From positions 576,001 to 640,000 of the forward strand of contig JBJBEO010000001.1 in assembly GCA_047284725.1 (NCBI GenBank): a DNA stretch of 64,000 nucleotides, given 5' to 3'. A program made the position numbers and the translations under genes. Positions 1 through 64,000 of the stretch are shown in pieces (the stretch's first letter is position 1; each line of letters opens with the position of its first letter). Below the pieces are notes generated by a model, which was given only the letters and a program-made list of their open reading frames with translations, was not told the origin of the DNA and did no database searches. This stretch comes from Synechococcus sp. (GTDB lineage: Bacteria > Cyanobacteriota > Cyanobacteriia > PCC-6307 > Cyanobiaceae).

Positions 1-123
1 GGAAACAAGAGACGCCAGCAAGACTCTGTCGCCGGTCCCAATCAAGGTGCGGCTGCGGCGCAACAGGCTGTGCCCTTGGCGGCGACGTTCTTGCAGCAGG
101 GGGATTTGGCTGGTGATGTCCAC
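1..123 (-). CDS. 5' part of a gene running off the left edge, possibly a cyanobacterial response regulator
   Basis: Manual translation from GTG at 123: MDITSQIPLLQERRRQGHSLLRRSRTLIGTGDRVLLASLVS..., open to the window edge and divergent from the 241 gene. The product guess rests on recollection only. Confidence 0.35.
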   Translation of the reverse strand, partial: MDITSQIPLLQERRRQGHSLLRRSRTLIGTGDRVLLASLVS

Positions 124-240
124 GGAGCCCAGGGCAATGGAGGGACCCTCTTCATCCTGGCTTTGTTTGAAGGGCGTGGATCCGCACTGTTAGGGATCGG
201 TTGAATTGGCCAAAATTGGAGGGATCCGAATGCGCAGCTG

Positions 241-567
241 ATGGCGTTCTTTGAATCCGAAATTGTTCAGGAGGAAGCCAAGCGGCTGTTCACCGATTAC
301 CAGCAGCTCATGCAGCTTGGTAGTGACTACGGCAAGTTCGATCGCGAGGGCAAGAAGAAGTTCATTGACACGATGGAAGAGCTCATGGGGCGTTACCGCG
401 TCTTCATGAAACGCTTTGAGCTGTCGGAGGATTTCCAGGCGAAGCTCACCGTGGAGCAACTCCGCACCCAACTGGGCCAGTTCGGCATCACCCCTGAACA
501 GATGTTTGAACAGATGAATCAAACGCTTGAACGCATGAAGAGTCAGTTGGAGCAGTCGCCTTCCTGA
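241..567 (+). CDS. DUF1825 family conserved cyanobacterial protein
   Basis: [17 protein letters not shown]...[13 protein letters not shown]...RFELSEDF sequence; strong coding codon bias. Confidence 0.85.
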
Positions 568-637
568 GCAGCTCTCGCTGGCAGGTGGTCGCGCAGGCCC
601 CCGTACGATCCCTTCTTCCCTTGATCGATTGGCTGCC

Positions 638-1885
638 ATGACGCCATCTCCCCATTCCCTGCCGAGTTGGCTGGCACGGGGGATGGCCGATCTCTTTCCA
701 GCAGGCGATTCGACTGATGTGGATCAAGCCCTGGAGGCTCGACTGATTGCAGCGGCCAAGCAAGAACGGCCACTGAGGATCAAGCTCGGCATTGATCCGA
801 CCGGCAGCGACATCCATCTCGGCCACAGCATCCTGTTCCGCAAGTTGCGGGCCTTCCAGGATGCGGGTCACACAGCGGTGTTGATCATCGGCGACTTCAC
901 TGCCCGGATCGGGGATCCCACTGGAAAAAGCGCCACCAGGGTTCAGCTCACCAAAGAGCAGGTGGAAGCCAACGCCACCACGTATCTCCAGCAGCTGGGA
1001 CAGGGCAAGCCCAAAGAGAAGTCACTGCTGGATTTTGAGACACCGGGCCGACTGGAGGTGCGCCGCAACAGCGAGTGGCTGGAGGGACTGAGCCTTCCCG
1101 AGGTGATCGGACTGCTCGGTACGGCCACCGTCGGCCAGATGCTGGCGAAAGATGACTTCTCAAAGCGCTATGGCAGCGGGACGCCGATTGCGCTGCACGA
1201 ATTCCTCTATCCGTTGCTGCAGGGGTACGACTCCGTGGCGGTGGACGCCGATGTGGAACTGGGCGGCACCGATCAGAAATTCAACGTGGCCATGGGCCGT
1301 GATCTGCAGCGCCATTTCGGCCAGCGCACCCAGTTCGGCATGCTGTTGCCCATCCTCGTCGGTCTCGACGGGGTGCAGAAGATGAGCAAGAGCCTCGGCA
1401 ACGTGGTGGGTCTCGAGGAGGATCCGCTTTCGATGTACTCCAAGCTCGAGAAGGTTGGCGATGCGGCCATCGACGACTACCTGACGTTGCTGACCGATCT
1501 GGATCTGGCCTCGTTGCCGGAGAACCCACGCGAGAAGCAGAAGGCGATGGCTCTGGCGGTCACCGCCAGCCGCCACGGTCTTGAGGCGGCCGAGAAAGCC
1601 CAGAGCGATGCCGCCACCCTGGTGGCCGGCAGTGGTGATGCCGGCGCCGATGTGCCCGAGGCCTCCCTGGCTGAGGTCAATTTCCCTGCCAAAGCCTTTT
1701 ATCTGTTCAGTGCCGTGGGGATCTGCGCCAGCAGCAGTGAGGCCCGCCGCCAGATCAAGGGCGGTGCTGCGCGCTTGGAGGGGGAGAAAATCACCGATCC
1801 GAACCAGGAGTTCGCTTCAGCGGCGGAGCTGGAGGGCAAGGTGCTGCAGCTGGGCAAGAAGACCTTCCGGCGGCTCACCGCCTGA
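638..1885 (+). CDS. tyrS: Tyrosine--tRNA ligase
   Basis: [13 protein letters not shown] (HIGH motif), [14 protein letters not shown]-terminal S4-like domain. Confidence 0.97.
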
Positions 1886-1896
1886 TCAGTCAGCGT

Positions 1897-1912
1897 TCCC
1901 CCTTTTGGGGGA
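1897..1912 (+). terminator. Hairpin just downstream of tyrS
   Basis: TCCCCC-TTTT-GGGGGA inverted repeat 11 nt after the stop; no clear U-tract. Confidence 0.4.
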
Positions 1913-1963
1913 TCCGCCGAGAGAGAACTGGCGCGATGGTGTGTTCCATCCGAGCCACGAAGA

Positions 1964-2950
1964 ATGCCAGCGTCAGCTCTTGAAACTGAATGCAGATCTG
2001 ATCAGCAGATCGCTGCTGATTTTTTGTCGTATTTGCAAGCGGAATCGTCAGACCGTGTCACTTACGAGCTGGAACCGATGCGCCTGACAGGAGGTATCGA
2101 TGCCCGGTTGTATCGCTACAAGCTGATTGACCAGGAGCCAAGAGTGCTTCGCATTCTGCGACCTGAGCGCAAGGTGGAGGAGCTGATGTATCACCAGCTT
2201 GTGCATCAGACTCTGAACCAGCAGGGACTGAAGGCTCCTGTGATTCATCGTGTCTGTGGAGACCAATCGTTCTTGGGCGGTGTGTTTGCCGTGATGGATC
2301 TGATGCCAGGCCGGCCTTTGGTTGAGCAGAAGCCAGAGGTCTTTGCGTCGGTCTTGGGTGAGTCAATGGCCCGCATGCATGGGCTTGATGTAAGGCCCGT
2401 TGTTGAAGACTTAAGGCGTGCTGGTGTTCCGGATGAGCGGTTTTTAAGCCCTGATGTTCATCAAAAGGGGTTGGAAGTTGCTGAGCAGACGATCTCATGG
2501 GCTGCTGATCTGGTGGGTTGGCTTCGTGATCATTTGCCCTTGAATGGTGAAAATCTTGCTGTGATTCATGGTGACTATCATGGAGGCAATATTATGTTTG
2601 ACAATGGCTCCATTTCAGGGGTGCTGGATTGGGGATTTTTTATTGCTGATCCTGCAATGGATCTGGCGCACACTATGAATGATTGTCTGGTTTTTAGTCG
2701 CCAGATTGATCCGGCAATTTCGATTCATGGTTTGGAGCAGATCATGGATGGGGCTCTACAGGCTTATCAAGTCATCAGGCCCCTGAATCATGAGCACATC
2801 AAGGCCTGTCGTGTTGCTCACCTCTTGAGCTTCTTGGCTCTCGGTGTCGCTGGTGTTGGCCCCGAATTCGTGCGAAAGCCTGAATCGCAGCGCGACTATC
2901 TGACCTTCATCGAGCAAGCAGCCGGTCTCAGGCTGTCGCCCCCAGCCTGA
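1964..2950 (+). CDS. Aminoglycoside phosphotransferase/choline kinase-like (APH) family protein
   Basis: HGDYHGGNI (Brenner-type HGDxxxxN), GVLDWG, and DPAMDLA motifs. Confidence 0.85.
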   Translation: MPASALETECRSDQQIAADFLSYLQAESSDRVTYELEPMRLTGGIDARLYRYKLIDQEPRVLRILRPERKVEELMYHQLVHQTLNQQGLKAPVIHRVCGDQSFLGGVFAVMDLMPGRPLVEQKPEVFASVLGESMARMHGLDVRPVVEDLRRAGVPDERFLSPDVHQKGLEVAEQTISWAADLVGWLRDHLPLNGENLAVIHGDYHGGNIMFDNGSISGVLDWGFFIADPAMDLAHTMNDCLVFSRQIDPAISIHGLEQIMDGALQAYQVIRPLNHEHIKACRVAHLLSFLALGVAGVGPEFVRKPESQRDYLTFIEQAAGLRLSPPA

Positions 2951-3009
2951 ACCTCAGTTGAGATAAATCTATCGTCGCGACAGGATGGGATCTGGATCAC
3001 CCGTTTGCC

Positions 3010-3735
3010 TTGGCTCCGTCGCTCTCCGCTGACCCCGCTGATCGGATCATCGTGGCCCTTGATGGCATGGCGCCAGAGCAGGCGCTGCGCTTTGCCCTCC
3101 AGGTGGAGGGGCTGCGCTGGGTGAAGGTGGGCCTGGAGTTGTTCGTCCAGGCAGGCCCGGAGGTAGTGGCGCAACTGCGCGATCAGGGCCTGCGGGTGTT
3201 CCTCGATCTCAAATTTCACGACATCCCGGCCACGATGGCCGGTGCCTGTCGTCGAGCGGCTGCGCTGGGGGCCGAACTGATCACGGTGCATGCCTGTGCC
3301 GGCCATGCAGCGCTGAAGGCGGCGCAAGCTGCTGCGATGGTGGGTGCGCTGCAGACAGGCCAACCGGTTCCCACCCTGCTGGCGGTGACGGTGCTGACCA
3401 GTTGGGACGAGCAGCGGCTGCAGCATGAACTCGCCCTCAGTCAGGGCATTGCCGAGCGGGTGCCGGCATTGGCCCAGCTCGCCGCTGCGGCCGGGATCGG
3501 CGGTTGTGTGTGCTCTCCCCTGGAGGCCGCGGCACTGCGGGGTCAGCATCCCGAGCCGTTTGCGTTAGTCACGCCAGGGATCCGCCCGAAGGGCGCCGCC
3601 ATCGGCGATCAGGCCAGGGTGATGGGACCGGCGGAAGCCATCAAGGCAGGTGCAAGCAAGCTGGTGATCGGTCGTCCGATCACCAAAGCTCCGGATCCAA
3701 GCGCCGTGTTTGCAGCCTGTTGCGCTGAGCTTTAA
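3010..3735 (+). CDS. pyrF: Orotidine-5'-phosphate decarboxylase
   Basis: [40 protein letters not shown]. Confidence 0.97.
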
Positions 3736-3819
3736 TCGACTGGCTGTCTCCTTGCATGCGTAGAAAGATGGTGCGCATCTAATCCAGAAGTGACTGGTCA
3801 GAGTCCCGTGGCTCGACGC

Positions 3820-4419
3820 TCAGTCCTGTTGGCCCAAGCGTGGCTCGGTCCCGTTCATGATCCGCTGAAGGTTGCTGCGATGGCGCCAGATCACCAAAGC
3901 CATCGCCACCACGGCGACCACGAGCTTGGCGCTGCCTTCACTGCCAGCAGCCATCAACAGAGGCAGGCTGATGGCTGCCACGACACTGGAGAGCGACACG
4001 ATTCGAAAAAGCGTGATCGTGGTCAGAAACACCCCGAAGCAAGCCAGCCCCACAGGCCAAGCCAGCCCCAGGAACAACCCGAACCCTGTGGCGACCGCTT
4101 TGCCGCCCCTGAATCGCAGCCAGATGGGCCAGATGTGACCGGCCAGCGCCGCAAGACCTGCTGCCACCTGGATCCAGTCGCTCCAGGGCTCCCCTTGGCT
4201 GAAGGAGGCGGCCAGCAGCACCGCGGCTGCGCCTTTGGCCACATCGATGACAAACACCACCAGCGCTGCACCCTTGCCCACCTGGCGCAGCACGTTGGTG
4301 GCGCCGGTGGAGCCTGAACCAAGCTCCCGAAGGTCGATACCCTTGCACCAGCGCCCTGCCAGGTAGCCACTGGGAATGGAGCCGAGCAGATAGCCCAGCA
4401 GAAGTGAAATCAGGCTCAT
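3820..4419 (-). CDS. plsY: Glycerol-3-phosphate 1-O-acyltransferase PlsY
   Basis: YLLGSIPSG, GSGSTGATNVLR, GHIWPIWLRFRGGKAVAT, HRSNLQR. Confidence 0.95.
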   Translation of the reverse strand: MSLISLLLGYLLGSIPSGYLAGRWCKGIDLRELGSGSTGATNVLRQVGKGAALVVFVIDVAKGAAAVLLAASFSQGEPWSDWIQVAAGLAALAGHIWPIWLRFRGGKAVATGFGLFLGLAWPVGLACFGVFLTTITLFRIVSLSSVVAAISLPLLMAAGSEGSAKLVVAVVAMALVIWRHRSNLQRIMNGTEPRLGQQD

Positions 4420-5420
4420 CAGAGCAGGTCATCGTCAATCAGCAGTTCATCCGGCTGGGCCGCAAAGGCAAGCCAGAGGGGGAACTGAAGCACAGGAATG
4501 TCCACGCTGCGTTCGGCTGCATCGATCAGGATCAGCGGCACCTCACCGCGTTCCTCCAAACGGTCGGCCCGCTCCACCAGGGCATCTGCTCGATCAAACA
4601 GCACGATGCCGCTGTTGGGGCCGAAATCCTCACGGCCGAGGCCCAGGCAATCCTGGAGTCCCCGGCGCCATTCCCCGAGCCGTTCCGGCTCCCCCGCCAG
4701 CACAAGCGTCTGGAACTGGTCGCCGTAGAGCTCCCCAATCACGGCGATCAGGCCGGCTGCCAGCAGCACATTGCGGGGGCGACTGCCACGGCTGGCCTGG
4801 GCCCCACGGCCTCCCTGATTGAAAAACCAGTCTTCCAGAAGGGTGATGTCTTGTCCATCCAGACTTCGGCGCAGTTTCCAAGGTCCGGCATAGAAGTCAG
4901 GCTGCCCCTGGAAGCCCTCCAGGCAGGAGCGGATCAACGCCTCATCGGGCCTGAAGGTGTCGGCCAAGGCCGGCGGCGGGGGTGCGTCATCACTGGATGC
5001 GTCGCCTGTGGCGGCCTGTTGATCAAGGGGTGAGGGCTTCACCATGACCGGTTGCATCACCAGTTCAAGGTTTTCCACCGATTGGGCCAGATCTTGCAGT
5101 GCACCGCCGAGGTACTCCTGGAATCCTTTCACCCGCCGTGCGATGGCATCGGATTGCCCCGCGAACGACTGCTTCAGCTCCTGTTCGAGTTGCTGTTTGC
5201 GCTGACTGAGTTCCTTGATTTCGGATTCGAGTGCCTGGCGACGCTCCAGCAGTTCTGCTGTGGCGAGGGCCTGCCAGTTGGCGCCGTCTGTGGTTGCTCT
5301 CGTGGCACTCTCCGTGGTGCTTTTGTCTGCGGAGGGAACTGCCTCAGGCTCCGGATTGGTGCCGGGGGTGGAGGTGTCACCGGTCTCGCCGATGCCGTTG
5401 CTCTGGAGTTCGTCAGCCAT
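4419..5420 (-). CDS. DUF3086 domain protein (coiled-coil N-terminus)
   Basis: Coiled coil, then AIARRVKGFQEYL...PDFYAGPWKLRRS...WFFNQGGRGA; sits beside plsY. Start chosen at ATG 5420. Confidence 0.8.
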   Translation of the reverse strand: MADELQSNGIGETGDTSTPGTNPEPEAVPSADKSTTESATRATTDGANWQALATAELLERRQALESEIKELSQRKQQLEQELKQSFAGQSDAIARRVKGFQEYLGGALQDLAQSVENLELVMQPVMVKPSPLDQQAATGDASSDDAPPPPALADTFRPDEALIRSCLEGFQGQPDFYAGPWKLRRSLDGQDITLLEDWFFNQGGRGAQASRGSRPRNVLLAAGLIAVIGELYGDQFQTLVLAGEPERLGEWRRGLQDCLGLGREDFGPNSGIVLFDRADALVERADRLEERGEVPLILIDAAERSVDIPVLQFPLWLAFAAQPDELLIDDDLL

Positions 5421-5850
5421 GGAACGGTTCAGGAGGGTCGCTGTTGGTGCTGGCGTCATGTTCCAGATTGCCAACCCGAGCGCGTAATTGCTCACGCAGC
5501 TCTGTGGCGTTGAACAGCACTGGGATCAGATGGGGGCTTTTGCGCTCGCGGAAATAGAGCACTGTTGGAAAGCCATTCCAGAACAAACGCCAGCTGATCC
5601 AGTAGTCGTAGGGAAAACGCCGGAGTTCCTGATCTCCGCGCCACACGATCAGTGCTTCGGCTTCGAACTCAAGGCGCAGGCTGTAGCTCTGGATCAACAG
5701 GGCCAGGGCGATCAGGCTGTTGATCAGCGTGGTCCATGGATGCAGGGGCAAGGGCAACAGGGCAGGGCCCAGCAACAGGATCAACAGGGGCAGACGTGGG
5801 CTGGGGCTGATCGTGACCGGAGGCTGTCGTGGCGTTGTGGACTCAGGCAT
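5413..5850 (-). CDS. DUF3119 family membrane protein
   Basis: Two TM helices, then LRRFPYDYW..WRLFW...LYFRERKSPHLIPVLF. Confidence 0.8.
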   Translation of the reverse strand: MPESTTPRQPPVTISPSPRLPLLILLLGPALLPLPLHPWTTLINSLIALALLIQSYSLRLEFEAEALIVWRGDQELRRFPYDYWISWRLFWNGFPTVLYFRERKSPHLIPVLFNATELREQLRARVGNLEHDASTNSDPPEPFHG

Positions 5851-5873
5851 GGGCGGGGGCTCTCAACGAAGAA

Positions 5874-6620
5874 TCAGCCGAACAGCAGCTGCGTGAGCAG
5901 CACATCCATCAGGGCCACGGTGACGAGGATCATCACCACCGACCCCGTGGTGCTGGTGCCGACTTCCTTCGGCCCGCCCGATGTGGTGAGGCCCCAGCCG
6001 CATGAGAGTACGGCGATCTGAAGGCCGAACACCAGCGCTTTGATCAACATGAACGGAAGGTCATCGGGCTGCAACCAAGTGCGCACCGAGTTCCAGAACA
6101 CCGCTGGAGGGATGCTGTAGAACCCGGTGCTGGTGAGCTGGCCGCTCCAGATCGCCACCCCGAAGAACAGAAGGCATTGCACCGGTGCCATCACCACCAT
6201 CGCGATCAGGCGGGGAACCACCAGATACTCCACAGGATCCGTCCGCAGCATGGTGATCGCATCAATCTGCTCGGTCACCTTCATGGTGCCGAGTTGGGCG
6301 GCGTAGGCCGTGGCCACCTTGCCGGTGAGCAGCGTTGCGGTGAGCAGTGGGGCGATTTCCCTGGCCAGGCCGATGGCCAGCACGCCACCAACTGTGGAGC
6401 CTGCTCCCATGCTGCTCAGCTCGGCAGCGACTTGAATGTTGAACACCGAGCCTGCTGCCACACCGGTGATCAGCACGATCAGGAAGCTGCCCGGGCCAGC
6501 CTCCATCAGCTGATCAAACAGATCGATGGTGTTGATGCGGCCTCGCGCGGTGGAGGCAACGGCCTGGCCACCGATCAGCAGGCTGCTTCCCAGACGGCGT
6601 AACCAGCGGGGGGCTCTCAT
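5874..6620 (-). CDS. MlaE/TGD1-like lipid ABC transporter permease
   Basis: REIAPLLTA, AQLGTMKVTEQIDAITML...LVVPR, EVGTSTT. Confidence 0.92.
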   Translation of the reverse strand: MRAPRWLRRLGSSLLIGGQAVASTARGRINTIDLFDQLMEAGPGSFLIVLITGVAAGSVFNIQVAAELSSMGAGSTVGGVLAIGLAREIAPLLTATLLTGKVATAYAAQLGTMKVTEQIDAITMLRTDPVEYLVVPRLIAMVVMAPVQCLLFFGVAIWSGQLTSTGFYSIPPAVFWNSVRTWLQPDDLPFMLIKALVFGLQIAVLSCGWGLTTSGGPKEVGTSTTGSVVMILVTVALMDVLLTQLLFG

Positions 6621-6636
6621 CGGCGGGGGCTTGGAT

Positions 6637-7953
6637 TCACGAATGCTGGAGGTGTGCACCTCGATCGGGCCAGCGTTGCATCAACACCAGACCCAGCACC
6701 ACCAGTACAGCTGGAATCAAGCCCATGCACAGTCGAATGGCAAGCAGGGCGGTGGCCGGTTGCTGGATGAAACTCAGGGCGCCATTGCAGGTTTGGCTGG
6801 AGATGTAACCGGTGAGCGACAGCAGTCCGCCAAACACCGACATGCTCAGGCCGATGATCAGTTTCTGACCAAGCACCATCCAGGCGGTGTACAGGCCGGC
6901 GGGGTGAGAGGGGTCGGAATCAATGGCATCCGGCAGCAGTGACCAGGGGATCAGATAAGCGGTGGAGGCGCCTAGGCCCACCATCATGATCAGGCCGATC
7001 AGTGGGGCCAGTGTCAGGCCACTGGCGTCCGGCGCCAGTGGCGAAAACAGCATGGAGAGGATGCACGCGATGATCCAGATGCTGCCGCCCCAGCGCAGGG
7101 CCACCAGGCGACCGCGGCGATTCGAGACGAGGCTCCAGATCTGCAGGCCGACCAGAGCGCTGATCTGGAAGGGAAGCAGAATCCAGGTGGAGAGGCCGGG
7201 GTCGACGTGGATCACCTGCACCAGCCAGATCAGAGCCACCACCTGCATCAACTGCAAGCCGAACCAGAGCAACAGGTAGAGCCCCAGCACCATGAGGAAA
7301 CGGGGGTTGGAGCGGATGCGTTTCAGCTGATGCAGCACCGGCTCGCTAACACCGCTCGGTCGCTGGGCCCGCTTGGCAAACGGGGCCAGGCCCCAGCAGC
7401 AGATCAAGGTGGCAGCGGCGGCAATGGTGCCAGTGATGCGGCCCATCAGCAGATAGCCATCGGATCCGTTGCTCAGGACCAATGCCCCCACCACCAGTCC
7501 GCTCAGCCCGGCCACGATGGACCCCGTGAAGCGCGCCGCATTGAGGCGGGTGCGGATGGCGGTGTCGGGAGTGAGTTCAGTGGACAGCGCCGCATAGGGG
7601 AGGTTGACGCTGGTGTAGGCGGTCATCAACAGGATCGCCATCACCACGTAGTAGATGGTGCGCTGCCAAACACTTCCCTCGGGCACCCACCACATCGCTG
7701 CAAGGCTGATGCCGAGGGGTAGCGATGCGCCAAGCATCCACGGCAGTCGAGGGCCCCAGCGGCTCTGGGTGTGGTCACTCATCCAGCCGATCAGAGGATC
7801 GTTGATGGCGTCCCACACCTTGATCACCGTCAGCAGTGAGCCGGCGATGAAGGCTGGTAGGCCAGCGGCACAGGTGAAGAACGGAAAGAGGTAGAAGCCA
7901 AGTTGGGTGGCTGCCAGGCCGGTACCGGCATCGCCGAAGCCGTAGGCAAGCAT
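6637..7953 (-). CDS. MFS transporter, glycoside-pentoside-hexuronide (MelB-like) family
   Basis: AYGFGDAG, WDAINDPLIGWMSD..SRWGPRLPW, NLPYAALSTELT; about 12 TM helices. The ORF-track N-terminal extension runs over the tRNA and was trimmed. Confidence 0.9.
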   Translation of the reverse strand: MLAYGFGDAGTGLAATQLGFYLFPFFTCAAGLPAFIAGSLLTVIKVWDAINDPLIGWMSDHTQSRWGPRLPWMLGASLPLGISLAAMWWVPEGSVWQRTIYYVVMAILLMTAYTSVNLPYAALSTELTPDTAIRTRLNAARFTGSIVAGLSGLVVGALVLSNGSDGYLLMGRITGTIAAAATLICCWGLAPFAKRAQRPSGVSEPVLHQLKRIRSNPRFLMVLGLYLLLWFGLQLMQVVALIWLVQVIHVDPGLSTWILLPFQISALVGLQIWSLVSNRRGRLVALRWGGSIWIIACILSMLFSPLAPDASGLTLAPLIGLIMMVGLGASTAYLIPWSLLPDAIDSDPSHPAGLYTAWMVLGQKLIIGLSMSVFGGLLSLTGYISSQTCNGALSFIQQPATALLAIRLCMGLIPAVLVVLGLVLMQRWPDRGAHLQHS

Positions 7954-8082
7954 CAAGCGGCGGCGATTACCCCCGGTAAGCGTGTCGGAGCGGGTCAAAC
8001 GGCTGACAGGGGGCGGCGCATGGTCATAATGCACGGGTACTGACGCAACAAGCCCATCGCCGGATGGTTTGTTTGTACTAGT

Positions 8083-8153
<71 letters not shown>

Positions 8154-8232
8154 TTCTGAACGTTCTGTCTGCGGCTTGACGTCGTGGCATCAGGGTGTGG
8201 TTGGAGCAGTGACCGATGCGTCCCTGCTCCCC

Positions 8233-10299
8233 TCAGTTGGGCAGGAGTTCGCTTGCCACCATCACCACCAAGCTGCGGCTCTCCAGCGGAACTCCATTCG
8301 GCGACCAGGGTTCGGGCTGCTCCGGCAGGTCCTCACCTGGGGGCAGGGCTGTATCGATCAGGCGATGCCAGGAGGATGCGGCTTCCGGCAAGTCGAAGTG
8401 CATCGCTTTGAAGTAGCTGTTGAATCCCATCCACACCACGGCACCACGGTTGCCGCGTTGCAGGCTGGTGGCCAGGCAATGGGACCAGCTGGCCCAGTCG
8501 GGCTTGTTGAGTTCCACGCCGTGCCATTGGCGCCAGATCCTGTCGGGTGGGTCACCGCGACGCTGTGGCACTTCGCTGAAGGGTGCCTCAGGGTTGAACA
8601 GATCGGACAAGCGACGTCGGGCCTTGAGAAGTCTCCGCACGAACTGGAAGAGAGTCTGGTCGCACTGATCCGGACGCCAGATCATCCAGCTCAAGGCGCT
8701 GTCTTGGCACCAGGTGTTGTTGTTGCCCCCTTGGCTGCGGCCTACTTCGTCGCCCATCAGCAGCATCGGGACCCCGCGGTTGAGCAGCAGGCTGGACAGC
8801 AGATTGCGTTGTTGGCGGTTGCGCAGGGCCCTGACCGCAGGATCGGTACAGGGGCCCTCGATGCCGTGATTCCAGCTGATGTTGTGGTTCTCGCCGTCGC
8901 GATTGTCTTCGCCATTGGCCAGGTTGTGCTTCTGGTTGAAGCTGACGAGATCAGCCAGGGTGAAGCCGTCATGCGCGGTGATGAAGTTCACCGAGCGATC
9001 CAGTTTCAGAGGCTTGCCTGCATTGATGTCGGGGCTGCCCCGCAGGCGTTGGCCCAGTTTCCAGGTGCTGTTTTCATCCCCTTTCCAGAACCCGCGGAGG
9101 TCATCGCGGAACTTTCCATTCCAGGTGCCGATGCGTTTGGCAGGAAAGTCACTGAGGCGATAGAGCCCGCCACAATCCCATGGCTCGCTCACCAGCTTGA
9201 GATCGCTCAGCAGTGGGTCCGCATCAATTGCTTCGAACAGGGGTGGATGGTCGAGCGGCTTCAGCTTCTCGCCACGGCTGAGGGCAATGCCCAGGTCAAA
9301 GCGGAAACCATCAATGCCCAGCTCGATGGCCCAGCAGCGCATCGACTCAAGAATCAGTTGACGCACTAGGGGCCGGTTGGCAGCAACGCTGTTGCCGCAG
9401 CCGCTCACATCCTGGTAATCCCCTTTGGCGGTCTGGTGGTAGTACAGCTGATCGTCGATGCCGCGCCAGCTCAGGGTCGGTCCCTGCTGGTTGCCTTCGG
9501 TGGTGTGGTTGTAAACGACATCCAGCAGCACCTCGATGTCGGCGTCATGGCACGCTTCCACCAGTTCCCTCATCTGACGGCGGGCTGCCAGGGGATCGTC
9601 CCCCTCGATGAAGCCATGGTGAGGGGCGAACCAACTCAATGGGCTGTAGCCCCAGACGTTGTCGCGCCCGGGCGGTGCATCCTGGGGATCGAAGGCCTGG
9701 ATCGGCAGCAGCTCGATCGCTGTCACTCCCAGTTCTCGCAGGTAGGGGAGTTTGGCGATCACGCCCCGCAGGGTTCCCTGTTGCGATGCTGCGATGCCTG
9801 AGTCACTTCTGCGCGTGAAGCTGCCCACATGCAACTCGTAGATCACGCTGAGGTTCCAGCTGTGGCGAGGTCGCGGGTGGGCGTTGAAGTCAAAGTGGTC
9901 CCGTTCCGAGACCACGGCTTTGAGGCAGGTTTCAGTGTTGGGCGATGCGCCTGTGGCGGCACCGCGTTCGTAGACGTTCCACCCTGTGATCGCACGGGCA
10001 CAGGGATCAAGCAGAACCTTGGCGGGACGGAAGCCATGGCCACCAGGCTTGAGGGGCCCGAAGACGCGGTAGCCGTAGCAACAGCCTTCGCTGAGGCCCT
10101 CCACCTCCACATGCCAGTAATCCCCGGAGCGGTGTGCGCTGTCGAGCTCGATGATCCGTGCGGGCTGGGTCGCATCACCGTGGGGAAAGAGCAGCAGCTC
10201 TACCCGGTTGGCTGAGGGGGCCGCCAGGGAGAAATTCACGCCTCTGGGCGTGATCGAGCTCCCCATGGGCCAGGGGCTGCCGCGGTGGATCGTGGTCAA
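8233..10299 (-). CDS. glgX: Glycogen debranching enzyme/isoamylase (GH13)
   Basis: IYELHVGSFT, WGYSP, DVVYNHT, DGFRFDL, SEPWD, TAHDGFTL, SQGGNNN. Confidence 0.95.
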   Translation of the reverse strand: MTTIHRGSPWPMGSSITPRGVNFSLAAPSANRVELLLFPHGDATQPARIIELDSAHRSGDYWHVEVEGLSEGCCYGYRVFGPLKPGGHGFRPAKVLLDPCARAITGWNVYERGAATGASPNTETCLKAVVSERDHFDFNAHPRPRHSWNLSVIYELHVGSFTRRSDSGIAASQQGTLRGVIAKLPYLRELGVTAIELLPIQAFDPQDAPPGRDNVWGYSPLSWFAPHHGFIEGDDPLAARRQMRELVEACHDADIEVLLDVVYNHTTEGNQQGPTLSWRGIDDQLYYHQTAKGDYQDVSGCGNSVAANRPLVRQLILESMRCWAIELGIDGFRFDLGIALSRGEKLKPLDHPPLFEAIDADPLLSDLKLVSEPWDCGGLYRLSDFPAKRIGTWNGKFRDDLRGFWKGDENSTWKLGQRLRGSPDINAGKPLKLDRSVNFITAHDGFTLADLVSFNQKHNLANGEDNRDGENHNISWNHGIEGPCTDPAVRALRNRQQRNLLSSLLLNRGVPMLLMGDEVGRSQGGNNNTWCQDSALSWMIWRPDQCDQTLFQFVRRLLKARRRLSDLFNPEAPFSEVPQRRGDPPDRIWRQWHGVELNKPDWASWSHCLATSLQRGNRGAVVWMGFNSYFKAMHFDLPEAASSWHRLIDTALPPGEDLPEQPEPWSPNGVPLESRSLVVMVASELLPN

Positions 10300-10383
10300 G
10301 GATCCAGCCCGCGGTTCGCAGGACGCACTGGCTCCAAGTTAGGGAGGTGCGCAAACTGGGGGTTGCGGATCCAGCCACCCCTC

Positions 10384-11064
10384 ATGACCCTGTCTTCAGC
10401 CTTGGAGCCTGGTCGCCCTCCGCAGCAGATTCGTGAGGATCTCTGGCTGTTTCCTCCGAATCGCGATTGCCGTGGAGGATCGTCCTGGTGGCTCGACTGC
10501 GGAGAGGAGCCTGTTTTGATCGACTGCCCTCCCCTGACGGACGCCACGATCGCCGCCTTGACGTCGATGGCGGCTGGTCGTTGTCCGAGGGTGTTGCTCA
10601 CCAATCGCGAGGGGCACGGCCGAATCCGGCGATTGCAGGAGCGCCTGGGCTGGCCGGTGTTGGTGCAGGAGCAGGAGGCGTATCTGCTGCCAGGCGTCGA
10701 TCCCCTCGACATGTTTGGGGAGGAGCACCTGCTGGCTTCGGGTTTGCGATTGCTGTGGACGCCTGGACCGACACCAGGTAGTTGCGCTGTGCATGCACCA
10801 GCCCCTTGGAACGTGTTGTTCTGCGGACGGTTGCTGGTTCCTGTGGCAGTGGGAGTTTTGGCTGGATTGCAGCATCGACGCACATTTCACTGGCCGCGGC
10901 AGCAGCGCAGCCTCCAACGTCTACGGGATTGGGTTGGGGAAGACCCATTGCTGTCACTGGCGTCTGGAGCTGGTCTCGGTGCTCTTCGTGGGGAACGCCT
11001 GCCGACATTGAGCGCCTGGCGTGTTGCGTCGGGTTTAGAAGCAACTCACACGAGCCTCACGTAA
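10384..11064 (+). CDS. MBL-fold metallo-hydrolase-like protein (degenerate metal motif)
   Basis: LWLFPPNRDCRGGSSW, VLIDCP, LLTNREGHG, WTPGPTPGS, LFCGRLL. Confidence 0.75.
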   Translation: MTLSSALEPGRPPQQIREDLWLFPPNRDCRGGSSWWLDCGEEPVLIDCPPLTDATIAALTSMAAGRCPRVLLTNREGHGRIRRLQERLGWPVLVQEQEAYLLPGVDPLDMFGEEHLLASGLRLLWTPGPTPGSCAVHAPAPWNVLFCGRLLVPVAVGVLAGLQHRRTFHWPRQQRSLQRLRDWVGEDPLLSLASGAGLGALRGERLPTLSAWRVASGLEATHTSLT

Positions 11065-11197
11065 AGCATTGCGGCATCAGACATTTGGCTTGCCGCAACC
11101 TCGCACTCTCCATACCATTGACCCGTTCAGGGAAGCCTTCGCGGATGTCGACCTCCGCATCGCCAATCAGCCGCTTCCGCAACCCACTCCCTCGTCA

Positions 11198-11473
11198 ATG
11201 AACAAAGCCGACCTCGTCAACCTCGTTGCCGCTCGCACCGAGCTCACCAAAACCGACGTTTCCCTCGTCGTGGATGCCGCCATCGACACGATCATCGACT
11301 CTGTTGTGGAGGGCAAAAAAGTTTCGATCCTGGGCTTTGGTTCTTTTGAGCCCCGCGAGCGCTCCGCCCGCCAGGGGCTGAATCCCAAAACCGGCGAAAA
11401 GATCAAGATCCCAGCCAAGCGCGTGCCTGCGTTCACCGCCGGCAAGATGTTCAAGGACCGCGTGCAGGGCTGA
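11198..11473 (+). CDS. hup: HU family DNA-binding protein
   Basis: MNKADLV...GFGSFEPRERSARQGLNPKTGEKIKIPAKRVPAFTAGK. Confidence 0.96.
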   Translation: MNKADLVNLVAARTELTKTDVSLVVDAAIDTIIDSVVEGKKVSILGFGSFEPRERSARQGLNPKTGEKIKIPAKRVPAFTAGKMFKDRVQG

Positions 11474-11514
11474 TCCTGGCCAACGGGCACTGCCTGTGAT
11501 CAGTGCAGTGAGTG

Positions 11515-11541
11515 GGGTGGCCGGTGCGGTCACCCTTTTTT
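11515..11541 (+). terminator. Rho-independent terminator of hup
   Basis: GGGTGGCCG-GTG-CGGTCACCC hairpin followed by TTTTTT. Confidence 0.8.
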
Positions 11542-11562
11542 GATGGCATCCACCGGGGCCTG

Positions 11563-12462
11563 ATGGCGCACTCTTCTGACTTGCCAAGTCATCTGCACCG
11601 GCTGCTCACCGCCGGCTCCGGGCTGCATCAGCGTGGCTATGTCGGTCGTTTTGCGCCGACCCCATCAGGCCCGTTGCATCTGGGCAATCTTCGGACAGCC
11701 TTGCTGTCCTGGTTGGTGGCTCGCCGCCAGGCTGGTGCCTGGTTGCTACGCATCGACGATCTCGACACGCCGCGGCTCCGTTCCGGTGCCGTGCTCAGCG
11801 CTCTTGAGGACCTGCGTTGGCTTGGTCTGGACTGGAATGGCCCTGTGTTGCTGCAGAGCCGCCGCCGAGGTTTGTACAACGCCGTGTTGTCACATTTGCG
11901 GCGCTGCGGCCTGGTGTATGCCTGCCGCTGCAGCCGCCGTCAGCTTGGAGGGGTGAGCGTCTACCCCGGTACCTGCAGGGAACGCGGTTTGGCCTGGGGC
12001 TGGAAGGACCATCGACTGCCGGCCTGGCGGCTGCGCGTTCAAGACCAAACCGGTGGTTCGTGCGGTGATGTGGTGGTGCGGCGGGCTGATGGATTCATCG
12101 CCTATCACCTGGCGAGCGCTGTCGACGAGCTGGCCTGTGGAGTGACCGAGGTGGTGCGCGGTGATGATCTGGCGCCCGTGCGGTTGGCTCAGGTGGAGGT
12201 GATGGCTGCGCTCGGTCAGTCGCCTCCTTCCTATCGCCACGTTCCGCTGCTGTGTGACGTCTTTGGTGACAAGCTGGCGAAGCGCGATGGAAGTGCTGGC
12301 TTGATGCCCTGGCGAGACAAGGGGGCTTGCCCGGCGGATGTGGTGGGGTACCTGGCCCAGGGGCTGCAGCTGGTGCCTGCTGGAACGGCACTGACGGCTC
12401 AGGAGTTGTTGGTGGAGGTGACCTCGCGTCCGGCAGGACTGGAGGCTTGTCTGAATCCCTGA
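11563..12462 (+). CDS. gluQ: Glutamyl-Q tRNA(Asp) synthetase
   Basis: RFAPTPSGPLHLGN, LRIDDLD, YACRCSR Zn site, VVRGDDL, KLAKRDG; no anticodon-binding domain. Confidence 0.9.
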   Translation: MAHSSDLPSHLHRLLTAGSGLHQRGYVGRFAPTPSGPLHLGNLRTALLSWLVARRQAGAWLLRIDDLDTPRLRSGAVLSALEDLRWLGLDWNGPVLLQSRRRGLYNAVLSHLRRCGLVYACRCSRRQLGGVSVYPGTCRERGLAWGWKDHRLPAWRLRVQDQTGGSCGDVVVRRADGFIAYHLASAVDELACGVTEVVRGDDLAPVRLAQVEVMAALGQSPPSYRHVPLLCDVFGDKLAKRDGSAGLMPWRDKGACPADVVGYLAQGLQLVPAGTALTAQELLVEVTSRPAGLEACLNP

Positions 12463-12531
12463 TTCTTCAGGAAAGCTTCGGGATCAATTGCTCAAGAACC
12501 GCTCACACTGAATGCACGAGCAGGGATTGAG

Positions 12532-12729
12532 GTGATGGTGTGCAGCGATTGTGGTGGCAGCGGTATTCAGCGTGTCGCCGATCAGCGGTTCCGCACCTGT
12601 CAGCGGTGTTTGGGACAGGGCAGGATCCTGAGTGATCCGTTGGGCGAATCGAGGCAGCCTGTCGGTGCCGCTCGATCCGCCGAAGTCGTCGAAATCAACG
12701 CAGTTGCTTCTTCTTCTGCTGCCAGATAA
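12532..12729 (+). CDS. Small DnaJ-type zinc-finger protein
   Basis: Two CxxCxGxG repeats (CSDCGGSG, CQRCLGQG) in 65 aa. Confidence 0.65.
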   Translation: MMVCSDCGGSGIQRVADQRFRTCQRCLGQGRILSDPLGESRQPVGAARSAEVVEINAVASSSAAR

Positions 12730-12811
12730 AGAAGACGACGGTGGTCACCACCGCCAACAGGGGCACGGCGGTGAACAACAGAAGGGCAACGGCAGTCCAG
12801 TCGGTGTACAT
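12695..12811 (-). CDS. 38-aa single-TM micropeptide (not in ORF track)
   Basis: MYTDWTAVALLLFTAVPLLAVVTTVVFFIWQQKKKQLR*; ATG start, one hydrophobic helix, basic tail, host-like codons. Confidence 0.6.
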   Translation of the reverse strand: MYTDWTAVALLLFTAVPLLAVVTTVVFFIWQQKKKQLR

Positions 12812-13018
12812 CCGCAGAGAAAGAAAACCCGCATATCCTCTCAGGAGAGCGTTGCTGAACGACTTCTACCGCTGCATTTGATCGAGATTGCAAGGTTGTG
12901 GGCGTCGAGCGCAGCGTTGATGCAGGCTCCTTTTTCTGCACCGTTTGGCATCACTGGCCCCGTCTTGGTGGCGCCATGTGCTTCGGCAGAGGAAAGTGGC
13001 TCAGGTTGCTTGTGATGG

Positions 13019-13342
13019 ATGCGTCTGGTGTCTCTGGGCGTTGGTGTTGGTGCCTCGCTGTGGATGGCAGGGCTGGGGGCCGTGGCCAGGGCCGATGCGT
13101 TTGCCGGTCTTGAACCCTGGGTGCGCGATTGCTTCACCACGCAAAGGTCCCGGGCCTGTGAGCAGGCATTGTTGCGAGCGGAGGCTCTGCAGCAACGGGC
13201 GGCTGAGCAGGATCGTTATCCCTGCCAAAGCATGGTCCTCGGACTTCAGGCCGACGTGGTGATGGTGCAGTTTCGTCAGGGCCGTGGGGCTCGAGCCTTC
13301 GAGACGTTGGCAGCGGTGCGGCAACGCTGCAGCGGCTTGTGA
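13019..13342 (+). CDS. Hypothetical secreted protein
   Basis: Signal-peptide-like N-terminus (...AVARA), four Cys, helical content. Confidence 0.65.
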   Translation: MRLVSLGVGVGASLWMAGLGAVARADAFAGLEPWVRDCFTTQRSRACEQALLRAEALQQRAAEQDRYPCQSMVLGLQADVVMVQFRQGRGARAFETLAAVRQRCSGL

Positions 13343-13425
13343 TCGCCTCTGCGATGACGGTGCTGACCAGCATCCCCTTGACGGTTCGTCTCCTTAGCGT
13401 GGTGGGGCCTGGTGATGGTCTGGGG

Positions 13426-13674
13426 ATGGGGGTGACACAGCAAGAGAAGGATGAGTGGCGAGATTGTCTGTTGCAGGAGGTGGTGAGCTTTCTGGCGGCT
13501 CGTAAACACGACATTCATGGCAACTACATGCGTGGCAGCGCAGGCCAGCTGCCGCTGGAGCAGTTGGAGGCGGAGGGACTGTTGGATGTGGAAGTGGCGA
13601 TCACCTTCCTCCAGGACAAGCGTCCTGGCTGGGGCCTGGGTAAGGGATTTTTGGGAATGAATCTGATTCAGTGA
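13426..13674 (+). CDS. Hypothetical protein
   Basis: MGVTQQEKDEWRDCLLQEVVSFL...LLDVEVAITFLQDK; coding-like composition. Confidence 0.6.
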   Translation: MGVTQQEKDEWRDCLLQEVVSFLAARKHDIHGNYMRGSAGQLPLEQLEAEGLLDVEVAITFLQDKRPGWGLGKGFLGMNLIQ

Positions 13675-13848
13675 GCCAGCGCACAGATCGCCGTTCGGCA
13701 GGGTTTGAGGAATGGATGGCTCGGCGGGCGCGTTGATCGGGTTTGCTTGGCAAGCATCAGTCTGATTCTCAGAAAGCTCGCTTTGGGTTTGTGAAGTGGC
13801 GATTCGCCAGCGAAGGCCCTCTATCTGCGAGCAGCCTTGAAATCCAGA

Positions 13849-13866
13849 TTTACAACCCGTTACAAA
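13849..13866 (+). promoter_or_regulatory. HLR1-like direct repeat (putative RpaB/SrrA binding site)
   Basis: TTTACAAC-CC-GTTACAAA matches (G/T)TTACA(T/A)(T/A)-N2-(G/T)TTACA(T/A)(T/A) with one mismatch; ends 32 nt upstream of the ATG at 13899. Confidence 0.6.
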
Positions 13867-13898
13867 GCTGTTAACATTGGTTCATATGCGTGCTTCTT

Positions 13899-14018
13899 AT
13901 GACTGATTACACGATCTGGATCTACGCCATGCTCGCCTTTGGGGGGCTGATCACTGCTGCTGTGCTGTTCACGCTCTCCAGGCCCAGTGACCTCCCTTAT
14001 CTCCAAAAGAAAGGCTGA
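13899..14018 (+). CDS. 39-aa single-TM micropeptide (not in ORF track)
   Basis: MTDYTIWIYAMLAFGGLITAAVLFTLSRPSDLPYLQKKG*; AT-rich upstream region, and a GCGTGCATC...GATGCATGC hairpin downstream. Confidence 0.65.
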   Translation: MTDYTIWIYAMLAFGGLITAAVLFTLSRPSDLPYLQKKG

Positions 14019-14099
14019 GTCCGTGCGTGCATCCTCGATTCATTGCCTTGTTGAAGAGATGCATGCCGTAGCGTCGTTTGTGGTGCTGCTACCGATGTC

Positions 14100-14264
14100 A
14101 TGATCGAGTGGTCTGAAGAGCAGGACTATCTGGAATGCTGGGCCATCGCAGGACGGCCATCCCACTCCAAGCATTCGAGGGAGTTTTGTTTTCGGGAAGC
14201 CGGAGTGGCTCGTTTCAATGACGTTGTTGACGATGAGTATGGCCAGCTAGAAGACGATGCTTGA
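14100..14264 (+). CDS. Possible 54-aa acidic hypothetical protein
   Basis: MIEWSEEQDYLECWAIAGRPSHSKHSREFCFREAGVARFNDVVDDEYGQLEDDA*; fills an otherwise empty gap. Confidence 0.4.
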   Translation: MIEWSEEQDYLECWAIAGRPSHSKHSREFCFREAGVARFNDVVDDEYGQLEDDA

Positions 14265-14329
14265 ACGCCTCTAGGCTGGTCATCTCCTCTACTACTGCTG
14301 CTAAAAAGGAAAGTTCTGAGATCGGATCA

Positions 14330-14590
14330 ATGCCGGCAAAATCCACAACACAACCGAATGCTCGGTGTTGGGTGTGGTTTAAAGGGGGGTTGAATGAGGA
14401 GTCCCACTGGCGCAGTGGTTGGTATGGAGCTCCTTCCGTGCTGGGAGGGATTCGAATTGAGCATAGTGATTATGTGCCCTGCCGTTGTCCGGAGTGGCGC
14501 GTGACATTTGAGGAGCCTGCCGACCCGAAGCAGGCGCCCGCTATCCCTGCAGGCGCTGAGTGGAAGTTGTTTCCTACCGAACCGTGCTGA
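14330..14590 (+). CDS. Hypothetical protein (Trp-rich)
   Basis: CWVWFKGG...HWRSGW...IEHSDYVPCRCPEWRVTFEEP; resembles small picocyanobacterial hypotheticals. Confidence 0.7.
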   Translation: MPAKSTTQPNARCWVWFKGGLNEESHWRSGWYGAPSVLGGIRIEHSDYVPCRCPEWRVTFEEPADPKQAPAIPAGAEWKLFPTEPC

Positions 14591-14605
14591 TGTTCTCAGG
14601 GGCGG

Positions 14606-14959
14606 TCAACGACGATGGCCTAGTACAAATCGTTTCACGACGCCTTTGCTTTTCTGATAGCGAATCAGTTCGTCTTCTTCCAAGGTGTTGAGGCTCAGAA
14701 TGCCATTCTCTCTGTACTCGCGCTCGAATGGAACGACCCAGGACGTTCCATCTTGCATGGCGTAAATCAACTCTGCTTCGTCTGTGCTGATGCAGAAGCG
14801 CACTTTCACATCATCAAAGACGCCCACATCGCTGATAAATTCCGCATGGCTGTAATGGCATGCCTGGGCTCGCTCAAACTCATCTTTGATGTTGGCGAAC
14901 GCTGGCATGACGCTGAGCGTCACTGAAGCGCCAAAGAGAGCCAGGCTGGCAATTCGCAT
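14606..14959 (-). CDS. Hypothetical secreted protein
   Basis: Sec signal MRIASLALFGASVTLSVMPAFA, then a beta-rich domain with two Cys. Confidence 0.7.
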   Translation of the reverse strand: MRIASLALFGASVTLSVMPAFANIKDEFERAQACHYSHAEFISDVGVFDDVKVRFCISTDEAELIYAMQDGTSWVVPFEREYRENGILSLNTLEEDELIRYQKSKGVVKRFVLGHRR

Positions 14960-15063
14960 GGAGTCTGGCCTTCAAGAGATTGAAAGGCTTTGTCATAGCA
15001 GTGATTGGCATCTGGTGCTGTGTCAGGTCAGGTCGTAGCGCCGCTTGCTCAAAGAGGTTGGTC

Positions 15064-15399
15064 ATGAGAGGCATTCGGAATGATCCGAAAGATGCCAGGG
15101 ATCAGGTTCAGGCTGCAGATTTTGCAGCTTTGTTGACGCTCTCTTTGCTTGCTTGGTGTCTGGCAGGGTTGTGCATTGTCTCTGCTTCGGTGGACTTTCT
15201 TTTCGTTGAAGCCTTCATGTTTCCAATGACAATTTTAGCGTTGGTTGCGTTGATCGTTGATGCATGTCTGCGTCGCCTGGACTTGGACAATCCCTCATCT
15301 CAAACAATTGCGAGCGCTCCATGCATTGTGAGAGCGCTGAGGTCTCTGTGCGCTTCAAGGCGAAAGTGGTGGCACCTTGACTGTGTTTCAGAATGGTGA
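15064..15399 (+). CDS. Hypothetical membrane protein
   Basis: Two hydrophobic segments; convergent with the next ORF across a hairpin. Confidence 0.4.
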   Translation: MRGIRNDPKDARDQVQAADFAALLTLSLLAWCLAGLCIVSASVDFLFVEAFMFPMTILALVALIVDACLRRLDLDNPSSQTIASAPCIVRALRSLCASRRKWWHLDCVSEW

Positions 15400-15436
15400 A
15401 TCTCCAAGCGAATCCGGCGGCTGGTTTGCAGGTTGC

Positions 15437-15460
15437 CATGTTCCGTATGAACGGAACATG
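15437..15460. terminator. Perfect 10-bp hairpin between convergent ORFs (possible bidirectional terminator)
   Basis: CATGTTCCGT-ATGA-ACGGAACATG. Confidence 0.5.
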
Positions 15461-15461
15461 C

Positions 15462-15650
15462 TCATCCGCCACTCAAGGATTTGGCGTTGCTCATCAAGAC
15501 AAATCCAACCACAGTTGAAAGGATGATCAAGATTGTGGCTGGCCATTCCAGATGCTTCCACCATCCCCGCATGCATGGAACATGCTCTGTGAGTCGATAG
15601 ACAACGATCAAAACCACAATCGTTCCTACAAAGAGTCCCCAGCCACTCAT
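15462..15650 (-). CDS. Small two-TM hypothetical protein
   Basis: MSGWGLFVGTIVVLIVVYRL...WPATILIILSTVVGFVLMS. Confidence 0.55.
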   Translation of the reverse strand: MSGWGLFVGTIVVLIVVYRLTEHVPCMRGWWKHLEWPATILIILSTVVGFVLMSNAKSLSGG

Positions 15651-16090
15651 GAAAACCTGACTGCACAGCTCCTTGTTGATGGCAGTTTCGCAGGCAGACG
15701 TTTGACGTTGAAGTGCCCCGCGTGTGCCAAGCCACTGCAGTTCAATCCCAATCAGTGAGAGGTGTATCTTCAATTGCTGGCCGTGGTCGCTTTGGCAATC
15801 GAAATCGACTGAGTGTGTGTGGAATGGTCGCCGTGGTTGAGCCTGTTGAATTCAGTCGGGTTCATGTCTGGTCACCGTGCAAGCCTCATCGTTTAAAGGT
15901 GGAATCCATTGGTGAATTCGCCTCGCTCTCGCCGGCGGTGTATTGAGGTGTTGGACGGCGGAGTCGACGTATAGCTGGCTGTTGATTTTGCGGAAACTTG
16001 GGATCAACAGAGTTCCTGAGACCGTTCTGCGGCAGGCGTTGTTGTTTTCAAGCTCTGAATTGACGTCCCAGGTGCCGTGGGAACTTAAAA

Positions 16091-16162
<72 letters not shown>

Positions 16163-16172
16163 ATGTGGAGGA

Positions 16173-16254
16173 TGGGCCGGGTTGGATTTGAACCAACGTA
16201 GGCAGAGCCAGCGGATTTACAGTCCGCCCCCATTAACCACTCGGGCACCGACCC
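16173..16254 (-). tRNA. tRNA-Tyr(GTA)
   Basis: Reverse complement GGGTCGGTGCCCGAGTGGTTAATGGGGGCGGACTGTAAATCCGC...GGTTCAAATCCAACCCGGCCCA with a long variable arm. Confidence 0.97.
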
Positions 16255-16360
16255 GAACCACACCGCAAGAATTTACCAGCTGGTCTGCCCCCTGGGTCGC
16301 GATCTTGGGAGATTGCCCGGTCTCGATACGATCTGATTCGTTCTCGCTTGCCTTGCGGCC

Positions 16361-16813
16361 ATGCGTTTGCTTCTGCTCAATGGTCCCAACCTCAATTTGT
16401 TGGGGCGTCGGGAGCCTGGGCTGTATGGCAGTGCGACGCTGTCTCAGATCGAATCGGCCATGGTGCAGCAGGCGCGCGCCTTGAACGTGGACATCGATTG
16501 CTTTCAGAGCAATTTCGAGGGGGCTTTGGTGGAGCGCGTCCACCAGGCCATCGGCCAGGTAGATGGGATTCTGATCAATGCCGGGGCTTACACCCACACC
16601 TCGATTGCTCTCCGGGATGCGTTGCTCGGCGTGGCGATTCCCTACGTGGAGCTTCATCTGAGCAACACCCATGCTCGGGAGTCGTTTCGGCATCACTCCT
16701 ATCTGGCGGATCGTGCCGTTGGTGTGATCTGCGGGTTTGGGGCCGATAGCTACCGCCTCGCGATGGATGCCCTTGTCCATCACCTCAGGGCCCTTGCCGA
16801 GGGGGATGTGTGA
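16361..16813 (+). CDS. aroQ: Type II 3-dehydroquinate dehydratase
   Basis: [40 protein letters not shown]. Confidence 0.97.
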
Positions 16814-17493
16814 TGGCGTCGTCTCCACTGACAACCTCTGTGGTTGCAACCGCTGCCCTGGCTCAACCTCTTGAAAAATCCGTGGCCAGCATTCGATGGT
16901 TGGCCGCTCCCACGAATGCAGCCTGGGTTGCCCAGGCCACGGCGCGGCCGATCGAAATCCTGATTGATCACGCCCATTGCGAGCGCAAAGCGGCTGGAGC
17001 TGCCGTTCAGTTGATGTTTCGCTATCTCTGCGAGCCGGGGTTAGGGGAGGCCCTCAGTCCTCTGGCGCGGGAGGAGCTCGAGCATTTCGAGCAGGTGCTT
17101 GCCGTGCTCAAGGGGCGCGGCCGCTATCTGGAGCCACTCCCCTCACCGGGGTATGGCGCTCAGCTGGCCAAACACGTGCGCAGGCCCGAGCCCGAGCGCA
17201 TGCTCGATTCTTTTCTTGTGGCTGGCTTGATTGAAGCCCGCAGCCATGAGCGCATGGCCTTGCTGGCTCAGCACAGTCCTGAGCCTGAGCTTCGAGCGCT
17301 GTACCAGGATCTTCTGGCCAGTGAGGCGCGTCACTTCGGTTTGTATTGGGTGCTGTGTGAAGAGCGCTATCCCCGCGAAGTGATCGTGTCTCGTTTGGAG
17401 GAGCTGGCTGCTCTGGAAGCCCAGATCCTCACCGGAGATCTCGATCATCCAGGCGACGTGCGTATGCACTCCGTGGGGGTGATGCGCACTTGA
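16810..17493 (+). CDS. miaE: tRNA-(ms2io6A37)-hydroxylase (di-iron)
   Basis: [31 protein letters not shown]. Confidence 0.93.
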
Positions 17494-17586
17494 TCCCGAT
17501 CGTGCCGTTTCAGTCGCGATTGGTGGCGTGTTGTGTGAGTGCTGTCTAGAGGTGAGGTCTCTCGATCGATCTCAAAGGTCAGCGCT

Positions 17587-18504
17587 ATGGGTTTGCGTAA
17601 GACGGCCACATGCGGATTGCTCTCTCTGTCAGCTCTGGCTTTAGTGGCGTGTCAAAAGCCTGCCGCCGAGGTGAAGGAAGGTCCGAGTGAGGTGGCCTCA
17701 TCCAGCGCCTTGGAAACAGGCAAGCTGCGGGCTGTGGTGATCGGTCAAGCGTTGCCGATGGTTGAAAAGACTGGCGACAGCTATGACGGCTTGACGTTTG
17801 TGGTGCTCGAGGCGATCCGGGATCAGCTGGCGCATTCTCCTCAGGCCAAGGCGGAGAGTTTCAGCATCGAACCTGTCGCCGTGAGTTCTGCCCGTGAGGG
17901 TCTCGACAAGATTCAGTCGGGCGAGGCTGATATCGCCTGTGGGGTTGCTTTCAGTTGGGAGCGGCAGCGGACGCTCAATTTCACAATTCCATTTGCCAAC
18001 GGCGGGGTGCGCTTGCTCGCTCCGAAGGGCAATGACGGCACCCCCGCCAGCTTGAAGGGAAAAACCATTGGTGTCGTGAAAAACAGTGTGGCTGCCGATG
18101 TGTTGGCGGGGGCTGTTGAAGACGCTCAGTTCCAATTTTTTGAGACGCCGGCGAGTGCGTTAGCGGCGCTCAAAGGTGGTGACGTGACGATCTTGGGCGG
18201 AGACAGTCTCTGGTTGAAGGCCAATCGAGCCGAGACTGCGCCTGATGATGATCTCGTTCCTGATCGGGCTTACTCCCGCTCCGGCGTTGGCTGCGTCGTC
18301 GGAGGGAGCACCCCCCATCTGCTCAATGTCAGCAATTTGGCGATCGGTCGCTTGCTCTCGGCCTATGTCGAGAACGACCCTGCCGTACGTACAGAGATCA
18401 ACCGTTGGATCGGTGATGGGAGTGCCATCGATCTGAGTGACAACCAGATCAGCAGATTTTTCCGAATGGTGTTGGCAACGACCGCTGAGCTGAGAAATCC
18501 GTAA
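17587..18504 (+). CDS. grrP: Orphan substrate-binding lipoprotein, GrrP-like (SBP family 3 fold)
   Basis: Lipobox LVAC; ADIACGVAFSWER...FTIPFANGGVRLL...LKGKTIGV; directly upstream of the Grr precursor and maturase. Confidence 0.8.
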   Translation: MGLRKTATCGLLSLSALALVACQKPAAEVKEGPSEVASSSALETGKLRAVVIGQALPMVEKTGDSYDGLTFVVLEAIRDQLAHSPQAKAESFSIEPVAVSSAREGLDKIQSGEADIACGVAFSWERQRTLNFTIPFANGGVRLLAPKGNDGTPASLKGKTIGVVKNSVAADVLAGAVEDAQFQFFETPASALAALKGGDVTILGGDSLWLKANRAETAPDDDLVPDRAYSRSGVGCVVGGSTPHLLNVSNLAIGRLLSAYVENDPAVRTEINRWIGDGSAIDLSDNQISRFFRMVLATTAELRNP

Positions 18505-18556
18505 GTCCGCTCGATGCATTGGTTCATTTTTCAGTTTTTTCGCTCTGGTGATTCCC

Positions 18557-18868
18557 ATGAACAAGACCACTCTTCTCAGCCTTGCTGCCGCCCTCGCGGC
18601 CAGTTCCGTTCTCTGTGACTCGACCCGTGCTGCTGTTCATAGCCAGCCGGATCCGTCGAATGCGCTGGAGCAGCGTATTCAGAAGTTCGGATCACAAGCC
18701 TGGTCGGCTCAGGGAGATCAGCTTCCCCAGCCGCCAGACCTTCTCGCTCGCGCCTGGGGTAATGGTGGAGGCCGCGCCTGGGGGAACGGTCGCGGTCGCG
18801 GTTTTGCCAATGGTGGCGGTGGCCGCACTTTTGCAAATGCCTACCGGGGAGGTTTCGCAAACTGGTGA
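18557..18868 (+). CDS. grrA: GrrA/OscA-type Gly-rich radical-SAM-modified RiPP precursor
   Basis: Hydrophobic N-terminus, LEQRIQ leader segment, core AWGNGGGRAWGNGRGRGFANGGGGRTFANAYRGGFANW; overlaps the rSAM start (GTGA). Confidence 0.9.
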   Translation: MNKTTLLSLAAALAASSVLCDSTRAAVHSQPDPSNALEQRIQKFGSQAWSAQGDQLPQPPDLLARAWGNGGGRAWGNGRGRGFANGGGGRTFANAYRGGFANW

Positions 18869-20013
18869 AGACTTCTGATTTTGGTCCGATCGGCCTGGTG
18901 GTGATCCAGGCCACCTCCCTCTGCAATCTCGATTGCAGTTACTGCTATCTGCCGGATCGTCAAAAACGCCATCGTTTTGATCTGCAGCAGTTGCCTCTAC
19001 TGCTGCAGAGAATTTATGAAAGCCCCTACTGGGGACCCCAGCTTTCCATCCTTTGGCATGCGGGTGAACCCCTGACGCTGCCCTGCCGGTATTACGACGA
19101 GGCGACCGACCGTCTTGATGAGTTCACGGCCGACCTGCAGCAGCAGGGCGTGTTGATTGAGCAACATGTGCAGACCAACGCCACCTTGATCAACCAGGAG
19201 TGGGTGGATTGCTTTCGGCGCAACCGTCTCGTTGTGGGCGTGAGTGTGGATGGTCCGGAGAAGCTCCACGACACTCATCGTCGTTTTCGTAATGGGCGTG
19301 GATCCCACGCTCTCACCATGCGGGGTATCCGCTTGCTGCAGGATCAGGGCATTCCCTTTCATGCCATTGCTGTGCTTACGGAAGAGGCGTTGGGCCAGCC
19401 GGAGGCAATGTATGCGTTTCTCCGGGATGAGGGAATTCATCACATCGGCTTCAATGTGGAGGAACAGGAAGGGGTGAATGCCAGCTCTTCCATGCAGGGA
19501 CTCAGGCGTGAGCATCAATACCGCGACTTCCTGACCCGTTTTTGGATGTGCAATCAGCGGGATGGTTTCCCGATCAAGTTGCGTGAATTTGAACAAGTGC
19601 TGGAGATGATTCGCTGCGGCCAACGGCTGCGGCAGAATGAAATGAATCGGCCTTATTCGATTCTGAGCGTCGATGCTGCGGGTCACTTCTCCACCTTTGA
19701 CCCTGAGTTGTTATCTGTTCAGACAGATCGCTACGGAGTCTTCAATCTGGGTCACCTGCGTGACCTCTCCCTGGAGGAAGCGACACGAACCGAGGCGTTT
19801 CGCCAGCTTCATGGCGATATGACGGCGGGCATGAGCCGTTGCCGTGACCAGTGCGAGTACTACGGCTTCTGCGGTGGTGGTACAGGCAGCAACAAGTTCT
19901 GGGAGCACGGCACCCTGGATGCCAGCGAAACCTGTGCCTGCCGATTTGCCTCTAAGATTCCTGTTGATGTGGTGTTGGATCAGCTCGAAAGCCAGGTGGC
20001 GGAAGCGGGCTGA
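18865..20013 (+). CDS. grrM: Cyclophane-forming radical SAM/SPASM peptide maturase (GrrM/OscB family)
   Basis: CNLDCSYC (CxxxCxxC), WHAGEP, QTNATLI, SVDGP, STFDPEL, C-terminal CRDQCEYYGFCGGG..SNK....CAC. Confidence 0.92.
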   Translation: MKTSDFGPIGLVVIQATSLCNLDCSYCYLPDRQKRHRFDLQQLPLLLQRIYESPYWGPQLSILWHAGEPLTLPCRYYDEATDRLDEFTADLQQQGVLIEQHVQTNATLINQEWVDCFRRNRLVVGVSVDGPEKLHDTHRRFRNGRGSHALTMRGIRLLQDQGIPFHAIAVLTEEALGQPEAMYAFLRDEGIHHIGFNVEEQEGVNASSSMQGLRREHQYRDFLTRFWMCNQRDGFPIKLREFEQVLEMIRCGQRLRQNEMNRPYSILSVDAAGHFSTFDPELLSVQTDRYGVFNLGHLRDLSLEEATRTEAFRQLHGDMTAGMSRCRDQCEYYGFCGGGTGSNKFWEHGTLDASETCACRFASKIPVDVVLDQLESQVAEAG

Positions 20014-20218
20014 GCCTTTCGTTGCCATGCCGGTGCGCCATCCAGGACAGCTGTCAGCAGCCGCTGGTCTGGCGTTTCGCTGGGGCTGGTGCTGGGCTGG
20101 AACACGGGCAAGTAGGCGTCGCTACGGAATCGCAATCAAAGTCCAAAAGAAGTCCAAAGAGATCGACCAGTGACCTGTAGGCAGTTTTATAATTGACCCA
20201 GTCGTTGTCCGATTGGCG

Positions 20219-20452
20219 ATGGTTGACCCTGTGGTGGCAGTAGCTGATTCACTTCAGGCTCTTCGGAATGGAACCACTGATGACCAGTGGGACCACCTCA
20301 AGGCCAACCCCCTAGTGAGGGATCTGCTGGGGAAGTGCTCCGATCTTGAAGCCGCATTGCTGGTGGGGGATGCGCTCCATCACCATCAGCGCAATGCACA
20401 ACGCATTCCTCTGAAATCAGTTGTTGATGCTCATCTTCTTCTCGCTGCCTGA
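20219..20452 (+). CDS. Hypothetical protein
   Basis: 77-aa helical ORF preceded by a perfect TATAAT at 20188-20193. Confidence 0.55.
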   Translation: MVDPVVAVADSLQALRNGTTDDQWDHLKANPLVRDLLGKCSDLEAALLVGDALHHHQRNAQRIPLKSVVDAHLLLAA

Positions 20453-20490
20453 GGTGGTCTTGGGGTGTTGGAAAGACGCACACCCTTCCC

Positions 20491-21036
20491 TCACTCGACC
20501 AGTGAAAAGCGCTCAGGTATCACGTCGCCTGTGAATTGAGCGACCCACCCTTCCGCGTTGTCGAAGAAGCGGATGACGCACAAGTTCGGTTCACTTCCCA
20601 TGTCGAACCAGTGCTTGATTCCTGCTGGGATTGAGATCCAGTCGTTGGCTTCACAGAGGACCTGGACAACTTCGTCGCCGATGTGAAGGTAGAACAAGCC
20701 CTGCCCCTCCACGAAAAAGCGCACCTCATCGTCGGCATGGCTGTGTTCGCTCAGAAATTTGCGGCGCAGGCTGTCGCGGTCAGGGTGGTCTGGGGTGATC
20801 CGAATTGCATCCACGGTTCGGTAGTGGCCTGAGGCCTGCACCCGGGCCAGCTCATGCGCATAGGCCTGAAGGATCGACTCCTGGTCGGCCCCTTCGGCTA
20901 GGGGCTTGTCGGCAGCCCATTGCTGGAAGCTGATCCCCCTGATTGCCAGCATCTGCCGGATCACAGCGGGGTCCGAGGTTTTCACTTGTGGCGCTGCGGT
21001 GGGCTTGCAGGCGTTGTGGATCTGAAGCTCGCTCAT
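20491..21036 (-). CDS. mtnD: Acireductone dioxygenase (methionine salvage, cupin)
   Basis: KFLSEHSHADDEVRFFVEGQGLF, ISIPAGIKHWFDMG, IRFF..EGWVAQFTG. Confidence 0.92.
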   Translation of the reverse strand: MSELQIHNACKPTAAPQVKTSDPAVIRQMLAIRGISFQQWAADKPLAEGADQESILQAYAHELARVQASGHYRTVDAIRITPDHPDRDSLRRKFLSEHSHADDEVRFFVEGQGLFYLHIGDEVVQVLCEANDWISIPAGIKHWFDMGSEPNLCVIRFFDNAEGWVAQFTGDVIPERFSLVE

Positions 21037-21100
21037 GCCTGGGCTGAGGCAGTTCATCATTTTGGAGCCGCTTGGAGCCGCCTCGGTGTGGCCTAGAACG

Positions 21101-21883
21101 TTGCAAGTTGCAAACAGGTGTCTGAGCTCCACAGCCTCCTCCGCGCCGTCTCAGTCGGCGCCACTGGTCTTGATCGGTGTGGGCCCAGGTGATCCAGATC
21201 TGCTCACCCTGCGGGCCCATCGCTGCCTGGGTGCGGCCGATGTGGTGGCGTATCCGGTGGCCCATGCCGATGCCAAGGGGATGGCCGCCACCATTGCGGC
21301 CCCATTTCTGACGGCGGCCCAGCGGCATTTGCCGCTTGTCTTCCCGATGGTGAAGGATCCGGCGGTGTTGCAGGACGCCTGGAGGGCTGCAGCGGCTTGC
21401 TTGGCAAAGGAAGTGGAGCAGGGCCACCGCGTGGTGTTTCTCTGCGAAGGCGATGTGTCGTTGTTTGCCACCGGCAGTTACGTGCTGCTGGCTCTGCAGC
21501 GTCACCACCCCAAGGTGAAGGTGCAGGTCATTCCTGGCATCTCCTCGGTGGCTGCGGCGGCTGCCGCAGGTTCCTGGCCCCTCGCGTTTCAGAAGGAGGG
21601 GTTATTGATTCGCCCCTGCCCAGAGACGCCGGAGGCCATGGACGCCCTGTTGGCACTGGCAAAGGCCAGTGGAACCGTTCTGGCTCTCCTCAAGCTTGGT
21701 GTTCGCTGGCACTGGATTCAGCCTTTGCTGCAGGCCCGTGGTCTGTTGGATGATGCCTTGTTCGCCGAGAGAGTGGGCTGGCCAGATCAACGGGTGATGT
21801 CGGCGGCTGCCGTGCAGGCTGGGGAGCGACCCTATTTCTCGTTGCTGCTGGTCCGTCAGGGCACCAGTGCCGTTTTGCCGTAG
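21101..21883 (+). CDS. cobI: Precorrin-2 C20-methyltransferase
   Basis: IGVGPGDPDLLTLRA, LVFPM, FLCEGDVSLFAT, IPGISS, PYFSLLLVR. Start uncertain. Confidence 0.9.
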   Translation: MQVANRCLSSTASSAPSQSAPLVLIGVGPGDPDLLTLRAHRCLGAADVVAYPVAHADAKGMAATIAAPFLTAAQRHLPLVFPMVKDPAVLQDAWRAAAACLAKEVEQGHRVVFLCEGDVSLFATGSYVLLALQRHHPKVKVQVIPGISSVAAAAAAGSWPLAFQKEGLLIRPCPETPEAMDALLALAKASGTVLALLKLGVRWHWIQPLLQARGLLDDALFAERVGWPDQRVMSAAAVQAGERPYFSLLLVRQGTSAVLP

Positions 21884-21886
21884 GAG

Positions 21887-22528
21887 ATGACCGTGATCCT
21901 GCTTTCTGTGCCGTCCCTCAGCCTGATGCAGTGGCTGGGGCTTGTGCATCCGGTGCTGATCATTTTGTTCGTGTACCCGGTGGTGGGCGCCACGATCCGG
22001 CTGGGGATCCTGGCGCGCGAGCGGCGCCTGGATCTCAATCCGATTGCGCCCACCGTGCCAGTTGAGCATGCTGATCACGGCCGCTGGGTCACGGCTGTGA
22101 TGGTGGTGGCGGTGCTGATCGCCATGGCCCATAACGTGGCCACCGCGCCGGTGACTCTGGCTGCCCCTCGGATTGCCGGTTTTCTTGCGGCTGAGCTCGG
22201 TGTGATTGCCGCGTTGGTGGCACTGCTGCGTTCCAGGCGCACGGTCTTGCGCCTGGGTTGGGCGATCAGTACCTGGATCGGTTTGTTGCTGCTGGGATCG
22301 CAGCCGGAGGTGCATCGCGGTGCCGACTGGCCCTGGCAAGCCGCCTTCTGGCAATCCCATTACTGGGGCGGCATGGCTTTGTGCGCGTTGTTGCTGCTCT
22401 CCATGGGGCTGCAAGCGGAGATCGGCAGGCGACTGTCGATGCGGCGCCTCCATGTGGGCTTGAACCTGATGGTGGCGTTGTTGCTGGCGACCCAGGCGAT
22501 CAGTGGCACCCGCAACCTGATCAGCTGA
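21887..22528 (+). CDS. DUF4079 family membrane protein
   Basis: HPVL..YPVVG, EHADHGRW, QPEV, FWQSHYWGG, RRLH; paralog of 56888. Confidence 0.8.
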   Translation: MTVILLSVPSLSLMQWLGLVHPVLIILFVYPVVGATIRLGILARERRLDLNPIAPTVPVEHADHGRWVTAVMVVAVLIAMAHNVATAPVTLAAPRIAGFLAAELGVIAALVALLRSRRTVLRLGWAISTWIGLLLLGSQPEVHRGADWPWQAAFWQSHYWGGMALCALLLLSMGLQAEIGRRLSMRRLHVGLNLMVALLLATQAISGTRNLIS

Positions 22529-24533
22529 GCTTCTGTCGCATCAAGCTGCGTTGCAGCGGGCCTGGCGCGGCTGCCGGACGCACGATGCGGCTGAGCAACA
22601 CCAGCAGAGCTTTCCATTCCCCCTGGGCTTGACGATCGGGCCAGCACCCTGGGCGCCCGTAGAGCCAGCGGATCAACGCTTGTTTCCTTGGGTCGTTTGT
22701 GACCATTGGCCATCGCAGCGCCATGTGCTGGCCGCGGCGTTGGACCAGGCTGATCGGCATGGCCGGCACCTGTTGGCACCAGCTCAGGTCTTGACCCTTC
22801 AGGTCTTGAAGCTCAGAGCCTGGAAGCCTCAGTTCAACGCCCGACTCACTGATGGCGGTGATCGTGCAGGGGCGAGTCGAGCCGCTGGTGTCGCTGAGCC
22901 AAGCGGGGCAGTTGAGCTGCAGCCAGGGGGCAGGATCGGAGGCCGGTGGATCCCAGCAGGCCCGCAGCGCTATCAGCAGGCTGATCAGATTCACGCTGGC
23001 CCAGAGCAGACCAATCGGGCGGCCACTGACCGCCTGGGGGTCCAATGGGGCAGAGGGCATCAGAAGGCCCTGCAGGTTGATCAGGCTGATCACCGTCAGC
23101 CCCAACAGGGGCAGCACCAATGCAGCGCTGCAACTGCCGCGGTCGCGGCGCTGATGTTTCGGTGTGATGCGAAAGCCACTGCTTGATCGCCTCAGGAGCA
23201 GTCGCCAGCCTTGTTGCAGCACAGTGATGCTCAGAGGCACCGCCAGCACCCAGCTGGTGAGCTCACTGATCAGGGCCCCGCGGGAGCTGCGGTTCAGCCA
23301 GCCCACACCGAGTAGCAGTGTTCCCCAGAGCGGCAGCAACTGATCCCGGGCGTCTTGCCAGCTCATCAACACCGGCAGTGTGTGCAGCAGCCCATAGCTG
23401 AGGGGCATCAGCAACAACGCCATCCGGATCAGCATGTTGAGCCAATGCGCCGCGCCCTCCAGATAGGCGATGCGTTGGCCGAGGTTGAGATTGGGACTGC
23501 GCAGGGGGCCCTGCTTCAGCCCCAGGCTTTGCAAGGTGCCTTCAGCCCAGCGTTGTCGCTGACGCACGAAATCAGTCATCGTTTCTGCTGCCAGGCCAGC
23601 ACTGAGCTTTTCCTGCAGGTAGATCAGCCTCCAGCCTTGGGCGTTGAGGGCGATCCCGGTGACGAGGTCCTCTGAAATCGCATTCCCGACAAATCCACCC
23701 ACGCTCTCGAGGGCTGATCGGCGGGCCACAAACGACGTGCCAGCGCAGACCACGGCGCCCCACCCATCACGCACGGGCTGAATCCAGCGATAGAAGCTTT
23801 CTTCATCGGAGAGAAGCCACGGTTCCATCCCCAGATTGCGCATCACCGGATCTGCATTGAGGAAGCATTGCGGCGTCTGCACCAGGGCCACATCCGGTTC
23901 GCTCAGAAATCCGATGCAGCGGCGGAGAAAGTCCTTTTGGGGAATGAAGTCAGCATCCAGTACTGCCACCAGTTCCCCTCGGCCATACCTGAGCCCGTGG
24001 TTGAGGTTGCCGGCTTTGGCCTGCACCCGTTCCGGTCGGTGCAGATACCGGCAGCCCAGGCGGAGTGCCAGTTGCCGCACATCCGCGCGGCCGCTGTCAT
24101 CCAACACCCAGACCTGGGTGTGGGCATAGCTCTGCTGCCTGCATCCGATCAGGGTGCGTTCCAGCACGGCCAGCGGTTCGCCGCAGGTGGGCACGTAGAG
24201 GTCCACCTTGGGTCGCCAGTGACTGGCTAGCCAGCGTTGTTCCACGGCATCCATTTGGTCGCGGCGATCCGGAAACCGTTTCCATGCCAGCCCGATGGCG
24301 ATCAGGCCCGTGAGCAGCAGCCAGCTTTCGGTCAGCAGCAGCCCCAGGCTGAGACCGCTGGAGAGAGGCGTGCTGAGGTTGAGGCTGTCAGTGACGCGCC
24401 AGCACAGATAGCGCAGGGTCAGCAGGCTGATGAGCAGGATCAGGCTGCGGCGCGCCCATAAAGGACTCTCGTGTTCTGGGCGTCGCCGGAGCCAGAGGGG
24501 CAACATCAGTGCCAGCAGGGCCCACCAGCTCAT
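22521..24533 (-). CDS. Cellulose synthase-like processive glycosyltransferase (GT2, BcsA-like)
   Basis: LDDS, AKAGNLN, DAD, VQTPQ, SED, QRQRW; multiple TM helices; C-terminal PilZ-like region. Confidence 0.88.
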   Translation of the reverse strand: MSWWALLALMLPLWLRRRPEHESPLWARRSLILLISLLTLRYLCWRVTDSLNLSTPLSSGLSLGLLLTESWLLLTGLIAIGLAWKRFPDRRDQMDAVEQRWLASHWRPKVDLYVPTCGEPLAVLERTLIGCRQQSYAHTQVWVLDDSGRADVRQLALRLGCRYLHRPERVQAKAGNLNHGLRYGRGELVAVLDADFIPQKDFLRRCIGFLSEPDVALVQTPQCFLNADPVMRNLGMEPWLLSDEESFYRWIQPVRDGWGAVVCAGTSFVARRSALESVGGFVGNAISEDLVTGIALNAQGWRLIYLQEKLSAGLAAETMTDFVRQRQRWAEGTLQSLGLKQGPLRSPNLNLGQRIAYLEGAAHWLNMLIRMALLLMPLSYGLLHTLPVLMSWQDARDQLLPLWGTLLLGVGWLNRSSRGALISELTSWVLAVPLSITVLQQGWRLLLRRSSSGFRITPKHQRRDRGSCSAALVLPLLGLTVISLINLQGLLMPSAPLDPQAVSGRPIGLLWASVNLISLLIALRACWDPPASDPAPWLQLNCPAWLSDTSGSTRPCTITAISESGVELRLPGSELQDLKGQDLSWCQQVPAMPISLVQRRGQHMALRWPMVTNDPRKQALIRWLYGRPGCWPDRQAQGEWKALLVLLSRIVRPAAAPGPLQRSLMRQKLS

Positions 24534-25549
24534 CCCAGTTGTTGCAACTGGCCATCCAGCAGGTCCAGTGCGTCCTGAGGGCTGGGGGCGCGCATCAGGG
24601 CATGGCGTAACTGGGGAGCTCCAGGGAAGCCAGTGCAGGTCCAGCTCATGTGTTTTCGGGCAATCAACAGCCCGTGATCCCCGCGGTCGGCCACTAGGGC
24701 GACCAACTGCTCGCGGGCGATTGTCAGGCGTTCGGCCGCTCCAGGCGTGGTGGGAATTGGTCGGCCCGAAAGCGCGGAATCAATCTGGCCCACCAGCCAG
24801 GGGGAGCCCATCGTGCCCCGGCCGACCATCACTCCATCGGCCCCTGTCTCTGCGAGGCAGCGCAGGGCGTCATCCGGTGTGTTGACGTCGCCGTTGGCGA
24901 TCACTGGAATCGTGAGGGCGTTCTTGACGGCGGCGATCGCCTGCCAGTCGGCACGACCACTGAACTTCTGTTCCCGGGTGCGGCCATGCAGCGTGAGCAG
25001 GCGAGCACCGGCCCTTTCCAGCTGTTGGCACCACTGCACGGCATCGGCGGTCGATCCATCGCTGCCACACCAGCCCAGGCGGGTCTTCACGGTCACAGGA
25101 ATGGCAACGGCTGCGGCCACCGTGTCCACGATCCGTGCGGCCAGGTCTGGCTCACGGATCAGACCGCTGCCCCCGCCTTTTTTGGCGATTTTTTTGACCG
25201 GGCATCCCATGTTGATGTCGATCAGGAAGGCTCCCGATGCTTCAGCTCGACGAGCGGCTTCCGCCATGGCCTGGGGCCGGTGATCAAACAGCTGCACCCC
25301 GATGGGGCCGGCTTCCTGGGTCAGCTCCTCCACCTTGCGGCGTCCATGGCCGAGCTCAAGGCTGGTGGCATTCACCATTTCGGTGAACAGCAGAGCATCG
25401 GGTGCCCACCGGCGCACCAAGTGGCGGAAGATGCGGTCGCTGACTCCGGCCAGCGGAGACTGGAGAACCCGGCAACGCAGCTGCCGCTCGCTCCGACTCC
25501 CCTTCAGGGCAAGGGGAGTGACGAACCGTTCGATGGCGGCTGGCGTCAT
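24530..25549 (-). CDS. dusB: tRNA-dihydrouridine synthase
   Basis: SPLAGVSD, DINMGCP, KTRLGW, LHGRT, ANGDV, VMVGRG. Confidence 0.93.
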   Translation of the reverse strand: MTPAAIERFVTPLALKGSRSERQLRCRVLQSPLAGVSDRIFRHLVRRWAPDALLFTEMVNATSLELGHGRRKVEELTQEAGPIGVQLFDHRPQAMAEAARRAEASGAFLIDINMGCPVKKIAKKGGGSGLIREPDLAARIVDTVAAAVAIPVTVKTRLGWCGSDGSTADAVQWCQQLERAGARLLTLHGRTREQKFSGRADWQAIAAVKNALTIPVIANGDVNTPDDALRCLAETGADGVMVGRGTMGSPWLVGQIDSALSGRPIPTTPGAAERLTIAREQLVALVADRGDHGLLIARKHMSWTCTGFPGAPQLRHALMRAPSPQDALDLLDGQLQQLG

Positions 25550-25606
25550 GGCTGCCTCCTGGAGCAATCATTCTCCCTTGCGATCCCAGGCGTTCGCGAT
25601 CGGGAT

Positions 25607-26188
25607 TCAGGCCGCCGAACGTCGGTTGTCGCGTTCCCGTTGTGCCCGGCTCACCTGGCTTTCGATGGCATTGCGTAGCCAGGCCGACACTGACCAGTCG
25701 CCAGCCTTGGCGAGCCGTTCCACCTCCTGCATGAGATCCACAGGCAGTGAAAGGGGCACCGTCTGGATGCTGTGGGGGCTGGCGGGCCTGTTTTTGCCTG
25801 CGGGGGCATCGATCAGCAACAACTGCACCTTGAGGACTTCCAGTCGCGTGCCTGGCCTGGATCCGCCTCGCTGCACCTGGCGCAGCGACAGTCGCACGGG
25901 TTGGCCGGTGTGGATCTGCTGGCGGCTGCGGCGTGGCAGCGGTTCATCGCGCCGATCGCAGAACAGCGGCTGACTGCGCTGAGAGCTGGTGCTGTAGGTG
26001 AAGGTCACCAGGCCGTCGCGATCCCAGGGCAATGGAGCCAGGGCTGCAGCCTCTTTGCCCATCCACCTGCGCTGGTTCTTGCGCACTTTGCGTTGCAGGT
26101 CAGGCGGCAGCGGAAAGACCAGCCGCTGCAGAGAGCTTTCCTTCGTAACGCGAGTCCCTGAGGAGAGGGTGGTGTCAACGACATACAT
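25607..26188 (-). CDS. Hypothetical protein with C-terminal ribbon-helix-helix (CopG-like) domain
   Basis: VPLSLPVDLMQEVERLAKAGDWSVSAWLRNAIE fits the RHH pattern. Confidence 0.6.
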   Translation of the reverse strand: MYVVDTTLSSGTRVTKESSLQRLVFPLPPDLQRKVRKNQRRWMGKEAAALAPLPWDRDGLVTFTYSTSSQRSQPLFCDRRDEPLPRRSRQQIHTGQPVRLSLRQVQRGGSRPGTRLEVLKVQLLLIDAPAGKNRPASPHSIQTVPLSLPVDLMQEVERLAKAGDWSVSAWLRNAIESQVSRAQRERDNRRSAA

Positions 26189-26249
26189 GCCCCGAATTTA
26201 TCGGGTGGGTTTGTGGGCTGTCTGTCGCCTGGATGCATGAAACGATGAG

Positions 26250-26735
26250 GTGCCTCGCCCTGAAGCTCAGGTGCCTCTTTGGCTTCTCAGTCGTGCTCTG
26301 CTGCAGCAGATCCTTGAGGACCGCACCAGTGATCGTTTCGTGGCGGAACGCATCTGGGAGCGGCTCGGCTATCAGCGCCCATCGGGGAGCGAAGGCGGTG
26401 GCCCATGGCTTGCCGGCCCAGACACCCCCGAAAGTTGGCGTGAGGCTTTTCCCGAGGGGCCGGAGGTGATTGCCACCCGTCCTGCGTCGGTGGCCCTGAC
26501 CCGTTCAGTGCCGAAGCCCCTGAAGCAACTGCTGAAGGAGCAGATGGGCTTCAAGGGTTACAAGATCGGTGAGCTCTATCCCCGACGAACCCGCCGAGCC
26601 ACGGCGGTCAACTGGTTGCTCGCTTGGTTGGTGGAGGCAGGTGAGCCCCTCCTTGAGGAGGGGCCCCTTCCTCCACGGCTTGAGCCCCCAGCTGACCCTG
26701 TGGGTGGTCATCCCGGCGATCTGCCCGTGAGCTGA
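26250..26735 (+). CDS. DUF1823 family protein
   Basis: SDRFVAERIWERLGY, RPASVALTRSVPK..KQLLKEQMGFKGYKIGELYPRRTRRATAVNWL. Confidence 0.85.
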   Translation: MPRPEAQVPLWLLSRALLQQILEDRTSDRFVAERIWERLGYQRPSGSEGGGPWLAGPDTPESWREAFPEGPEVIATRPASVALTRSVPKPLKQLLKEQMGFKGYKIGELYPRRTRRATAVNWLLAWLVEAGEPLLEEGPLPPRLEPPADPVGGHPGDLPVS

Positions 26736-26771
26736 GTCCAAGGGCGTGTGGCGCCGCGATGGAGTCGTTGT

Positions 26772-27155
26772 TCAGACCTGGATCAGCACTTTGGTTCCCT
26801 TCTGGGTGTTTTCGAACAGCCAACGGGCTTCGGCGGTGGGCATGCGCACGCAGCCGTTGCTGCGGGGAACGCCAAAGGCCTGCCCTGCATCTTCCTGCCA
26901 GGGGGCACCGTGCAGGCAGATCATTTCGTTGGCGGTGATGCACATGGCATAGGGAACGCCAGGGGCGACATAGTTACGGCCGCGCATCGTCACCGATCGG
27001 TATTTGGTCAGCACTGACCCCAGTCCTGTCGGCGTGGGTGTGGCGGCTTTGCCGGTGCTGACTGGGATGATCCGCACCACTTGTTCCTGGCTGTCATACA
27101 CCGTCAGTTTCTGGTCGGAGAGATCCACCACCAGCGAAGCGATCAATTCGATCAT
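26772..27155 (-). CDS. L,D-transpeptidase (YkuD) family protein
   Basis: VVDLSDQKL, PVSTGK..TPTG, LHGAPW...GVPRSNGCVRM. Confidence 0.9.
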   Translation of the reverse strand: MIELIASLVVDLSDQKLTVYDSQEQVVRIIPVSTGKAATPTPTGLGSVLTKYRSVTMRGRNYVAPGVPYAMCITANEMICLHGAPWQEDAGQAFGVPRSNGCVRMPTAEARWLFENTQKGTKVLIQV

Positions 27156-27291
27156 GGGAAGACCCGCCGCGGAGGCGGAGTGAACTCTCCGACCCATAGC
27201 TGTCTCTTTTGGTTCTCATGCGTCTCAATTGGAAAGGTTTTGTTTTTCGCGCCTCTGTAGTGTCAAAAACATCTGTTCTCGTGGTATCGCC

Positions 27292-28659
27292 GTGGCGCGT
27301 CCGGTCGTAGCCATCATCGGACGCCCCAACGTCGGTAAGTCCACGCTGGTCAATCGCCTCTGCCGCAGCAGGGAGGCCATCGTTCACGACGAACCCGGGG
27401 TGACCCGAGACCGCACCTACCAGGATGGCTATTGGGGCGACCGCGACTTCAAGGTGGTCGACACCGGCGGCTTGGTGTTCGACGACGACAGCGAGTTTTT
27501 GCCTGAGATCCGTGAGCAGGCCAATCTGGCGATGGCTGAGGCCTGTGTCGCGTTGGTGATCGTCGATGGCCAGCAGGGCATGACGGCAGCCGATGAGTCG
27601 ATTGCGGAATGGTTGCGCACCCAGAACTGCCCCACGCTCCTGGCGGTCAACAAATGCGAGTCGCCCGATCAGGGTCTGGCGATGGCAGCGGAGTTCTGGA
27701 GTTTGGGGCTGGGCGAGCCCCACCCGATCTCCGCCATTCATGGTGCTGGCACGGGTGATCTGCTCGATCAGGTGCTCACCTTCCTTCCTCCGAAGAATGA
27801 ACAAGGAGATGAGGATGAGCCGATTCAGATGGCGATCGTTGGACGCCCCAATGTGGGCAAATCCAGCCTGCTCAATGCCATCTGCGGCGAGCAACGGGCG
27901 ATTGTCAGCCCGATCCGCGGCACCACCCGCGACACGATTGACACCAGCATCGAGCGCCAGGGCATGCCCTGGAAGCTGGTGGACACCGCTGGAATTCGCC
28001 GTCGCCGCAGCGTCAACTACGGCCCGGAATTCTTTGGCATCAACCGCAGTTTCAAAGCGATTGAGCGCAGCGATGTCTGCGTGCTGGTCATTGATGCTCT
28101 TGATGGCGTGACCGAGCAGGATCAGCGCCTCGCCGGACGGATTGAAGACGAGGGTCGTGCCTGCGTGGTGGTGGTCAACAAATGGGATGCCGTCGAGAAA
28201 GACAGCCACACCATGCCGGCGATGGAGAAGGAGCTGCGCGCCAAGCTCTATTTCCTCGATTGGGCGCCGATGTTGTTCACCTCGGCTCTCACGGGGCAAC
28301 GGGTCGACAGCATCTTTGCCCTGGCCGCGCTGGCGGTGGAGCAGCATCGCCGCAGGGTGAGCACATCAGTGGTGAACGAAGTGCTGAAGGAGGCCCTCAG
28401 CTGGCGCAGCCCGCCGACGACCCGCGGCGGGCGCCAAGGACGCTTGTATTACGGCACTCAGGTGGCGAGCCGTCCCCCCAGTTTCACGCTGTTTGTCAAC
28501 GACCCCAAGTTGTTCGGTGATACCTACCGTCGCTATGTGGAACGGCAAATCCGTGAAGGTCTTGGTTATGAGGGCACTCCCTTGAAATTGTTCTGGCGCG
28601 GTAAGCAGCAGCGCGATGCCGAGCGTGATCTCGCCCGTCAGCAGACCCGCTCCAGCTGA
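27292..28659 (+). CDS. der: Ribosome biogenesis GTPase Der/EngA
   Basis: Two tandem G domains (GRPNVGKS twice; DTGG/DTAG; NKCE/NKWD). Confidence 0.97.
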
Positions 28660-28662
28660 CGC

Positions 28663-29577
28663 ATGGATTGGTTGCGCCAGATCCCCATCGGTCAGTACGT
28701 CGATGCCAAAGCGGGCTGGCTTCGCTGGATGGACCCCCGCCTCAAGCTTGGCTGGGTGCTGATGTTCCTGCTCACGCCCGTGTTGGCCGGACCGATCTGG
28801 CGTGTGTCTCTGTTGCTGCTGTTGCTCCTGTTCACGTTCTGCAGTGGGGTGCCCTTCCGAGTGTGGTGGCGTTCGCTTGGGGTGCTGGTGCTGCTGGCGG
28901 GTGTCGCTGGCCTTCTTGCGACGTTGCTGCCCACTGGTGATGCACCGGCTTTGCTGTCCGTGCGTCCTTCGCAGGAGTTGACTGCCACCGTGCCAGATGC
29001 TCCGGCCTGGGAGGTGCTGCGTCTGGGCCCGCTGCACGTGGGGAGTTTCCGTCTGGGCCCCCTGGTGGTGAATCGTCGTTCCGCCGCACTGGGTCTTAAC
29101 AGCGCCACCTTGATTCTCACGGTGGTGCACAGCGTCAACCTGATGCTGCTAACAACCCCAAGTGAAGATCTGGTCTGGGCGCTCAGTTGGTTCCTTGCAC
29201 CTCTGGCGGCCCTCGGACTTCCCGTGGATCGGCTCAGCTTTCAGTTGCTGTTGGCCCTGCGCTTTTTGCCTCTGGTGCAGGAAGAGCTGCAAAACCTATT
29301 GCGGTCGTTGGCAAGCCGAGCAGTGAATCTCAAGCGCCTCGGCTTCAAGGCTTCCTTTGGCTTGGTGCTGGCGGTTGGTGAGCGTCTTCTGGCCAACATT
29401 CTGCTGCGAGCCGAGCAGGGGGCGGAAGCGCTGATGGCGCGAGGAGGGCAATGGTTGCCATCCGAACATTTTCGGCCGAGTCATGTTGCTGCAACTGGTT
29501 TTAAGCCTCAGAACTGGCTTGGGGGGTTGCTGTTGCTGGGGATGGTTGTGATGCGCGGGAAGTACGGTTCTCTTTAA
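28663..29577 (+). CDS. ECF transporter transmembrane component (EcfT/CbiQ family)
   Basis: IPIGQYV, DPRLKL, LTTPSEDL, LALRFLP, ARG motif. Confidence 0.85.
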   Translation: MDWLRQIPIGQYVDAKAGWLRWMDPRLKLGWVLMFLLTPVLAGPIWRVSLLLLLLLFTFCSGVPFRVWWRSLGVLVLLAGVAGLLATLLPTGDAPALLSVRPSQELTATVPDAPAWEVLRLGPLHVGSFRLGPLVVNRRSAALGLNSATLILTVVHSVNLMLLTTPSEDLVWALSWFLAPLAALGLPVDRLSFQLLLALRFLPLVQEELQNLLRSLASRAVNLKRLGFKASFGLVLAVGERLLANILLRAEQGAEALMARGGQWLPSEHFRPSHVAATGFKPQNWLGGLLLLGMVVMRGKYGSL

Positions 29578-29598
29578 TTCACTGCGATTTTGGGATCT

Positions 29599-29865
29599 GT
29601 GGGAGCCGAGCGTTATCTCAATCACCCCACCTTCGGCATGCTTTACCGCGTTGCACCCGCTGGTGAAGGACGAGATGTGTACGCCACGCTCTATGCCCAG
29701 CGCATGTTTTTCCTGGTCACTTTGCAGCCCCGAGGGGCTCAGTTCGAGGTGATTCCGTTTCAGGATGCTCGCCATCACGCTGAAATCAATCTGGCCCGCA
29801 GTCGCCGTGATGGTCAGGAGGAATATGAGCGTTGGAAAGGGTTGTTTGACCAGACCTTCATCTGA
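29599..29865 (+). CDS. pipX: PII/NtcA-interacting protein X
   Basis: ERYLNHPTFGMLY...YATLYAQRMFFLV...FDQTF. Confidence 0.93.
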   Translation: MGAERYLNHPTFGMLYRVAPAGEGRDVYATLYAQRMFFLVTLQPRGAQFEVIPFQDARHHAEINLARSRRDGQEEYERWKGLFDQTFI

Positions 29866-29882
29866 ATCCCGGGGCTGAGGTC

Positions 29883-30563
29883 GTGAGCGAACGTGATGCA
29901 AGGGCGGAGCGATGGCGCCTGCTGCATGAGGCGATGCCGCAGGGGGTGAACCTGTTGGCCGTCAGCAAGGGGCATCCAGCGGAGCGGGTGCGTGAGTTGG
30001 CTGAGCTTGGTCAGATTGATTTCGGCGAGAGCAGGGTGCAGGAGGCATTGCCCAAGCAGGGGCAATTGGCTGATTGTCCCCAGCTGCGCTGGCACTTCAT
30101 CGGTCGCCTTCAGGCCAACAAGGTGAGGCCTGTGGTGCGTGCCTTTGCTGTGATTCATTCCGTCGATTCGCTCGCTCTTGCCCAGCGGCTGTCGCGCATT
30201 GCCACTGAAGAGGCTGTGGTGCCGTCGGTTCTGCTGCAGGTGAAGCTCCGCCCCGATCCGGCGAAGGCTGGCTGGGATCCGCAGGCGTTGCGCGATCACT
30301 GGGCTGAGCTGCAGGCGTTGCCCAGTCTTCGCCTGACCGGTCTGATGACCATGGCTCCCCTTCTCTTCCCGCTCGATCAACGCGCTGCATTGTTTGAGGA
30401 CTGCCGTGCCCTGGCGGATCACCTGGCCCTGCCCGACTGTTCGATGGGGATGAGTGGCGACTGGCGGGAGGCTGCTGCGGCCGGTGCTACCTGGGTGAGG
30501 GTCGGTTCAGCCCTCTTCGGTGCTCGCCCACGGCCGGAGGACGATCATGCTCCGCAGGATTAA
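29883..30563 (+). CDS. pipY: PLP homeostasis protein (YggS/PipY)
   Basis: LLAVSK, FGESRVQEA, WHFIGRLQANK, GLMTM, SMGMSGD, VRVGSALFG. Confidence 0.92.
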   Translation: MSERDARAERWRLLHEAMPQGVNLLAVSKGHPAERVRELAELGQIDFGESRVQEALPKQGQLADCPQLRWHFIGRLQANKVRPVVRAFAVIHSVDSLALAQRLSRIATEEAVVPSVLLQVKLRPDPAKAGWDPQALRDHWAELQALPSLRLTGLMTMAPLLFPLDQRAALFEDCRALADHLALPDCSMGMSGDWREAAAAGATWVRVGSALFGARPRPEDDHAPQD

Positions 30564-30654
30564 GCAGGAACATTGAAACAATTGAATCATCGCTGAGCGC
30601 TTGCTCCGGTTTGCTCGGAGCGCTATTCAGGGTCAAGGTTCTTGCAGTCTCCCG

Positions 30655-31236
30655 GTGTCGTTGATTTCCCGCCTTCGTGCAGTTGTTGCTGGCGATGACT
30701 ATCTCGACGGTGACTATGACGATCTTGATTACGACACCGGCGAAGAGATTGAAGCTGACCATGGCGCGAGCCATGCGATCGGAGGTGCTCTTGCGCCGCT
30801 TGATTCGGGGAATCCCTTCGGCGATGCTGAGCCATTTGCCTCCGGGAGTTCCAATGTGATCGGCATGCCCGGCATCAGCACGAATGCGGCCGAAGTCACC
30901 TTGATGGAACCCCGCAGTTTTGATGAGATGCCGCGGGCGATTCAGGCACTGCGTGAGCGGAAGACGGTGATTCTCAACCTCACCATGATGGAGCCGGATC
31001 AGGCGCAGCGTGCCGTCGACTTTGTCGCCGGTGGCACTTTCGCCATTGATGGTCATCAGGAACGGGTGGGCGAAAGCATCTTCCTGTTTGCCCCCAGCTG
31101 TGTCACGGTGACCAATGCCAGTCAGGAGGAGGCCTCTGCCCCCACTGTGGTGACACGTGATGTGGAGCAGAGCTCTGCCGACGCCAGTGTCGCCCCCGCT
31201 CCTGCTTGGGGTGATGCCGGTGCTGCGGCACTCTGA
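30655..31236 (+). CDS. sepF: Cell division protein SepF
   Basis: [35 protein letters not shown]. Confidence 0.93.
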
Positions 31237-31260
31237 GAGCACTGATCTGCTGAGCTCTCT

Positions 31261-32079
31261 GTGACGCTTTCCCTTGGCGTAATCGGCCTGGGCCGCATGG
31301 CGCAGGCTTTGCTGTTGCCATTGTTGGAGCGGGGCGATCCCTCTGTTACCGATGTGATGGCTGTGGTGGGCCAGGCCAGAACGGTCGCGCGCCTGTCAGC
31401 TGATCTCCCTGCCGATCTCGCCCTGGTGGCAGCCGACGACCCACAGGCGATGGCCGCTTGGCATGCACCGGTGCAACTGCTGGCGGTTAAGCCATATCAG
31501 CTCGATGCCGTGGCTGCTGCGGCTCCTCCTGTGGCGGCGGGTGCGTCTCCCCTGCTGATCTCAGTGCTGGCGGGCATCACCCTGGAACGACTGGAGCGCA
31601 GCTTTCCTGGCCGGGTTTGTGTGCGGGCGGTGCCGAACACACCTTCCCTGGTGCGGGCAGGCCTCACAGGTTTGGCCTGGGGGAAGGGAGTGACCGCAAC
31701 CCACAAAGCATGGGTGCAGGCTTTCTTCGCCTCGGTCAGTGAGGTGCTGGAACTGCCTGAGGAGCGTCTGGATGCCTTTCTGGCCCTCACATCCTCAGGT
31801 CCAGCCTATGTGGCGATGGTCGCTGAAGCCCTGGCTGATGGGGCTGTGGCGGTGGGAATGCCCAGGGATCAGGCTCTGCACCTGGCGAATCGGACGCTGG
31901 CGGGTTCGGCGGCTCTGCTGCATGAACAGAGCTTGCATCCAGCACAGCTCAAAGACATGGTGGCCTCTCCGGGGGGCACCACCATGGCGGCGATCCGGCG
32001 TTTGGAGCAGGCGGGGTTGCGTTCGGCTTTGATCGAGGCTGTGGTGGCTGCAGCCGAACATGGCCGACGCTTGCGCTGA
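31261..32079 (+). CDS. proC: Pyrroline-5-carboxylate reductase
   Basis: GLGRMA, LAVKP, RAVPNTP, SSGPAY, LKDMVASPGGTT. Confidence 0.95.
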   Translation: MTLSLGVIGLGRMAQALLLPLLERGDPSVTDVMAVVGQARTVARLSADLPADLALVAADDPQAMAAWHAPVQLLAVKPYQLDAVAAAAPPVAAGASPLLISVLAGITLERLERSFPGRVCVRAVPNTPSLVRAGLTGLAWGKGVTATHKAWVQAFFASVSEVLELPEERLDAFLALTSSGPAYVAMVAEALADGAVAVGMPRDQALHLANRTLAGSAALLHEQSLHPAQLKDMVASPGGTTMAAIRRLEQAGLRSALIEAVVAAAEHGRRLR

Positions 32080-32150
32080 GACAGAGGGGTTGCGGGTCAC
32101 ACCCTTCGCTTCGGCGTTGCAGCCAGTCACTGAAGCTGTCTTGGGGCTGA

Positions 32151-33329
32151 TCAGGCTGCCATGGGAGTGGCCAGCAACTGGTTGTACAACCCTTCAAGGG
32201 CATCGATGTTGCTGCTGAGGGTGTATCGCTCCAGTACCCGTTGTCTGGCTCGTTGTCCCAGCTCATGGGTGAGAACCGGCTGATCCCGTAGGACGGGCAA
32301 CAAGGTGCGCAGTTGTGTGGTGACCCCCTGGGTGCTGAGAACGATGCCCGCTCCATCGGCCAGGACTTCCCCATCAGCACCGGCATCGGTGGCCAGGCAG
32401 GCGCAGCCACTGGCCATCGCTTCCAGCAGGGCAATCGAGAGACCTTCCACCAGGCTGGGCAAGACAAACACCTCCGCTTCCTGCATCAGGGCCACCCTGC
32501 TGGCGAGATCCGATTCGTAACCCCACCAGAGCACGCTGTCGCTGCTGTGGGCGTTCTGCAAGGTCGTGCGAAGAGGACCATCTCCCACGATCACCAGCTT
32601 GCAGCCCTTGGGATTGACCAGCTTCCACCCCTTGAGGAGGGCTTCCACGTTCTTTTCGGTGGACACACGACCCATGTAGAGGAAGATCCTGTCTGAGCCG
32701 AGCCGGTCGCGCAGCATGCGGCGGGAGTTGGCATTGGATGTGCCAGGCACCGGGGTGCAGGGGGGCCACCATTGCTGCGGATCCACACCGTTGGGGATCA
32801 CGGCCAGTCGGTCGTCCGGAACCCCCAGCCGGGCCAGCACATCGGCTTGAAGCTCGGAAAACACGACCACTCGGTCGTAGCGCGCCAAAGCGGGCGCATA
32901 GAGCTGATAGGTGAGTTGTTGGGTGCCTGCTGTGAGATTACGAAGGCTGGCATCAAACGCCGGATGGAAGGTGGCCACCAGGGGAACACCCAGTTGCTGG
33001 CACAACTCCGGCAGGCGGAAATCCAGCGGAGAGAGGGTGAGGCTGGCGTGCACCAGATCGGGTTGAAGGCGTTCCAGCGACTCCCGCAGTTCCCGCTGGG
33101 CCCGGGGCGAGGGAATGGTGTAAACCTGAGACTTCACCAGGTAAGGAAGGCTCACATCGGGGTCATTGGCAAGCAGCGAGGTGGTGCTGCTGCCGGGGGA
33201 TCCAGGGTTGTCAAAATGAATGAAGCTGGTCTGGTGACCGCGAGCGCGAAGGGCCTCCGTGGTGCTCAGCCCGTAGGTGACGTTGCCGCAGAACGGTGAC
33301 TTCTTTCCCAGCCAGGCGATGTGGGCCAA
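32151..33329 (-). CDS. Glycosyltransferase family 4
   Basis: IPNGVD, YMGRVSTEKN, IVGDGP, FVLPSLVEGLSIALLEAMASG. Confidence 0.9.
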   Translation of the reverse strand: MAHIAWLGKKSPFCGNVTYGLSTTEALRARGHQTSFIHFDNPGSPGSSTTSLLANDPDVSLPYLVKSQVYTIPSPRAQRELRESLERLQPDLVHASLTLSPLDFRLPELCQQLGVPLVATFHPAFDASLRNLTAGTQQLTYQLYAPALARYDRVVVFSELQADVLARLGVPDDRLAVIPNGVDPQQWWPPCTPVPGTSNANSRRMLRDRLGSDRIFLYMGRVSTEKNVEALLKGWKLVNPKGCKLVIVGDGPLRTTLQNAHSSDSVLWWGYESDLASRVALMQEAEVFVLPSLVEGLSIALLEAMASGCACLATDAGADGEVLADGAGIVLSTQGVTTQLRTLLPVLRDQPVLTHELGQRARQRVLERYTLSSNIDALEGLYNQLLATPMAA

Positions 33330-33362
33330 CCGCTCTGCCTTTTCCACTTCACAGCCAGCAAA

Positions 33363-34784
33363 TTAGCAGCGCTGCCAGGGACGTTCGAGCAACGCTGCGA
33401 TCAGAGCCAGCAGAGCCAGCAGCCAGAGCACGGGGCTGAGTCCCACGCTGCTCACCAATGTGCCTGCCAGCACCAGGGGCAGACTGAGGGCGATGTTGAT
33501 CAGGTTGTTCTGCAGGCCGAAGACCCGCCCACGCTGGGATTCAGGGGTTTCTTCCTGAATGGTTGTCTGGGCTGGAATGGCCACCAGTGCGGCGCCCACG
33601 CCGAGGATTCCGCAGAGGGAGAGGGTGCTGCTGAGGGATCCCTTGAACTGGCTCAGCAACACCAGCGAGAAGGTGATGGTGCCCAGGCCGGCTGCCGTGA
33701 GACGCCGGCGGTTGAAGTGGTGCCCCAGTTGAGCAATCAACACCGCTCCCACCGCCATGCCGAGACCGCTCATGGCCAGCAAGGTGCCGAAACCGGACGG
33801 TCCGAGGCCTTGGATCAAGCCCGCCAGCTGCAGGGCCAGCACGTACAGCGCCGCCAGCAAGCTGTACAGCAGCACCAGGTGCACCATGGCATTGCGCACG
33901 GTGGGAATGCGTTTGAGCACCTGAATTCCTTCGCCAATTTCATGCCAGACGGAGACCCCCGCTTGCTGGATGGCCTTCTCGCGGTGGCGGATCGCCAGCA
34001 AGCTCAAAGCGGCCATGCCGTAGCAGAACGGCAGCAGGGTGAACTCGCCTCCGTCAATGCCTAGGGCTGCGAAGAGATGGCTGAGGCCCCGCAGAATCGG
34101 CTCCCCCAGGGCGAATCCCACGATCGTGGCGCCCATACTTGTCGTCTGATACAGCGAATTGGCAGCCAGCAGCTTTTCGTTCGGTACCAGCAGCGTGATT
34201 GCGGCCTGCTCTGCAGGGGCAAAGAACTGGGTGAGGATCGACTCGATGAAGGTCATCAACACCAGACCCCAGTAGCCCCAGGGAAGTCCCAGCAGCAGCG
34301 GCCCTGGGATCAGAAACAGCGGTGTGAACAGCACCATCAGGGCTCGAAGGCCGTTCGAGGCCACCATCACGCGGCGCTTGGGCCAGCGGTCGACCCAGAC
34401 GCCGGCCACACTGCCCAACACCATGGCCGGGAGGGTGTTGGCCACGAAGATTCCTGTGGCAAGCAGGGTGATCACTTGCGTGCGGGTGCTGATGTCGAAG
34501 CCGATATCAGAGGCGACTTCCGCCAGAAACCCGTTCTGCTGAGCTGTGAGCAGCAGGTGCTGATCGATCAGGAAGACCATCAGCACTATGTAGAACTTGT
34601 CTGCCAGCTGGGAGAAGATCTGGCCGATCCACAGCTTGCGGAAGTCATCCAGGCGCAGCACCGCCTGAAGGCCACGACCACCTTCAGGGTTGTCGGTGGT
34701 GGGGAGCGCCGGCTCCGGGCTGTTGATGGAAGGACCGCTCAAGATGCCAGGGAAGACCCGGTCATGATCGCTCAGCGCTGTCAT
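33363..34784 (-). CDS. MFS transporter
   Basis: FRKLWIGQIFSQLAD, GVWVDRWPKRRVM, QFFAPAEQA, RGRVFG. Confidence 0.9.
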   Translation of the reverse strand: MTALSDHDRVFPGILSGPSINSPEPALPTTDNPEGGRGLQAVLRLDDFRKLWIGQIFSQLADKFYIVLMVFLIDQHLLLTAQQNGFLAEVASDIGFDISTRTQVITLLATGIFVANTLPAMVLGSVAGVWVDRWPKRRVMVASNGLRALMVLFTPLFLIPGPLLLGLPWGYWGLVLMTFIESILTQFFAPAEQAAITLLVPNEKLLAANSLYQTTSMGATIVGFALGEPILRGLSHLFAALGIDGGEFTLLPFCYGMAALSLLAIRHREKAIQQAGVSVWHEIGEGIQVLKRIPTVRNAMVHLVLLYSLLAALYVLALQLAGLIQGLGPSGFGTLLAMSGLGMAVGAVLIAQLGHHFNRRRLTAAGLGTITFSLVLLSQFKGSLSSTLSLCGILGVGAALVAIPAQTTIQEETPESQRGRVFGLQNNLINIALSLPLVLAGTLVSSVGLSPVLWLLALLALIAALLERPWQRC

Positions 34785-35568
34785 GTGCCGGCAGTTGCAG
34801 CGCTTCCCGCAGCATGCCCAGCGAACGCACCGGTCGGGGCAGATGGCACCGAATCCAGCACTCCACAACGGCCAGCAGCCGTAACCACACCGACACGGGA
34901 CCCATCAGTTCCCCATCGCTGCGGCGGGGCAGCTCCGTTCGAGGCAGACGTTGCAGCAGGGCGAGTTCGGAGGGATTGAGCTGCACGGCTGCACCCGGTT
35001 GACTGCCGATGGCCAGGCCCTCGTCAGCGATCAGGCTGCAGCGCCAGTCCCACTCCCCAATGGGTGGAATCAGGGCAGCGCCGCTGCGACAGCAACTCTG
35101 CAGCGGCAATCCGTAGCCGCCGAGGGCCAGCAGGTGCACGCAGGCCTGCACACCACTGGCCAGGGCGATGGCGGCATCATCAGAAACTCGGCTGATTGCC
35201 TCCAGGCGTTCGAGGTGAATCACCACGGCGTCGAGCATGCCTTCGAGGGGATCCTCCCCCTCCACCAGCGCCATGCAGAGTTCCGCCAGGGCCTGGGCCG
35301 CCGAGAGGGTGTCAAGGCGTTGGCCCACGGCGCAGAAGTTGTGCTCCACCCGCAGCTGTCTGACCCGCGGCAGGCCTCGGCGGCCCACCACCTGAAGCTC
35401 AAGCTGGGTGAGGGGAACGGCCGCTGCCAGGCTGCTGCGGGGCCGGCGGGCTCCCGGAGCGGCCAGGCGAATCACTCCCGCCTCTGCGCTGAGCATGGTG
35501 AGCAAGCGGTCATGTTCTCCCAGGGGACCAGTCTTCAGCACCAGCCCTGTGAGACGACGATCAGCCAT
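34762..35568 (-). CDS. recO: DNA repair protein RecO
   Basis: GLVLK..PLGEHDRLLT, APGARRPRSSL, LLALGGYGL. Confidence 0.9.
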   Translation of the reverse strand: MADRRLTGLVLKTGPLGEHDRLLTMLSAEAGVIRLAAPGARRPRSSLAAAVPLTQLELQVVGRRGLPRVRQLRVEHNFCAVGQRLDTLSAAQALAELCMALVEGEDPLEGMLDAVVIHLERLEAISRVSDDAAIALASGVQACVHLLALGGYGLPLQSCCRSGAALIPPIGEWDWRCSLIADEGLAIGSQPGAAVQLNPSELALLQRLPRTELPRRSDGELMGPVSVWLRLLAVVECWIRCHLPRPVRSLGMLREALQLPAHDSAERS

Positions 35569-36262
35569 CGTCTTTGCGTCGGGGCTGCGGTTGGCGTGAG
35601 GCCTGAACCAGCTCAGGGCCGCTGCTGGTGCCGAGGGCGGAGGCCCCCGCCTCCACCAGCTGTTGGCACTGCTCAAGGGTGTGCACGCCACCGGCCGCCT
35701 TGAGGCCGCAACGGCCGCGACTGAGGCTGCGCAGCTGCTGGATTTGCTCGGCGCTGGCGGCAGGTCCGAATCCGTTGCTGGTTTGCAGCGCGGAGGCGCC
35801 GGCATCGATCGCTGCTTCCACCGCCAGGGCGAGCTGACTGTCGTCGAGTCTCACCATGTCGAGGATCACCGTCACCGGCAGTCCGAGGTCGCAGAGGCAG
35901 GCCAGTTCTTCGGCGTAGGCATCGCTGCATCCGTCCGCCAATGCCGCCAGGTTGGGGACCACGTCGAGGGCTTCGGCCCCATGGGCAGCGGCCCACTCCG
36001 CCTCCGCCAGTTTCAGGGGCGTGGGGATGGCGCCGAAGGGGAAGGCGACCACTGCAATCAGCCGGGTGGCGCCAGGTGCTCCCAAACGCTCACGAGCAGC
36101 AGTGAGATGGGTGAGGGTCGTGCACACTCCACCGAAGCCGAAGTGGCGCGCCGCATCACACCCCTCCTGGAGGCGTTCGCTGCTCAGTAAGGGATCGAGC
36201 AGGGCCTGGTCGATCAGAGGGGCCAGATCCGGCAGCTCTTGCTGCCGGGGCGTGCGGGTCAT
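35561..36262 (-). CDS. deoC: Deoxyribose-phosphate aldolase
   Basis: IDQALLDP, VVAFPFG, TSNGFG, LKAAGG, LGTSSG. Confidence 0.88.
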   Translation of the reverse strand: MTRTPRQQELPDLAPLIDQALLDPLLSSERLQEGCDAARHFGFGGVCTTLTHLTAARERLGAPGATRLIAVVAFPFGAIPTPLKLAEAEWAAAHGAEALDVVPNLAALADGCSDAYAEELACLCDLGLPVTVILDMVRLDDSQLALAVEAAIDAGASALQTSNGFGPAASAEQIQQLRSLSRGRCGLKAAGGVHTLEQCQQLVEAGASALGTSSGPELVQASRQPQPRRKDDG

Positions 36263-36281
36263 GGCAACGGAAGGTCGGGCG

Positions 36282-36869
36282 TCAGTCTCGCGCCTGGATC
36301 ACGCCATAACCACCGTGGTTACGTCGGTAGATCACCTGCAACTCCTGGTTGGCGGCATCGCGGAAGAGATAAAAGTCGTGGTCGATCAAATCCAGTTGGT
36401 GGCGAGCCTCTTCGACGCTCATCGGGGGCATGGAAAAGTATTTGCGCCGCACGCCGGGATCGGGCAGGTGCGCTTCCTTGCCATCGAGCAGGGATCCATC
36501 CACAGCGCTCTCATCCATCACCGCTTCGGTGGCCGGGGTGGTGCTGGCGCTATGGCCGTGGCTGTGGTGATGGTCGCTGTGGCGTTCCTTGAAGCGACGC
36601 AGCTGGCGGCTCAGCTTGTTCGCCACCAGGTCGATGCTGGCGTAGAGATTTTCGCTGCGCTCCTGGGCACGGATCACGGTGCCATTGGCAAACACGGTCA
36701 CCTCGGCTGTCTGCTGAGGCACCCGGGGGTTGCGGGCCACCGAGAGATGCACATCCGCTTCCACCACCAGGTCGTTGAAGTGTTGGACAGCTCGCTCCAG
36801 TTTCGCTTCTGTGTACTCGCGCAGAGCTGAGGTCACGTCCAGGTTGCGACCATGGATCAGAAGCTTCAT
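36282..36869 (-). CDS. hpf: Ribosome hibernation promoting factor (long HPF/LrtA)
   Basis: [30 protein letters not shown]-terminal domain with [12 protein letters not shown]. Confidence 0.95.
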
Positions 36870-36881
36870 GGCATCCCTCCG

Positions 36882-37625
36882 GTGCCGGTAGATATCTGCA
36901 AGCTAGAGACGTCAAAGCAGGTCGCCCAGCACCATGCGGCAATTCTTTTTGAGCCGCAGCAATTGGTGCCGTTCACCCAGGCCTGGCGCTGGCAGCAGCA
37001 GTGGCAATCGGCGTTGCTGGCATCAGACCAGCCGTCGCCTCCTGAGGCGGTCTGGATCCTTCAGCACCATCGCTGTTACACCCTGGGTCGCGGTGCTTCC
37101 GAGCAGCATTTGTTGTTTGATCCAGCTGCTCCACCGGCGCCACTGCATCGCATTGATCGAGGCGGTGAAGTGACGCACCACATGCCCGGTCAGTTGGTGG
37201 CCTATCCCGTTCTGGATCTGCGGCGACGTCAATGCGACCTGCATTGGTATCTGCGTCAGCTCGAGCAGGTGGTGATCGACGTGTTGGCCAAGCTGGGCCT
37301 TCAAGGTCAGCGGGTGGAGGGCATGACAGGCGTCTGGCTTGACGATCGCAAGGTGGCCGCCATCGGGGTGGGTTGTCGCCGCTGGATCACTCAGCACGGT
37401 TTGGCTCTGAATGTCGATGGTGAACTCGGAGGATTTGCGGCGGTGGTGCCCTGCGGCCTCACCGGCAAGCTTGTGGGGCGTCTTGCTGACTGGTGCCCGG
37501 ACTTGTCTGTGGAGGTCGTGCAGCCGCTGTTACGCGATGCTCTGGCCCGACGTTTTGATCTCCGCTGGCAGTCTCCGGGAGCGCTGGACCATGGGGTTTT
37601 GATTGCCGATCCACCCCAAGGGTGA
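36882..37625 (+). CDS. lipB: Lipoyl(octanoyl) transferase
   Basis: [44 protein letters not shown]. Start uncertain. Confidence 0.93.
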
Positions 37626-37640
37626 TAGCCCTAGGCGATC

Positions 37641-39599
37641 TTGCTCATCGTTGCTGTGTCCACCGACGTCCGCGCCCGCTGGATTCCGACCCCTCGTGAG
37701 CAGGTAGCTCTGGCTGCTCACCAACACGTGGATGGGCTTGGCCGGGTGGATCAGATCTGGCCCTGGTTGGCTCGCCATCATGGCGCCGTGATGGCCGTCG
37801 ATGCTCCCCATGCGGCGCACCCCGAGCGGTTCACCTACGAGGAGCTAGATGCCCGCATCCGTGTCGCAGCAGCAGGTTTGCGGGCTCTGGGGATCCAGTC
37901 CGGTGATGTGGTCGGGTTGTTTGCGGAAAACAGTCCCCGCTGGTTGGTGGCCGATCAGGGCTTGATGCGGGCCGGGGCGACCAGCGCAGTGCGCGGTGCC
38001 GCTGCGCCGACACCTGAACTTCTCTACATCCTGGATGACAGCGCGGCGGTGGCGCTGGTGGTGCAGAACGCCGACTTGTGGCAAAGGCTGGAGCTTTCCC
38101 CAGCGCAAAGGGAGCGCCTGCGCTGTGTGATCCAGCTCGAGGGTGACGCCTCTGAAGGCGTGATCGGATGGGAGGAGTTGCTGAAGCTGGGCTCTGAAGC
38201 GCCGACGCTGGATCCGGTGGCGGGTCGGGATGCAGCGAGCGCTGCTGTCACCACGGCCACGATCCTCTACACCTCAGGGACGACGGGCCAGCCGAAAGGG
38301 GTTCCCCTCACCCACGCCAACCTGTTGCACCAGATGCGCAGCTTGGCCTGCGTGGCCCATCCGGCCCCCGGTTCGCCCGTGCTGAGTGTGCTGCCGATCT
38401 GGCACTCCTATGAGCGCAGTGCTGAGTACTACTTCTTTTCCTGTGCATGCTCGCAGAGTTACACCACGATCAAACACCTCAAGAAGGATCTCCCCAGGGT
38501 GAGGCCAGTGGTGATGGCGACGGTTCCCCGTTTGTGGGAGGCGGTTCAGGCTGGTTTTGAGGATGTGTTGAAAACCTTCCCGGCCTCGCGGCAGCGCTTG
38601 TTGCGCTCTGCCCTTGCCAACAGCAGTGCCTATTGCCTGGCACGTCGTCGCAGTCGCGATCTGATGGTGGAGCCTCTGGGTAAGCGTCAGCGCGCCAAGG
38701 CGGCCCTAGAGGCCAGCCGCCGGTGGCCGGCCCACGCTCTGGCATCGGCATTGATCTGGCCCAAGCTGCGGCAGCAACTCAGTGGCGGCCAGCTTCAGTT
38801 CCCCATCAACGGTGGCGGTGCGATTGCCCCCCACGTGGATGCTTTTTACGAGGCTGTGGGGATTGAGCTGCTGGTGGGATACGGCCTCACGGAGACCAGT
38901 CCGGTGGTGAGTTGCCGCAGACCCTGGCGCAACATCCGCGGCAGCTCCGGGCAGCCCATGCCCCAGACCGAATTTCGGATTGTCGATGCTGAGACCCGGG
39001 CCCCCCTTGGCTTCCGTGAACGGGGAGTGGTGCTGGTCCGTGGGCCCCAGGTGATGGGGGGCTACCTCGGTCGACCCGATGCGACGGCCAAGGTGCTCGA
39101 TGCAGAGGGCTGGTTCGACACCGGCGATCTGGGCATGCTGCTGCCGGATGGCTCAGTGGTGCTTACTGGCCGTGCCAAGGACACCATCGTGCTGAGCAGC
39201 GGCGAGAATATCGAACCAGGCCCGCTGGAGGAGTGTCTTGTGGCCAGCCCTCTCGTGGAGCAGGTGATGTTGGTGGGTCAGGACGAGCGTCAATTAGGGG
39301 CCTTGGTGGTGCCCCGCAGCGAGGCCATCCAGGCTTGGGCGGCGCAGCAGGATGTCGATCTGCCATCGGATCTTGGTGGCTGCCCAGGGGATCAGGCCCT
39401 TCGCAAGCTGCTGCGCGGTGAGTTCAATCGCCTGCTGGCGGCTCGCCCGGGGGCGAGGGGTGATGAACGGCTGGCCGGTGTGGCGTTGGTTGAGCCCTTC
39501 TCGATCGAGAACGGCTTGCTGACCCAGACGCTGAAGCAACGACGTGATCGCATCAGCCGCCGAGATCAGGCGGCCCTCGAGGCTATTTTTCGCCCCTGA
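37641..39599 (+). CDS. aas: Long-chain acyl-ACP/CoA synthetase (AMP-binding)
   Basis: YTSGTTGQPKGV, GYGLTETSP, FDTGDLG, GRAKDTIVLSSGENIEP. Confidence 0.88.
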   Translation: MLIVAVSTDVRARWIPTPREQVALAAHQHVDGLGRVDQIWPWLARHHGAVMAVDAPHAAHPERFTYEELDARIRVAAAGLRALGIQSGDVVGLFAENSPRWLVADQGLMRAGATSAVRGAAAPTPELLYILDDSAAVALVVQNADLWQRLELSPAQRERLRCVIQLEGDASEGVIGWEELLKLGSEAPTLDPVAGRDAASAAVTTATILYTSGTTGQPKGVPLTHANLLHQMRSLACVAHPAPGSPVLSVLPIWHSYERSAEYYFFSCACSQSYTTIKHLKKDLPRVRPVVMATVPRLWEAVQAGFEDVLKTFPASRQRLLRSALANSSAYCLARRRSRDLMVEPLGKRQRAKAALEASRRWPAHALASALIWPKLRQQLSGGQLQFPINGGGAIAPHVDAFYEAVGIELLVGYGLTETSPVVSCRRPWRNIRGSSGQPMPQTEFRIVDAETRAPLGFRERGVVLVRGPQVMGGYLGRPDATAKVLDAEGWFDTGDLGMLLPDGSVVLTGRAKDTIVLSSGENIEPGPLEECLVASPLVEQVMLVGQDERQLGALVVPRSEAIQAWAAQQDVDLPSDLGGCPGDQALRKLLRGEFNRLLAARPGARGDERLAGVALVEPFSIENGLLTQTLKQRRDRISRRDQAALEAIFRP

Positions 39600-39695
39600 T
39601 GTGTCTGCGGGGCTGCGGGATCGGGAACCCGCCTTGCCGGTGGGTTGACCCTCACAGCAGTGGCTGAGACGCTGAAACCTCCTCAATCACCTTCC

Positions 39696-40139
39696 ATGTC
39701 AGACGGCGCCACCTTGTCGATCAAGCGCACGATTGCTGTGCGTGCCGTGGTCACTCCAGCCTGGAAAGAGGAGGCAGAGCGCGAACTCAGCAATGCGATC
39801 GCCACCACCGATCAGCAGCTGGCCCAGCTGGAGCAGGAGGGGCAGCAGGTGGTCGATGAGGTGCGACGTCAAAGCGCCAATCCTCTCGACCCTCGCGTCC
39901 AGGAGCAGGTGGCTCAGGTGCAGCAGCAGGTGGCCGCCAAGCGGGCTGAGCTGGAGGAGCAGAAGCGCAATCTCTTGCAGCAGCAGGTGCAGGTGCGCGA
40001 TGTGGAGATGGAACAGATCGTGGATCAGGGCCAGATCGAGAGCTTCTGCGATCTGAAAGTGGGCGACAACCTTGTCAGCAAGATGCAGGCAGCGGTTGTG
40101 GTTCGCGACGGCGTCGTCGAGTCCATCGAGCAGGGCTGA
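39696..40139 (+). CDS. YlqD family coiled-coil protein
   Basis: IKRTIAVRAVVTPAWKEE...VGDNLVSKMQAAVVVRDG. Confidence 0.8.
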   Translation: MSDGATLSIKRTIAVRAVVTPAWKEEAERELSNAIATTDQQLAQLEQEGQQVVDEVRRQSANPLDPRVQEQVAQVQQQVAAKRAELEEQKRNLLQQQVQVRDVEMEQIVDQGQIESFCDLKVGDNLVSKMQAAVVVRDGVVESIEQG

Positions 40140-40202
40140 TCCTGGACTTGCCCGACCGATAGCCCCGTAAAATCCCCCTACTCAGCCCCTCCGGAGACGG
40201 TT

Positions 40203-41537
40203 TTGGCGACCCACGACATCTTCATGCCTGCCCTCAGCTCCACCATGACGGAGGGGAAGATCGTCGAATGGCTCAAGCAGCCTGGAGACAAGGTGGGGCG
40301 AGGCGAGTCGGTGCTTGTGGTCGAGTCCGACAAAGCCGACATGGATGTTGAGTCGTTCAATGAGGGCTACCTGGCTGCCGTGCTGATGCCAGCTGGCAGC
40401 ACCGCTCCGGTGGGTGAAACCATCGGCCTGATCGTGGAGACCGAGGCGGAAATCGCTGACGCCCAAGCCAAGGCCGGTTCCGGTGGTGGAGGCGCTGCCG
40501 CCGCCGCTCCAGCTACCCCTGCGCCATCAGCGCCTGCGCCTGCGGTCAGTCCAGCAGCGGCGCCTGCTGCACCAGCCCCCGTTGCCCCCCCTGCTCCGGT
40601 TGCGGCTCCTCCCGCTCCGGTGGTGAGCCATGGCCGTGTCGTCGCAAGTCCCCGAGCCAAGAAACTCGCCTCCCAGATGGGCGTCAATCTGGCCAGCGTG
40701 CGGGGCAGTGGACCCAACGGCCGCATTCAGGCAGAGGACGTTGAACGGGCCGCTGGTCGCCCCGTCAGCGTGCCGCGTGTGGGTGAAGGCACTGCAGCTG
40801 CTGTGGTGGCCGGCGCAGCAGCTGCAGCACCCAGTGCTCCTGCCGGCAACAGCTTTGGCGCTCCAGGCGACACCGTTGCCTTCAACACGCTGCAGGCGGC
40901 GGTGAACCGCAACATGGAGGCCAGCCTTGCGGTGCCCTGCTTCCGCGTCGGGTACACCATCACCACCGACAAGCTCGATGCTTTTTACAAGCAGGTGAAG
41001 CCCAAGGGCGTCACCATGACGGCTCTGCTGGCCAAGGCCGTGGCGGTGACTCTGGCCCGCCATCCTCAGGTGAATGCCGCCACCACCCCCGCAGGCATGG
41101 CTTACCCCGCTGATGTGAATGTGGCGGTGGCGGTGGCGATGGAAGACGGAGGTTTGATTACGCCGGTGCTTCGACAAGCGGATCGTACCGATCTCTATGC
41201 AATGTCACGCCAGTGGGCCGATCTGGTGAAGCGTTCGCGCAGCAAGCAGTTGCAGCCTGAGGAATACAGCACCGGCACCTTCACCCTGTCCAACCTGGGC
41301 ATGTTCGGGGTGGATCGCTTTGATGCCATCCTTCCCCCTGGCACCGGTGCGATTCTGGCGGTGGCTGCGTCTCGGCCCACCGTGGTGGCTGGCAAAGACG
41401 GTTCCATCTCTGTGAAGCGTCAGATGCAGGTGAATCTCACCGCCGATCACCGGGTGGTGTATGGCGCTGATGGTGCAGCCTTCTTGAAGGATCTCGCTGA
41501 GCTGATTGAGACCCGCCCCGAAACCCTGGCGATCTGA
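40203..41537 (+). CDS. pdhC: Pyruvate dehydrogenase E2 (dihydrolipoamide acetyltransferase)
   Basis: Lipoyl domain ESDKADM, E3-binding [19 protein letters not shown]. Confidence 0.95.
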
Positions 41538-41629
41538 TTCACACAACACCGGTGCCATGGCGTGATCGCCTGGTGCCCCCTGGTGTTTGGCGATTCGGCA
41601 GCATGGGAGCAATCACACATCCGGCGTCT

Positions 41630-42745
41630 GTGCCCGACCCCAGGGATCGTCAGCTTTGTTCGTACGACTATGTGCTTCCCGAAGAGCGCATCGCCCAGGT
41701 GCCCGTGGAGCCCCGCCATGCAGCACGTCTGCTGATGGTGCCACCTGTGGAGGCTGCCGTTGAGCAGGCACGGCACCAGCAGGTGTGGGACTGGCAGCAG
41801 GAGCTGCAACCCGGCGATCTGTTGGTGGTGAATGACACCCGGGTGCTGAAGGCTCGCCTGCGGGTTCGCCGTTCAGGAGGTGGCTTGGCGGAAATGCTCG
41901 TGCTGGAGCCCCGGGGAGATGGGAAATGGCTTTGTCTTGGCCGTCCTGCCAAAAAGATGCGTCCCGGGGATCAACTCTGGCTTGAAAGCCTGGAACAGGA
42001 GCCCTTGGAGTTGCAGGTGTTGGCCAGTGATGAGGCCACCGGCGGGCGACTGATCCAGTTTCCGCCTGGATGTGATGACGCGGTGGCGATTGAAGGCCTG
42101 TTGGAGCGCTACGGCGAGGTGCCTTTGCCTCCCTACATCGATCGTCACGATGCCGACGATCAGACCCGCTATCAGACCCGTTACGCCGCGCGTCCCGGTG
42201 CGGTGGCAGCTCCCACCGCAGGCCTGCATCTCAGTGATGCGTTACTGACGGGTCTGCATCAACGAGGCGTGGAGATTGCTCGGGTCACCCTGCATGTGGG
42301 CCTGGGCACGTTCCGGCCCGTGGAAACCGAAGATCTCACAGCCCTCACCCTCCACAGTGAATGGGTGGAGGTGAAGCCGGACGTGGTGGATGCCGTGGCG
42401 GCCTGTCGCAGCCGTGGTGGACGGGTGATTGCTGTGGGCACCACCAGTGTGCGGGCACTGGAGGGAGCGGCTCAGGCTGGCGGTGGTCAGTTACAGCCCC
42501 TCAAGGGGCCGGTGGATCTGGTGATTCAACCCGGCTACTGCTTTGCCGTTGTGCAGGGCCTGCTCACCAATTTTCACCTCCCCAAAAGCTCTCTGCTGTT
42601 GCTGGTGAGTGCGTTGATCGGTCGAGAGAAGCTGCTCGCGCTGTACGCGGCGGCGATTGCGCAGGAGTATCGCTTCTACTCCTACGGCGATGCGATGTGG
42701 ATCGCACCTGAGGCGGTGTTGGAGGCAGCACGGCCACCGATCTGA
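41630..42745 (+). CDS. queA: S-adenosylmethionine:tRNA ribosyltransferase-isomerase
   Basis: [46 protein letters not shown]. Confidence 0.96.
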
Positions 42746-42769
42746 TCCCACAGCTGGTGGCCAGGCAAC

Positions 42770-42796
42770 AAAAAACCCCGCGGCGTGCCACGGGGT
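42770..42796 (-). terminator. Rho-independent terminator of cysK
   Basis: Minus strand ACCCCGTGGC-AC-GCCGCGGGGT followed by a T-run. Confidence 0.8.
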
Positions 42797-42844
42797 GCGT
42801 GAACGACCGAGAGTCATCTCCTCAGGCCGATGGATTCAGGGGGA

Positions 42845-43831
42845 TCAGGCCGCCACGGGTTGCTCAATGATGCCGGTGGGCACGTCGGCAAACATCACTG
42901 AGGAGAGATAGCGCTCGGCCAGGTCGGGGAGCACCACCACGATGGTTTTCCCGGCATAGGCATCCTGATGCGCAAGGCGGATGGCGGCAGCCGCAGCAGC
43001 ACCACAGGAGATGCCCACCAGCAGACCTTCCTCCTTGGCGAGGCGCAGAGCCATCTCAACGGATTCGTCGTTGGTGACCTGCTCCACCTTGTCGACCACG
43101 GAAAGGTCGAGGTTCTTGGGGATGAAACCGGCGCCGATGCCCTGGATCTTGTGAGGTCCAGGCTTGACCTCTTCCCCATTCATGGTCTGGGTGATCACGG
43201 GGCTGTGGCTGGGTTCCACGGCAACGGACTCAATCGCTTTGCCGGCCTCGTTTTTGATGTAGCGCGACACGCCGGTGATGGTGCCCCCGGTGCCGACCCC
43301 GGCGACCAGCACATCAATGGCGCCGTCGCAATCGTTCCAGATCTCAGGGCCAGTGGTTTTTTCGTGAATCTCAGGGTTGGCGGGATTCTCGAACTGGCCA
43401 GGCATGAAGTACTTGGAGGGATCGCTTTCAGCGATTTCCTTGGCTTTGGCGATGGCGCCAGGCATGCCCTTGGCCGCTTCTGTGAGAATGATTTCCGCTC
43501 CCAGCACGGCCATCACGCGGCGACGCTCGATCGACATCGACTCGGGCATCGTGAGGATCAGCTTGTAGCCGCGGGCTGCAGCGGTGTAAGCGAGAGCGAT
43601 GCCGGTGTTGCCGGAGGTGGGCTCGACGATGGTTTTGTCAGCGCTGAGGGCGCCGCGCTTCTCGGCGTCCCAGATCATGTTGGCGCCGATGCGGCACTTC
43701 ACGCTGTAAGCAGGGTTGCGACCTTCGATCTTGGCCAGCACGGTGGCCTTGCAACCTTTGGTGACGTTGTTCAGACGCACCAGGGGGGTGTTGCCGATGG
43801 CTTGGCTGTTATCGGCGTAAACGCGAGACAT
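42845..43831 (-). CDS. cysK: Cysteine synthase A
   Basis: [38 protein letters not shown]. Confidence 0.96.
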
Positions 43832-44021
43832 GGGAGAGATGAAGCAGGTTGCCCAAGTTGGGCAACATAGATACAGCACTGGGGAGATGCCGCGCTCTTT
43901 AAGGGCATTTTCAGACTTTGACAAGCCCGTTGCTTTGCCCCTCTGAGCGCGCAGTCGAGTCACTCTGCTGGTGCTGTCAGCGTGCTCAGAGGGGCAAAGC
44001 AACGGGCTTCGTTGTTCGGTC

Positions 44022-45494
44022 CTAAACCGCCAAGGCCCGTTCAAATCGCTGCCAAAGCTGTTGTGGGTCCTCCATGCCAACCGATACGCGCAACAGATGG
44101 GCGGACACGCCGCAGGATGCGGCCCACGCGAGTTCGTCGTAGTGAGCCAGCAAGACGTAGGGGCAGCAGAGGCTGAAATGGGTGCCGAGGCTGGGACCCT
44201 TGCACACCTCCAGGGCGTCGTAGACCCGTTCAGCCTCCGCCAGGCCGCCCTTCAGTTCGAACGACAGCAGGCATCCGTTGCCTCCTCCAGGTCTGAGCAG
44301 GGCCTGAAAGCTTTCACATTGCGTGGGATGCATGACCCGCTGGATCGCTGGGTGACGCTGCAGGCGTTCGGCCAAGGCGCTGCAGTTGTCGTTCAGCTGC
44401 GGAATGCGTTGGAGCACATCGCGACTGCATTCTTCCAGAACCAGGGCATCGGCATCCCCCAACGCAGCAGGGGCATTGGTGAGGGCAGAGCGAAAGCGTT
44501 CATGCCAGCGGGAGAAAGGACTCACCACCAGAGCCCCGGCCAGTACATCGCCACGACCGGCGAAGCTTTTGGTGAGGGAGCTGAACACCAGATCGGCGTA
44601 GGGCAAGGCGTCGATATTCACGCCCGATCCGATCGTGTCGTCGGCGATCACTACCACGCCCCGATCGTGGGCCAAGGCGGAGAGCTGGATCAGATCCACG
44701 CACTGCAGCATGGGGTTGCTCGGCAGCTCCACCACCACCGCCGCTGGTTGCAGTTCGTCGAGCTTGGCGGCGATGGCTGTGGCGGAGGCATCGGTGAGCA
44801 GTTCGGCCCCTGCAAACACCACCTGCGGCAGCTTCAGCACATCCACATAGGGGAAGCCCACCTGGAGTGTGGGTCTCCCGGGTGCGAGAGCATCCACCAG
44901 GAGCAGGGCGCTGTGGAGGGCCGCCATGCCTGAGGGGTGCAGGCTGATGCGGTCACGACCGCAGTTGTAGATGCCGTTGAGACGAGCGCGAACCAGGGCC
45001 CGTGCCTGCTCTCCGCTCTCCGGAGACGGAGCGGTGGCACGGCTGAGGGCGATCGCGGCCTGACGCGAACTCACGCCTAAACCAGCGTGTTGCCAAAAGG
45101 CTTTCGCTGCTCCGCTGGCTGCTGCATCGGTGAGCAGAATCCGCAGTTGATCCTTGGACAGGATCCGAGCCTCTGCGTCGGGTGCGGCCCGCTGGCAATG
45201 GGCCAGAGCCGCTTGTGCAGCAGCGTCCGTTGGGTAAGGCCAGGCCTGGAATCCAGCCGGGCATCCAGCCGTTTCCAACACACTGCCGACCAGGTCTGCC
45301 ACCAGCGGATGGAAGCCAAAACGTGGATACACAGCCCGTAAGCGACTGCGACAGCTTGGGTCTTTTTCTTCGTAGGCCACCACATCGCGCCAGCGGGGCA
45401 GGGCAACCGACACAGCATGGAGGCTGTCCGGCAGCGGATGGCCCAGATCTTTGCCCTGCCAACAGGGGTCGGTGAGCAGATCGCGCTGGATCAC
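44022..45494 (-). CDS. Cys/Met metabolism PLP enzyme (cystathionine gamma-synthase-like)
   Basis: [38 protein letters not shown]. Confidence 0.85.
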
Positions 45495-46660
45495 AGCAGC
45501 TGAATCAGCGCCTGATCGAGGTCTGCGATCAGATCGTCCGGGTCTTCACAGCCGAGCGACAGACGCACGAGTCCATCGCTGATGCCCAGCTTTTCTTTCA
45601 CCTCAGGGGCGACGGCCGCATGGGTCATGGTGGCGGGATGGCAGATCAGGCTTTCAACGCCCCCCAGACTTTCGGCCATCGTGAACCAGTGCAGGGCCTT
45701 GCAAACGGCATAGGCCTGATCGCGGTTCGCGTTGAGGCCGATGGTCACAATCGCGCCACCACCCTGCATCTGGCGTTGGGCCACGTCCTGCTGGGGATGG
45801 TCGGCGCGGAGGGGGTACCGCACCCAGGCAACGGCGGGATGGCAGGCGAGATGATCAGCCACGGCTGCGGCATTGGCCATCTGTTGCCTTAGCCGCAGGG
45901 GCAGCGTTTTGATGCCTCGGGTGATCAGCCAGCAGTCAAAGGGGGAGGGCATCAGGCCCAGTGCCTTCTGGGCGAACACCATCGCTTGGTGCCAGTCCGG
46001 ATCGTCTGTGCAGACGGCGCCGCCAAGGGCATCGGAGTGCCCGTTGATGTATTTGGTGGTGCTGGTCAGCGACAGGGTGGCTCCCAGTTCCAGTGGCCGT
46101 TGCACCAGGGCTGTGGCGAAGGTGTTGTCGACCACGACGGGGACGCCGGCAGCACGGGCTGCAGCCCCCACGGCGGCAAGATCGATCACCTTGAGCAGGG
46201 GATTCGTGGGACTTTCCAGCCACACCATGGCCGGCTTGCGGCTGGCCATGCTGGCCAGGGCGGTTGCATCGGTGAAATCCACCCATTCAGTGCGCACACC
46301 GAACTTGGCGAATACCTGCTCGAACAGGCGCACGGTGCAGCCATAGAGATTCTCTTCGCACAGCACCAAATCACCCTGCTTCAGGGTGGAGGCAATGGCT
46401 GTGATCGCACTGACACCGGAGCCGAACACCGTGGCGTGGGCGCAGTGTTCCACGGATGCCAGCACTCCTTCAAGGATGCGGAAGTTGGGGTTGCCTGAAC
46501 GGGTGTAATCAAAGCCCTCAGGGTTGCCGTGGGCAAAGGTGGAGGTGGCGTAGATCGGCGGCATCACCGTGCCTGTTTCCGCTGCGAAGCTGTTGCCGTG
46601 GTGAATCGCCCGGGTGGAGACCGCTGGGGATGGCTTGGGATGGGAAGAGTCGGTCGCCAC
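45491..46660 (-). CDS. Cys/Met metabolism PLP enzyme (cystathionine beta/gamma-lyase family)
   Basis: YTRSGNP, WLESPTNP, VDNTFAT, STTKYINGHSD, AESLGGVESL. Confidence 0.9.
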   Translation of the reverse strand: MATDSSHPKPSPAVSTRAIHHGNSFAAETGTVMPPIYATSTFAHGNPEGFDYTRSGNPNFRILEGVLASVEHCAHATVFGSGVSAITAIASTLKQGDLVLCEENLYGCTVRLFEQVFAKFGVRTEWVDFTDATALASMASRKPAMVWLESPTNPLLKVIDLAAVGAAARAAGVPVVVDNTFATALVQRPLELGATLSLTSTTKYINGHSDALGGAVCTDDPDWHQAMVFAQKALGLMPSPFDCWLITRGIKTLPLRLRQQMANAAAVADHLACHPAVAWVRYPLRADHPQQDVAQRQMQGGGAIVTIGLNANRDQAYAVCKALHWFTMAESLGGVESLICHPATMTHAAVAPEVKEKLGISDGLVRLSLGCEDPDDLIADLDQALIQLL

Positions 46661-46749
46661 GGATCAGTCGAGAGGGAGCGCCTGCAGCGCCGATCGAACC
46701 ATGCAGGCTAGGCAATGGCCTGAAAGCAGGATCCTGACGCCTGTCCATG

Positions 46750-46777
46750 AAAAAGCCCCCCGCGCTGGCGGGAGGCT
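46750..46777 (-). terminator. Rho-independent terminator of rpsD
   Basis: Minus strand AGCCTCCCGC-CAGC-GCGGGGGGCT followed by a T-run. Confidence 0.8.
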
Positions 46778-46797
46778 CCATTGCTGTTGATCTGGGA

Positions 46798-47406
46798 TCA
46801 GACCTTGCGGGAGTAGTACTCCACCACCAGCAGTTCGTTGATCTCAAGAGCAACCCACTCACGCTCGGAGCGGCCAATCACCTTGGCGCTGAGCTTGCTC
46901 TTGTCGAGCTCAAGGTGGGGCGGCACGTTGGCCAGACCGGGGAATTCCAGGTTGGCTTCGGCCAGCTTCTTGCTGCACTTGCGCTCGCGGATGGCGATCA
47001 CGTCGCCGGGCTTGCACTGGTAGCTGGCGATGTCGGTGACGCGGCCATTCACGGTCACGTGGCCATGGTTCACCAGCTGACGGGCGCCAGGCACGGTGGG
47101 GCCAAAGCCGAGGCGGAAACAAACATTGTCGAGACGGTTCTCGAGCAGTTTCAGCAGGTTGGTTCCAGTGGAACCTTCCTGGGCGCGCGCTTTCTTCACG
47201 TAACGCACGAGCTGACGCTCGGAAACGCCGTAGTTGAAGCGAAGCTTCTGCTTCTCTTCGAGGCGGATCGCGTATTCAGAGCGCTTGCGACGGGCTTGGC
47301 CGTGCTGACCGGGTGGATAGGACCGCTTTGCGGCCTTCCGGGTGAGACCGGGAAGGTCTCCCAAGCGCCGCGTGATCCTCAGGCGAGGGCCGCGGTAACG
47401 AGACAT
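46798..47406 (-). CDS. rpsD: 30S ribosomal protein S4
   Basis: [43 protein letters not shown]. Confidence 0.98.
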
Positions 47407-47475
47407 GGGATGGAAATCGGAGAACGATCGAGCATCTGAATCAGGCATGCTGGGCTGGTGGGCCGCGCTCCTGCT

Positions 47476-47745
47476 TTGACGCACGAATCAACAATCGTAT
47501 CTGGCGGACCTGCGGCAGCTCTGAACAAGCTGCTCGCGGCTGTGATGTTGGCGTTGATCGGGTTGTATCGCAGCTGGATCTCGCCGTTGCTCGGCCCACG
47601 CTGCCGCTTTGTTCCCACCTGCAGTGCCTATGGCCTGGAGGCGATCCAACGCCATGGCCCCTGGCGGGGAGGCTGGCTCACTTTGCGTCGTCTGTTGCGA
47701 TGCCATCCCTTCACTCCCTGTGGCTGTGATCCCGTTCCCGACTGA
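47476..47745 (+). CDS. yidD: Membrane protein insertion efficiency factor
   Basis: [18 protein letters not shown]...[14 protein letters not shown]. Confidence 0.92.
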
Positions 47746-48034
47746 CGGCCAAACGCTGATCCTTTACAGCCGCCGGGGTTGCTGTTTGTGTGAGGGATTG
47801 GAGCAGCGCCTTCGCAGCCTGCCTCTGGCCTCACTCCACCCTCCGTTGCAGCTCCAGGTGATCGATATCGATGCCGTCGGGGTGGATCCGTCCCTGCGAG
47901 CTCGTTATGACCTGGAAGTCCCCGTGTTGTCGCTGGGCTCGATTCCCCTTCCCAGAGTGTCTCCCAGGCTTCAGGGAGACAGTTTGTACAGCTGGTTACA
48001 ACGGGCCTGTACCAGTGCGCTTGGATCGGACTAG
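47726..48034 (+). CDS. Glutaredoxin-like protein (DUF836 type)
   Basis: [23 protein letters not shown]. Confidence 0.8.
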
Positions 48035-48061
48035 AACTGCACCACCGATGGTGCTTGGCTG

Positions 48062-49597
48062 ATGGCTCAGACACTCCATGCACTGCTCCACGCGGTTGAT
48101 CTGCCCGTGGTGGAAAGCCTCCCCAATCCTGCGATTGCAGCCCTCACCTGTGATTCCCGCTGCGTCGGTCCAGGGTCACTGTTTCTGGGCCTTCCCGGGG
48201 AACGCGTCGATGGAGGCAGTTTCTGGCGTCAGACCTTGAAAGATGGCGCAGCGGCGGCTGTGATCGGATCGGCCGCTGCAGCGGCCGATCCCCCCGGTCC
48301 CAACGATGCTGTGGTGGTGGTTCCAGATCCGGTGGCCCACTGGCTCGGTGCGTTGGCTGCTGCGTTCTGGCAACACCCTTCGCGGCGCATGACCTTGGTG
48401 GGTGTCACGGGCACCAACGGCAAAACCACCGTGACGCATCTGATCGAACATCTGTGTGAGCAGACCGGGCGGCCTTCCGCGCTGTTCGGCACCCTGGTGA
48501 ACCGCTGGCCAGGCCGCACGGTCACCTCCACCCACACCACGGCCTTTGCGGATCACCTGCAAGCGCAGTTGGCTGAAGCGGTGGCAGCCGGTACGCAGGT
48601 GGCGGCCATGGAAGTGAGTTCTCACGCCCTGGATCAGGGGCGTGTTGCCGGCTGTCAGTTTTCGGCCGCGGTGTTCACCAATCTCACCCAAGACCATCTC
48701 GACTATCACCCGTCGATGGAGGCCTACTTCGAGGCCAAAGCACGGCTCTTCCGTGATCCTCTTCTCCTGAGCAACGGCCCCTGTGCCGTGGTCAATGTCG
48801 ATGACCCCTGGGGGCAGCGTCTGGCGGATCAGTTGGGTGAACGCTGCTGGCGTTGTTCGCTGCAACCGGACCGGACGGACGGGGAGGTGGAGCTCACCAT
48901 GACAGACCTGCTCATGACTGCCTCCGGCGTGAGAGGCCAGATCGTGACTCCCGTTGGATCGGCTCCTTTTCAGTCTCCCCTGGTGGGTGACTTCAACCTG
49001 ATGAACCTGCTTGAGGCGGTGGGGGTGCTGGTGCAGTTGGGGATGCCGCTGCCCTTGTTGCTGGACGCTGCAGCCTGTTTCAAGGGCGTGCCAGGACGGA
49101 TGGAGCGGGTGATGCTGCCCACGGCGCCGTCTCAGGCTGCGTTGCCCTCGGTGCTGGTGGATTATGCCCATACCCCCGATGGCCTGCGCAATGCCCTCGC
49201 CGCATGCCGCCCTTTTGTGGATGGTTCCCTGGTGTGTGTGTTCGGTTGCGGTGGGGACCGTGATCGTGGCAAACGGCCTCAGATGGCTGCGGTGGCAGCT
49301 GAGTTGGCCGACCGGGTTGTGGTCACCTCGGATAATCCCCGCACAGAGGATCCCCAGCAGATCCTTGACGATGTGGTAGCGGGTCTGTCTCCTGATGCCT
49401 CCAAGGTGGTGGAGGCTGACCGCGCTCAAGCCATTGCCCTGGCGATTCGTGATGCTCAGCCAGACGACCTGGTCTTGATCGCTGGGAAAGGTCATGAGGA
49501 TTATCAGATCCTTGGCACCAGCAAAATTCACTTTGACGACCGAGAACAGGCTGAGCTGGCACTGCGCCAATCTCTGCGCGTCAATCAGCTGGGGTAG
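48062..49597 (+). CDS. murE: UDP-N-acetylmuramoyl-L-alanyl-D-glutamate--2,6-diaminopimelate ligase
   Basis: [45 protein letters not shown]. Confidence 0.96.
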
Positions 49598-50691
49598 TAG
49601 TAAAACGCTGCTCCAAAGATTGAGAATGTTCCCAGCAACAAGACCCCCTCCAGCCAGTTTGATTTGGCATCCATGCCGACCAGGTTCACAATGAGCACGC
49701 TGAACAACAGTGCCAGGATTTCGAAGCCCTCGAAATCAAGATTCATGGGCTGATCAAGGAATGTCGCTGTGATCACAAGGGCAGGAGCGATCAGCAAAGC
49801 GACCAACAGGCTGGATCCCATCGCCAACGAGATCGGAAGATCCATTTCATTGTTCAACGCTCCTTTCACAGCGGGTACATATTCAGAAAATCCGCCGATG
49901 ATTGGAATGATGATCACGCCTGTGAACAGTGCGCTGAATCCCATCTGATCGGTTGCTGGCTCAAGAAAATGGATAAAGGCCTCAGATTGGAAAGCAAGAC
50001 ATGCGGTGCTCAAGATGAGCTGCAGGATCCAGGGGGCAACGGCGGTTGGAGGGTTGTCGTCGTCTTCATCAACGTGTTGAGATGATGGGGGGTCGAAAAG
50101 ATGGCTGTGTGTGGCCAGTGAAAAAAGAAGCGTTAAAAAGTAGATGGCAATGAGGATGATTGCCACAGTCACGGATAAGCCATGAATGGCGTGCACGTCG
50201 TCAATCCCTGATGTGCTAATCAAGGAGGCGGGAAGGGCTAATGCAATCACCGCGAGGGTCATCGTGGCTCCATGGGTGCGCACCATGGTGGGCTGAAAAT
50301 TTTGCTCGCTAAATCGCAGGCCTCCTACAAGCATGGCCAGGCCTGTAATCAGTAGCAGGTCGGAGAGAATCGCTCCTGTAATACTGGCTTTCACGACATC
50401 GATAAGGCCTGCACGTAGGGCCGCCAGTGCGATCACGAATTCGGCACAGTTGCCAAATGTAGCGGTGCAAATGGCTCCAATCGTTGGACCACTCAGCCTC
50501 GCAATCTCTTCTGTCGCGTCACTCAACAGCAGGGCGATTGGAATAATGCCAAGACCCGCCAGAATGAAGCCAGCCTCAGTGTTCCAGTGTGCATTGACGG
50601 CCAGTTGTGTCAGGGCAAGCATGGTGATGGCGGGGATCATTTTCCACCGTCCGTGCCTGAAGAAGGCCAGAGAATGCGTTAAGGCTCCCAT
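49585..50691 (-). CDS. Ca2+/H+ exchanger (CAX/ChaA family)
   Basis: [32 protein letters not shown], acidic loop DEDDD, AMGSS, SNWLEG; about 11 TM helices. Confidence 0.9.
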
Positions 50692-51803
50692 CGCTGTGCT
50701 CCAAAAAATGTCAATTCGACATAGTCGCTGGCTTGGTTGTCGGAGTCAGTGAGATCAAACGTCATGCCATCGGCATTGAGTACTTTGATCGTTTTCAGGG
50801 CCTTCAACAATGTCTCTCGCGTGGGGTTTGGGCCTGCGCGCTCAAGGGCCTCAGTCATCAACTTGGCTGCAATGAACCCCTCGAGACTGGTAAAGCTGAA
50901 GCTTGCGTCTGTATTGGTGGATCGCATTAATTGCTGGTATTCAGCAACAACTGGGATCCAACGGTCCCATGGAAAGGGAACGACCTGGCTGACGCCGATG
51001 CCATTGGCCTGCCCTGCAGGTAGCGAGTCTTCGAGAGCCCTGCTGCCTACGAAGGATACATTCATGATCTGAATATCAAGATTATTCCTGAGAATTGTCT
51101 TGCTTAAAGCCGCTGAGCTGACGTACGCAGAAACGATAATTAAGCCATTGGGTCTGACCTCGTCGATGATACTGAATGCCTTGGCGATGTTGTCAGAGTT
51201 CCTTTGCACAGTGGCAATGCCGGCCGGTGTGAGGTTATGCTTTTTTAAAGCTTTTTTGGCCGCCGAGAGTCCGTCTTGTCCGAAGGCATCATCTTGATAA
51301 ACAATGGCAATTTTTTGTCGCGCGTCACGGACCAGGCTGTCAACGATCTTGTCAATTTCCATGCTGTAACTTGCGCGGAAATTGAACACCATCTTCAAGT
51401 CGGAATCCCTGAGCAGGCTTGCTCCACTCAGGGGGGCAATCAATGGGATCCGCTCGCTCTCAACGATGGGCAGAATGACTTTGGTTGTTGGTGTCCCGAC
51501 ATACCCAAACAAAGCGAGTAGGTCAGTGTTCTGAAGGAATGTCTTGGTGTTCTGGATGGTTCGTTGGGGTTCGTATTGGTCATCCAGGCTGGTGAGCCTG
51601 ATACGGCGCTGATGAATCCCCCCGCGACGATTCACTTCGTTGAACCAGGCAAGAGCGCCTGCTTGGTATTCGCGTCCTAACTGTCCTGACGGACCCGTTA
51701 ACGGAAGTGACTGACCGATGACGACCTGGTTGTCTGATGTTGGTGAATAGGCGCGTCTGCTTTTTTCTGCCGTTGCTTGCGTTGTCGCTAACATTAAACC
51801 CAT
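50679..51803 (-). CDS. Periplasmic ligand-binding protein, type I/LivJ-like (Venus flytrap) fold
   Basis: IGQSLPLTG, NEVNRRGGIHQRRIRL..LDDQYEP, GYVGTP, FRASY, YQDDAFG, EGFIAA. True start at or slightly upstream of 51803. Confidence 0.88.
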   Translation of the reverse strand: MGLMLATTQATAEKSRRAYSPTSDNQVVIGQSLPLTGPSGQLGREYQAGALAWFNEVNRRGGIHQRRIRLTSLDDQYEPQRTIQNTKTFLQNTDLLALFGYVGTPTTKVILPIVESERIPLIAPLSGASLLRDSDLKMVFNFRASYSMEIDKIVDSLVRDARQKIAIVYQDDAFGQDGLSAAKKALKKHNLTPAGIATVQRNSDNIAKAFSIIDEVRPNGLIIVSAYVSSAALSKTILRNNLDIQIMNVSFVGSRALEDSLPAGQANGIGVSQVVPFPWDRWIPVVAEYQQLMRSTNTDASFSFTSLEGFIAAKLMTEALERAGPNPTRETLLKALKTIKVLNADGMTFDLTDSDNQASDYVELTFFGAQRWEP

Positions 51804-51885
51804 CACAAGCAGCGCTTGGATGACGTTTAGCCGTGTGACTGTCTCTTGATTTGATGATGAACACTGCCTTCCCTTTGGGCCGGAA

Positions 51886-53121
51886 ATGACACGCAAACGC
51901 CGTCGCAGATGGAACATTCTCGCTTTGGTGTCGATCCTGATGGCGGTGATGCTTTCGATCATTGCCCTCAGCAATCTTAATGTTGAAGCGGTTAAAGGGC
52001 GTGATTCCTTGCGTCTTTCTTCCGGTTCTCGTGCTCTCACCACTGATCCCAGGCGTCTGCCTCCCGATGGATGGTCGTCTCTGCGCGGGACCCGTCTGGT
52101 GGGCCCAGAGTTAGAGGCCGATATCAAATCCCTGAATGAAGCTCAATATCGAGTCAGGGTTGGAATCTATGCAAACAGTACCTATGACTTGGATTTAAGC
52201 GTACCAAGTTTTTCGTCGAATGGATACATTTGGCTGCGATGGCAGCAACCCCTCCAGGATTACCTAGATGAGCAGGAGTTGTCGCTGAGTGATCGGATTG
52301 GCCTTGTCAATGTCTTGCTGTCTGACGCGGAGCCCGAATTGATCCCGGTGCAGGAAGAGCCCGTCAAGCTCGAGGATGGAGATTATTATCAGCTGTATAA
52401 ATATGTTGGTCGCTTTTACGTCGATAAGGCGAGCTTCGTGCGTTTTCCCTTCCTTACGGTGAGTCTCCCAATTGCAGTGGAGGCTGTGGATGTTGATGGG
52501 TCGTTTGATTACTCCCGTTTTCGTTTTGAAGCCGATGTTCAGAACAGTGGGATGGGCCTGTATGCAGGAACTGGCATCATTGGATGGCGCAGTCGTGGTT
52601 GGTCAATCGCTGAGTACCGCCATAATTATTCGACCAATTTTGGCCTTGGTGGTGATGAGGATGATTACAGCACTGTGATTTTTGATATCACATTTGGCAC
52701 CTCTTCATGGTCAGCCTTCTGGAGGCTGATTCTTCCTCTGATGGTGGTGATGACGATGGTTCTTCTGGTTTTCAAAGTGCGTCCGGACGAGCAGGATGCA
52801 CGCGCTGGGATTCCCGTCACGGTGTTGCTCACACTGGTCTTTCTTCAGCAGGTTTATCGCGATGAACTTCCCGATTTGCCGTATCTCACCTTTCTTGACA
52901 AGGTCTATGTGATTGCTTATGTCGTGACCTTGGTGGCTTTTGTGCTTTTGATCTGGATCGGTCGACGTTATTCCGACGTTGACAAGATCCCAGAAGGACC
53001 ATTGCGAGACCGTCTGGAAATGCGGCTACAGGTTCTTGATGAGGTCTGGCCTATGGCCATGGTGGTGTTTTGTGCAGTTGCCGTTGCCTTCTCGTGGCTT
53101 TCGATTCCCGCCAGTACTTGA
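51886..53121 (+). CDS. Prokaryotic pentameric ligand-gated ion channel (GLIC/ELIC-like)
   Basis: N-terminal signal or anchor; beta-rich ectodomain (VRVGIY...YIWLRW); Pro-loop RFPF; M1 RLILPL; M2 RAGIPVTVLLTL; M2-M3 loop LPDLPYLTFLD; C-terminal M4. Confidence 0.85.
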   Translation: MTRKRRRRWNILALVSILMAVMLSIIALSNLNVEAVKGRDSLRLSSGSRALTTDPRRLPPDGWSSLRGTRLVGPELEADIKSLNEAQYRVRVGIYANSTYDLDLSVPSFSSNGYIWLRWQQPLQDYLDEQELSLSDRIGLVNVLLSDAEPELIPVQEEPVKLEDGDYYQLYKYVGRFYVDKASFVRFPFLTVSLPIAVEAVDVDGSFDYSRFRFEADVQNSGMGLYAGTGIIGWRSRGWSIAEYRHNYSTNFGLGGDEDDYSTVIFDITFGTSSWSAFWRLILPLMVVMTMVLLVFKVRPDEQDARAGIPVTVLLTLVFLQQVYRDELPDLPYLTFLDKVYVIAYVVTLVAFVLLIWIGRRYSDVDKIPEGPLRDRLEMRLQVLDEVWPMAMVVFCAVAVAFSWLSIPAST

Positions 53122-53124
53122 CGT

Positions 53125-54372
53125 TCAGTCAAGATTGCTGATCCGATTGGTTAATGATCTGAGCTCTTCTTCGGTGGTGCTGATGTGCGTGCAGGCTCGC
53201 AGGCACTTGGGGGAAGCGAGGTCACGGATCCACAGGTTTTGCTCACCCAGTTGCTTTACTACGGCGGCCGGTGCGATTGGCTTCAGTGCTGGATGTAGTT
53301 GGAAGCTCACAAGACCGGCTGGGGGAGGTCCCTTCAGCAGGGGATTGACTCCAGGCAGCTCGGCAAGCTGATGCCAGAGCTTGTCGCTGAGGTCCTGAAT
53401 CGTTGCCAGGCGTTCGTCAGTGCTGCCCTCCTGTTCAAGCAGCTCCAGGGAGGTGCGAAGCCCAGCCAGCAGGGGGACACAACTGGTGGCCACCTCGAAA
53501 CGGCGGCTGTCGTGGTGGAAAGGATCGGGGTCGCCGAAGACGGCCCGGCTTTCGTCCTGCAGGCTGCGCCAGCCGATCAGGGTGGGGTTGGCTTCATTCA
53601 GCACCCGCTCAGACAGGGCCACACCCCCAAGTCCTTCCGGGCCGCAGCACCATTTGTGTCCGGTGAAGGCATAGATATCGGACGCAGCAGCAGCCTCGGC
53701 CACGGGGATCTGGCTCATGCTTTGCGCCGCATCCACCAGCAGATAGGGGTGGTTGGGATGATCTCTGAGTTGATCGGCAACGTCCGCAATCGGCATCAGC
53801 TGTCCTGTATTCCAGAGCAGGTGGGACAGCACCACGACCCGGGTGTTGGGGTGCAGATTCGCCTCGATGGCGGCAAGCACGGCTGCATCATTGCCGCTCT
53901 GCTGCTCGCGGCCGCCGAGAACCTGCTGAACAGGCAGGGTGTCGATGTCGAGATGCTGGCGACGGGCCAGTTCATGGCAGGCGGCCACCACGCCGGGATG
54001 CTCGCAGTCGCCAATCAACAGACGATCGCCCTGGTTGAGGGGCAGGCCCCACAGCGGCAACACGCAGCCACTGGTGACGTTTTCGCTGAGGGCCAGGCGA
54101 TGGGGGGCAACACCGCACAACCCTGCCAGCTGTGCTCTGGTGCTGTTCACTTCCCGGCTGATGTAGGGCCAGACGTCGGCGGTGAAGGGTCCCAGCTCCT
54201 GGATGCGATGCCAGCTGCTGGTGATGGCCTCAAGCGAAGGCGCCGGCAGTGGACCCTGCCCCCCATAGTTGAAGTAAGTCTTGTTCTGAAGGGCAGGGCA
54301 GAGAGACCTCAAGTGGCCTGCGCTGTTGTTGGTCGAGGCGTTCCTTGCGCCGTCCAGATTTGCCATGTCCAT
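53125..54372 (-). CDS. Aminotransferase class V PLP enzyme (cysteine desulfurase/C-S lyase-like)
   Basis: YFNYGGQGP, EHP, SHLLWNTG, VDAAQS, FTGHKWCCGPEG, LRACTH. Confidence 0.9.
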   Translation of the reverse strand: MDMANLDGARNASTNNSAGHLRSLCPALQNKTYFNYGGQGPLPAPSLEAITSSWHRIQELGPFTADVWPYISREVNSTRAQLAGLCGVAPHRLALSENVTSGCVLPLWGLPLNQGDRLLIGDCEHPGVVAACHELARRQHLDIDTLPVQQVLGGREQQSGNDAAVLAAIEANLHPNTRVVVLSHLLWNTGQLMPIADVADQLRDHPNHPYLLVDAAQSMSQIPVAEAAAASDIYAFTGHKWCCGPEGLGGVALSERVLNEANPTLIGWRSLQDESRAVFGDPDPFHHDSRRFEVATSCVPLLAGLRTSLELLEQEGSTDERLATIQDLSDKLWHQLAELPGVNPLLKGPPPAGLVSFQLHPALKPIAPAAVVKQLGEQNLWIRDLASPKCLRACTHISTTEEELRSLTNRISNLD

Positions 54373-54901
54373 GCCATGTCCATGCACCATCAGTCTTGCT
54401 GACGCCAAGCTGCTGTGTCATCCGCTGTGCATCCCATCGTTGCTTTGGCGGCGTGGAAGCACAGAGTGGATTGGGCCTCAATCAGACAAGGTGAGAGTTG
54501 CCTTGGTAAGGATCATACTGATCGGGCAATCGCGATGGCTCTTAGTCAGCTGACTTGATCTTTGAGTGTGCTGATCATGTGTGTAAGTCTGTCATTGTTT
54601 CTGTATACAGCAGTGCGACCTTTTCAAAGGAATGAGGGATCTTCTTCGAGGTCAAGCCAGGTGCGAGACAATTTGAGCACCAATTTATGTGGTTTTCGCG
54701 TTAAGACTCTGTGAGCGTTTTGGTGATGCGTCAGTTTCGCCAATAAGCGTAATTGCTGGCAATCTTTCCTCAATTTGTGCTTTCTAATTGGCGTCTCTTC
54801 GGATGAGTTAATCGCGTCCTCTTGCGTCTGCTTAGAAAATAAGCAATCTATCTAAGGCGTTTGGTGGGCTGCTTAAGGACAAGTTTTTGATTGTGCCAGG
54901 G

Positions 54902-56035
54902 TTAAGCAAGTTGAGCTGCATAATTTTGGATATCACTTCCTTCGAAGGCTATGAAATTTGAGTTTGTAGTGTCTAGTAGGGAGTCATTGACATCCCAGCC
55001 TAAGTCGTCAAGAACTCCTAATGTAACCATGCTTAAAGATTGAGTTTCGGCATTGTAGATATCTAAATAACCAATATGCAAATCATTGTGGAGGGGATTG
55101 TATTTGCCGTTGATGATTTCATCGCTCTCCCAATGGGCTCCTGCAGTTCCTGAGCCGCCTCCGTTTTCAAGGACTGGGTTGGTAATAACGTCTTCTCGAG
55201 TTGCAAACTCTGATTCAACCCATTCTTCAAAGATTGTATTAGCCTTGCTTCCGTTAAAATAAAATCTATCGTCGTTGTTTTTATCGATACTCTCGTCCCA
55301 ATTGTCGTCGCCTGGAAAGCCCAGTGAGTGAATAAGTTCGTGAGCAAGGAGGTGGGTAAATGATTTGTATTGATTGCTAATCATGGCGTCTGTGTAGCGA
55401 GGGTTCAGGATGATTGTTCCCTCATCGGCAAGACCGTTTGTATTATTATCACTACTTGGGTAAGAGCCTCCCAGTGTTCCACCGCCTAGCCATTTCTCGA
55501 AGCCAAGATCCAGCTTGAATGTTTCAATCTCTGCAGCGGGGCCAGGAAACTCATCAAACCAACTGCTGACAAAGTCCAATGCATTGTAGATTGATTCATA
55601 ATATGGATTATAATTAAAGTTACTTATTAATGTAACATCAAATTGGAGTTGACTTGTTCCGTAGCGAATGAGTTCATGACTTTCTTGATCTGTTGTGCCG
55701 AAATATGCTTCATAAGGATTTAGGGGATCTTCGTTCCCTCCACCGTTAGGCCCTTTGTCCTTCGGTTTATTTCCTCCTCTTGCTTTGTCGATACCGAAAT
55801 CAACAAAGTCCTGCCTGTCAACATCAATTGTTTCAGCTTCCTGTTGCTTAAGTTCGGCGGCAAAACTTTTTAGAGGAAGATCTAGATCACCATTAATATC
55901 AGGATCAAAATCGGCTTGGCTGCTTTCTTGCGTATGTTCCAAGTCGAATAATGAGCCAGTAATATATTTGCTACGATAATTAAGATTTTCGATGGAAAAA
56001 TTAGTTAACTTGTCAAGAATCGTTAAATTTTTCAT
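54902..56035 (-). CDS. Leishmanolysin-like (M8) zinc metallopeptidase
   Basis: AHELIHSLGF (HExxH), LENGGGSGTAGAHWE (third His ligand), LSMVTLGVLDDLGW; AT-rich. Confidence 0.78.
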   Translation of the reverse strand: MKNLTILDKLTNFSIENLNYRSKYITGSLFDLEHTQESSQADFDPDINGDLDLPLKSFAAELKQQEAETIDVDRQDFVDFGIDKARGGNKPKDKGPNGGGNEDPLNPYEAYFGTTDQESHELIRYGTSQLQFDVTLISNFNYNPYYESIYNALDFVSSWFDEFPGPAAEIETFKLDLGFEKWLGGGTLGGSYPSSDNNTNGLADEGTIILNPRYTDAMISNQYKSFTHLLAHELIHSLGFPGDDNWDESIDKNNDDRFYFNGSKANTIFEEWVESEFATREDVITNPVLENGGGSGTAGAHWESDEIINGKYNPLHNDLHIGYLDIYNAETQSLSMVTLGVLDDLGWDVNDSLLDTTNSNFIAFEGSDIQNYAAQLA

Positions 56036-56887
56036 GCGAATTCTATGGATTCAACTGATTTAATTTTATCCGAGCATGTTGGATTTTTCCTGAAAATTCC
56101 CTTAGATTTTTCTGAGGTGCTTGTCGATCGCGTATTGATTGGCGGCGTTATTGGCTAGGTGAAAAATGTGAATTTGTCGAGGTTTTTGATTTTGTATATT
56201 ATCAATGGTTTAGAGTCTGATTCCTTTCCTTTCCGTTTTTGGGCTCGATTCTCTTGAGATCTTTAGGTCTGTTTCGTGGTCAGCTTGTGATGGTTTCTCT
56301 CTGGTCTTCGTTCATTTCATAAGGCTAACGCTTGTCGTTGATTGATGATTTCGCGATGGTATTGCACCTTCTTGAGTCTCGCCCCTGCATCGCCCGCTGT
56401 CGTCTTGGCGGGTTGGTGTTGACGGGCCTGTTGGCAATGGCTTTTCAATCGAACCCTAAAAGCTCAATGCATTCTGAGTTTGTTCTTGCTTGTCTGTTGG
56501 TGGTGCAGGGTCCTCTTGGTCAAGGCGGAACAACGGTCTCGTTGAAGTATGGCCGATGCAGGCAGCATTAGTGGATAACTTTTGCTGTCATGCTGTAGTT
56601 CTGCAGCTTTACGCATGTACGCATCTTGTTCACCGTGCATTTGTTGCATGGTGTTTGTGTCGGAGGTTGTGACTCCAGAAAGATCGATTCATGTGGTGTA
56701 TGGCGCTAAATACTTCTAAGAATGGGCTTCACTGGAGGGAGTGCAAGTCCTTGCCCTGTGAGGGTATCCGGCTGAAAAGTGTAGTGGCTGCTGGTGTTTC
56801 TGGACGCTTCACCCTTCAACCGGTAGCCCATCGAAAGCCTGCCCGGAACGTCATCGCTAGCGTCCCAAAATAAGTCGCTGATCATCG

Positions 56888-57634
56888 ATGACGGCAGTGG
56901 ATTGGCTTTGGATCCTTCACCCCTTTCTGGCGGTGGTGCTGATCTATCCCCTGATCGGCATGGTGATGCGGCTTGGTTTGCAAACCCGGGCTCGCCGCCA
57001 GAAGACCAATCTCAAACTTCCACCCAGCCTTGGGCGAAGCCATACCGATCTCGGCCGGTGGCTCGCTGCTGGGGTGGTGGGACTCGTGTTGATCGCTCTG
57101 ACGGTGGTGATTGCCACCAAGGTGCCACTGGCTGACTTCTCTGGGGGCGCCCCTCGGGCGCTTCAGCTGCTGCTCGTGCTGATTGGAACCGTGATCAGTT
57201 TGGTGGCGTTGTGGCGCAGTCAGTCCCCAGGGTTGCGGTTGGCGTTTGCCCTAATCACCTGGGCGGGGATTCTTGGCCTTGGTGCCCAGCCGGAGGTGTG
57301 GCGCCTCTCGGACAATCCGCTCACCGCCGCCTTCTGGCAGTCCCATTACTGGGCGGGTGTTGGGGTGACAGGTCTGATGTTGTTTTCTCTGGGGGCCCGG
57401 CCTGAGATCGTGCGTGATCTGCGCCTGCGTCGGTTGCACATTACGGCCAGCGTGCTAGCCGCCGTGCTGTTTGTGGTTCAGGGCCTTACTGGCACCCGTG
57501 ATCTGCTTGAGATTCCGCTCACCTGGCAGAAACCGGCGGTGTATGCCTGCGATTTCGACAGCCGGACCTGCCCTTCCCCCGTTGCAGAGATCATTTCCCC
57601 TACGCCATCGGGGACCGGTTCATCGGCCCCGTGA
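56888..57634 (+). CDS. DUF4079 family membrane protein
   Basis: HPFL..YPLIG, SHTDLGRW, QPEV, FWQSHYWAG, RRLH, TRDLLEIPL. Confidence 0.82.
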   Translation: MTAVDWLWILHPFLAVVLIYPLIGMVMRLGLQTRARRQKTNLKLPPSLGRSHTDLGRWLAAGVVGLVLIALTVVIATKVPLADFSGGAPRALQLLLVLIGTVISLVALWRSQSPGLRLAFALITWAGILGLGAQPEVWRLSDNPLTAAFWQSHYWAGVGVTGLMLFSLGARPEIVRDLRLRRLHITASVLAAVLFVVQGLTGTRDLLEIPLTWQKPAVYACDFDSRTCPSPVAEIISPTPSGTGSSAP

Positions 57635-57764
57635 GGTCGATGTGAAAGCTCACACTCCTCTGGCGCCTCCTCCGAGGCCTCGAACGCAGAGGTGACGAGA
57701 AGGGCGGAGAAACGCCCTATACCCACCCGACTGCGCCAACAGAATCGCTGCCGTTGGTGTGGCG

Positions 57765-58010
57765 TCAGAGCACTTGCACCACTTCGCTCACTTCAGGGAT
57801 GGCTTCCCGCATCTTGCGCTCAATCCCCATCTTCAGGGTCATGGTGCTGCTGGGGCAGCTGCCGCAGGCGCCCTGCAGCCGCACTTTCACTACGGGGCCA
57901 TCGATTTCCACCACTTCCACGTTGCCGCCGTCAGCCATCAGGAAGGGGCGCAGTTCATCGAGCACCTTCTCCACGTTCTCACTGGTGAGGGGCAGGGTTT
58001 CGGTACTCAT
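57765..58010 (-). CDS. NifU/Nfu-type Fe-S cluster carrier
   Basis: [13 protein letters not shown]...[20 protein letters not shown]. Confidence 0.93.
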
Positions 58011-58099
58011 GGGCAGGATGCAAGCGTCGTCTTGACGTCGAGCCTAGGCAGCCGTGGAGACCGTCGCCCCCATAGCCTGAGGGAAGCCAAACCGCCGCC

Positions 58100-59584
58100 T
58101 TGAACAGCTACGACGTTGTGCTGGTGGGTGCAGGGATCATGAGCGCCACCCTGGCCACTCTGTTGCACGAGCTCGATCCCGATCTGAGGATGTTGCTGGT
58201 GGAGCGGCTTGAGGGACCTGCGCAGGAAAGCAGCGCGGCCGTGAACAACGCTGGTACGGGCCATGCGGCCAATTGCGAGCTCAATTACACCCCACTTCAG
58301 GCCGATGGCACCGTGGCCACCACGAAGGCCCTGGCCATCAATGCCGCGTTTGAAACCAGCCTGCAGTTCTGGGCGTCCTTAGCGGAGCAGGGCCAGCTCA
58401 ATCCGGGCAGTTTTCTGCATCAGGTGCCCCATCTCAGTGCTGTATGGGGGGGCGGTGATGTTGCTTTTCTGCGCCAGCGTTATCAGCAGCTGCGCCAGCT
58501 GCCTGCCTTTGCTTCTATGGAGTGGACAGAGGATGCCGGCGAACTGTCGGCGTGGATGCCCCTGGTGATGGCGGGCCGGAAGGGCCACGAACCCGTTGCT
58601 GCCACCCGCATCAACCGCGGCACCGATGTCGATTTCGGCAGCCTGACGCGGGCCTACCTGGCGCCGTTGCAGGCCAGTGGTGCCCTCGAGGTGCTGCATG
58701 GCACGACCGTGGTGAATCTGCGCCGGCGACGGGATGCGGCCATGAACGAGGCCGACTGGCAGCTGGAGCTGCGCGGGCCGTCGGGGAGGCGTCAGGTTGA
58801 TGCAGGGTTTGTGTTTCTGGGTGCCGGGGGCGGCGCATTGCCGTTGTTGCAGCGTTCCGGTATCCCCGAGGCGGCTGATTACGCCGGTTTTCCGGTGAGT
58901 GGTCAATGGCTGGTGTGCAATGACCCGGAGCTGGCGGAGCATCATCACGCCAAGGTGTATGGCAAGGCCAAGGTGGGAGCGCCGCCGATGTCGGTGCCAC
59001 ACCTCGACACCCGCTGGATTGATGGCAAGCGGTCGTTGCTGTTTGGCCCCTATGCCGGGTTCAGCAGCAAGTTCCTCAAGCAGGGTTCTTTGCTGGATCT
59101 GCCAGCGTCGGTGCGGGCGGGCAACCTGCTGCCGATGCTGCAGGTGGGGCTCAGCAACTTTGATCTGGTTACCTATCTGGTGAATCAGCTGCGCCAGAGC
59201 TCCACCGATCGCCTCGAGGCCCTCAAGGTGTTTCTGCCCACGGCCCGCGAGGAGGATTGGAGCCTGTCGGTGGCTGGCCAACGGGTGCAGATCATCAAAC
59301 GCACCAAGGACGGCGGCAGGTTGCAGATGGGAACTGAAGTGGTGGCGTCAGCCGATGGTTCCCTGGCGGCGTTGCTGGGGGCCTCTCCCGGTGCCAGCAC
59401 AGCGGTGACGATCATGTTGGAGGTGCTGCAGCGCTGTTTCCCGCAACGGCTGGCCAGCGACGCCTGGCAACGGCGCCTGCGTGTGCTGATTCCCAGTTAC
59501 GGTCAGGATCTGAACGCCGATGCCGAGCTTCTGGGGCGGATGCGTGACCGCAGTGATGGCGCACTGGGGCTACACGCCGCGTAG
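58100..59584 (+). CDS. mqo: Malate:quinone oxidoreductase
   Basis: [56 protein letters not shown]. Confidence 0.95.
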
Positions 59585-59722
59585 CCGTCTGATCCTGATT
59601 CGCCTCGATCGCCTAACCCTCGGATCAGAGGCGAGCTCTGGGGTTGGGCCTGGCGGACCGGGGCCGCTGCCTAGGATCGGTCGACTCAGTTGAATCACCC
59701 GAGCCGGGCTTCCCCCAATCGC

Positions 59723-61537
59723 ATGACCGACGCCCCCGTCTCCCGGATCCGCAACTTTTGCATCATTGCCCACATCGACCACGGCAAGTCGACCCTGGCC
59801 GATCGGTTGCTGCAGGACACCGGCACGGTTGCCAACCGCGACATGCAGGACCAGTTCCTCGACAACATGGATCTGGAGAGAGAGCGGGGGATCACGATCA
59901 AGCTCCAGGCCGCCCGCATGACCTACACCGCAGCGGACGGTCAGCAGTACGTCCTCAATCTGATCGACACCCCTGGTCACGTTGACTTCTCCTATGAGGT
60001 GAGCCGCAGCCTGCAGGCCTGCGAAGGGGCACTGCTGGTGGTGGATGCCAGCCAGGGGGTGGAAGCTCAGACCCTTGCCAACGTGTATCTGGCCCTGGAG
60101 AACGATCTCGAGATCATTCCGGTGCTCAACAAGATCGATCTGCCCGGTGCGGAGCCTGAGCGCATCAAGGAAGAGGTGGAAGCGATCATCGGCCTGGATT
60201 GCAGCAACGCCATCCCCTGCTCGGCCAAAACGGGTCTGGGGGTGCCTGAAATCCTGCAGGCGGTGGTGGATCGGGTGCCGCCTCCGGAAGACACGGTGCA
60301 GGACCTCACCAAGGCCTTGATTTTCGATTCCTATTACGACCCTTATCGGGGCGTGATCGTGTATTTCCGGGTAATGAGCGGCCGCATCAGCTGCAAAGAC
60401 AAAGTGTTGCTGATGGCCAGCCAGAAAACCTATGAGCTTGATGAGATCGGGATCATGGCCCCTGATCAGAAAAAGGTGGATGAGCTCCACGCCGGTGAAG
60501 TGGGCTACCTGGCGGCCTCGATCAAGGCGGTGGCTGATGCACGCGTGGGCGACACGATCACGTTGTTCAATGCACCTGCAGATGAACCATTGCCTGGCTA
60601 CACCGAAGCCAAGCCGATGGTGTTCTGTGGATTGTTCCCCACCGAGGCGGATCAATACCCCGATCTCCGTGAAGCTCTCGACAAGCTGCAGCTCTCCGAT
60701 GCAGCGCTGAAGTTTGAGCCGGAAACCAGCAGCGCCATGGGCTTCGGGTTCCGGTGTGGCTTCCTGGGGCTGCTGCACATGGAGATCGTGCAGGAGCGAT
60801 TGGAGCGGGAGTACGACCTGGATCTGATCGTCACTGCGCCGTCGGTGATCTACAAGGTGAACATGATCGACGGCAGCGAGATCATGGTTGATAACCCCGC
60901 CACCCTGCCTGATCCGCAGAAGCGTGAGTCGATCGAAGAGCCCTATGTTCGTATGGAGATATACACGCCTAACGATTACAACGGGGCGCTGATGGGCCTG
61001 TGCCAGGAACGGCGTGGGGAGTACATCGACATGAAATACATCACCACCGATCGGGTGACGTTGATCTATGAGCTGCCGTTGGCCGAGGTGGTGACGGATT
61101 TCTTTGATCAGATGAAGACGCGCACGCAGGGCTATGCCTCGATGGAATACCACCTGATTGGCTATCGCAAGAATCAGTTGGTGCGCCTCGATGTGCTGAT
61201 CAATGGTGAACGAGCCGATGCGCTCACCACGATCGTTCATCAAGACAAGGCCTACAACGTGGGGAAAGCTTTGGTGGAGAAATTGAAAGAGCTGATCCCA
61301 CGCCAGCAATTCAAGATTCCGATTCAGGCGTCTATCGGTAGTCGCATTATTGCCTCAACCAGCATCAGTGCGATGCGGAAGGATGTGCTGGCAAAGTGCT
61401 ATGGAGGTGATATCTCGCGGAAGAAAAAGTTATTGAAGAAGCAGGCGAAAGGGAAGAAGAGGATGAAAGCAATGGGGAAGGTGGATGTGCCTCAGGAGGC
61501 ATTTATGGCGGTGCTTAAGTTAAATCAATCAACTTAG
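59723..61537 (+). CDS. lepA: Translation elongation factor 4
   Basis: [48 protein letters not shown]. Confidence 0.98.
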
Positions 61538-61571
61538 CAGCTATGTGTGGTGCTGTTTTTGTCGTGGGAAC

Positions 61572-62132
61572 TTAGGGGCACCAGGATTGAGCTGGCATTA
61601 CGAGATAGGCACTCTGGTTACTTCCGGTTAGAGACGAAGAACCGGCCGAATATTCTACTTTCAAGAGATTATTGTTTGTTGCTTCGGTGATAAGAGTCCG
61701 ACTAAGTGTGACATTTGGATCAGTAATCGTGGGATCGTTGGCCAAGATATCGTCATTGATTCGCCGTGAGTCATTTGTGGTAGTAGTCAGAGCTCCATAC
61801 TGGGCCTGAGGAAATTGTTCATTGTCCTGCAGAAGAGAAAGTGCGATAGAGCTATCCGAACACATAGTGTCCGAAGGCTCGTAATTAAGTTCACCAGCGA
61901 TAGTAATGTCATCATCATTAATTGTGGTTTCGTCAATTTGCCATAAGTGCGTGATTCTTCTGATTTCCGCAAGGTCTGAAGAAATAGCTCCTGATATCTG
62001 ATCGCGCAGTTTCGAACTATTTACCACATTCATGGAGGATGTGAACGATTGGAGAGAGACCGTGGTAAAAATCGTCAGCGACAAGATGGCGACAGCAGCT
62101 TCAGTAAGATTCATGGCAATCGAACTCTCCAC
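61572..62132 (-). CDS. Minor type IV pilin/pseudopilin-like protein
   Basis: A|MNLTE followed by a hydrophobic helix (Glu at +5), then a beta-rich domain with two Cys; clustered with other prepilins. Confidence 0.6.
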   Translation of the reverse strand: MESSIAMNLTEAAVAILSLTIFTTVSLQSFTSSMNVVNSSKLRDQISGAISSDLAEIRRITHLWQIDETTINDDDITIAGELNYEPSDTMCSDSSIALSLLQDNEQFPQAQYGALTTTTNDSRRINDDILANDPTITDPNVTLSRTLITEATNNNLLKVEYSAGSSSLTGSNQSAYLVMPAQSWCP

Positions 62133-62275
62133 ATGTCTTCATGGTATCACCTATACGGGTTTTGGCACGTACACGATGATTGATCAATTGTTTTGCTAGA
62201 AGTGTGTATGCCAAATCTATCAACATGGAATAAAATCGCTGATCTATGAGCTTATTGTGGCCTGCAAAGATTCGT

Positions 62276-63589
62276 TCACTGAGAAGAAACCGGAATGTCT
62301 TTGCGCTGATCCCTGAAAATTAATATTTCTACGCCGGTAAGAGATAACGTTTTAGGGCTTGCAGGTACGGTGTTATCAGTGACAGTGCAGGAAGTGCGAT
62401 CACATGATTGACTTAACACATAATTGGCTGTACCTCCATTTGCAAAATTCTCAGTAAAATAAACAACATCAAGGTTATCCCCGCCGTCGATTTGAAAATT
62501 TCCACGCCCTGGAACGTACTGATTGTATCCATTGCCGCCATCAAGTATTTCGATTTCAGTTGTTGATTGGCTATTGTTCCCGTTGCCAATGAGAATATCA
62601 TTGCCATCTACTATTGCGTCATTTGTTGGGCAGTCATCAGAGAATTGATCTCCATAAATAGTATCGATGGTTTCGGTTCCTTCAATAACATCACTCCCAT
62701 TGCAACCAATTAAAGATGTTGATGATGTTCCACCCGCTTCAATTAAATCGTCGAAACTACTTCCAGTAATGCTAGTGACTTTCCCAACACCACAGATCAA
62801 GATATCTCTCCCATCTGTCACACTGGTTATTCCTCTATCTTCTGCATTGAATGTGGTGTCGCCTTCGTTTGGGGTAAATTTTGGCAAACTACCGCCAGCA
62901 AAATCGCAAAGACCAAGTGCGTTTGGCTCAGTGTAGAGCGGATTATTGCGTGTGTTAGCTGAAAAGGTGTCGGAATAACGAAGAGGAACTTTGTTCTCGC
63001 CTCGATCTTGCTCCATGGAGAGAGTGAACGTTATCAGTCGACCTGTTGTTTCGGTGGGATCGGTGGATACTGAAAATCCATCGCTGCTTAATCCATCGAT
63101 TAAACGTTGCGGCAATGGTGCTGTAGCAGTTTCATCAATCACCGATAAGTATTGGCCGCGTTCATCAAAGCTCGGTCCACATCTCCATAATGATTTTTCA
63201 CCGAACCATCCCGAAACAGAACTCCCTTGACTATCTAATGATGAACTTGCTAAGGCATAGATTGAAGGATAAAAGTCAGCTCGAATGTCTAGCGCAAAGA
63301 GGAAGGAAACACCAGCTGTGTTGAAAAGTGCTGTGCAAGTGGATGGTATATCGATCTTAGACGGATCAGTGATGATCGCTTCAGACAAGCTGACTTCAGA
63401 TTCAATAAACTTCGTGGTTCGATCCCAATTTTTTCGCTGACGCTGATAAGCTTCGCTCCGTTCATTGACTCCAAGCTGGCTGACAAAAAAGTTAAAAGCT
63501 ACAATCGTAATAAATGATGTGATGAACAGAGTTACAAGTAACTCAACAAGAGTAAAACCTTGCTTTAAAAAGCGTTTGTGTAGTTGCAT
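62276..63589 (-). CDS. Prepilin-type (PilW-like) protein with C-terminal RTX-like Ca2+-binding repeats
   Basis: KQG|FTLVELLVTL class III signal; C-terminal LIGCNGSDVIEG, GNDILIG, LDGGNG, IDGGDNLD. Confidence 0.82.
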   Translation of the reverse strand: MQLHKRFLKQGFTLVELLVTLFITSFITIVAFNFFVSQLGVNERSEAYQRQRKNWDRTTKFIESEVSLSEAIITDPSKIDIPSTCTALFNTAGVSFLFALDIRADFYPSIYALASSSLDSQGSSVSGWFGEKSLWRCGPSFDERGQYLSVIDETATAPLPQRLIDGLSSDGFSVSTDPTETTGRLITFTLSMEQDRGENKVPLRYSDTFSANTRNNPLYTEPNALGLCDFAGGSLPKFTPNEGDTTFNAEDRGITSVTDGRDILICGVGKVTSITGSSFDDLIEAGGTSSTSLIGCNGSDVIEGTETIDTIYGDQFSDDCPTNDAIVDGNDILIGNGNNSQSTTEIEILDGGNGYNQYVPGRGNFQIDGGDNLDVVYFTENFANGGTANYVLSQSCDRTSCTVTDNTVPASPKTLSLTGVEILIFRDQRKDIPVSSQ

Positions 63590-64000
63590 GATCCTCCAAT
63601 GTAAAGTCCTTCTCGAAATAAACCGAGGGGAGCTAAAATGTTGATACAACGTGTTTGAGTGTTGCCGTTTCTAAGAGGCTCACTTTCGAATAAAATCTCA
63701 CCTCCGCAAGGAACTGAACCAGTCGGCGGGAAAATAAGATACAAGTTATCATTATCGCTTAGGCAAACCGGATTTAAGCCTGCTGGATATTCAAAGCGTT
63801 CAATGCTGGCATTAAATCGATGAGGTGCGATCCCACTGCAGTATTCGTTGGATGTAATGTAGGTGAATCCTGTGTAAGATTTAGCAATATCGTTGTCACC
63901 AGCACTAGCCGCTTTTTCTATTTTAATCGCACAGATTTTATTTTGCTCGAGAGCTTTTGTTTGAATGGATTGAAGCCAGCTTGCATCTTCATTCACATCT
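63565..64000 (-). CDS. 3' part of a pilin-like (FimT/GspH-type) protein; 5' end beyond the window
   Basis: Frame is open to the window edge; WLQSIQTKAL..C..I helix, FPPTG, RCINILAPLG; overlaps the next prepilin start. Confidence 0.55.
   Translation of the reverse strand, partial: DVNEDASWLQSIQTKALEQNKICAIKIEKAASAGDNDIAKSYTGFTYITSNEYCSGIAPHRFNASIERFEYPAGLNPVCLSDNDNLYLIFPPTGSVPCGGEILFESEPLRNGNTQTRCINILAPLGLFREGLYIGGSCNYTNAF

Follow-up and report, generated by a model that had tools for sequence, protein, structure and literature searches.

A pentameric ligand-gated ion channel gene paired with an orphan periplasmic binding-protein gene in picocyanobacteria: a candidate two-part chemical sensor

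Several bacterial receptors read their ligand through a separate periplasmic binding protein, as in Tar with maltose-binding protein, LuxQ with LuxP and TorS with TorT. For bacterial pentameric ligand-gated ion channels, or pLGICs, the natural ligands and roles are largely unknown, and animal neurotransmitter receptors are modelled structurally mainly on GLIC and ELIC. Ca2+/H+ antiporters of the CAX type exist in cyanobacteria. That a pLGIC works with a periplasmic binding protein has already been published as a bioinformatic prediction by Tasneem, Iyer, Jakobsson and Aravind (2005, PMC549065). The available text of that paper describes, in Magnetospirillum and Bradyrhizobium, pLGICs that carry a fused PBP-I domain, further pLGIC operons that contain separate PBP-II or Cache genes and, in Microbulbifer, a Na+/H+ ion-transporter gene in a pLGIC operon. 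The same text lists a Synechococcus pLGIC, assigns a simple animal-like architecture to the cyanobacterial channels and names no partner for them. In ionotropic glutamate receptors, including the cyanobacterial GluR0, a binding-protein fold gates a cation pore, as outlined in the available portions of PMC549065 and PMC12664993. For the solved pLGICs GLIC, ELIC, sTeLIC and DeCLIC, no binding-protein partner is reported in the parts of the literature covered here.

Here we describe a pLGIC gene that lies back to back with a binding-protein gene in the window, by which we mean the whole 64-kb stretch of Synechococcus DNA that was analysed; the features are collected in the table. The channel shares its fold, an extracellular beta-sandwich followed by M1–M4, with GLIC, ELIC, sTeLIC and DeCLIC (target-normalised TM 0.76–0.80) at only 16–18% identity. 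Like them it keeps the Pro-loop proline, the 0' Arg and the 9' Leu and has a short M3–M4 loop. It differs from the solved channels in an additional hydrophobic helix at the N-terminus, in an extension of 45 residues that is conserved and in the dedicated binding-protein gene next to it.

Table. Genes of the locus and modelled regions of the channel subunit.
Feature	Position in window	Strand	Basis or remark
murE	48062-49597	+	ORF call
CAX Ca2+/H+ exchanger	49585-50691	-	ORF, TIGR00378, Na_Ca_ex
Binding protein, orphan type-I, Peripla_BP_6	50679-51896	-	Start uncertain: TTG 51896, ATG 51917 or GTG 51806
Shared divergent control region	51807-51885	none	May partly encode the binding-protein signal peptide
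pLGIC subunit, 411 aa	51886-53121	+	Profile, AlphaFold2 model, Foldseek
N-terminal hydrophobic helix, residues 3-30	51892-51975	+	AlphaFold2 model
Clade-specific periplasmic N-terminal extension, residues 39-83	52000-52134	+	Strand 41-51, helix 73-85
Extracellular beta-sandwich ligand-binding domain, residues 86-273, Pro-loop FPF (P188)	52141-52704	+	Model strands 88-272
Four-helix pore domain M1-M4, residues 274-405	52705-53100	+	Model helices 274-297, 303-325, 336-366, 372-405
Class-V aminotransferase	53125-54408	-	ORF call

The original prediction, made from the DNA letters, described three genes of less host-like codon usage, tightly joined to each other and to both flanking genes, and read them as a pLGIC, a divergent orphan LivJ-type binding protein and a CAX exchanger with no ABC permease or ATPase nearby. 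The ORF list bears out the placement of the three genes and their junctions. At their 3' ends murE and CAX share 13 nt (49585–49597), the aminotransferase stop lies 3 nt from the channel stop and the CAX ATG at 50691, if it is the true start, gives a 13-nt overlap with the binding-protein stop. The distance between the channel and binding-protein genes varies with the start codon chosen, so the predicted gap of at most about 80 nt is correct: the GTG start leaves 79 nt, and the TTG and ATG starts overlap the channel start, on the opposite strand, by 11 and 32 nt, respectively. A difference in base composition was seen as well. GC is 0.49–0.55 across 49500–53249 versus 0.61–0.66 on either flank (about 0.51 versus about 0.63), and GC3 is 0.60 for CAX, 0.57 for the binding protein and 0.53 for the channel, compared to 0.68 for murE and 0.72 for the aminotransferase.

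A GC content about 0.12 under the flanks, together with tight or overlapping junctions with both flanking genes, could mark a recently acquired foreign island in which the gene arrangement has no functional meaning. However, the GC of the pair tracks that of the host from 0.43 to 0.70; in 56 of 69 loci it falls below that of the flanks, the median difference being just 0.03. The channel tree places the window among other marine Synechococcus, and a tblastn search with the channel gave zero matches in 50,697 phage and 72,556 plasmid records. We therefore regard such an island as a highly improbable explanation.

The assignment of the channel was upheld by both profile and fold. A profile built from 60 relatives matched, over profile positions 55–375 and so across both domains, the GLIC/GABA-A chimera 5osa (1.6e-31), ELIC 2yks (4.5e-28) and GLIC 3eam (1.3e-23) in the PDB; the single sequence reached merely 5.4e-5 against ELIC. 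For the AlphaFold2 model (pLDDT 91.0, pTM 0.85) the top Foldseek matches were pLGICs without exception, and GLIC 4ila scored E 2.5e-19 with a target-normalised TM of 0.79. Against Pfam the channel scored 19.5 bits for Neur_chan_memb, below the 28.1 cutoff, with no match to Neur_chan_LBD, and against NCBIfam LGIC_1 it scored 29.4 bits (cutoff 500). Because just 7 and 4 of 60 members of the wide channel family match Neur_chan_LBD and Neur_chan_memb, respectively, at E <= 0.01, these scores reflect a sensitivity limit of the models and are not counter-evidence. Thus, as judged from its family profile and modelled fold, the product is a genuine pLGIC, and this membership predicts assembly as a pentamer and ligand-gated conduction.

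The modelled N-terminal helix follows an Arg/Lys run (sequence MTRKRRRRWNILALVSILMAVML) and contains W9 and N10, which are invariant in 65 orthologues; it is a candidate signal anchor or uncleaved extra transmembrane helix. In the extension, residues R39, D40, L42, R43, L44, R49, L51, W63, G68, L71, E75 and D79 are invariant among the 65 paired orthologues, and residues 39–83 may be where the binding protein makes contact. The beta-sandwich lacks the Cys pair, as do other bacterial members, and harbors the conserved aromatics W116, W119, Y167, Y168, W234, W239, Y244 and Y248. P188, within RFPF, is invariant in A1, A2 and A3 and lines up with the PF present in ELIC and in the GLIC chimera. The proline at the tip of the beta6–beta7 loop, the Pro-loop, is described in the available text of PMC4795631 as the most conserved pLGIC position.

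M2 spans residues 303–325 and contains D304, R306, T312, L315, F319 and Q322. Across the 60 diverse relatives L315 is invariant and R306 nearly so, and the Arg in the GABA-A PAR motif and that in the ELIC ER both line up with R306; the stretch D301–R306 (DEQDAR) is invariant in the channel orthologues. In M2 prime numbering we take R306 to be the basic 0' residue and L315 the 9' leucine gate, which presumably puts D304 at −2' and A305 at −1'. By the rule that we assume to link these two positions to cation selectivity, D304 at −2' with A305 at −1' suggests a cation-selective pore.

By Pfam, PDB and fold comparison, the divergent neighbour is an orphan type-I Venus-flytrap protein of the Peripla_BP_6, LivJ-like class. 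It matched Peripla_BP_6 with 166.5 bits (cutoff 31.7; 1.7e-48) and the PDB entries 3lop (1.4e-49) and 4kv7 (7.5e-49). The AlphaFold2 model (pLDDT 82.2) has the two-lobe Venus-flytrap fold, for which Foldseek returned 4kv7 (E 6.4e-30, TM 0.84/0.86), 3lop (TM 0.81/0.86) and then many LivJ-type proteins; the titles of 4kv7 and 3lop name no ligand. A hydrophobic stretch ending ATA|EK precedes the fold, and a full signal peptide requires the TTG or ATG start. In orthologues whose N-termini were compared, a hydrophobic stretch likewise stands ahead of the fold, and several have a lipobox-like Cys after it (LSACG in L031, L039 and L040; SGC in L053 and L070). Among the relatives of the protein, 23 are longer and include sensor-type proteins, with adenylate cyclase, Ser/Thr kinase and GGDEF fusions at 32–40% identity.

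As it belongs by fold and family with the binding proteins of ABC transport, and as orphan binding-protein genes have been reported in marine Synechococcus (available text of PMC8786288), the protein could serve a distant ABC importer, for example for neutral amino acids or urea, with adjacency to the channel reflecting only shared regulation or history. This is very unlikely, given that it scored only 43.2 bits against the LivJ-type model (cutoff 477) and 21.9 bits against UrtA (cutoff 493) and that the pair is kept in at least four genomic frames and duplicated as a unit. In addition, Pfam found no HAAT-type ABC permease or ATPase (BPD_transp_2, ABC_tran) among the 59 other ORFs of the window, nor did the 81 ORFs scanned around the pair in 15 related loci include a matching one, in agreement with the predicted absence of such genes nearby.

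To follow the arrangement across genomes we surveyed 77 distinct loci drawn from the best 80 of 279 matching stretches; all are close picocyanobacterial relatives (55–81% identity), and the neighbourhoods of the distant family (1327 cluster representatives) lie outside this survey. Among these best 80 of 279 stretches, the binding-protein gene stands divergently beside the channel in 70 of the 77 loci, or 70 of the 73 with upstream DNA, since four of the seven misses lack it, and the intergenic gap is 300 nt or less in 68 of the 70 paired loci. The channel and binding-protein genes are thus kept together far beyond chance, and this near-constant back-to-back arrangement suggests a two-part chemical sensor. 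The frames in which the pair occurs differ. One is the murE/CAX...aminotransferase frame of the window (CAX in 4 loci, the downstream aminotransferase in 5, one of them L003, which is truncated towards CAX), another has a small membrane ORF behind the binding protein (34/60 loci) with an ABC1 kinase (25/59), a third has DUF1825 behind the binding-protein gene (9 loci) and a fourth, in L002, has Nif11 genes. Among the relatives searched, none of this subfamily joined binding protein and pLGIC in one fused chain, a type of blank that is weak evidence.

The exchanger was identified as predicted, with 319.8 bits against TIGR00378 (cutoff 211.15; 2.2e-95; residues 27–364) and two Na_Ca_ex stretches in Pfam (8.5e-33), so that HMM and structure searches recovered all three families: pLGIC by family profile and Foldseek, Peripla_BP_6 and Na_Ca_ex by Pfam. 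The original prediction asked whether the three genes stay together across genomes. The channel and the binding protein do (70/73 loci) and CAX does not, as it adjoins the pair in only 4 of the 44 informative loci, those with at least 1.2 kb beyond the binding-protein gene, again from the best 80 of 279 stretches. All four (L001, L005, L009 and L016) belong to the window's own clade and have the murE/aminotransferase frame in common. By this comparison of loci, CAX is a lineage-specific neighbour outside the conserved unit.

These data bear on the proposal of a three-part Ca2+ circuit that evolved and works as one module, in which sensing falls to the binding protein and a Ca2+ pulse enters through the channel and is reset by CAX. 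The CAX start overlaps the binding-protein stop in the window and in L001, making co-transcription likely there, and CAX lies within about 115 nt of the binding protein in L005, L009 and L016. Lowered GC3 is common to all three genes of the window, acidic residues lie at both pore mouths (DEQD 301–304; D326 and E327) and, in the portions of the literature available, Ca2+ sensitivity is reported for the bacterial pLGICs DeCLIC and ELIC. The confinement of CAX to one clade and one frame, together with the unrelated genes, the small membrane ORF or DUF1825, that back the binding protein in other loci, nevertheless makes such a circuit improbable as a conserved module.

The histories of the two genes were compared in FastTree trees of 65 channels and their 65 binding-protein partners. 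The trees have 43 of 62 splits in common (label-shuffled mean 0.24, maximum 2), an agreement partly expected for any two vertically inherited neighbour genes; of the 29 strong channel splits, 24 recur among the partners, and of the 29 strong partner splits, 27 recur among the channels. Two genomes each carry two diverged pairs (L052 and L072; L051 and L074), and in both trees one pair of each genome falls in each of two clades with support 100. Between paralogous pairs in one genome the identity is 49% in the extension, 58% in the partner and 75% in the pore domain.

In L041 the common frame is kept and the binding-protein gene is absent, and L036 and L056 also lack an adjacent partner; the persistence of these three channels indicates that the channel can be kept alone. 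In the partnerless channels 12 of 15 conserved positions in residues 31–85 are changed compared to 11 of 137 elsewhere (Fisher p 2.4e-9), a signal that comes from only two independent lineages and includes L017, whose upstream DNA is missing and whose lack of a partner is deduced from its resemblance to L036 and L056. At the sequence level, then, channels without a partner have lost the conservation of the N-terminal extension.

An alternative role for the binding protein, proposed by Tasneem et al. (available text of PMC549065), is that it merely concentrates or buffers the ligand near the channel, so that free ligand would bind the orthosteric site with no specific docking. The channel does retain a full beta-sandwich domain with conserved aromatics. 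Buffering would, however, leave unexplained why the extension is invariant only where the partner gene is present and why extension and partner diverge jointly in the paralogous pairs, and we consider it unlikely.

The reading that we favour, and hold to be probable, is that the conserved unit consists of two genes rather than three, a periplasmic binding protein and a cation pLGIC that form a sensor, with CAX as a local neighbour. That the binding protein and the channel are functionally coupled appears quite likely, whereas direct docking of one on the other, which linkage, joint duplication and the decay of the extension in partnerless channels support indirectly, is an evenly balanced proposition. 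In the mechanism we propose, the genes for a pLGIC and for an exported binding protein of type I (LivJ fold) would be transcribed divergently from one short control region. The binding protein, soluble in the periplasm or, in some relatives, tethered by a lipid, would capture a small solute and, once loaded, act on the periplasmic domain of the channel, most likely through the clade-specific N-terminal extension. The pentameric pore would then open and pass cations, and the external chemical cue would be converted into a flux of ions or a shift in membrane potential. In the window's clade, the CAX added behind the binding-protein gene may clear entering Ca2+. A bolder and tentative possibility is that this is the first pLGIC with a protein as its physiological agonist: the loaded binding protein would dock on the N-terminal extension and open a cation pore, possibly Ca2+-permeable, giving picocyanobacteria rapid chemosensing, in the manner of a neurotransmitter receptor, of a dissolved organic or nitrogen compound, with the co-transcribed CAX ending the signal in one clade.

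The dedicated binding protein beside a pLGIC offers a practical route to the ligand of the channel. The pair is kept in marine Synechococcus as well as in freshwater Cyanobium, both of them major primary producers, and may thus reveal sensing of dissolved compounds without the classical chemotaxis apparatus. Compared to the systems in the available text of PMC549065, it has in common the predicted cooperation of a periplasmic binding module with a bacterial pLGIC and differs in that its type-I module is a separate protein, transcribed divergently and not in an operon. The CAX of the window is an ordinary TIGR00378 protein; only its location is unusual, following the binding-protein gene in a single clade. 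The resemblance to Tar/maltose-binding protein, LuxQ/LuxP and TorS/TorT would lie in the proposed logic only, a loaded Venus-flytrap protein docking on a receptor; the output of Tar, LuxQ and TorS is a kinase or methyl-accepting transducer and not an ion pore, and we claim no homology to the channel. In GluR0-type receptors, as far as the cited texts describe them, a type II module is fused into a tetrameric K-channel-like pore, whereas here the module is of type I, is a separate protein and has a pentameric Pro-loop pore as its partner. Should gating occur through contact with the binding protein, the superfamily would gain a new way of being activated, one that mirrors, with split genes, the binding-protein domains fused into glutamate receptors.

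The 411-residue channel is a genuine but divergent pentameric ligand-gated ion channel (pLGIC). Its scores against Pfam Neur_chan_memb (19.5 bits, threshold 28.1) and NCBIfam were below threshold, and as a single sequence it matched ELIC at 5.4e-5 only. The family to which it belongs comprises 1327 cluster representatives at E <= 1e-3, and a profile of 60 diverse members matched GLIC, ELIC and chimeras at 1.6e-31 to ~1e-23 with both domains covered. The AlphaFold2 model (pLDDT 91.0, pTM 0.85) consists of a beta sandwich and four helices, to which residues 3-30 add a further helix at the N-terminus and residues 41-51 a strand. The top Foldseek matches of this model were pLGICs only (GLIC, E 2.5e-19, TM 0.79); together with the family profile, they bear out the original prediction of a pLGIC. 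Residues conserved across the family are the Pro-loop proline P188, R306 and L315. Because Pfam detects few family members (Neur_chan_LBD 7 and Neur_chan_memb 4 of the 60), sources name the orthologues 'hypothetical protein'. By prime numbering, we take the pore to be lined by D(-2'), G/S(2'), T(6'), L(9'), F(13'), Q(16') and D(20'). The DEQDAR segment (residues 301-306) is invariant among orthologues, and, as judged from sequence, the GLIC-like acidic residue at -2' next to Ala at -1' suggests a cation-selective pore.

The middle gene encodes a type-I periplasmic binding protein, which matches Peripla_BP_6 at 1.7e-48 (Pfam). Its closest solved structures are 3lop and 4kv7 (E ~1e-49), and its AlphaFold2 model (pLDDT 82.2) superposes on 4kv7 with a TM score of 0.84-0.86; next among the look-alikes come numerous LivJ-type proteins, whose ligands vary. 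Neither 4kv7 nor 3lop yields a ligand assignment. The protein falls far short of the cutoffs of the curated models for the LivJ subfamily and UrtA, and these matches name neither a ligand nor a transporter for it. A signal-peptide-like stretch ending ATA|EK requires the TTG or ATG start; the GTG start would leave an intergenic distance of 79 nt to the channel gene. The start of the longest ORF, at 52127, was rejected as an artefact, as it reflects an open antisense frame across the channel start. The hydrophobic leaders at L031, L039, L040, L053 and L070, five of the related loci, end lipobox-like in LSACG or SGC, so the binding protein may carry a lipid anchor in some lineages, whereas in others, that of the window among them, it may be soluble. 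Among 23 longer relatives are fusions to adenylate cyclase, Ser/Thr kinase and GGDEF-type domains (identity 32-40%, E 5e-71 to 8e-33), and the subfamily therefore serves as a sensor module. None of these 23 contains pLGIC domains and the channel family profile found no fused form among longer proteins, each being weak evidence. The 368-aa protein is identified by its family matches as a CAX Ca2+/H+ exchanger, with 319.8 bits against TIGR00378 (cutoff 211) and two Na_Ca_ex repeats.

Coordinates of the gene cluster, its counterparts in related loci and other features of the window
Feature	Coordinates	Strand	Basis or remark
murE	48062-49597	+	ORF, one flank of three-gene cluster
CAX exchanger, 368 aa	49585-50691	-	ORF and family models
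Binding protein	stop at 50679; start TTG 51896, ATG 51917 or GTG 51806	-	ORF and Pfam
Channel, 411 aa	51886-53121	+	ORF, family profile and model
Class-V aminotransferase	53125-54408	-	ORF, other flank
Small hydrophobic ORF	L008:5370-5804	-	counterparts L011:5272-5751, L015:5334-5753, L021:5233-5712, L043:4724-5158, L071:5294-5794
Second Peripla_BP_6 gene	L055:9973-11304	-	one Cyanobium locus
377-aa ORF	54902-56035	-	window
Two low-GC3 ORFs	61572-63649	-	window
Nine consecutive short ORFs	12632-16849		window
321-aa ORF	17539-18504	+	window

The ORF coordinates agree with the predicted layout of three genes between murE and the aminotransferase, and the junctions are as described: the 3' ends of murE and the CAX ORF overlap by 13 nt, the stop end of the binding-protein gene overlaps the CAX ATG at 50691 by 13 nt, and 3 nt separate the end of the channel ORF from the aminotransferase stop. 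The composition is also atypical. GC is 0.49-0.55 across 49500-53249 versus 0.61-0.66 outside, with recovery beyond, and GC3 of the CAX, binding-protein and channel genes is 0.60, 0.57 and 0.53, below that of the flanking genes (0.68 and 0.72). Across loci, the GC of the binding-protein and channel pair follows host GC (range 0.43-0.70) and falls below that of the flanks in 56 of 69 loci, with a median difference of 0.03; the larger dip in the window is not good evidence for recent foreign origin. Searches by tblastn of the channel against phage and plasmid collections, and searches of its distant relatives P0139 and P0160 against plasmids, returned no match.

Linkage was followed in related genomes by a one-genome-per-species scan with A2, the closer channel alignment, which gave picocyanobacterial loci only; the best 80 of its 279 matching stretches correspond to 77 distinct loci. 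All 77 loci nest in the tree among picocyanobacteria, regardless of record title. The titles of records L013, L017, L024, L025, L034 and L063 refer to MAGs of Salipiger, Bifidobacterium, Bradyrhizobium, Bordetella or Chitinophaga; their channels nest in picocyanobacterial clades with picocyanobacterial gene contexts, and the records probably represent bins with wrong labels or contigs from contamination.

It is the binding protein and the channel that form the conserved unit. In tblastn searches with the window proteins, the predicted linkage of the two was recovered in 70 of the 77 loci (from the best 80 of 279 stretches), each with a binding-protein gene divergently upstream of the channel. 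Four of the other seven have no upstream DNA (L006, L017, L028 and L048); in L036, L041 and L056 upstream DNA is present yet tblastn found no binding-protein gene. In 68 of these 70 loci, no more than 300 nt separate the paired genes; in L047 and L077 the distance is 1442 nt. Several mutually unrelated frames hold the pair. In the window and in L001, L005, L009 and L016 it lies between murE/CAX and the aminotransferase (L003, of the same frame, is cut on one side), and a second frame has a conserved small membrane ORF behind the binding-protein gene (34 of the 60 loci whose DNA extends 500 nt or more on that side) together with an ABC1 kinase gene behind the channel (25 of 59 loci). Six marine loci (L008, L010, L013, L015, L019 and L043) additionally have a histidine kinase and a response regulator, and further frames contain DUF1825 (9 loci) or Nif11 genes (L002). 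The proposed three-gene unit was not upheld: of the 44 loci whose DNA extends far enough to reveal a CAX gene, only 4 have one beside the pair. CAX is a neighbour specific to one clade, and a three-part Ca2+ circuit is thus at best a local elaboration. By Pfam scan, no ABC permease or ATPase was found anywhere in the 64-kb window or near the pair in 15 related loci, as the original prediction had noted for the immediate surroundings. We take GTA-N8-TAC to be the NtcA site consensus; such a site occurs in only 1 of 69 shared control regions, giving no sign of nitrogen control of the pair.

The small hydrophobic ORF (139-166 aa), which directly follows the binding-protein gene in those 34 loci, is absent from the window, where CAX takes its place. 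Its C-terminus is conserved as DFDNFDEFF or DFDNFDQFF, it has no Pfam family and its Atlas look-alikes are cyanobacterial hypothetical proteins only. It could be a core gene merely flanking the insertion site, or a further component. In L055, the second Peripla_BP_6 gene (2.4e-51) lies past the ABC1 kinase gene, ~1.7 kb downstream of the channel.

FastTree trees of the 65 paired channels and their 65 partner binding proteins have 43 of 62 splits in common; after label shuffling they shared 0.24 splits on average and never more than 2. Among strong splits, 24 of the 29 in the channel tree recur in the partner tree and 27 of the 29 in the partner tree recur in the channel tree. Much of this agreement would be expected from shared vertical descent alone. 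More telling are two genomes with two pairs each (L052 with L072, and L051 with L074), for which both trees place one pair of each genome in each of the same two clades with support of 100. Since the paralogous pairs split alike in both trees, the pair was duplicated or moved as a unit. Paralogue identity within such a genome is 49% in the N-terminal extension of the channel, 58% in the binding protein, 65% in the sandwich domain and 75% in the pore domain.

The channels without a partner bear on how the two proteins might meet. L041 retains the common frame but has no binding-protein gene, its small ORF lying 172 nt away from the channel, and L017, which has no upstream DNA, resembles the L036/L056 type. 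These four channels were compared at the 152 positions whose conservation among the 65 paired channels reaches 95% or more. Within residues 31-85, 12 of 15 conserved positions are changed, versus 11 of 137 elsewhere (Fisher p 2.4e-9). Because just two independent lineages underlie this signal, it is suggestive and no proof. Invariant in the extension are R39, D40, L42, R43, L44, R49, L51, W63, G68, L71, E75 and D79, and the comparison picks out this clade-specific segment as the likely site of contact or coupling.

Other parts of the window also depart in composition. The 377-aa ORF occupies another patch of low GC, more pronounced than the first (GC 0.41, GC3 0.37), and has no match in Pfam or NCBIfam. 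Its translation contains an HExxH motif (HELIHSLG), its ESM Atlas look-alikes are leishmanolysin (Peptidase_M8) clusters (0.95) and its only PDB sequence match is ADAMTS-5 (E 0.47). The probable product is a zinc metalloprotease that is secreted and encoded on an island of its own. The two ORFs near the end of the window have GC3 of 0.44 and 0.35, and one, of 457 aa, bears a prepilin N-terminal methylation motif (N_methyl, 7.7e-6), so that the region may be a pilin-like island. The nine short ORFs (103-210 aa, GC3 mostly lowered to 0.51-0.71) have no Pfam match at 1e-5; they were called mechanically and may not all be genes. The 321-aa ORF has a weak match to SBP_bac_3, a type-II binding protein (1.6e-6), with no transporter genes beside it by Pfam scan, and may encode a second orphan binding protein.

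The pair most likely works as a split sensor: once loaded, the binding protein would control a cation pore. It is of interest because the physiological role of a bacterial pLGIC thereby becomes directly accessible to experiment. Our searches of the literature on bacterial pLGICs with substrate-binding proteins, and on WH8102 ligand-gated channels, returned no paper on the pair. The account of orphan urtA genes in Synechococcus by Ford et al. 2021 mentions no channel in its relevant sections (PMC8786288). Jaiteh et al. 2016 list a Synechococcus pLGIC and single out the proline of the Pro-loop as the best-conserved residue (PMC4795631), and Fan et al. 2025 describe the N-terminal domains of bacterial pLGICs as little known (PMC12664993). 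Zimmermann and Dutzler 2011 based a guess at the ligand of ELIC on its operon neighbour (PMC3119659). Bacterial pLGICs were discovered by Tasneem et al. 2005 (PMC549065), who also listed a Synechococcus member and assigned the cyanobacterial channels the simple architecture. These authors reported pLGICs of Magnetospirillum and Bradyrhizobium to which type-I binding-protein domains are fused, predicted operons of pLGICs with stand-alone PBP-II or Cache genes and, in Microbulbifer, a pLGIC that shares its operon with a Na+/H+ transporter gene; in their proposal, the binding modules serve to sense ligands or to concentrate them in advance (PMC549065). The pairing of binding protein and channel is a variant of a kind already predicted in print.
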